Source: Silvanigrellaceae bacterium (GTDB taxonomy: Bacteria > Bdellovibrionota_B > Oligoflexia > Silvanigrellales > Silvanigrellaceae). Taken from it: a stretch of 31,162 nucleotides of DNA. The notes beneath the pieces were generated by a model that did not search any database, had not been told where the DNA came from, and saw nothing but the letters and a program-made list of their open reading frames with translations. The stretch covers positions 1 through 31,162 of the forward strand of contig JBMSQQ010000037.1 of assembly GCA_049423385.1 (NCBI GenBank). The letters run 5' to 3'. A program made the translations under genes and the position numbers. Positions within the stretch are counted from its first letter, which is position 1, and each line of letters begins with the position of its first letter. Of this stretch, positions 1-31,162 are shown one piece after another.

Positions 1-81
1 TTTATCGCTCGCTCCTTGGAAGCTGCAGGCGGAAAGTGTGAGTAAGGAACTCAAGCTACCAAAAGAGAGGAGACGTCTCAT
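1..81 (-). CDS. 5' end of a lipoprotein gene running off the window edge; probable paralog of the 146..3289 gene
   Basis: Not in the ORF track. ATG at 81 reads MRRLLSFGSLSSLLTLSACSFQGASDK, open to base 1. Lipobox LSAC is followed by SF, as in the neighbour (LTSC-SF). The upstream leader is nearly identical to the neighbour's. Confidence 0.8.
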   Translation of the reverse strand, partial: MRRLLSFGSLSSLLTLSACSFQGASDK

Positions 82-100
82 TTTCGACCTGCACTTTCTC
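79..100 (-). repeat. 22-bp leader/start-codon repeat, copy 1 (copy 2 at 3287..3308)
   Basis: cattttcgacctgcactttctc vs cattttgaacctgcactttctc, 20/22 identical; each copy ends at an ATG on the minus strand. Confidence 0.85.
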
Positions 101-145
101 GGTTTCACTTGTAAAGAGGAAAGCCAATATTTTCCTGCCTCCCTC

Positions 146-3100
146 TCAATACACCGCCAACATCGACAAGCTTCCCGTGTAGCCCGTGATTTCAATCACG
201 GCGTCCGTCGCCGCATTGAAGCCCGAGACAGCATCGTTGATGGCGAGGAACGTGCGCACACCAGTGCTTGAATTGAAGGTGAATGTTGCCGCACCGCCTT
301 TGACAAAACTTCTGCTTGTGAGCAACGCTGCGATGCTCGCCGTATCCAATGATTGCACAGCGCCGAGGATTTGTGGCTTGAGAGCTCTGGTGCGTGCAGC
401 GGGGATGTCAATCATGTCGCTGACCGTGTTCAAGTTGGTGATTCTGTCTGGTGTTGAGCTCCAGAGCGCATCGCTCAAACTCACCAAGCGGAAGGTGTTG
501 GTACTTCCAGTTCCTGAGAGCGCGTCGGTACCGACAGTGAAAGTGAGAACCTGTGATGCAACGTCATCGTTCAAGATGACGCCTGTCGCTGTCGTGCTGG
601 TTCCTAAAGTGTACCCAGTTCCGGCCAGCAACGTCAGGTTCACGGTTTCATCACTTTCCAGGCCGCTGTCTGCAATTGGGTCAATCACGACTGTGGCCGT
701 GGCCGCATTGGCTGCGAACGTCGCAGTCTGACTGCTGCTACCAACCACCAGCCCGTTGAAGTCAATCCCAGAAGTTGCGCTTCCTGATGCCGTGAAACTC
801 ACTGTTAGGGGATCTGCCGTCACCACCGAACGCGTGAAGGTGAACACCAGATTGCCGCTGCCATCCTCGCTCACGCTGATGGGTGAGAGTGCGAGGCTGA
901 TTGCTGGCGCGCTGCTGGCGAGATCATCGTTCAGGATCGTGCCGATCACCTCGGTCGTGGTGCCAATCGTGTAGCCCGAACCAAACGTCAGCTGAAGCCT
1001 CACAGATTCATCCCCCTCAAGTAATCCGTCCACCACTGGATCCACCAACACCACAGCGGTAGCAGCATTTGCCGCAAAGGTTACGGACTGAGTCACGACT
1101 GGCAGCAGTCCGGTGTAGTCAACGCCAATGCCGGCGCTACCTCTAACCTGAAAATAGACGGTCAGCGGATCAGCGGTCACCACCGAGCGGGTGAAGTTGA
1201 ACATCAGATTCTCTGTGCCATCTTCCGTCACACTGCTGACCGGCAGGGCCAGTGTGATCACTGGCAGACTTACAGGAGAACTCAACGGTGCGATCGTTCC
1301 GCTGATGAGATAGTGACCAATGCTCGCGTAATCAGTAAAACCTACTCCTGTTGCAGTTGTCGGATCGCCGTATCCAATCCCTTCGAGCTTCAAATAGTAG
1401 GTCCCTGCGGGAAGGCTGCCGATGCGCATCCCATTTAAAAAGCTGCCCCAGATACCACCTGAACCTGTGTAAAGGGTCACAGTTAAGTTTAAATTGGTTG
1501 CGTGATCGTTGAAGCCGTTGGTTGTATTCGTATCCCAAACGTTGGCGATGTTGACGTCATAAGAACCTCCCCACACACCATCCGAATCGACAGAAGCTCT
1601 GTATATGGAGGGGAAAAAACGGAGATCGAGGTCACTGGTTTCCGGCAAATCGATGCGGAACCAGTCCACATCGGACGCTGTCTGGATGGTGCCGAACTGA
1701 CCGACCATACCGTTACGGGGATTCAAAGGAGCAGCATCCAGACGCAGATCACTCTCGGTATCTTGCGCATAGGAGAAGCCATTGTAGCCTGTAACGATGC
1801 CAAGGTCGTCGGCTCCTTTGCCATAGTTCGCTGTGCTGCCCGTATTATTGCTTTGGTAATAGACACCGTTATCCCACGTTGTCATATTCCTGTAGTAGCC
1901 GAGCCCCATGATTGGAGCCCAGCCGTATTGATCGAGCTCGGTGCTGTTGCCGGCGTAATAGCCAACCGCTGTGGTGCCATCAAAAGTTCCGTCATGGGAG
2001 AGGCCGAGAGTATGACCCGCCTCATGACTGATCGCTTCCGACACCCCCAGCACGGAAGTGTTATAAACAAAGCAGGGAGTATCGCTGCCCCAGTTGAAGC
2101 TGTCGATGTAGGCAATGCCTCCGGCACTTCCTGAGGCGGGACCATATCTGGTGATCACCACTCGAATTCCATAATTGACATCCGTACTGTCGCTTTTCAT
2201 GAGCCAATCTTGCGGTGGTTCTTGTGTGGTGACATCGATATCGAAAGCTGCAAAATCAGCAGCAACTCGCTGCCAAATAATCTGAATCATCACCTTCTCA
2301 TTATCACTCAGGACGGCTGAATTGGCATCGATGTTGTAGGGAGGCGAATAAAAGGATGTCCCCATCACTCCGTTGTTCCAGCTGTTCCAATCCGTACCGC
2401 TGGTGGTGTGGCCATCAAAGTCGAGATAAATGACTTTGCTCGCATCGGGTTTGGAGTGGAGTTTGAACGTCTGGTCCAAGGGAAGCAATGAAGCACCGAT
2501 CACCACGCTGTTGTCTGCAGTGAGCAGTGGGTCCGTTCCACTGGCAGTGAGCATTTGTTCTGCAGCAGCGGCAGATTCTCTTTCGATTCCCTCGCAAATC
2601 GCGTCCCACTTTGTAATGACCGCGCCTGAAAGCGCGTCGACAAAAACATGCAATTCACTGGGGTGATAGCTGGAGCCGTGAGAGCCCTTGAGAACCACTT
2701 CGAAAGCTTCTTTGGGTTCACCACCAACGGCATAAACAATCATTTCCGGTTCCGAGCTGTCGTGGATCTCACCATCGAAAACACTCTGCGCGATGTCGGA
2801 TGCCAATTCAGAAGAGATGAGTCCCGAAGCAGACAGTTTGATTTCCTTCTGCAGACTCTTCTCAATCTTTTTGAGGCTACCATCCGACTTGCTCTGAACA
2901 ACAACATCGCCGCCAATCACGCGACGACCTTTGTAGCGGCTCTCCAAACGGATGCTTTCTTCGCTGGCTTCATCAATGATGACCGTCCTCACGGAGAAGG
3001 AATAATCGCTGTTGGTCAGCATCGCATCTGGTTTTGCCTTGATGTGGGCAACTGCACGGTCGATGGCGCGCTGGTAGGACTCCGGAGTTTCTTTCCTCTT

Positions 3101-3289
3101 GGATGCACTTTCCAGCCTTGACGCAACGCTGGATGCACGACCTTGGCCAGCCAGGCCTTGGTTCTGTTCGATACCTTGTTGGCCGTTCTTTTCCAATTGA
3201 ACAATATTTTTATTCAGCGCACTTTCAAAACTGCAAGATGTCAACGCAAGTAACGAAAAAATATTCACAATTAAGCTAAAAATCTTCAT
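146..3289 (-). CDS. Secreted/lipoprotein zinc metalloprotease: FTP/PepSY-like propeptide, metzincin domain, two Calx-beta-like repeats, bluetail-like C-terminal domain
   Basis: Lipobox LTSC. Propeptide-like segments YKGRRVIGGDVVV and LHVFVDALSGAVITKWDAI. LHSKPDASKVIYLDFDGH, zinc motif HEAGHTLGLSHD (~1994-2026) and Met-turn APIMG. Two SVxEDG...TILNDD/VILNDD repeats. C-terminus RTFLAINDAVSGFNAATDAVIEITGYTG. Confidence 0.85.
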   Translation of the reverse strand: MKIFSLIVNIFSLLALTSCSFESALNKNIVQLEKNGQQGIEQNQGLAGQGRASSVASRLESASKRKETPESYQRAIDRAVAHIKAKPDAMLTNSDYSFSVRTVIIDEASEESIRLESRYKGRRVIGGDVVVQSKSDGSLKKIEKSLQKEIKLSASGLISSELASDIAQSVFDGEIHDSSEPEMIVYAVGGEPKEAFEVVLKGSHGSSYHPSELHVFVDALSGAVITKWDAICEGIERESAAAAEQMLTASGTDPLLTADNSVVIGASLLPLDQTFKLHSKPDASKVIYLDFDGHTTSGTDWNSWNNGVMGTSFYSPPYNIDANSAVLSDNEKVMIQIIWQRVAADFAAFDIDVTTQEPPQDWLMKSDSTDVNYGIRVVITRYGPASGSAGGIAYIDSFNWGSDTPCFVYNTSVLGVSEAISHEAGHTLGLSHDGTFDGTTAVGYYAGNSTELDQYGWAPIMGLGYYRNMTTWDNGVYYQSNNTGSTANYGKGADDLGIVTGYNGFSYAQDTESDLRLDAAPLNPRNGMVGQFGTIQTASDVDWFRIDLPETSDLDLRFFPSIYRASVDSDGVWGGSYDVNIANVWDTNTTNGFNDHATNLNLTVTLYTGSGGIWGSFLNGMRIGSLPAGTYYLKLEGIGYGDPTTATGVGFTDYASIGHYLISGTIAPLSSPVSLPVITLALPVSSVTEDGTENLMFNFTRSVVTADPLTVYFQVRGSAGIGVDYTGLLPVVTQSVTFAANAATAVVLVDPVVDGLLEGDESVRLQLTFGSGYTIGTTTEVIGTILNDDLASSAPAISLALSPISVSEDGSGNLVFTFTRSVVTADPLTVSFTASGSATSGIDFNGLVVGSSSQTATFAANAATATVVIDPIADSGLESDETVNLTLLAGTGYTLGTSTTATGVILNDDVASQVLTFTVGTDALSGTGSTNTFRLVSLSDALWSSTPDRITNLNTVSDMIDIPAARTRALKPQILGAVQSLDTASIAALLTSRSFVKGGAATFTFNSSTGVRTFLAINDAVSGFNAATDAVIEITGYTGSLSMLAVY
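565..1266 (-). repeat. Two tandem ~115-aa Calx-beta-like domains within the protease gene
   Basis: Both copies share FTRSVVTADPLTV, TFAANAATA, GYTxGT and ILNDD. Boundaries approximate. Confidence 0.8.
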
Positions 3290-3308
3290 TTTGAACCTGC
3301 ACTTTCTC
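3287..3308 (-). repeat. 22-bp leader/start-codon repeat, copy 2
   Basis: See 79..100. Confidence 0.85.
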
Positions 3309-3325
3309 CGGATTTTATTGCACAG

Positions 3326-3352
3326 TTATCGGCAACAATTGGATCGGATTTT
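3326..3352 (-). promoter_or_regulatory. Putative sigma28 (FliA)-type promoter
   Basis: Minus strand reads AAAATCCG-N11-GCCGATAA, 36 nt before the ATG. Perfect -10 box, weak -35. Confidence 0.5.
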
Positions 3353-3410
3353 TTGCAGTCAAGATTGAGAGGTGTGTTTAGAAGTACGCTGAAGTCGCCG
3401 GGCTCAAAGC

Positions 3411-3445
3411 AGAAAAGGCAATATTTAAAGTTTGAAATATTGCCT
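3411..3445 (-). terminator. Intrinsic terminator-like hairpin (or palindromic operator)
   Basis: 11-bp perfect inverted repeat aggcaatattt/aaatattgcct (3416-3426, 3435-3445), followed by a short T-run on the minus strand. Confidence 0.55.
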
Positions 3446-3557
3446 GTGTTCGTTTTATTAAATCGGCTCTGGATAACTCAACGAGACCCACAACCGGCCC
3501 CAGTCAGGTGAGCAAAAACCCGCAGGAAGGTTATTCTGGAATATGCACAAGGGTCCT

Positions 3558-3595
3558 AAACGAACAAAACCAAAATACTTTATTTCATTTTGGTT
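3558..3595 (-). terminator. Probable terminator of the 3623..4210 gene
   Basis: 9-bp inverted repeat aaccaaaat/attttggtt, 27 nt after the stop, with a T-rich tail on the minus strand. The stem is AT-rich. Confidence 0.45.
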
Positions 3596-3622
3596 GAGTG
3601 CTGTCCTTACAGACCAGTAAAC

Positions 3623-4210
3623 CTATTTTCTGGTTAAGCCTTCCTCTAATCGAGTCCCCGGCGTTGCTGTCACCAACGTCAACGGCGCTTGATTCTTGCG
3701 CTCTTCCATTTCACGCTTGAACGTTTCATCTGACTTGAAGACAAATTCATGAGCAAGAAAACGATTTATCCCGATGGGCGGCGGAAGAAATCGAAGACCA
3801 GAAAGTGACTTGGAAATGCAGTCTGTGAATTTGTTATCTGTAAAGTCTGAATCAGCGAGTTCGAAATTATTAAGCTTCCCATCTTCAGCAACATGAAAAA
3901 CAAATGTAACCTTACCTTCAAAAATTTCAGCGGACTCTGGGTTCACCCCAGGTTTCGCTGTTGGTTTTGACTCGTCATATCCATTGTTACGAAGCATCGT
4001 CTTGTAGCAAGCTGATAATGTTTTCCGTCGCTCCTGCGACATTATTTTATCTCCAAAACCATTTCTTCGGTATGCCTGCTCTGCCTTGTTGTCTGGCGGG
4101 GGCGTCATCACGATCACGTTTCGTTGACCAAAAGAATAACCCGCGACGGTCGCTATTCCAAAAATTGCCAAACCGGCTGCAATCGTTTTCGGGCTCAAAG
4201 CTGACTTCAT
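3623..4210 (-). CDS. Membrane-anchored AgmX/PglI C-terminal (TonB-C-like) domain protein
   Basis: N-terminal hydrophobic helix, then LSACYK...EGKVTFVFHVAEDGK...SDFTDNKFTDCISKSLSGLRFLPP...FVF, the two-Cys pattern of this domain. Confidence 0.7.
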   Translation of the reverse strand: MKSALSPKTIAAGLAIFGIATVAGYSFGQRNVIVMTPPPDNKAEQAYRRNGFGDKIMSQERRKTLSACYKTMLRNNGYDESKPTAKPGVNPESAEIFEGKVTFVFHVAEDGKLNNFELADSDFTDNKFTDCISKSLSGLRFLPPPIGINRFLAHEFVFKSDETFKREMEERKNQAPLTLVTATPGTRLEEGLTRK

Positions 4211-4288
4211 GCCGCATCCCTCTGGACCGTTTCTCTTGCTTCGAGAGTAACATACTCGCTGAAGGGAATCTCTAAATGTGCTCAGTTA

Positions 4289-4325
4289 CGGAACGGAGAC
4301 TGCACTTTCTGCAGTCTCCGTTCCG
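4289..4325. repeat. Perfect 16-bp inverted repeat with 5-nt loop
   Basis: cggaacggagactgca-ctttc-tgcagtctccgttccg; no U-tract on either side. Confidence 0.9.
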
Positions 4326-4432
4326 GGGCACTAGTTAAATAACTCAAGGAATTAGAAATTTCACCGCCGTCTGAACAGGCTTGTGCACAGTTTTGAAGTT
4401 CGCTAGGTTTGGCAGTCCAACGAACAACCACA

Positions 4433-5697
4433 TCACATTGTGGTGGTTGTTCCGCTGGTGTCTGGCATGGTTTGAGTTGTCGCTGTCTCGGTCGAGGAAC
4501 TCTCTGCCTTGGCTTTTGCAGCTGCTTCTGCTGCATCAATCTCAGACTGACTCAATCCGCTGTCGGCAAGCGCATCGCCAACACTTTCGCCGATTTTTTG
4601 CTCCATGCTGTCCTTGACGGTTTGCGGCACATCCACCTCTGCCAAACCGGCACCGGCTCCATCTGCAATATCGTCGGTGTATTGGTTGAATTCTTCCTTT
4701 GGAATTCCCGCATCGGCAAGGCCATCGGTTGCGCCTGCCGACACGCCGCCAATCAAGGCTTTCAATTCATCATCACTGAGTTTTTCATTCAGATCCTGAG
4801 AACCAGCAACAGCTCCCTCGGACACTGCAGCGATGATTTCTGCATACTTGCCTTTGTCCACTTCACCATCATCGAGTCCTGCGACAAGTCCGTGGCTGAT
4901 GGACGATGCAAAATCATCCCAAAGATTTTTGTCTTCAATACCAATGTCGTCGATGGCTCCAACCTGTGCGTCCGCCACAGCCTTCATTTTTTTCCGCCAT
5001 TTCGGCATCGCTGAGGCCTGCATCCTTGAATCCATCCACCACGGATTCATTCATGCCTTCCAGAATTTCCTTGATTTCCTCTGGCGTCAAAGTCGACGGA
5101 ATTCCCTCGACCGCGCCTGCCATCATCGCTACAGACATTTCGTCCATTTGATCTTTGGAGATGCCAAGTTCGTCGAGACTGCCAATGGAGGACTTGATCA
5201 TCTCACCCGATGCCTCATCACGATCTGCGGCAGGAATTCCGCAGTCGTCCATGTTGTCCATGACCGTTTCCGAAATTTCCTTGAGGGCTTCATCGTAGTC
5301 ATCCGCTGCAACACCGGAATCCTTCAGTCCCACAATCGATGCTTGAGCAATCACTGCCGGCATTTCCTTCAGGCTTGCACCCAATTCCGCTGAACGAGCC
5401 GCGAGGCTTTTTTGCACGATTTCAACGATCGCATTCAAAATCGCCAGAATCTTGGTTTTGTCGACGACCCCGGCTTCATTGAATGCAGCAACCGCACCTT
5501 CCACGAAACCTGCAATTTCAAGTTCTGCCGGGGTGTCTGCTCTTGCAAGACTCAGGCTGCTCGTGCCCTTTTTTGCATCCGCTTTTTGTTTTGCGGCATC
5601 GGTGATGATTTTTGCCTGCTCTTCAGTCAGACCCTTGGACTTCAGTGCATCAGTGAGCTGTATGGAAAGCCGACTGGTCGATTGCAGGTTCCTGTTT
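4433..5697 (-). pseudogene. Acidic helical 25-aa-repeat protein gene, split by a 1-nt frameshift and lacking a credible start
   Basis: ORFs 4935..5753 and 4433..5050 join if one A is removed from the A7 run at 4987-4993 (MAEKNEG becomes MAEKMKAVADA), which restores an exact 25-aa repeat unit. The called start lies inside the upstream peptidase gene. A sequencing error is also possible. Confidence 0.7.
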
Positions 5698-6729
5698 TTA
5701 CAAGCTTTCAACAAGTACGCCAGCCACCAAATGAGCCCACATCCAGACTTCATCTGACGCAGTCACGTCACTGTTGTAAGGATAGTGAAGGAATGCTGCG
5801 CCAGGCTTCTTGCGAAACTTCGGCGCCAGAGTCAGGCGCCCACCGGCCAATGGCAACGCGCCCAAACGCAATCCTGCCAGCACAGCATAGCTGACGTTGT
5901 TGCAAACGTAATTATTGAGCGGGTCAGCCGATTCCATTGGCACAAATTTCCACGCCTGATCCTGTTCACTCCGACCCAGACTCTCGCTGAATTGCTCCAA
6001 ACGCAGACGATGACGCGAAGCGATTTTCTGCGGTTGCCAGTTCATGGCGATTTCATCGGGAAGATTCAACTCACGAGGCACTATCCAATCCGATACGGGC
6101 GCGTTGACTTCACCCAATGCTTTTCCGCGTGGGTCAAAGCCTGACAAACCCGTCGTTTTGTTGAGTGCACCCGCCTCGAGTCGAACGCCGGTGGGATTCG
6201 CACCATAGCCGGTCATGAGAATGAAATCTGGCTGAAAACGTTCGGCTTCATGAAGAATCACCGCAGCCGCAAAGTCCCACTCAACTGTCAATTTGAGAAG
6301 GCACAGCTCAATCTCTTGCCCATCAAACTTGAGTGTTCGTTGAATCGCGATGCCACCGCTGGCTCCCGGAGAATCATCAGGCTTGAACTCGGGAACATCA
6401 AACTGACCATCCTGCGGCCACGCGGATACCGCGGGCCACAGAGAAGAACGTTGCAGAACATCGACCACTGCACCTGAAATGTTGTGTTTGCGATTGAATG
6501 GCCCGAATCCCGACAACAAGACACGCTTGCGGGTTGAACCCGAGTTTGTGCAGCCTTGGCTGCGGTTCGATTTGTAGGTTTCAAAATTGCGCGCCACGCG
6601 GCTGTTGCCGGTCAACCCCAAATCGGTTGCAAAATCGGAGTCCCGAATTCCCTGTTGGGGAATGCTGCAGGCAGAGTGGCCGAGCAAAAGCAAAAGCAAA
6701 AGTACAATCTGCAGAGGCAACCATTGCAT
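5698..6729 (-). CDS. Pyroglutamyl-peptidase I (C15)-like lipoprotein
   Basis: VLLSGFGPF...NIS, RLE (Glu), NNYVCN (Cys), FLHYP (His). Start moved to ATG 6729 (AGGAG upstream), giving a signal peptide ending HSAC. Confidence 0.8.
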   Translation of the reverse strand: MQWLPLQIVLLLLLLLGHSACSIPQQGIRDSDFATDLGLTGNSRVARNFETYKSNRSQGCTNSGSTRKRVLLSGFGPFNRKHNISGAVVDVLQRSSLWPAVSAWPQDGQFDVPEFKPDDSPGASGGIAIQRTLKFDGQEIELCLLKLTVEWDFAAAVILHEAERFQPDFILMTGYGANPTGVRLEAGALNKTTGLSGFDPRGKALGEVNAPVSDWIVPRELNLPDEIAMNWQPQKIASRHRLRLEQFSESLGRSEQDQAWKFVPMESADPLNNYVCNNVSYAVLAGLRLGALPLAGGRLTLAPKFRKKPGAAFLHYPYNSDVTASDEVWMWAHLVAGVLVESL

Positions 6730-7071
6730 GGATAGACTCCTGAGGCATATTTCAGGTCGAACCAGTTTGATTTGCGCCCGATGGAAAAGAATATCACGAG
6801 ACGCGAGACTCTCCATCCAGCGTTGAAAATACCTTCCTAAAAACAATCATGAACATCGTATTCCAACTGTGTCTGCGGGTATGGCAGCGGTTGCGCGGAA
6901 GCCCTCTGAAGTTACAGTTTACAAATACGAAAACAATCATAAAATTAGATAAACACCCGTTTTTATTGATTTTAAATATAAAACAAAAAGTTCACTTCAT
7001 ATTTCCATTATAGCTCCGATAAGAGTGTTGATGGTAATTTATCCACCAGAGTTGAACGGAGACAGATTCAC

Positions 7072-7410
7072 ATGAAATACCTTTTGATGGCCCTCAACAT
7101 GATATGCATGCTGACACTCGTTGCCTGCGGCGGACAAGAATACTCCACCGGAAGCATTTCAAATCTTGCGGCAACTTCCCCATTGGGTGCGACAGACCAA
7201 AACAGCGCCGCCGCCAATGCCGACGCCAGCACAAAGTCAGGCCAAAAAGACGCATGCGAATCATCCAGCGAATCGAGAACAAATTCATCCACAACGGGCG
7301 AAATCAAACCTTGTGAAAAAAAGGATGAGACCGATCATGATAACGACCATCACGAGGAAGACGACAAAGCTCGCGGTTCCAGCGCGGACGATGAAGACTG
7401 TTCAGACTGA
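7072..7410 (+). CDS. Small lipoprotein of unknown function with an acidic, His-rich C-terminus
   Basis: GGAG upstream, lipobox LVAC, low-complexity body, DETDHDNDHHEEDD. Confidence 0.7.
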   Translation: MKYLLMALNMICMLTLVACGGQEYSTGSISNLAATSPLGATDQNSAAANADASTKSGQKDACESSSESRTNSSTTGEIKPCEKKDETDHDNDHHEEDDKARGSSADDEDCSD

Positions 7411-7435
7411 ATGCGGAAACCCAGCCGTTGGAGAT

Positions 7436-8983
7436 TCAGGTTGAAGCCACCGCTGCTGCGTCTTCCGCTCCAACAGCCTTCTCAATGCGCGGTTCCCCAC
7501 CATCGTAGACCAACAGGCGCGGTTCGCCTTCCAGTATCGTCGAAAGGTTCACAGGCCGGTTCCAAATCTTGAAAAGACTACGCATGGTTTCCATCGCCCA
7601 GTCGATCTTCAGGTCCTTGCCCTGGTGCTTGTGAGTCAAAAGCAATTCACCGCGATTCTGGAAATTGCCATCGACAACCTCAATCACGGGTTGACCAAAA
7701 TTGGTCAAAGCATCGAGAAGCTCTCTCTTGATTGCCGGAAAATCACGATCATTGATGACCGCTTGGCCTGTCCTGCGATCCGCGGCCCAGGTGAACATCT
7801 TGGCCTCTTCGCAAAAATCCTCGTCCAGGAATTCGTCGATGAACGTGATGTCGTTATGGTACTTTCGAACTTCGAACAACTTTTGGCGGCCTGCATTGGT
7901 ATTGGTGTTCCAGGCCTTGCGAACCGCCGGATCATCACACAGCATGTAGTCGAGTCCGAAACGCCCCTTGTTCCAGCGGTTTTCAATGTGACGCATGAGT
8001 TCCACACCAACCTTGTATGGATTCAGCCTCATTCCGGATGTTGCCGTGACGCCTGCATAATGGTCACAGTAATCAATCACTTCGGAGTCGTTGAGTACAA
8101 ACTCGGTCATCAGCTTGGAATGCCAATAAACAGCCCAGCCCTCGTTCATGATCTTTGTTTGTCCTTGCGGAGCAAAGTAATAAGCCTCTTCACGAACAAT
8201 CGAAAGAACATCCCGCTGCCAGCTTGAAAGAGGCGCGTGCTCGATCAGGAACTGCAGCACATCACGACGTGCCGACTCGGGAAAGCGCTTTTCGCGCTCG
8301 AATTCGCGCACGATCTTTTCTTGCTGCTCCTTCAAATAACTCTCCGGATTGATATAGCCATCCATGTAGCTGCGCTGTGTTGGCAACTTTGGAACCGGAC
8401 GCTTCTCCGGCGGCAACATATCATCAGGATCTCGCGACAACTTGGGTTCGCGACGAATATGTGGAGCATGCTGGTCGATAAGATTCTCAATCGACAAACA
8501 CGTGTCTATGAACGTCTCGACCTCGTCATGGCCAATTTCTTCGATATAACGACGGACGCGACTGCCATGGTTGGCCATCTCGTCGAGCATCTTTCGGTTG
8601 GTATGCTGAAAACAGTAGTTGTTCTTGAAGAAGTCGCAGTGTCCATACACATGCGCAATCACCGTCTTCTGGTCGACAAGCGAGTTGCTCTTGAGCAGAT
8701 ATGCGTAACAAGGGTCGTTGTTGATGACCATCTCGTAAATCAGACTCAGGCCATACTCATAGCTCTTTGAGAGATGCTCATATTCCATCCCGAATCGCCA
8801 ATGCGGATAACGGGTCGGAAATCCTCCATAAGCGGCAATCTCGCTCATCTGCTGATAATCAACCATCTCAAAGATGACCGGAAAGAAATCGAGGCCAAGA
8901 TTTTTACATTGGGATTCGATTTCCCGAACGATATTTTTGAGCTCAGGAGTGAGCTCGCTGGTCAGGCGCGGGTCCATCACCAT
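7436..8983 (-). CDS. spoVR: SpoVR/YcgB family protein
   Basis: AYGGFPTRYPHWRFG, IYEMVINNDPCYAYL, HVYGHCDFFKNN, QTKIMNEGWA, NPYKVG. Confidence 0.95.
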   Translation of the reverse strand: MVMDPRLTSELTPELKNIVREIESQCKNLGLDFFPVIFEMVDYQQMSEIAAYGGFPTRYPHWRFGMEYEHLSKSYEYGLSLIYEMVINNDPCYAYLLKSNSLVDQKTVIAHVYGHCDFFKNNYCFQHTNRKMLDEMANHGSRVRRYIEEIGHDEVETFIDTCLSIENLIDQHAPHIRREPKLSRDPDDMLPPEKRPVPKLPTQRSYMDGYINPESYLKEQQEKIVREFEREKRFPESARRDVLQFLIEHAPLSSWQRDVLSIVREEAYYFAPQGQTKIMNEGWAVYWHSKLMTEFVLNDSEVIDYCDHYAGVTATSGMRLNPYKVGVELMRHIENRWNKGRFGLDYMLCDDPAVRKAWNTNTNAGRQKLFEVRKYHNDITFIDEFLDEDFCEEAKMFTWAADRRTGQAVINDRDFPAIKRELLDALTNFGQPVIEVVDGNFQNRGELLLTHKHQGKDLKIDWAMETMRSLFKIWNRPVNLSTILEGEPRLLVYDGGEPRIEKAVGAEDAAAVAST

Positions 8984-8985
8984 GA

Positions 8986-10089
8986 TTATTTTCCTTTGCC
9001 CAGAAAGACCTTGAGGGCGTTCATGATGCCATCACGATCCTTGATCTGATGGGTCACGACTTTTTCCTGTGCTTCACCAAAATGCTTTTCCAAATCCTTG
9101 AGAAACTGGCCGCTGCCATATCGGCTTTCAACCTGCCCATAACAGAACAGATTGGAAGCGGGCAGCAAGACATTGTCGAGCAACAACATACACTCATTGG
9201 TGTCGTTGCCACTCCAGTTGTCTCCATCAGAGAAATGGAACATGTACACATTCCATTCATCCAACGGATAGTCTTCCTTGATAATCTTCTCAGACAACTT
9301 GTACGCACTCGAGATCAACGTGCCACCACTTTCCTTTGTGTGATAAAACGTCTGCTCGTCGACTTCGCGTGCAACAGCATCGTGAATAATGAAACGTGTT
9401 TCGATATTGTCGTAATTGCGCTTCAACCAGGTGTCGAGCCAGAAGGCCGTCAAACGGACTATCTCCTTTTGCTCGTCACCCATCGAACCCGAGACGTCCA
9501 TCATGTAAATGATCACAGCGCTCGCTTCCGGATTTTCTTCGATCTTGAAGCTGCGGTAGCGCTTGTCTTCCTTGATGGGAATGACTGAAGGACGATCAGG
9601 CACGTATTCATCCGAAGCAATTTGGCGCTTGAGCGCTTCCTTGTAGGTGCGCTTGAAATTGCGCAACCCTTCAGGTCCCGTCTTGAGCACACCGTGATAC
9701 TTGTACTTCCTGGACTTGACGTTCTTTTTACCCTTGTCCTCGATGCGTGGGAGTTGAAGCTCCTCGCCCAAAATATCGGCAAGCTCTTCGAGCGAAACGT
9801 CCACCTCTAGTCCATGCTCGCCCGCGTTTTGTCCCGCTTCACCCTCACCGGGTTGCGGCTGGCCTTGGTTCAACGGATCTCCGGGATCACCATCGCCCTG
9901 CCCGACACCCTTTTGTTGGTTTCCACCAAACTGGAAACGCGGAAGATCGATGCGCGGCAACGGAATCGTCACCTGCTTGTTGCCCTGTCGGCCGATCAGT
10001 TCACCCGAAGAAATGAAGCGCTTGAGGTTTTCCTTGATGCGCCCCCGAACGATCCTTCGGAATCGGTTGACATCGGTTTCCATCTTCAT
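8986..10089 (-). CDS. yeaH: YeaH/YhbH (DUF444, VWA-like) protein
   Basis: [13 protein letters not shown]-like motif, [20 protein letters not shown]; lies between prkA and spoVR. Confidence 0.93.
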
Positions 10090-10138
10090 GTTGAAAACTC
10101 CTCAAGCGCGCAGGTCGGCTTCACGCCGACAATCGTCA

Positions 10139-12202
10139 TCAATTCGCAGAACGCTTCACATCACCGCGGGCAAAGATGCTCGCCACAAAATGCAATGCGT
10201 CGTTCGAACAAATGTCGCAGTAGCCATAGTTCTTGATGAGGCGATTCTTGACCACATCGATCTTGGCTTGTGTCTCTTTGTCGACGACGTTGGACACCAG
10301 GCTCGTGAGCTTGATTGTGTCTTTTTGGTCTTCAAAGAGCTTGAGCTCGAGAGCTTTATGCAGGCGCTCGTTCGTCTTGTAGTCGAAGGTTTTGCCTTCA
10401 AGCGCAAGTGCACCGATGTAATTCATGATCTCACGACGGAAGTCATCCTTGCGGCTTTCCGGAATGTCGATCTTCTCTTCGATGCTGCGCATCAAACGTT
10501 CATCAGGCTCTTCGCTTTGTCCGGTGTACTTGTTGCGCACACGTTCTTTCTGCGTGTAGGCCTTGACGTTGTCGATGTAGTTGCCGCACAGCTTGGCAAT
10601 CGCCTCTTCATCGGCAGAAATCGCGCGCTGAACTTCGTTCTTCACGATATCTTCATATTCCTGCTTCACGACAGCAAGCAGTTCGCGGTAGCGCTTCTTG
10701 GTTTCTTCATCGCGAATCAATGAGTGGTTCTTGAGACCACCTTCGAGTTCGTTGAGAACAATGAACGGATTGATACAACCGTTGCCGCGATCATCCACAA
10801 GCGCGTTGGAGATCTTGTCCTGGATGTAGCGCGGAGAGATTCCATCAAGACCTTCGCGCATGGCTTCTTTGCGCAATTCCTTGATGTTGTCTTCCGTGTA
10901 ACCAGGCAAGGTCTTGCCATCGTACAGCTTGAGTTTCTGCATCACCGTCAGGTTGGCCTTCTTGGGCTCCTCGAGACGTGTCAGGATCGCCCACATCGAA
11001 GCGGTTTCGATCGTGTGCGGCGCAACGTGAATGTGCGGAACGCTCTCGGCATTGAAATCCTTGCGGTAGATCTTGGTTTCTTCCTTGAGCTTGGTGATGT
11101 ACGGAACATCGATTTTCACTGTACGGTCGCGCAACGCTTCCATGAACTCATTGTTCTGCAGCTTGCGATACTCAGGTTCGTTTGTGTGACCAACAATAAC
11201 TTCGTCGATATCAGTCTGTGCGAACTTCTTGGGCTTGATGCGGTGTTCCTGCGAAGCACCGAGTAGGTCGTAAAGGAATGCCACATCGAGCTTGAGCATT
11301 TCGACAAACTCAACCATCCCGCGGTTGGAGATGTTGAACTCACCATCAAAGTTGAACGCACGCGGATCCGAGTCCGAACCGTACTCCGCAATCTTGCGGT
11401 AGTTGAGGTCACCAGTGAGTTCTGTCGAGTCCTGGTTTTTTTCGTCTTTGGGCTGGAATGTTCCAATACCCACACGATCTTTTTCCGAAAGCAGCAGGCG
11501 ACGGACACGAATATGGTTCCTCACCACCCGTTCCCAATCACCGCCGTATTGCTTCATAAGCTCGTTGAAAACAAAACGACACGCAGGGTCGATATTTCCT
11601 TCCACAAAAATCTTCTGATCAAACGTCTTGCCTTTGTTGAGATGGCTGAGCACTTTTGCGCGTGCCTCTTCAGGAATCAGACGCAGTGGTTCCTCGTGCA
11701 TCGGGCACGCCATGATGTCATCCATCGCGAGGCGTTCTTTGAGGTTGATCCAGTCGTAAGTGTAGAGCGCACCTTCAGCCTGGTAGGAATACCATTCGAG
11801 ACCTTTTTTCAGAAGCCGCGCGATCGTCGACTTCGCAGATCCCACTGGACCGTGAAGCAAAAGAACGCGTTTCTCTGGGCCATAGCGCAAACTCGCGGCC
11901 TTGAAGAAATTGACAAGCTTGACGAGATGAACGTCAAGGCCAAACACAGCATCCTTGCCGCCGGCGAGCGGATCATCAAAGAACTTGTAGTGCACAAGCT
12001 TCTTTTTATGCTCTACGTATTCGTAGGTACCGAAGTGCATAATCATATCATAAACACGCTGAAATGCAGTTCTGCAGACGCGAGGATTCTTCTCGACGAT
12101 GTCGAGATAATCAATAAAGCTACCCTGCCAATTGAGTTCGTTGTAATGGGTCGGACTGTAGGCATCGCGAACAATATCGTAGATCTTGTGACTCTGTTGC
12201 AT
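10139..12202 (-). CDS. prkA: PrkA/YeaG family AAA+ serine protein kinase-like protein
   Basis: [12 protein letters not shown]alker [37 protein letters not shown]. Start moved to ATG 12202 (GGAGGAG upstream). Confidence 0.95.
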
Positions 12203-12354
12203 AGCTCCTCCGGCAAAACGAAACTCGCCTTGGCACCGCACCGATCCCTTTGGCACAGGTGATGTCGAATTCGATCTGTTCAGAGTAACCATGCAGAATC
12301 AGGAGGTCAAACCAATCACTCGGGAATGACAGTTTCCCCACCCCAAAATTTTGT

Positions 12355-14187
12355 TCATGGATTGTTTGCTTGATACAAGGAATCAATCTCGACACGACGT
12401 GTTTCGTTAATCTTGAGCCGATTCAAGCTTCCACTGGGAAGCTTTTCTCCAAGGGATTCTTGAAAAGGTTTCTCCAGTACCAAGAATTTTTTGATTGTCG
12501 CATGACGTGGCAGAGTTTCATTCACACTTACGATACGTTGCTGAACCACATCACGAACCTTTTCCGGACTGTCACGAAATTCAGCCTGGGCATCCGCAGA
12601 AAGAACAACAAGAGCCGCTAAATAGGGCATTTTATCACCCACGATGCAAACATCTTGCACTTCTTTCGATTCGCGCAACAATTGCTCAAGACGGAGCGGC
12701 GAGATTGTTGCACCACCTGCAGTAACAAAAAGATGCCGGCGACGCCCGGTGATTTTGAATCCAAAGGGCGTCATTTGCGCCACGTCACCCGTTTCCTGCC
12801 AATGCCCGCTCCCCGCAAAAGCCGGGTGATTCAGGCGATACTCAAGTGCTGAATTCTGCCCAAGACGAAACGACACATGCGAAACCGGGTTGCCAATCAA
12901 ATTCAAGTGAGGCGCATCATAGGTATTGGCAGACAATAGACCTGCCGCAGCAGTGACTCCATAGGTTTCAATCACCGGAACACCCATCTGCCCGAGCAAT
13001 TCCACATGCACTTCACGCGCCGGCGCAAGTCCATGCACAACCATTTGAAGATCGGCGAGGCTGTGGCGAACAAATTCTTTGCCAATCGCATTGCGACTTG
13101 CCCACAGCAATGTTCGGGTTGCCGCATCAAAGACGGACTCTGGCAATTTCAGAGCTCGCCCCGATTTCAGCAAACCTCGGACCTGATCAAGCCGATTGCC
13201 AACAGCAATCCGCGGACTGAATCCGGGTGCACGCAGCTGCGTATTGACGTGATTCGCAAGTTTCTCAAGTTCGTTTGGCGATGCAAAAATAACCGTGGGC
13301 CGCAAAATCTTGAGATGCGATTCAAATTCTCCGCCAAGTTGGGGAAAGCCAACCACGCCGTTTTTAAGCATCGAGCACAATGGAGACAGATGCGCGAACG
13401 GGTTCGACAACGGCAAAATCTCGATCGTCTTCCAGAACAACTCAGGAGGAGTATTGAGATGTAGCAAGAGATGATTGGCCGTGACCACCAAAGCATCGAG
13501 GCTCAGTGACTCCGGTTTTTGATAGCCATCATGTCCAAAGGAAATGAAATCAAAGACACCAATCCGGGGCGGAATATTTCCGGTGAATTGCGGGAAAGCG
13601 CCCGTCTGTCTTTTTGCATCACGCAACTCGTCGGCAGTTTTATACCATCTGAAAAAAGTCAGTGCCGCAGGTTCTTCGCTATTGTCACGCGCACTCCATT
13701 GCACCGTTGAAAGATCAAATACGGGGCGCTCCAGGTCCTTCAACTGAACAGAGTAACCCTCGATGTCTGTCACCACAGCAATGCAGCCAAAATATTCCAG
13801 GCACCAGCGAATGTCTGCACTTGACGCATGCAACGGCATGAACATGACGTCGAATCCAGCCAACACAGCCGCCAATGCAGCGACCCATGATGTGTAGCTG
13901 TTGTGGGTTTGAAACAAGAGAGCAGGTCCGCGGGACTTTTCGGAAAATGCCCCCTGATTGGAAACCCCAGCCAACGCTGCAGACCAGTTGCGCACCGATC
14001 GACCCAGGTGAGCAAGAAAATCTCGCCCCGAATATTGCTGCCAGGTGCCTTCTGCATAGGTTCTGGCAATGACCTGCTCGGTGCGTACAGACTGACGCAT
14101 CAACAAATTCATGAACTGCTGATTAGCCTTGAACAGCGACGTCAGCTGGTCGTCGGCCGGAAAAAATCCATCTGATGGTTGTGTCAT
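12355..14187 (-). CDS. Long-chain acyl-CoA synthetase (AMP-binding) fold protein with degenerate catalytic motifs
   Basis: Retains ILPLSNPF, ETYGVT, TGDVA, ITGR...VTAGG.TISP and VGDKMPYLAALVV. The P-loop position reads SFGHDGYQKP. Confidence 0.75.
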   Translation of the reverse strand: MTQPSDGFFPADDQLTSLFKANQQFMNLLMRQSVRTEQVIARTYAEGTWQQYSGRDFLAHLGRSVRNWSAALAGVSNQGAFSEKSRGPALLFQTHNSYTSWVAALAAVLAGFDVMFMPLHASSADIRWCLEYFGCIAVVTDIEGYSVQLKDLERPVFDLSTVQWSARDNSEEPAALTFFRWYKTADELRDAKRQTGAFPQFTGNIPPRIGVFDFISFGHDGYQKPESLSLDALVVTANHLLLHLNTPPELFWKTIEILPLSNPFAHLSPLCSMLKNGVVGFPQLGGEFESHLKILRPTVIFASPNELEKLANHVNTQLRAPGFSPRIAVGNRLDQVRGLLKSGRALKLPESVFDAATRTLLWASRNAIGKEFVRHSLADLQMVVHGLAPAREVHVELLGQMGVPVIETYGVTAAAGLLSANTYDAPHLNLIGNPVSHVSFRLGQNSALEYRLNHPAFAGSGHWQETGDVAQMTPFGFKITGRRRHLFVTAGGATISPLRLEQLLRESKEVQDVCIVGDKMPYLAALVVLSADAQAEFRDSPEKVRDVVQQRIVSVNETLPRHATIKKFLVLEKPFQESLGEKLPSGSLNRLKINETRRVEIDSLYQANNP

Positions 14188-14208
14188 GGGTTGAACTTTC
14201 AGCTTTCT

Positions 14209-15180
14209 TTAGACAGCAAGCCGGGGCGTTGGACCCTTGAGGATTATCATATTCCTTGCGAGGTCAAAATAACTGCGCTTGGCATCGACCTGAACGGCGT
14301 CATCCAATTCCGGAAAGTACCCCGTGAGTTGCCTCCCATAGGTGCAACCCGTATCGAGGCCAACACAAATGGGTCGCCCGGATGGAAGAGTCTTCCTGAA
14401 CAAACCTTGTTTGGCATCATGTCCAAAAACAATAAGCTCTGGCCCGCGATGAAGTTCATGCCATCGGAACTTGTCAGGCACATCGATCCTGGGTTTCGGA
14501 TTGACGTGTGGAACCGCAAGCTCAGGTGCATTTGATTTCGTTGGCGATGACAACTTGGTTTGTTTTTGTTCAGCTTCGGCGAGCATCTCGGCACGATAAC
14601 CCGATGGCACCAGCAACAATTTCGATTTTGCTGATGGATCATCCCACCGTACATACCGAGCCGTGAGCAACATTCTCTCGGGCGTTGAATTCAATCCAGA
14701 CACAGGATCAATTCCGGCATGGACAATGACAAGCGGATACTCGGCCTCCCACCCCTTGCGTTCACGGGCAGGTCGAATGGTTGTCCGATACGCGTGTGGC
14801 AGGCCGTTCACGAAGTCGAAAAGAGCCCTGCGATGATGTCTCACGAGGTGCAGAGTCTGCTGAGTGTGTTCGGGAAGAGACTGCAGACCACGTCGTTGGG
14901 CTTGCACCATGGCCGCCCAAAGTGCCCAATCATGATTGCCTTTTATACAAATAGCATTGAATTCGTGAATCAAATCAAAGACGCCAACAGGATCCGGACC
15001 TTTGGTAAAAAGATCTCCCACCAATACAAGTTGAAAATCTGCCATCCGTTGTTTGGCTTTTTGAACAAGTTCCCGCAATTCCTTTGCACATCCGTGAACA
15101 TCGCCAACAATAAACAATGGCAAACGTTCGCCTGATGGCGGCATATCCTTGATGACAATGTTGCGGGCAGTATCTTGCAC
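14209..15180 (-). CDS. Calcineurin-like metallophosphoesterase (ApaH/PrpE-like)
   Basis: GDVHGC, VGDLFTKGP, KGNHD, VHAGI, FGHD, GLDTGC. The GTG start is uncertain. Confidence 0.88.
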   Translation of the reverse strand: MQDTARNIVIKDMPPSGERLPLFIVGDVHGCAKELRELVQKAKQRMADFQLVLVGDLFTKGPDPVGVFDLIHEFNAICIKGNHDWALWAAMVQAQRRGLQSLPEHTQQTLHLVRHHRRALFDFVNGLPHAYRTTIRPARERKGWEAEYPLVIVHAGIDPVSGLNSTPERMLLTARYVRWDDPSAKSKLLLVPSGYRAEMLAEAEQKQTKLSSPTKSNAPELAVPHVNPKPRIDVPDKFRWHELHRGPELIVFGHDAKQGLFRKTLPSGRPICVGLDTGCTYGRQLTGYFPELDDAVQVDAKRSYFDLARNMIILKGPTPRLAV

Positions 15181-15310
15181 GGGACACCTGTTTGGCCCGG
15201 AACTTCGGGCTCTCAGCTATCGTAACAGGTGCCCCCCCACCACGGCAACGCGTCACCTTCGGAAGCGTCAGAACCGGGTGGGTCGCCTCTGCCTCGCCAC
15301 CCCCTTCCCT
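15181..15310 (-). promoter_or_regulatory. GC-rich structured leader or candidate ncRNA
   Basis: 12-bp stem ggggcacctgtt/aacaggtgtccc encloses a gcccg/cgggc hairpin and ends directly at the GTG. A second stem-loop is closed by cccacc/ggtggg. Confidence 0.4.
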
Positions 15311-15316
15311 GTGGAA

Positions 15317-16147
15317 TCAATTACCCCACGGGAGGAATGATCCAGGTTTGCTCTTGGCCGGGTTTAAAGAAGCCGAGGTTTTCGTTTCTGTCGACTGCTC
15401 AGTCTGCTCAGTCTGCTCAGTTTGTTGGGTTTGCTGGGTTTGCTGGACAGGTTGTGTCTGCTGAGTCTGGTTGTTGATTTGTGACTGATTTTGTTTCAGG
15501 GCCTCTTCCTGTTGAACAAGCATTTGCTTCCAATCACGCTCAAACGAACGGTGGCGTCGACACGCATAGACATTTCTGGCCAGCAAATTCCGGCGTCGGC
15601 TCAATGGTCCCTTGTAAAACGGCTTGCCGTCGACGTAGTCCGAGGAAACATCCATAATGATGTTGTTGGCATCATTGAACTTGCCATTGGGGCTACGGAC
15701 GTCCGCCATCATGATCCAATGATCAGGTTGACGTCCCGGATAAGCAAGCAAGAGAACATCGCCCGCTCGCAATTGTCCGGTGCATCCGGCAAAATTCAAC
15801 GCATCCCAATCAAATTGATAGAGAGCGACCCGGAAACCAGCGCTCCGGTGGGCTTGCCCTATGTACCCGCTGCAGTCCGTCACACTGCGACTGTTGGATC
15901 CAAGGCGATAGGTTTGAACTCCACGACCAAACATTTCTGCAGACTGAAGAAAATTCAAAACACGCTCGGGGATCGGATCTCCACTTTCCGTCTGCAGAAT
16001 CTTCACGGGTTCATCGTTGCTCCAGGGAAAAAAGCCCTGAGCCTCTGAATCCTCGCTGCGGTTTTGCTGTCCGCAGGCGGAAACAAACGCTGCACAAAAC
16101 AGAATCGAAAACGCCCGTCGCAATGTTTTCCAAGAGTACGCACCCAT
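15317..16147 (-). CDS. NlpC/P60-like cysteine hydrolase lipoprotein with a Gln/Thr-rich tail
   Basis: Start moved to ATG 16147 (GGAGG upstream). Lipobox VSAC; Y.LG...TDCSGYI and LRAGDVLL...DHW match the NlpC/P60 Cys/His layout. Confidence 0.72.
   Translation of the reverse strand: MGAYSWKTLRRAFSILFCAAFVSACGQQNRSEDSEAQGFFPWSNDEPVKILQTESGDPIPERVLNFLQSAEMFGRGVQTYRLGSNSRSVTDCSGYIGQAHRSAGFRVALYQFDWDALNFAGCTGQLRAGDVLLLAYPGRQPDHWIMMADVRSPNGKFNDANNIIMDVSSDYVDGKPFYKGPLSRRRNLLARNVYACRRHRSFERDWKQMLVQQEEALKQNQSQINNQTQQTQPVQQTQQTQQTEQTEQTEQSTETKTSASLNPAKSKPGSFLPWGN
15394..15474 (-). repeat. Imperfect 9-bp tandem repeat encoding QQT/EQT
   Basis: Plus strand actgctcag tctgctcag tctgctcag tttgttggg tttgctggg tttgctgga...; protein QTQQTQPVQQTQQTQQTEQTEQTEQS. 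Confidence 0.85.
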
Positions 16148-16198
16148 GCCAAAACCTCCAAAGCCAAACTTTTTGAAAATGTCGCATGGACTCGTTGA

Positions 16199-16215
16199 AG
16201 CAGGCTCTGTGCCAA
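16199..16215 (-). promoter_or_regulatory. Putative sigma54 (RpoN) -24/-12 promoter
   Basis: Minus strand TTGGCACAGAGCCTGCT has exact GG-N10-GC spacing, about 50 nt before ATG 16147. Confidence 0.6.
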
Positions 16216-16332
16216 TGGTTTTTGCATGGAGTTTTGCAAGGATAAAAAAAAACAGACCTTGCAAGCCGTGTCCAAGGATTGGACAGTGTCGTTTAAATAG
16301 TATCAACCAGTACCTGTTGAATGAGCTTGCCT

Positions 16333-16722
16333 CTAACTGAGAACCTTACCCAATCTGGCATCCCTCAGGTAGAGCCCGAGCCAAATAAAAACTCCGACAT
16401 AGACTGGAAAAAGGGTATGGGAAAAAAGAGGATTCCCGACCCGAACATGACTCGCAACTGCGCCGCCGAGGTAGGCAGTCAAAAAGACAGCTCCCACAAT
16501 CGCAGTCCGGGGAATCAAATGAAGAACAAGGCACAAGCCCAAAATCGTTCCAACAATTGGCATCTTCTCGACCGGCCACTGCAAAGCAGCGCCGGCCTCA
16601 AGTGCCTCCGGTGGAAGCTTTTCCATAAAAAATTTGATGGCAGCATCAAAAACAAGAAAAGCGACAGAAACAAAACTGAAAGCACTTCCACAATTGATCA
16701 TTAAACGGGATCGACTCTCCAT
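16333..16722 (-). CDS. DoxX family membrane protein
   Basis: FDAAIKF, IPRTAIVGAVFLTAYLGGAVASHVRVG, WLGLYLRD. Start at ATG 16722 with GGAG upstream. Confidence 0.88.
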   Translation of the reverse strand: MESRSRLMINCGSAFSFVSVAFLVFDAAIKFFMEKLPPEALEAGAALQWPVEKMPIVGTILGLCLVLHLIPRTAIVGAVFLTAYLGGAVASHVRVGNPLFSHTLFPVYVGVFIWLGLYLRDARLGKVLS

Positions 16723-17106
16723 TATGACTCCATTCGAAATTGATAATCCCTTATTAATCCCAAATATTCTCATGTGAATCAGAAAGTTTTTGAATACGCC
16801 CATGCAAGAATGCTGACACCTTCAAGCTTGATGAACAGAGAAACATTGAAATGACATCTGCAGAAACACTGATTGTCGCATTGTTCTCCGTCCGACGGGT
16901 GTCTTGGACACGCGCATGGAGAATCCAAATGGCGAGAATATCGAAAATCAAGGCTGCTTGTTGGAGTTTTTCCATACAAGCATCTCGTCATGACCAATTT
17001 GTTTCAAAAGGGATTGCAGCCTGGGCAGATCGCGTATCCGGACTTTCCAAATCTGCTTGAATTGGAGTTCAGCAACTCTTCCGGCAGAAGATCAAAGCAC
17101 TGAACG

Positions 17107-17129
17107 TGCTGTGATCTTCGTTCACAGCA
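17107..17129 (-). terminator. Hairpin just after the liu operon
   Basis: tgctgtga/tcacagca 8-bp stem, 6 nt after the stop; weak U-tract. Confidence 0.4.
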
Positions 17130-17135
17130 TACGAA

Positions 17136-18278
17136 TCAACGGCTCTTGCGGACAAACTCCTTGATGATGACACTGCGCAGAATCTCGCTGGTGCCACCAC
17201 CAATCTCAAGAAGCTTGGCATCGCGCATCAGCCGCTCAACCGGAAATTCACGGATGTATCCGTAACCACCCAGAACCTGGATTGCATCCAGTGCCACCTT
17301 GGTTGCCATCTCGGAAGCAAAGACCTTGGCCGCTGCAGCTTCCTGGTTTGCACGACGACCTTCATCGATCACCTGCGCTGCTTCATAGACCAACGCCCGA
17401 GCCGCACGGTAACCAATGTACATGTTGGCCAGCTTCTCGCTGACAGATTGGAAGTTCACGATGGATTCGCCAAACTGGCTACGCTCTTGTGAATACTTCA
17501 GCGAGTGATCCAAACAAGCTCTCGCGATTCCCAAACTCATGGCGGCAAGACCCACACGTTCGATGTCGAGGTTCTTCATCATGTGTTTCACACATGCGCC
17601 TTCTTCACCCACGCGGTTTTGAACCGGAACCCGACAATTGCGGAAAACAAGTTCTCCCGTTGGGCTCGAGCGCATGCCCATCTTCGAAAGTTTTTTGCTG
17701 ATTGTGAATCCAGGGAATCCGCTTTCGACAATGAACGTGGAAAGGTCCTGGCGATTTTCGCCCGTGCGTGCGTAGACCAAGAAAACATCACCAATGGGGC
17801 CATTGGTGATGAACATTTTTGTTCCGTTCAAAACGTAATGGTCATCTTCACGCACTGCTCGTGTCGACATGCCGACTGCATCAGATCCAGCACCTGGTTC
17901 GGTCATCGCCATGCCGGCAACCAACTCGCCTGTCATGCAACGGGGAAGATAACGCTCGCACTGCTCTTTGGAACCGTTTTGGGCCAGGTTGTGAACAAAA
18001 AGAAGCGAGTGTGCCAAGTAGGAAAGACAGGTTCCTGGTTCTGCATAGCTGAGTTCTTCCATCACCGAAACCATAGCCTTCGCGCCCAGATTCACTCCTC
18101 CGAATTCTTCCGGAATCGTGATCCCAAGAATGCCGAGGTCGCCCAGCTTCCTGAAAATGCCGGGAGCAAGACGCTCTTCTCTGTCGAGTTCATCGGCATG
18201 CGGCGCAAGCTCTTTGCTTGCAAATGCGCGCACAGTTTGAGTGAGTTCTTTCATTTCTTGAGAAAAGTCGTTCTTCAT
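17136..18278 (-). CDS. liuA: Isovaleryl-CoA dehydrogenase (acyl-CoA dehydrogenase family)
   Basis: LSYLAHS, MTEPGAGSD, LNGTKMFITNGP, LDIER, RDAKLLEIGGGTSEI; liu operon context. Start moved to ATG 18278. Confidence 0.85.
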   Translation of the reverse strand: MKNDFSQEMKELTQTVRAFASKELAPHADELDREERLAPGIFRKLGDLGILGITIPEEFGGVNLGAKAMVSVMEELSYAEPGTCLSYLAHSLLFVHNLAQNGSKEQCERYLPRCMTGELVAGMAMTEPGAGSDAVGMSTRAVREDDHYVLNGTKMFITNGPIGDVFLVYARTGENRQDLSTFIVESGFPGFTISKKLSKMGMRSSPTGELVFRNCRVPVQNRVGEEGACVKHMMKNLDIERVGLAAMSLGIARACLDHSLKYSQERSQFGESIVNFQSVSEKLANMYIGYRAARALVYEAAQVIDEGRRANQEAAAAKVFASEMATKVALDAIQVLGGYGYIREFPVERLMRDAKLLEIGGGTSEILRSVIIKEFVRKSR

Positions 18279-18309
18279 ATTCCCTCTCCCGTGTTCACCA
18301 CTGGAATTG

Positions 18310-20400
18310 TTAAGCTGGATCTTTGATTTCTGCCAAAACTTCCGGACCTGCAAGTGTCATGCCTGCCTGAACCCGCAGCGACGAAAGCACTCCCGCACGA
18401 GGTGCCCTTATTTCAAGCTGCATCTTCATGGACTCAAGCACAAACAGCAGATCTCCCTCATTGACTTTATCGCCATCGGCAACACGAACCTCAAGTACTT
18501 TGCCTGCCATCGGAGCCTTGAGCAATGTGTCGCCGCCCCCGTCCTGCGCACCGACCTCGAGCTGAGCCCGAGAATCATCAGGCCATTCCAGAGTTAAAGT
18601 CTCGCCAAACAACGTGATTTGAAGATGTTGGCCACGCGGACGTGACAAAGTACAAACAACTTCGAGGTCATTCCCCTGGCCTGCTTTTGCCCGCTGACAC
18701 GCTGACTGCAAAGAAAATGTGCTTCTTTCCAGAGATTCCCAACTGAGCTCCGCAAGCGTTTCAACCAATCCACGTCCACGGATACGAAAGACGTGAGAAG
18801 CGTCACCCGCTACAACATCGACGCTCGAATATTCGGCCTTTGAACCAACATTCAAACCCGACAAATCACGTGCTCGCGTGACCGGAATCAATGCCGCGAA
18901 TCTTTGCCCGATGTGCTCACCAAGCCCCTCGGTACGGTCGAAATTGTTACGTTGCGCATCTTTCAGCAAGAGGGCCGAAGCCAATGCCCGGCGCACATCC
19001 ATGCGATGGAAAAATGAAATCAACTTTTCGGGAATCAGAGACTCATTGAGTCCCTGAGCGTGTTCGCCAATCCAAGCGGTGGAAACGGCTCCAGAGATAT
19101 AATCGGAATGCTGCGCGACAGCGGTCAGAAATGGCAGGTTGGTTGTGCAACCGTGCACCACCGTCGACTCCAGGCCACGCGCCAACAAGTCGCACGCTGC
19201 AGCACGCGTGGGCGCATGAGCGATGATCTTGGCAATCATGGAATCAAAGCGATCGTTGACCCTTCCACCTTCCACAACCCCCGAATCCACACGCACGCCG
19301 GGCAGAGTTGTTTCCTTGTAAACCACCAAAGGACCCGGTGTCGGCAGAAATCCGGAACGGGGATCCTCTGCCAACAGGCGTGCTTCAATGGCAACACCTT
19401 TGGGAACCGGCAATGTGAAGACGTCGGGTCGCCCCAATTGAACGGGCCATTGTCCCATGGCCAAATCAAATTGCGCTTTGACGAGATCGACGCCGTAAAC
19501 AAGTTCCGTGACAGGATGTTCAACCTGCAGACGTGTGTTCATTTCCAAAAAGAAAAAACCACCATCGCCAGTCAGCAAAAATTCCACCGTGCCGGCGCCG
19601 CGGTATTTTGTTTCGGCAACCAATGCCAGCGATGCTTTGCCCATGCGCTCGCGCAAGGCTGCATCCACCACGGGACTGGGCGCTTCTTCGAGAACCTTCT
19701 GATGGCGGCGCTGCAGGGAACACTCACGTTCGCCCAGAAACACGCCGCCCCCGGTGCCATCGCCAAAAACCTGAATTTCCACGTGACGGGGAGCTACAAG
19801 GTAACGCTCCACAAACACCGTCGGATCATTGAAGCTGGCCTGCGCTTCTTGCGCGGCGCGCCTGACGGCCTCGGGAAGGTCTTTGAAGTTGTCGACGATG
19901 CGCATGCCGCGTCCACCACCACCGCCGCTGGCCTTCACAAGGTAGGGAGCAACGATGCCACGTTTTTGCAACGCCTCTGGCCATTTGTTCTCGGGTATTG
20001 ATTTGAGTTCGTCACTCAACAAAGCTTCAAGTGTTGGAACTCCGCATTTTCTTGCGAACGCTTTGGCCGATTCCTTGCCACCCATGGCCTGCATGTTTTG
20101 TGCTGTGGGCCCCACGAAGGCGATACCAGCATTTTCAACCAACCGAGCAAAATCGGCGTTCTCGGAAAGAAAGCCATAGCCCGGGTGAATCAACTCTCCA
20201 CGCCAATGCTTTGCGGCATCGACAATCGCCTGTGCATTCAAAAAGCTGTCGACTTCCAAAACCGCATCTGCTTCAAACCGAACAGGTGCATCGCTATCCT
20301 CTGGAGTCGAAATGACTGCGACCTTCCAGCCATAATCGCGTCCGGCGCGCAGAATCCTGCGGGCAATTTCTCCACGGTTTGCAATGACAAGTCGCTTCAT
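18310..20400 (-). CDS. liuD: Acyl-CoA (probably 3-methylcrotonyl-CoA) carboxylase alpha subunit: biotin carboxylase plus biotinyl domain
   Basis: IANRGEIA, HPGYGFLSENA, GGGGRGMR, ECSLQRRHQK, EMNTRLQVEHPVTE, biotin site ESMKM. Confidence 0.88.
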   Translation of the reverse strand: MKRLVIANRGEIARRILRAGRDYGWKVAVISTPEDSDAPVRFEADAVLEVDSFLNAQAIVDAAKHWRGELIHPGYGFLSENADFARLVENAGIAFVGPTAQNMQAMGGKESAKAFARKCGVPTLEALLSDELKSIPENKWPEALQKRGIVAPYLVKASGGGGGRGMRIVDNFKDLPEAVRRAAQEAQASFNDPTVFVERYLVAPRHVEIQVFGDGTGGGVFLGERECSLQRRHQKVLEEAPSPVVDAALRERMGKASLALVAETKYRGAGTVEFLLTGDGGFFFLEMNTRLQVEHPVTELVYGVDLVKAQFDLAMGQWPVQLGRPDVFTLPVPKGVAIEARLLAEDPRSGFLPTPGPLVVYKETTLPGVRVDSGVVEGGRVNDRFDSMIAKIIAHAPTRAAACDLLARGLESTVVHGCTTNLPFLTAVAQHSDYISGAVSTAWIGEHAQGLNESLIPEKLISFFHRMDVRRALASALLLKDAQRNNFDRTEGLGEHIGQRFAALIPVTRARDLSGLNVGSKAEYSSVDVVAGDASHVFRIRGRGLVETLAELSWESLERSTFSLQSACQRAKAGQGNDLEVVCTLSRPRGQHLQITLFGETLTLEWPDDSRAQLEVGAQDGGGDTLLKAPMAGKVLEVRVADGDKVNEGDLLFVLESMKMQLEIRAPRAGVLSSLRVQAGMTLAGPEVLAEIKDPA

Positions 20401-21269
20401 TTTAGTTCTCCAAACGTGTCAGCAGGGAGATCGGCAGACCATGCAGCTGATTGCTTGTCAAAGAAACTCGCCAGTCCATGTTGCCCTTCTGCCGAACAAC
20501 GCGCCAAGGCGATAGACACGGCTGTGAATTCAAAAAGACCCGTGTCTGGCAACGGATGTATCTTGCGCAGCAGCTCTTTGGTGCGGCGTGCTGCATTGGG
20601 GCCTGCTTTCAGATGCTGGTTCACCACTTCGCACGCTTTGAGTGACAAAGCATTGCTGTCGGCTGAATCGACAACATGATTGACAAGCCCCAACTGCAGG
20701 GCCTGTGTCGAATCCAGACGTTCGCCCGAGAGCATAAACGGTGCTGCCTTTCCGGCCCCCAGCTTGCGAACGATGTACGGGCTGATCACACCTGGTACGA
20801 TTCCCAAGCGCACTTCGCTGGTGGCAAAAACTGTTTTTGAATCTGCAATCACCACGTCAGAACAACAAACCAAACCAAAACCACCGCCAATGGCACTGCC
20901 ACGCACAACTGAAACGACGGTCGTGGGGAAGCTGGCCAAGCGGAAGAAAAGCGTTCCGAGAACTCGCGCATCGCGCAAACTTTGTGGTTCGCCGGCCTTG
21001 GACTGTTCGCGCATGTAATTGAGATCGGCGCCTGCGCAGAAATGTCCACCTGTGCCTTCAAGCACAAGAATCCGCATCTGGTTTTCATCTTTTGTCGCCG
21101 CAAGCTCGGCAATAACATCGGTGAGCTCGGTGATCATTTCGGCATTGAAAGCGTTGCGTACGGCAGGACGGTTGAGAATCACCCGAACCACACCCTGCCC
21201 TGCCCGCCGCACCAGGACGGTTTGACCATCATAGTCCTTGCTCAAATCGGGAACATCTTTGCGACTCAT
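20397..21269 (-). CDS. liuC: Enoyl-CoA hydratase family protein, probable methylglutaconyl-CoA hydratase
   Basis: LNRPAVRNAFN, FCAGADL, GGGFGL, SEVRLGIVP.VISPY; 4-bp ATGA overlaps with both neighbours. Confidence 0.85.
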   Translation of the reverse strand: MSRKDVPDLSKDYDGQTVLVRRAGQGVVRVILNRPAVRNAFNAEMITELTDVIAELAATKDENQMRILVLEGTGGHFCAGADLNYMREQSKAGEPQSLRDARVLGTLFFRLASFPTTVVSVVRGSAIGGGFGLVCCSDVVIADSKTVFATSEVRLGIVPGVISPYIVRKLGAGKAAPFMLSGERLDSTQALQLGLVNHVVDSADSNALSLKACEVVNQHLKAGPNAARRTKELLRKIHPLPDTGLFEFTAVSIALARCSAEGQHGLASFFDKQSAAWSADLPADTFGELK

Positions 21270-23179
21270 CGGGCAGCACCTTCCATCGCAACAGCAGAAA
21301 GCAGTTCGCTTTCAGGAGCACTGTGCTCGGCATCTATGGTCGACAACAAGCCGACGGGAATATTCATTTCGCAGCGCAACATTGCCTGGCTCAAGGTTTT
21401 ACCTTGAGCATCGATGCACAGGCTCATGGTGCCACCACCATCCAGTGTTTCTTCGAGAAGAAAATTCAGCGACCATAAATTTGGAACAACATGACGGGTG
21501 ACGGCGCCTTTGCACAAACTTGCAAACCATTTCTTGACGTCTGCGGCCTCAATGTTGTCGCGAAGCCATGCGTAGCATTCAGGTGATCGCGCAATCAGAC
21601 CAATGTTTGCGGTGTCGCCTTTGTCGCCACTGCGTGCATGAGCAATCGCCCAAAGCGGCAACTTGCGGGTGATGCTGCCACGCTGCGCGTTCCATGAATG
21701 CGGATCGGCAGCAGGAATGGAAACGTCAGACGTTCCGCCCGTTCGAGGCCAATGCAATTCCGGAGACTGATGAATGGTACTGATGCCGGCCGTCGACGCG
21801 AGTGATTCACCCACCCAAACCTTAGCCAACGCAACTTCTTGTGGAACAAGTGCAGGCCAGTAGCTGACCACATCACTGATGGCAGGTGCACCACCCGTCA
21901 CCGCAACACCAGAAGGACCACTCAAAATCAGACTCGGAAGAATCTTCCGGAAAATCTGCAGAGCCTGTTTATCTTGTGCGAGCGCGCCAAAGCGCACGAG
22001 AACTTCCTTGGCTGGAATGCGCGGCGACAAGCCACGGTGGGTTGAATCGTCGCCAATGAATTCACTCATCGTTTTACGACAGGCAGAAATGCCTGCCTTG
22101 GCCAATTCACTCGACAGTTTTTGCCACATGATTTTTGAAAAAACTTCGGCTTTGGCACGCGCATCTGGCCCCGAAACAATAAGTGTTCCACTTGCCTTGA
22201 ATCCGTCGGCATAAGCAATGCTGACCTTCAAAAGATCGGTGGGAGGCCGGCCTTTGACCTGCGAAACACGAACTCGATCTGTGCCATCGGATGCAAGTTG
22301 GATTGTTGAAAAATCGGCAATCACGTCGGGTGTGATGTAGCTCTGTGGATGGCCCATTTCATAAAGCAATTGTTCGCGCACCGTCTGAACGGAAACGAGT
22401 CCGCCAGAGCCCGGGTGTTTGGTGACCACAAAAGAACCATCGGCGCTGCATTCGAGAATTGGAAAACCGATGTCCTCAAAACTTTTCACCTTGCGCCAGT
22501 CGGTGAAGTTGCCACCGGTCGCCTGTGCGCCACACTCGATGATGTGCCCGGCAACAATGCCATGCGCGAGTTTGTCGTAGTCGGCAGCCGACCAGCCGAA
22601 CTCGTGAATCATGGCAGCGAGGGTGATGCCTGTGTCGGTAACCCGCCCGCAGACCACGATATCGGGGTTCTGTTTGAGGGCTTCCACAACCGGCATGGCG
22701 CCGAAGTAGACGTTTGCGCTCAGAACTTTGTCGACCACGCCATCAAACGATTCACCAGTCTCCATGTTCTTCATCGCGCAACCGGGTTGTTTGATGATCT
22801 CGGGAAGTCGGGCAGCAATATCGTCGCCCTCAACCAACGCAACACGCAGATCAAGCCCATTCTTGCGGGCCAACTCGAACAAGGCATCGGCGCACGCTCG
22901 CGGATTCACACCTCCAGCATTGGTGATGATACGGATTCCGCGCTCTTTGCAGGTCTTGAGCAGCGGTGCGAGTTGCGAAATAAAATCGCCAGCGTAACCA
23001 AGATTGGCATCTTTTTGCTTTTGTTTTTGCAGAATGCTCATGGTGATTTCTGCAAGAAAGTCGATCGACACGTAATCCAGTTTGAGTGGACCACACACCT
23101 GCCTGCGCAGGGCGTATGGGTCATCGCCCCAGTATCCACCCGCGTTGGCAATCCGAATCATTTTTCCGTTGGTCGTCAT
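21266..23179 (-). CDS. atuA: AtuA (acyclic terpene utilisation, DUF1446) family protein
   Basis: IRIAN..GYWGD, DFLAEITM, NAGGVNP, AGHIIECGAQATGGN, EQLLYE, AHARSGDKGD, DAQGK. Confidence 0.92.
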   Translation of the reverse strand: MTTNGKMIRIANAGGYWGDDPYALRRQVCGPLKLDYVSIDFLAEITMSILQKQKQKDANLGYAGDFISQLAPLLKTCKERGIRIITNAGGVNPRACADALFELARKNGLDLRVALVEGDDIAARLPEIIKQPGCAMKNMETGESFDGVVDKVLSANVYFGAMPVVEALKQNPDIVVCGRVTDTGITLAAMIHEFGWSAADYDKLAHGIVAGHIIECGAQATGGNFTDWRKVKSFEDIGFPILECSADGSFVVTKHPGSGGLVSVQTVREQLLYEMGHPQSYITPDVIADFSTIQLASDGTDRVRVSQVKGRPPTDLLKVSIAYADGFKASGTLIVSGPDARAKAEVFSKIMWQKLSSELAKAGISACRKTMSEFIGDDSTHRGLSPRIPAKEVLVRFGALAQDKQALQIFRKILPSLILSGPSGVAVTGGAPAISDVVSYWPALVPQEVALAKVWVGESLASTAGISTIHQSPELHWPRTGGTSDVSIPAADPHSWNAQRGSITRKLPLWAIAHARSGDKGDTANIGLIARSPECYAWLRDNIEAADVKKWFASLCKGAVTRHVVPNLWSLNFLLEETLDGGGTMSLCIDAQGKTLSQAMLRCEMNIPVGLLSTIDAEHSAPESELLSAVAMEGAAR

Positions 23180-23194
23180 GGTTCAAAATTCCTT

Positions 23195-24802
23195 TCACAT
23201 CCGGAACACGCCAACCTGGGTTGGCTCGATGGGGGCGTGCAGTGTGGCGGCCAAACTGGCAGCAAGTACATTGCGTGTGTTTCTCATGTCGATGATTCCA
23301 TCGTCCCACAAGCGCGCAGACGCATAATAAGGATGTCCTTCACGTTCATACTTGGCACGAATCGGATTGGCGATTTCCTCTGCCTGTTCCGCGCTGAGGT
23401 TTTTTCCGTCACGAGCGAGCTGATCGCGTTTGACGGTCACCATGACCTGGGCTGCCTGTTCGCCACCCATCACACTGATGCGCGAGCTGGGCCACGTCCA
23501 AAGAAAACGTGGGCTATAGGCGCGTCCGCACATGCCGTAGTTGCCTGCGCCAAAGCTTCCGCCCATCAGCAATGAAATTTTGGGGACTTTTGCTGTTGCC
23601 ACGGCGTGGACCATCTTTGCGCCGTCTTTGGCAATACCGCCACGTTCATAATTTGCGCCGACCATAAATCCAGTGATGTTTTGCAGGAACAAAAGTGGCA
23701 CCGATTCCTTGCTGCAAAGCTCAATAAAATGAGCCGCCTTGAGTGCACTTTCCGCAAACAGCACGCCATTGTTGGCAATGATACCGCAGGGCATTCCTTC
23801 GATGTGGGCAAATCCGGTGATCAAGGTCGTGGCATAACGCTGTTTGAATTCAAACAGTCGGCTTCCATCAACAACGCGCGCGATCACTTCCCGGATATCG
23901 ACCTGACGTCGCAGGTCGCGCGGCCAGAGCCCGAGAATTTCATCCGCATCATAACGCGGAGGCTCAGGAGTCTGCAGCTTCACATTCGCAGCAGCTCTGC
24001 TGCCCAGGTTCGCAACGACATCGCGCAAAATCGCGATCGCATGTTCATCATTGTGGGCAAAGTGATCTGCCACTCCACTCATTTCTGTATGGACCCGGGC
24101 TCCGCCCAAATCTTCTGCAGAGACATCTTCGCCAGTTGCGGCTTTCACAAGCGGAGGTCCGCCCAAGAAAATTGTGCCCGTACCATTGACGATAATCGTC
24201 TGGTCTGACATCGCCGGAACGTACGCTCCACCAGCCGTGCACGAGCCCATGACGCAGGCAATCTGCGGAATACCCAAAGCACTCATGTTGGCTTGGTTGA
24301 AAAAAATGCGGCCAAAATGTTCCTTGTCAGGAAACACTTCAGACTGCATGGGCAAGAAGGCACCGCCGCTGTCGACCAAATAAAGACACGGCAGCCTGTT
24401 CTCGAGTGCCACTTCTTGCGCGCGCAGATGCTTTTTGACCGTGAGGGGATAATACGTTCCCCCCTTCACAGTCGCATCGTTGGCCACAATCATGCATGTG
24501 ACGCCGCTGACCCGGCCGATTCCTGCCACAACTCCGGCTGCCGGAACTGAATCCTCATAAACTCCATCTGCGGCGTAGGGTGCAATCTCCAAAAAAGGAG
24601 TTCCCGGATCCAGCAGGAGTGCGATGCGATCGCGAACAAAAATCTTGTTCTGTTCGGCATGTCTTGAACGGGCCTTCTCTCCACCACCGGAACGAATCCG
24701 CAAAAGTTTTTCGTTCAATTCATCGTTCAGCTGGGTGTGGAATTTGAAATTGGCTTTGTACTCATCGGATCGCGTGTCGGCATGACTGCGGATGAGGGTC
24801 AC
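23195..24802 (-). CDS. liuB: 3-methylcrotonyl-CoA carboxylase beta (carboxyltransferase) subunit
   Basis: [65 protein letters not shown]. Confidence 0.93.
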
Positions 24803-25098
24803 TGCAACGTCTCCTTGTCTTTGGCCTGACGGCGAAGGGCCGAAATCTTTGGCTCAAAAGAGATTCTTTCGAAGAGAGGAGTCTTAGCTGTTTCGGTACA
24901 TTTAGACAAACATGCTGGCTCTGATCCGTCCCGAAGGCGCTGTTTTGAGCCAGGATTGGACAAATGAAGAGCAAAACCTCGACTTCACTAGCCGCAAATT
25001 TTGTAAAAAAACACCAAACCCCCAAAATCATGCCACTTTTCGACAGATCCTTAATAAACGGGGGTTTCATTCCGATAAGCGCAATATTGAGGTGCCAT

Positions 25099-25794
25099 AT
25101 GAAGCCAAATCATTTTTCCTGTTGGATCGCTCTTAGTGTGCTTTTTGCCGCATGCGCACCTGATTTGCCGCAACAGGCGGGTGCCGTTGGCGGATGCGCC
25201 GGAAGCGCGAAGAATTCGCCTGTGTGCTTACCCCAACGCGATGACAACGCCAATAATGGAAATGCGAACGCGAGCAATGGGAATGGTGTGAACCCGCCGA
25301 CTGGGCAGTCATCTGTGCCATCAAGCCCGGTAGCGAGCCTTCCCTCGAGCCCTTCGACCTCAAATCCATCGGTTCCGACGACAGCCACGGATCCATTCGG
25401 ACCGCTGATTGGAAAAATCGGAGAAACGATTATCGGCGCCATTACAAACGGAGGCACCGCATCGAGCCCGACGAGCCCATCGAGCCCATCGAGCCCATCG
25501 AGCCCCTCAAACACGACATCAGTAGGCAGCATGCCGTCAACCTCTACATCCGTGACTCTCACCACCACGGCCGGAGTTTATTTCAAGAAGAGTTACAACA
25601 CTTCAACATCATCGCCGAGCGCCGACTTTTGCCTTGTCAGCTATGGAACCGGAATCAAGGCAAGTTGTGTTTCCGCATACACGGACACGGTTTACTACGT
25701 TACCGGAGCCAATGCCTGCGCGGGGTTTTCTGCCGGATACATATTCAAGTCATCGGTAAACGTGAGTGGAACAGTTTCCTCGCAATGCCGATAA
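25099..25794 (+). CDS. Ser/Thr/Pro-rich lipoprotein with a Cys-containing C-terminal domain (paralog 1)
   Basis: Start moved to ATG 25099 (GAGGTG upstream); lipobox FAAC; shares motifs with the next gene. Confidence 0.8.
   Translation: MKPNHFSCWIALSVLFAACAPDLPQQAGAVGGCAGSAKNSPVCLPQRDDNANNGNANASNGNGVNPPTGQSSVPSSPVASLPSSPSTSNPSVPTTATDPFGPLIGKIGETIIGAITNGGTASSPTSPSSPSSPSSPSNTTSVGSMPSTSTSVTLTTTAGVYFKKSYNTSTSSPSADFCLVSYGTGIKASCVSAYTDTVYYVTGANACAGFSAGYIFKSSVNVSGTVSSQCR
25460..25504 (+). repeat. 9-bp tandem repeat, five copies (catcgagcc), encoding SSP/TSP
   Basis: catcgagcc cgacgagcc catcgagcc catcgagcc catcgagcc. Confidence 0.9.
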
Positions 25795-25826
25795 ATCCTG
25801 TGCAAAAATTGGAACGGGAGAGTTCT

Positions 25827-26612
25827 ATGAGAAATTCAGTATTGTCGCTTTCAAGCATGATGCTGTTTGCAGCCGTTGCGGGTTGCTCTGTGGAACCTCA
25901 GGTTCAGCGAAGTGCATTGATTTCCGGCTGCGTTGGCAGGTCATCCGTTTCATCGAACTGCCAACAAGGCTCCACTGTGCAATCCGGTGCAACAAACAGC
26001 GGAACGAACAGCCAATATCCCTCGGGCGGCGGCAATGGAACCACAACAACTTCGACAGACTCAAAGACTCAAAAATACCCTGGTTCGGGACAAAACACGA
26101 CAGTTGCCAGTCCGAGCCAGACCGGCTCCAATCCGTTGGACTCGGTTATCGGGAAAATTGGCGACGTACTGATTGAGGGAATCAAAAACAGTACCAGCGG
26201 GTCACCTTCTGGATCACCCACTTCATCAAACACCGGTCAGACCGGTTCGGTGTCAGGCGGGACCGTGCTTCCAGGCTCCTCGACTTCTCCAACGAGCAGT
26301 CCGAGCTCTCCTGTAGCGACTCAACCAAACCCCGCGCCGCAGACAACCTCATCTGTCATTGTCATCACGCCCAACCAAGGTTCTTACCTCAAGAAGAATT
26401 CAAACGTCAGCGTCACCGGCAACACATCCCTGACAAATGGAGTCGATTATTGTTCGACTCCCATTATCGGTTTCAATGTGCGGTGCATCAAAATCCACAG
26501 TTCGACTGAATACTACGTAACAGGCGCATCGATTTGTTCAGGGCTCAGTTCGGGATATCTTTACAGGCCGCATTTCACGGTTGGTGGAACCGTTTCGTCG
26601 AGCTGCCCGTGA
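25827..26612 (+). CDS. Ser/Thr/Pro-rich lipoprotein with a Cys-containing C-terminal domain (paralog 2)
   Basis: Start moved to ATG 25827 (GGGAG upstream); lipobox VAGC; IGKIG, YYVTGA..C.G.S.GY and GTVSS.C are shared with paralog 1. Confidence 0.8.
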   Translation: MRNSVLSLSSMMLFAAVAGCSVEPQVQRSALISGCVGRSSVSSNCQQGSTVQSGATNSGTNSQYPSGGGNGTTTTSTDSKTQKYPGSGQNTTVASPSQTGSNPLDSVIGKIGDVLIEGIKNSTSGSPSGSPTSSNTGQTGSVSGGTVLPGSSTSPTSSPSSPVATQPNPAPQTTSSVIVITPNQGSYLKKNSNVSVTGNTSLTNGVDYCSTPIIGFNVRCIKIHSSTEYYVTGASICSGLSSGYLYRPHFTVGGTVSSSCP

Positions 26613-26645
26613 AATGGTCGGCGGATGATTGTAAGCGCTTCTGGG

Positions 26646-26672
26646 CACCATTCACGCGAAATTTCGCTGGTG
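26646..26672. terminator. Hairpin between convergent genes
   Basis: cacca...gcgaaatttcgc tggtg: a 12-bp palindrome flanked by a 5-bp stem. Confidence 0.4.
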
Positions 26673-26684
26673 GTTTGAACAATT

Positions 26685-27398
26685 TTACCGGCGAATCAAC
26701 TCCTTCATTTCGCGCACTGCCCGCTCGAGTCCCACCAAAACTGCACGTGCCACAATGCTGTGACCAATATTGAGGTCCTGCATGAATGGAATTTTCGCGA
26801 TCGGCACCACATTGCGAAAATTCAATCCGTGACCGGCATGGGGAGCCAGGCCTCTGCGATGGGCCAATTCAGTCGCTTCGCTGATGCGCACAAGTTCTCG
26901 CGCCTGTTCGCTTCCCACAACTTCGCTATATTTGCCGGTGTGAAACTCGACCATCTGTGCGCCCGTTTTGAGCGTTGCTTCAATCGCCTGTGAATCTGGC
27001 TCAATAAAAAGACTGCAAGGAATACCAGCTTCCTGAAGCGTCCTGACAGTGTCAGTGAGTGCTTTCATGTTGCCAACAACGTCGAGACCGCCTTCTGTCG
27101 TGCGCTCTTCTCTTTTTTCGGGAACCAATGTGACCATTTCCGGCTTCACTTCAAGCGCAATACGAAGCATTTCGGCTGTGCAGGCCATTTCCAGATTCAG
27201 TGGAACCTGCAGAACGCTGCGCAACAAGCGCACATCCCTATCAACAATGTGTCTACGATCTTCACGCAAATGAACGGTGATTTGATCGGCCCCGCCCAAT
27301 TGAGCAAGAACAGCAGCCTCGACAGGATCGGGGTACTGCGTACCGCGTGCCTGGCGGATTGTTGCAACGTGATCAATATTCACACCCAGATTGGCCAT
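26685..27398 (-). CDS. pdxJ: Pyridoxine 5'-phosphate synthase
   Basis: [57 protein letters not shown]. Confidence 0.97.
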
Positions 27399-27428
27399 TT
27401 TCGTTTTTCCTTTTCCCGGCTCATGATT

Positions 27429-28235
27429 TCAGAGCCAACCAGCAAGTCTGTAGCCGACAATTCCAACGTACTCGTTGAACACCCGCACGGTTCTGTCGCC
27501 ATTGCGAAAATTCAGAAAGCCTTCGCTTGTATGTTCCACAGCGGGCGATGGAACTGGACAAACGGTGAATCCAACCGTCCTGAAAGCTCCCACCGCTCGT
27601 GACATATGTAGCCAACTGGTAACCAATGCAACGGTCTGTCCCTGCCCTTTTTCGCCCAACAAAGCAGCCACCCGGGTGGCGTTGTCTCGGGTGTTGAGTG
27701 ACTTGTCTTCCACAAGGACTCTCTCGGGAGCAATGTCGTGCCGCCATGCCACAAAGGCTTCTTTCATGAGATCCGCCTCAGGCCGGGTGCTGCCCTCGAG
27801 GGTAGGTCCGGCACTCATGACAATTTTCAAGCCGTCCCTGCGCGCGCCAGGCAACACGCTCATCCATCGGGCAGCATGGCGCACCCGGGACTGGCTCGAA
27901 ATCGCAAGGTCATCGGGTCCTGCAAGCCCTCCGCCAAGGACCACCAGTGCCGAAAATGGGTTTCGGCAAGCTTCCAGGGGTAATCGTTCACTCCGTGCCA
28001 AAATCGGCTTTGCCCAAAACTCAGGCATTCCTTTGGTGGATGTGAAAATCACCAACAAAACCGGCAAAAGCAGCAGAATCTGGCGACTCACAGGCAGACT
28101 TCGGACAAACCACTGGAGCAAAAGACTCAGGAGGGCGACGGCTCCCAAATCAAAGCCGAAATCCTTTGCCAGCCGGACCCATTGAAGAGGCCATTCGGAA
28201 GGAATAAGGGTCGGACCGGGAATGGGACTCGCCAT
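27429..28235 (-). CDS. YdcF/ElyC (DUF218) family membrane protein
   Basis: N-terminal TM helices, VVLGGG, EADLM, EDKSLNTRDNA, LVTSWLHMSRA, EYVGIVGYR. Confidence 0.88.
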   Translation of the reverse strand: MASPIPGPTLIPSEWPLQWVRLAKDFGFDLGAVALLSLLLQWFVRSLPVSRQILLLLPVLLVIFTSTKGMPEFWAKPILARSERLPLEACRNPFSALVVLGGGLAGPDDLAISSQSRVRHAARWMSVLPGARRDGLKIVMSAGPTLEGSTRPEADLMKEAFVAWRHDIAPERVLVEDKSLNTRDNATRVAALLGEKGQGQTVALVTSWLHMSRAVGAFRTVGFTVCPVPSPAVEHTSEGFLNFRNGDRTVRVFNEYVGIVGYRLAGWL

Positions 28236-28303
28236 TTGCTGTCTCCTGAGTTAGGGTGACGGCCAATCTATCATATTTTGGTTCAGCCTCGGGACGACGA
28301 CCT

Positions 28304-31162
28304 ATGAAGCTCAAATCCATCACGATGCATGGCTTCAAAAGCTTTGCCGATCGAGTGACCGTTCAGTACCACGACGGTATCACGGGTGTCATTGGTCCGA
28401 ACGGTTCGGGCAAGTCCAACATCATCGATGCCGTGCGCTGGGTGATGGGTGAGCAAACCGCAAAAAGTCTGCGTGCCGACGACCCGACAGACATCATCTT
28501 CGCAGGTTCACAAAGCCGCAAACCACTGAGCATGGCCGAAGTCTCACTGACCTTCAGCAACAATGGTTCGCGCTGTCCTCCCGAGTTTTTGCACTTGCCG
28601 GAAGTCTCAATTGGCCGGCGTATCTACCGCAGTGGTGAACGCGAATATTTCCTCAACAAAGAACCCTGCCGACTCAAAGACATCGTCGACTTTCTGATGG
28701 CCATTGGACTGGGCTCAAAAAGCTACGCAATCATCCAGCAGGACAAACGCGACCGCATCATTCAGGCATCGCCCGATGACCTGCGTGAAATTCTCGAAGA
28801 AACAGCGGGAATCAGCATCTTCAAGACCCGCCGCAAGGAAGCAGAAAAACGGCTCGAATCGACAGGCGAAAAACTGCGCAATTTGGGCGAAATCGAAACC
28901 GAAATCACCAAACAGGTCGAAAACCTGAGTGAACAGGTGGTCAAGGCGCAGCGCAAACTCGAATTGCAGGCGGAATTGCGTGAAAAAGAAATCACCGTTC
29001 TGTCGAACAGAATCGGTTTTTTCCGCTCCAAAGCCAAAAAACTGCGCGACGAAATTGAAGCCAAGAACAAGGAAACCCAAAATCAGACCATTGAAGCAGC
29101 TCAGTGGGAGACTGAAGCAAACGAACTCAAGGCAGAACAAATCGAGGTCACTACGCAAATCAAGGACCTCGAGAACATTTTCGATGAAAAGCGACTTGCA
29201 CTCACAAAGCTCCGTGAACGCCTGGGACACATTGCCAACCGCAAAGCGGAGCGCATTCAATTCAAGGCCAGCTTCTCTGCAGAAATGAATCTTGAAAGAG
29301 AAAATCTCGTTCGAGAAGAAAACCGCCACAACGAAATGCTCTCGAGCCTTGAGTCGGCCGACGAAGAATTGCGCAAGCTTGATGGTGAAAGCGAAACCCT
29401 GCAATTTCAGCTGGAAGAAGCAGATGAGTCGCTGCAAGTGGAACGCATTCGTGGCGAAGAGCTCCGCTCTGAAATCCGTGCCTTGGAAGACAGTACAAAG
29501 CTTCTCCGATCGCGCAACGAAACAGCTCTGGCAGCCATTGAACGTGCGAACCAGGCTTTGTCACGGGCCGATGAACAATTGCGTGAATTCGCCAACCAGC
29601 GCGGACAACTTGCAGCCGACCGCCGTTCGCTTGAAGTTCAACTCAACCAGTTGTCGAGCGGACTCGAATCGGTTGCCAGCGAGCGTGCAGCACTCGATGC
29701 GGAACTCACAATCCTCAACGAAGGCGTCGAAAGCGCTAAGGCCGCACGCGATGCCGCCAAAGAACGATTGCTGGAAGTCAGCACGCGTGCGAGCGGATTG
29801 CAGAAGATTGTCGGCGGCACAGATGGTCTTTCAGACGGTGCCAAACTTCTGCGCGAGAAACTTTCAAATCTCGTTCAAGGTTTCGTTTTTGAAAAAGTGT
29901 CTGTGCAACGCGAAGACGAAGAGGCACTTGAACGTGCCCTTCCCGAACTTCTCGAAGCAGCGTTGGTTCCATCCGGCGACGTTCTCGTCGATATCCTTGA
30001 CAAAGTTGAAGAGTCGGGCAGCAGCCGCGTTGGACTATTGCTGACCGAGGTATTGGCTCCACTCACTGCGTCGGAACTGGATGCAAAGAACAAGATTCTT
30101 GCCAACTCCGGCATTCGCTGTGTGGGCGACAGACTCACCCGCTGCGACATGCCGGCCATCAAGACGCTCTTTGAACGCACTTTTATTGCCCGCGATGAGT
30201 GGTTGTTGTTCAAGGCCTACCGCCAGATTCCGGCAGAGTTGCGTGGCCAGTTCATGCTCATCACCGAGCGTGGAACGTTGGTTTCAGGAAATCGTGAAAT
30301 CGCATTCGGGGAATCCGCAGACGGAGTTGGTCAGGGCCTGTTGCAACGCAAGCGCGAACTTCAAGAACTCGAAACAGAGCGCGACGCGGCGCAGTCTGCA
30401 CTGGCGACCCTCGAAGGCGGTCTTTTTGAAAAGGACGACCGGCGCAAGAAGCTTCATTCGCGCGTTGCAGAGATCGACGCGCAGCTGTCTCGTGAAAAGG
30501 TTGAAGCTCTCAAGCTGACATCGCAGCTGGAGACATTTGATCTTCAGTTGAGGCACCTCGACGAAAATATTCAGCGCGTCGAATCAGGCCGCGGCGAAAC
30601 TCAAGGCGAAATCGACGAACAAAGGCAAAACTACGCGCGAAACCAATCCGAGATCGACAGGCTCGAGAGTGAACGCGCACAATTCACCCGCGATCTGCAA
30701 GATTACGAAGCCGACATCACCGACAAAAAAGAACGACGCGACGAGATTTTCAATGAAATCAACCGCAGACGAACCCAACGGGCAACCATCGTCGAACGTC
30801 AGTCCAACTTCCGCAGAAACTACGAGGAAGCAAAATATCACCTGCAAAGATTGCGGGACAAAGTCGACCGCGGCATAGCACAGCTGAGCGAAATCGACGC
30901 ACAGATCGCACAGGCCGGAGAAGACCTCGGCGGCTCCGAGCGCGAAATTGGCCAACTCGAAGCCGACACCAAGCGGCTTGAAGACGAATTGAACGAAACG
31001 CAATCATCCGAAGCAGAACTGTCCGAGCGATTGCGGGTCCTCGAGTCCAGACTCAAAACCCAACGTGACCATGAATCTGCGCGACAAAAATTCGTTTCGG
31101 AACGGCAAGTCGAATTGGGACGATTTGAGATTGTTCTTGAAACATCTCTCAAGGATGCCAAA
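28304..31162 (+). CDS. smc: Chromosome segregation protein SMC (partial, runs off the window)
   Basis: Not in the ORF track because it has no stop here. MKLKSITMHGFKSFAD...GPNGSGKSNIIDAVRWVMGEQTAKSLR, IIQQD Q-loop, coiled coil and hinge region; the same frame reads ETSLKDAK at the window end. Confidence 0.96.
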   Translation, partial: MKLKSITMHGFKSFADRVTVQYHDGITGVIGPNGSGKSNIIDAVRWVMGEQTAKSLRADDPTDIIFAGSQSRKPLSMAEVSLTFSNNGSRCPPEFLHLPEVSIGRRIYRSGEREYFLNKEPCRLKDIVDFLMAIGLGSKSYAIIQQDKRDRIIQASPDDLREILEETAGISIFKTRRKEAEKRLESTGEKLRNLGEIETEITKQVENLSEQVVKAQRKLELQAELREKEITVLSNRIGFFRSKAKKLRDEIEAKNKETQNQTIEAAQWETEANELKAEQIEVTTQIKDLENIFDEKRLALTKLRERLGHIANRKAERIQFKASFSAEMNLERENLVREENRHNEMLSSLESADEELRKLDGESETLQFQLEEADESLQVERIRGEELRSEIRALEDSTKLLRSRNETALAAIERANQALSRADEQLREFANQRGQLAADRRSLEVQLNQLSSGLESVASERAALDAELTILNEGVESAKAARDAAKERLLEVSTRASGLQKIVGGTDGLSDGAKLLREKLSNLVQGFVFEKVSVQREDEEALERALPELLEAALVPSGDVLVDILDKVEESGSSRVGLLLTEVLAPLTASELDAKNKILANSGIRCVGDRLTRCDMPAIKTLFERTFIARDEWLLFKAYRQIPAELRGQFMLITERGTLVSGNREIAFGESADGVGQGLLQRKRELQELETERDAAQSALATLEGGLFEKDDRRKKLHSRVAEIDAQLSREKVEALKLTSQLETFDLQLRHLDENIQRVESGRGETQGEIDEQRQNYARNQSEIDRLESERAQFTRDLQDYEADITDKKERRDEIFNEINRRRTQRATIVERQSNFRRNYEEAKYHLQRLRDKVDRGIAQLSEIDAQIAQAGEDLGGSEREIGQLEADTKRLEDELNETQSSEAELSERLRVLESRLKTQRDHESARQKFVSERQVELGRFEIVLETSLKDAK

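Follow-up and report, generated by a model that had tools for sequence, protein, structure and literature searches.

A mosaic zinc metalloprotease gene of a Silvanigrellales bacterium with a picocyanobacterial-type body and a probably lipid-anchored propeptide head

The window analyzed here (the whole stretch of 31,162 nucleotides) begins with the first codons of a truncated gene, which are followed by a real ORF with an ATG start on the reverse strand (ORF list) that encodes a 1047-aa protein; the remaining genes have ordinary housekeeping roles. The host, a Silvanigrellales bacterium, belongs to an uncultured freshwater genus (Oligoflexia). PrkA, encoded nearby, has 98% identity to a protein from a "Pseudomonadota bacterium" MAG, 88% to proteins from a Silvanigrellales bacterium and Spirobacillus cienkowskii, and 75–79% to those of Oligoflexus/Pseudobacteriovorax. 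The host genome is itself a MAG with 183 contigs and an estimated contamination of 1.78% (completeness of genome G000 is 90.6%), and the ORF is located at a contig end. Its GC (52.7%) and GC3 (58.6%) are within the genome ranges (51.9 ± 2.0 and 56.0 ± 3.9, respectively), and comparison of these values with the genome revealed no trace of transfer. Any transfer would therefore not be recent, or the donor had a similar GC content. Features of the locus are listed in Table 1.

Table 1. Coordinates of features in the gene and its tandem neighbor.
Feature	Position (nt)	Strand	Details
Whole gene	146..3289	-	1047 aa plus stop, stop codon 146–148; ORF list; identical to protein P0001
Lipoprotein-type signal peptide	3233..3289	-	aa 1–19, lipobox LTSC, Cys19; pattern only
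FTP + PepSY prodomain fold	2585..3082	-	aa 70–235; sub-threshold Pfam here plus fold matches
Cys motif DAIC(232)EGIE	2582..2605	-	Seam between PepSY and cyanobacterial-type sequence; alignment A1; candidate cysteine switch
Metzincin catalytic domain	1730..2473	-	aa 273–520; HEAGHTLGLSHD at nt 1991–2026; Met-turn M461 at nt 1907–1909
PPC/collagen-binding-domain-like beta-sandwich	1286..1729	-	aa ~513–668 (nt = aa 521–668); fold match
Two Calx-beta domains	557..1264	-	aa ~676–790 and ~795–911; repeat visible in alignment A1
C-terminal domain	149..556	-	aa 912–1047; bluetail HMM aa 995–1042 (nt 164–307); type I secretion C-terminus fold
Tandem paralogue start (gene B)	1..81	-	ATG at 81; 27 aa up to the contig end, which truncates it; lipoprotein signal with lipobox LSAC

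By Pfam, motif, and modeled fold, the protein is a member of the metzincin clan, adamalysin/reprolysin-like, and a predicted zinc metalloprotease. Pfam Reprolysin_3 (PF13582) matches aa 362–433 with 26.9 bits (cut-off 22.4), and the zinc motif HEAGHTLGLSH (HExxHxxGxxH) begins at aa 422. An alignment of 13 homologues shows no variation at H422, E423, H426, H432, or the Met-turn residue M461. In the structural model, aa 282–504 (model residues 262–484) resemble adamalysin II (2aig; rmsd 3.6, 153 aligned) with a Z of 9.4, which is middling for a 660-residue model. Adamalysins/reprolysins (M12B), including adamalysin II, atrolysin C, and ADAM33, share the HExxHxxGxxHD zinc site, the Met-turn, and the catalytic fold with this protein (Z 9.1–9.4, ~150 aligned). 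Unlike them, it is bacterial and probably lipoprotein-anchored, and it has an unrelated prodomain and PPC/Calx-beta/bluetail appendages; sequence similarity is marginal (best E 0.91 in a phmmer search of the PDB).

The N-terminus (MKIFSLIVNIFSLLALTSC; hydrophobic maximum 2.57) contains a lipobox, L-T-S-C, at aa 16–19 (regular-expression match only), a pattern found in four of the five FTP-type (fused) N-termini compared with 0 of 40 cyanobacterial-type N-termini. Pfam matches to FTP (PF07504; aa 100–142, nt 2864–2992; 16.1 bits) and PepSY (PF03413; aa 158–228, nt 2606–2818; 20.3 bits) are below the cut-offs of 21 and 24, respectively; in the relatives P0009 and P0010, both domains score above these values, and PepSY scores 24.4 bits in paralogue P0006. 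The predicted fold of aa 70–235 resembles the propeptides of fungalysin (4k90_B; Z 12.9, 151 aligned) and vibriolysin MCP-02 (3nqz_A, Z 12.1, 147 aligned of 175; 3nqy_A, Z 11.9), and Foldseek retrieved 3nqy_A with the prodomain model at E 6.8e-8. The head is probably a lipid-anchored export signal plus a zymogen prodomain of the M4/M36 type.

In M4/M36 zymogens, the prodomain is a folding helper and an inhibitor that is removed on activation, and the PDB titles of these entries read "autoprocessed complex." The order of signal peptide and FTP+PepSY fold is shared with vibriolysin MCP-02 (3nqy/3nqz) and Aspergillus Mep (4k90) (Z 11.9–12.9, 146–151 residues), whereas the present protein has a metzincin catalytic domain rather than a gluzincin one. 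As the earlier note had remarked, no thermolysin domain follows the propeptide: the 1047-aa protein has no Pfam match to Peptidase_M4 or Peptidase_M4_C at E ≤ 1. Among 70 propeptide relatives scanned, 58 have M4 domains, and none has a metzincin domain. The true M4 genes of the genome (C44 and C108) encode an M4-type zinc site (HEMSHG/HEMTHG) and GGLNEATSD. A native origin of the propeptide, proposed in the same note, found no support; the propeptides of the host's own M4 proteins are just 28–32% identical to this one, C108 is not the sister group of the fused propeptides in the propeptide tree, and the closest named M4 relatives are from Burkholderiales (Ideonella and Rhizobacter).

The propeptide ends at C232 (WDAICEGIE), a cysteine that is also kept in the cyanobacterial homologues. 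Fifty of 62 close homologues (a list with some duplicates) have a Cys 25–60 aa upstream of the catalytic start. Adamalysins/reprolysins have a cysteine-switch prodomain, which the Cys upstream of this catalytic domain recalls, and Cys232 is a candidate cysteine switch that may contribute to latency together with the prodomain. The linker holding Cys232 (aa 233–261) was modeled with a pLDDT below 50, so the cysteine-switch idea is without structural support.

Downstream of the catalytic domain, a PPC-like domain resembles the ColG collagen-binding domain (5iku, Z 13.9) and a B. anthracis PPC domain (5sv5, Z 11.6). Pfam PPC has no hit in the 1047-aa protein and matches weakly only in P0013 and P0016. 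The Pfam Calx-beta match (PF03160) is weak, at 18.3 bits against a cut-off of 27; the second repeat (aa 790–911) has a fold similar to NCX1 CBD1 (2dpk; Z 12.8, 116 aligned). The bluetail model (NF041519) matches aa 995–1042 of 1047 at E 4.5e-16 (58.4 bits, cut-off 21). All parts named in the earlier note, from lipoprotein signal and FTP/PepSY-like propeptide to HExxHxxGxxH plus Met-turn, two Calx-beta domains, and bluetail, are thus present by Pfam, fold, motif, or lipobox pattern; it had missed the PPC-like domain and the conserved cysteine.

The tail (model pLDDT 92.6) shares its fold with the C-terminal ends that carry the secretion signal in serralysins (PrtC, alkaline protease) and RsaA: the last ~137 residues match PrtC residues 348–479 (1k7g, Z 10.1) and RsaA residues 884–1022 (6p5t_C, Z 9.4). 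Unlike those proteins, this one starts with a predicted lipoprotein signal, a feature absent from type I substrates, and no RTX nonapeptide repeats (Pfam HemolysinCabind) were detected in it at E ≤ 1. HemolysinCabind repeats are present in distant Nostoc homologues. Bluetail had been taken as a cyanobacterial hallmark, and the nearest relatives of the body are indeed picocyanobacterial; however, the HMM also matches in Caulobacter vibrioides, and the domain folds like type I secretion C-termini. Five cyanobacterial homologues are without any bluetail.

Phylogenetic analysis places the metzincin body within a picocyanobacterial clade, as had been expected for the C-terminal part. In a tree of 58 rows, the protein groups with P0008, P0004, and P0002 (100/100), and P0012+P0047 are the sister of this group (99/98). 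Both belong to a clade of 39 rows (100/100), including the rows named Cyanobium, Vulcanococcus, and Synechococcaceae. Paralogue L002 is in a separate 17-row clade (98/91); P0009+P0010 branch close to the base of the 39-row clade, with weak support for their position (77/84). Catalytic domain identity is 64–67% with picocyanobacterial proteins but only 52–55% with the fused proteins P0006, P0009, and P0010; it reaches 84% with P0002, whose N-terminus is of the cyanobacterial type. The picocyanobacterial "bluetail domain-containing putative surface proteins" from Vulcanococcus, Cyanobium, and Synechococcaceae MAGs (P0018, P0019, P0044) share the metzincin (64–66%), PPC, Calx-beta, pre-tail, bluetail, and upstream Cys motif with the present protein. 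They differ from it in having one Calx-beta domain rather than two and low-complexity, often His/Asp-rich N-termini without lipobox or FTP/PepSY. A literature search (the top 10 of 102 "bluetail" papers, all on animals) found no published function for these proteins. The closest unfused relative, P0002, has an unplaced source, and across 201 picocyanobacterial genomes the body matched at 55% at best; therefore, no donor can be named.

Distribution of the body is patchy. It was found in three of 61 genomes sampled from the class (G000, G005, and G012). All three are among the 13 genomes of genus g1, and the other genera had none. Bluetail occurs in the same three class genomes, always on these proteases in the host genus, and in 23 of 101 genomes of the Cyanobium family, where it is on many unrelated proteins (up to eight matches per genome). 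FTP/PepSY is in three of the 52 N-terminal regions of homologues that were scanned, all three from this genus, and in none of the other 49. Members of the wider metzincin family without FTP/PepSY occur in Nostoc, Planctomycetota, Verrucomicrobiota, and Bacteroidota. P0121, a fused fragment without the Cys, is labeled Myxococcota by its depositor, so the fusion may predate this genus and extend beyond it.

Six fused proteins were identified in all, and this genome has at least three copies, one of them in tandem. The architecture also occurs on C45, in G005, and in proteins P0010 and P0389. A public contig from run X1 extends 1059 nt beyond window position 1, and the extension repeats window positions 2834–3091, 2403–2476, and 2137–2206 with 0 differences, in register with the start of gene B; the tandem copy and the complete gene thus have identical stretches of 258, 74, and 70 nt, indicating that exchange does occur. 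The fused propeptides (6/6) are monophyletic (100/99) relative to 24 M4-type rows, and the bodies are not, which suggests that heads and bodies have recombined. The earlier note's idea of a chimera therefore stands in that an M4/M36-type prodomain precedes a picocyanobacterial-type metzincin body of patchy occurrence; its single graft does not, given six fused proteins with bodies that are not one clade. The separate head and body trees it had called for differ to this extent.

A single fusion followed by vertical descent through duplication, in which unequal rates drew fast paralogues to different cyanobacterial branches and recombination played no part, would also explain the monophyletic propeptides. 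It could draw on the long terminal branches of L002, P0008, P0009, and P0010 (0.52–0.65) and on the weak placement of P0009+P0010, but we consider it improbable. AU tests rejected a single clade for the five FTP-bearing bodies (delta lnL 152, p 1e-39) and also with P0002 and P0004 added (delta lnL 45.4, p 7.35e-4), the latter a seven-row group chosen after tree inspection, and the test inherits model weaknesses. Several branches with support of 96/90 to 100/98 separate the window clade from L002. Moreover, identity to P0006 is 65–90% over aa 61–220 and 35–55% past aa 300, and the ratio of propeptide to catalytic identity flips between pairs (77 and 52% with P0006; 43 and 55% with P0009); the tandem copy with its 100% identical segments again argues for exchange. 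An assembly or binning artefact joining a cyanobacterial fragment to a Silvanigrellales contig might be suspected from the contig-end position and from the fragmentation and contamination of the MAG. This was refuted for practical purposes and has a negligible probability: the seam is spanned by independent contigs of X1 (1–4200), X3 (213–4200), X4 (2443–2945), and X6 (2476–2865), representing four runs and two studies, and two of these contigs are 18–25 kb with 0 differences. The same architecture recurs elsewhere, as described above, and GC3 is continuous over the seam (0.581 before, 0.577 after), so the compositional break sought at this junction was not seen.

Direction of transfer and route of export each have a further alternative. 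If the body were native to this Oligoflexia lineage together with FTP/PepSY, picocyanobacteria would have gained it and lost the head; the near-basal position of P0009/P0010 in the 39-row clade, the lack of compositional foreignness, and the unplaced source of P0002 are compatible with that. We regard this as unlikely in view of the three of 61 class genomes in a single genus, the breadth of the family without FTP/PepSY, bluetail on many unrelated picocyanobacterial proteins, and matching type I secretion genes in cyanobacteria. The PrtD model scored 384 and 382 bits (positions 2–541) in cyanobacterial genomes G061 and G183 compared with 157–170 bits in genus genomes G000, G005, and G012 (best hit in G000, 163), and HlyD scored 204.5 bits in Cyanobium G061 compared with at most 42.5 bits (in G000) in four genus genomes. 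These profile searches found no type I secretion genes in the host genus comparable to cyanobacterial PrtD/HlyD; because curated cut-offs were reached in no genome (not even in the control Caulobacter for PrtD), and G000 is incomplete, "no type I system" means none found. No such genes adjoin the cyanobacterial homologues among those examined. The cyanobacterial proteins have no N-terminal signal peptide, and with the PrtC/RsaA-like tail and the PrtD/HlyD-type genes, they are probably type I secretion substrates. The protein may still be such a substrate in this host, with the N-terminal hydrophobic stretch a membrane anchor or irrelevant and FTP/PepSY a binding module. Tail conservation (80–87% among genus copies, 47–66% to cyanobacteria), the retained tail fold, and the incomplete host genome would fit, but the low PrtD and HlyD scores, the lipobox in most fused N-termini, and a propeptide fold similar to true M4/M36 prodomains over 146–151 residues make it a doubtful option.

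The reading that we favor, and consider fairly probable, is that the gene product is an exported zinc metalloprotease zymogen, probably with a lipid anchor, from a small mosaic family with a picocyanobacterial-type body, a replaced head, and recombination between heads and bodies. The body (adamalysin-like metzincin, PPC, Calx-beta, and bluetail) most likely came from picocyanobacteria (Cyanobium, Vulcanococcus) by horizontal transfer, and everything upstream of the conserved Cys motif would have been replaced by a lipoprotein signal and an M4/M36-type FTP/PepSY prodomain. The new head would direct the protein via Sec/Lol, and the prodomain would supply the folding helper and inhibitor needed by a protease folding in the periplasm. 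Since the propeptides are monophyletic, the head probably arose once; it is now joined to bodies that represent no fewer than two and probably three branches of the cyanobacterial tree, which suggests later recombination of heads and bodies. The simplest route would be homologous recombination of a fused gene already present with bodies that were paralogous or had newly entered the genome. Type I secretion substrates would thus have been re-routed to Sec/lipoprotein export in this genus, and this switch may have been the selective reason.

A predatory lineage carrying a prey-derived gene, as once proposed for this locus, found no support in the analysis. More tentatively, signal and FTP/PepSY may constitute a reusable "domestication head," such that incoming cyanobacterial genes for type I-secreted metzincins have no use until they recombine with a fused copy already in the genome; the partly identical tandem copies would be the workshop. 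A lineage without type I secretion would need such a head, which could be why the same one captured bodies from several cyanobacterial branches. As the bodies would stem from co-occurring picocyanobacteria, possible targets of these enzymes are surface or S-layer-like proteins of cyanobacteria, and if this is true, the genus would be an attacker or scavenger of picocyanobacteria. The gene family looks like foreign genes refitted for a new export route.

The domains that the earlier note had listed for the window protein are all present according to Pfam, NCBIfam and fold matches, and the fold matches added a PPC domain that it had overlooked. Reprolysin_3 exceeded its Pfam gathering score (26.9 bits; threshold 22.4), PepSY, FTP and Calx-beta were all sub-threshold, and no M4 catalytic domain was detected by Pfam in the protein. 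The only cysteines are C19 (in the lipobox pattern LTSC), C232 and C406. AlphaFold2 models of aa 21-680 (mean pLDDT 80.2) and aa 790-1047 (pLDDT 92.6) were compared with PDB structures, and the matches are listed in the table. By sequence, no close solved structure was found: the best E for the catalytic and PPC part was 0.91, and a single-sequence search of PDB sequences with the tail gave two weak unrelated matches (E 0.17 and 0.24). An eight-row tail alignment for a PDB profile was mixed (five rows without bluetail) and was left unused. In the aa 21-680 model, alignments to the ColG collagen-binding domain begin at about model residue 240 (protein residue ~260). As modeled, the catalytic domain would be an insertion in the PPC sandwich, with the strand before the catalytic domain completing the sandwich.

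Coordinates of the window protein, its copies, sequencing-run contigs and other features
Feature	Sequence	Position	Observation
Window gene	window	146..3289 (-)	ATG start; 1047 residues (ORF list)
Prodomain fold	window protein	aa 70-235	fungalysin prodomain 4k90_B, Z 12.9; vibriolysin MCP-02 prodomain 3nqz_A/3nqy_A, Z 12.1/11.9
FTP	window protein	aa 100-142	Pfam
PepSY	window protein	aa 158-228	Pfam
Catalytic fold	window protein	aa 282-504	adamalysin II 2aig, Z 9.4, and other snake-venom metalloproteinases
Reprolysin_3	window protein	aa 362-433	Pfam
Zinc motif	window protein	begins aa 422	HEAGHTLGLSH
PPC fold	window protein	aa ~513-668	collagen-binding/PPC domains 5iku, Z 13.9, and 5sv5, Z 11.6
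Calx-beta fold	window protein	aa 790-911	2dpk, Z 12.8
Tail fold	window protein	aa 910-1047	PrtC 348-479, Z 10.1; RsaA 884-1022, Z 9.4; alginate epimerase, Z 8.2; alkaline protease, Z 7.8
Bluetail domain	window protein	aa 995-1042	NCBIfam, E 4.5e-16
Gene B start	window	81 (-)	ATG, 64 nt past the stop codon of the window gene
Segments repeated in the X1 extension	window	2834-3091; 2403-2476; 2137-2206	258 nt (inside FTP region); 74 nt; 70 nt
Run X1	window	1-4200	one 17,962-nt contig
Run X3	window	213-4200	25,275-nt contig
Run X4	window	2443-2945	
Run X6	window	2476-2865	
Four ORFs	window	3623-6846 (-)	195, 205, 272 and 382 aa; no Pfam match
Overlapping pair among these ORFs	window	4433-5050; 4935-5753	Asp/Glu/Ala-rich
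PrkA, DUF444 (YeaH-like), SpoVR-like	window	7436-12292 (-)	intact three-gene set
Acyl-CoA dehydrogenase, biotin carboxylase/biotin carrier, enoyl-CoA hydratase, AtuA, carboxyltransferase	window	17136-24802 (-)	gene cluster
M4 proteases with FTP/PepSY prodomains	G000, contigs C44 and C108	C44:3-1205; C108:4071-6587	C108 protein bears a long Ig/PKD-like C-terminal extension
SapC-family gene	L008	3597-4385 (+)	directly downstream of a Cyanobium bluetail metzincin
Bluetail-less homologues	L104; L106; L108; L109; L102	9348-9767; 1771-2190; 2120-2539; 11264-11683; 10509-10928	C-terminus ...W-ALA (L109 ...SALA) after a Pro/Ala-rich region

The join between the end of PepSY and the cyanobacterial-type sequence is not an assembly artefact. 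Public contigs from four sequencing runs in two studies span it, with 0 differences in the matching pieces. Runs X1 and X3 are possibly source samples; no such flag is set for X4 and X6. No RNA data set was listed as containing the sequence. Independent assemblies of the fused architecture also exist: on another contig of the window's genome, C45 (P0006, locus L002), in genome G005 of the same genus (P0009, locus L088), and in the metagenomic proteins P0010 and P0389. At the junction, GC3 shows no step (0.581 in the prodomain vs 0.577 in the catalytic domain), and the whole gene (GC 52.7%, GC3 58.6%) lies within the range of the genome.

Among the best 120 of 402 homologues, the named proteins that come closest are "bluetail domain-containing putative surface proteins" of picocyanobacteria (Vulcanococcus, Cyanobium, and Synechococcaceae). 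The best matches in GTDB species genomes are from Cyanobium (54% over aa 268-1047) and a Cyanobacteriota MAG, followed by Planctomycetota, Nostoc/Moorena, Verrucomicrobiota, and Bacteroidota at 27-45% (50% in the best segment of locus L065). Only three of 61 genomes from the window's class carry the metzincin body: the window's own genome (G000), G005, and G012. These are three of the 13 sampled genomes of the genus, the other ten being 70-98% complete. The bluetail HMM matched exactly the same three of the 61, and it matched 23 of 101 Cyanobium-family genomes, with up to 8 matches per genome in open frames of 52 to 4395 residues. P0002, a homologue with a cyanobacterial-type N-terminus and no FTP/PepSY, had nothing closer than 55% among 201 picocyanobacterial genomes. 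A metagenome scan for its contig gave a best match of 58%, the contig itself not being among the matches, and its amino-acid make-up (GARP/FYMINK 1.02) overlaps both groups.

Identity between the window protein and its relatives changes along the chain. Compared with P0006, the paralogue from its own genome, it is 77% identical in the prodomain, 52% in the catalytic domain, and 44% in PPC; compared with P0002, the values are 84% for the catalytic domain and 68% for PPC. The catalytic domain is 65-67% identical to those of P0012, P0018, and P0027, and P0009 and P0010 match the window protein with 43-44% identity in the prodomain and 55% in the catalytic domain. The switch in identity lies at about aa 220 to 300 in a sliding window. 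A careful IQ-TREE analysis of the catalytic and PPC region (58 rows, 392 columns; support for the 39-row ingroup 100/100) clustered the window protein with P0008 (98/95), P0004 of G012 (95/82), and P0002 (100/100), and this group is sister to P0012 and P0047 (99/98). The L002 paralogue is nested in a 17-row clade (98/91), itself part of a 22-row clade (100/98) with named Cyanobium rows. P0009 and P0010 branch together as a third lineage (95/99), weakly attached to the rest of the tree (77/84). On a quick tree, the AU test rejected monophyly of the five fused bodies (delta lnL 152, p 1e-39). It was also rejected when P0002 and P0004 were added (delta lnL 45.4, p 7.35e-4), a more generous set picked after the tree was seen. 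The six fused prodomains form one clade (100/99) in a 30-row tree, in which the 24 rows labeled "M4" include five short fragments without a detected catalytic domain. These trees indicate that the histories of head and body differ.

With aa 55-245 as query, phmmer found 332 prodomain matches among 1.84 billion representatives, the top two being the fused proteins P0009 and P0010. Pfam was run on 70 among the remaining 148 matches listed. Peptidase_M4 domains were present in 58 of the 70, and the other 12, which had no catalytic domain, were a 566-aa protein and 11 fragments not exceeding 342 aa; a metzincin was detected by Pfam in none of the 70. One of these fragments, P0121, labeled Myxococcota by its depositor, terminates in IPLDQTF, the start of the metzincin domain, and is therefore a sixth fused protein. 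From the side of the body, 103 homologous ORFs were extracted from genome and metagenome loci, and 56 had at least 110 residues before the catalytic domain. FTP/PepSY was found in three of the 52 N-terminal regions scanned (one 2025-residue region and three duplicates were left out), all three from the window's genus. The earlier note took the head to be a native module. This was not borne out, because, among named M4 proteins, those closest to the head come from Ideonella and Rhizobacter; in addition, the genome's own M4 prodomain on contig C108 is not sister to the six fused prodomains. The genome has at least two true M4 thermolysin-like proteases with FTP/PepSY prodomains.

The gene is not alone at its locus. 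Gene B, starting just beyond it, encodes a putative lipoprotein signal over 27 codons before the contig ends. The X1 contig runs 1059 nt farther beyond the window start. In register with the gene B start codon, this extension repeats a segment of the FTP region, and it also repeats two shorter segments, all without differences and interrupted by diverged stretches of unequal size. The window gene therefore has a tandem paralogue in which identical segments form a patchwork, the kind of trace expected from gene conversion. Contigs C50 and C51 likewise have bluetail-encoding fragments at their ends. The C45, G005, and G012 copies lie on short contigs; within these, their flanks lack synteny with the window, and the window gene's upstream neighbor was not found close by.

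Adamalysins and matrixins are known for a cysteine switch, and the cysteine upstream of the catalytic domain in the window protein recalls it. Homology to the cyanobacterial proteins begins at this Cys motif; the window protein has WDAICEGIE, and the cyanobacterial proteins have DG[IV]C[AE]ELL or a similar sequence. In 50 of 62 close homologues, a list with several duplicates, a cysteine stands 25-60 residues before the catalytic domain begins; in four further rows the distance is 24 residues. We regard Cys232 as no more than a candidate cysteine switch, because the linker (aa 233-261) is modeled at pLDDT <50 and P0121 is missing the Cys. In distant Nostoc-type and related proteins (P0062, P0066, P0086, P0104, and similar), a conserved CxCxxC motif takes the place of the single Cys of the picocyanobacterial type, 29-34 residues ahead of the catalytic domain.

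The region ending in bluetail is modeled with a fold like the C-terminal ends of serralysins and RsaA, and in control genomes the bluetail HMM (NF041519) matched Caulobacter vibrioides (above cut-off) and Synechococcus elongatus. Bluetail may be a C-terminal domain for type I secretion and not a cyanobacteria-specific anchor. A lipobox pattern is present in four of five fused N-termini vs 0 of 40 cyanobacterial-type N-termini, and only five of these 40 reach a hydrophobic maximum of at least 2.0. The PrtD model matched the cyanobacterial genomes G061 and G183 with 384 and 382 bits over positions 2-541; the G061 match adjoins HlyD-model matches, and another G061 locus scored 204.5 bits for HlyD. 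In G000, G005, and G012 the PrtD model reached only 157-170 bits, and in these and G001, also of the genus, the HlyD model reached at most 42.5 bits. Because scores stayed below the curated cut-offs in every genome and the MAGs are not complete, type I genes are recorded as "not found" and not as "absent." TIGR01842 is uninformative alone, as all 31 relatives searched match through generic ABC ATPase domains and none above cut-off. No ABC/HlyD pair occurs among the 35 ORFs flanking five cyanobacterial homologue loci (chosen from 62 listed), where the sole notable flanker is the SapC-family gene. Many cyanobacterial homologues (P0028-P0040 and similar) have the N-terminal motif M-A-x-R-I-Q-R-L-P-x-x-L-P-W-T-F-E-Q and no signal peptide. 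Bluetail is missing from five cyanobacterial homologues, a subgroup with its own C-terminus (table).

The rest of the window is housekeeping: the PrkA-DUF444-SpoVR set, the AtuA/carboxylase/acyl-CoA cluster, PdxJ, and SMC. The window PrkA is 98% identical to a protein from a "Pseudomonadota bacterium" MAG, 88% to proteins from a Silvanigrellales bacterium and Spirobacillus cienkowskii, and 75-79% to those of Oligoflexus, Pseudobacteriovorax, and Oligoflexales; because of these identities the organism is placed in Silvanigrellales. The AtuA cluster looks like a catabolic operon of the leucine/acyclic-terpene type. In the stretch of the four ORFs without a Pfam match, GC and AT skew are unusually negative. 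Nothing bearing on predation was found, and the terms "adhesin-protease" and "prey-derived" are speculation.

Prodomains are usually seen as co-evolved partners of one catalytic fold. We propose that a Silvanigrellales genus acquired a metzincin of picocyanobacterial type, probably a type I-secreted one, that the N-terminal part of this metzincin, up to the Cys motif, would have been swapped for a lipoprotein signal and an M4-type prodomain, and that recombination may later have joined this head to bodies belonging to other branches of the family. Taken together, acquisition, head replacement, and head-body recombination are the best-supported account, which we regard as reasonably probable. 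A switch of export from type I to Sec/lipoprotein is a possible rationale, for which the chances are even at best. The combination of an M4/M36-type prodomain with a metzincin was not found described before. In the literature search, which covered its sources in part, neither a PepSY/FTP-metzincin fusion nor the bluetail domain was found described in print (the "bluetail" literature listed concerns birds and damselflies), which is no proof of absence. The idea that bluetail is a type I C-terminal domain is testable and would re-annotate many cyanobacterial proteins. If the account is true, this would be a natural case in which a transferred secreted enzyme was refitted from type I to Sec/lipoprotein export by a front-end swap alone, and it would also show that such a swap can recur through recombination.
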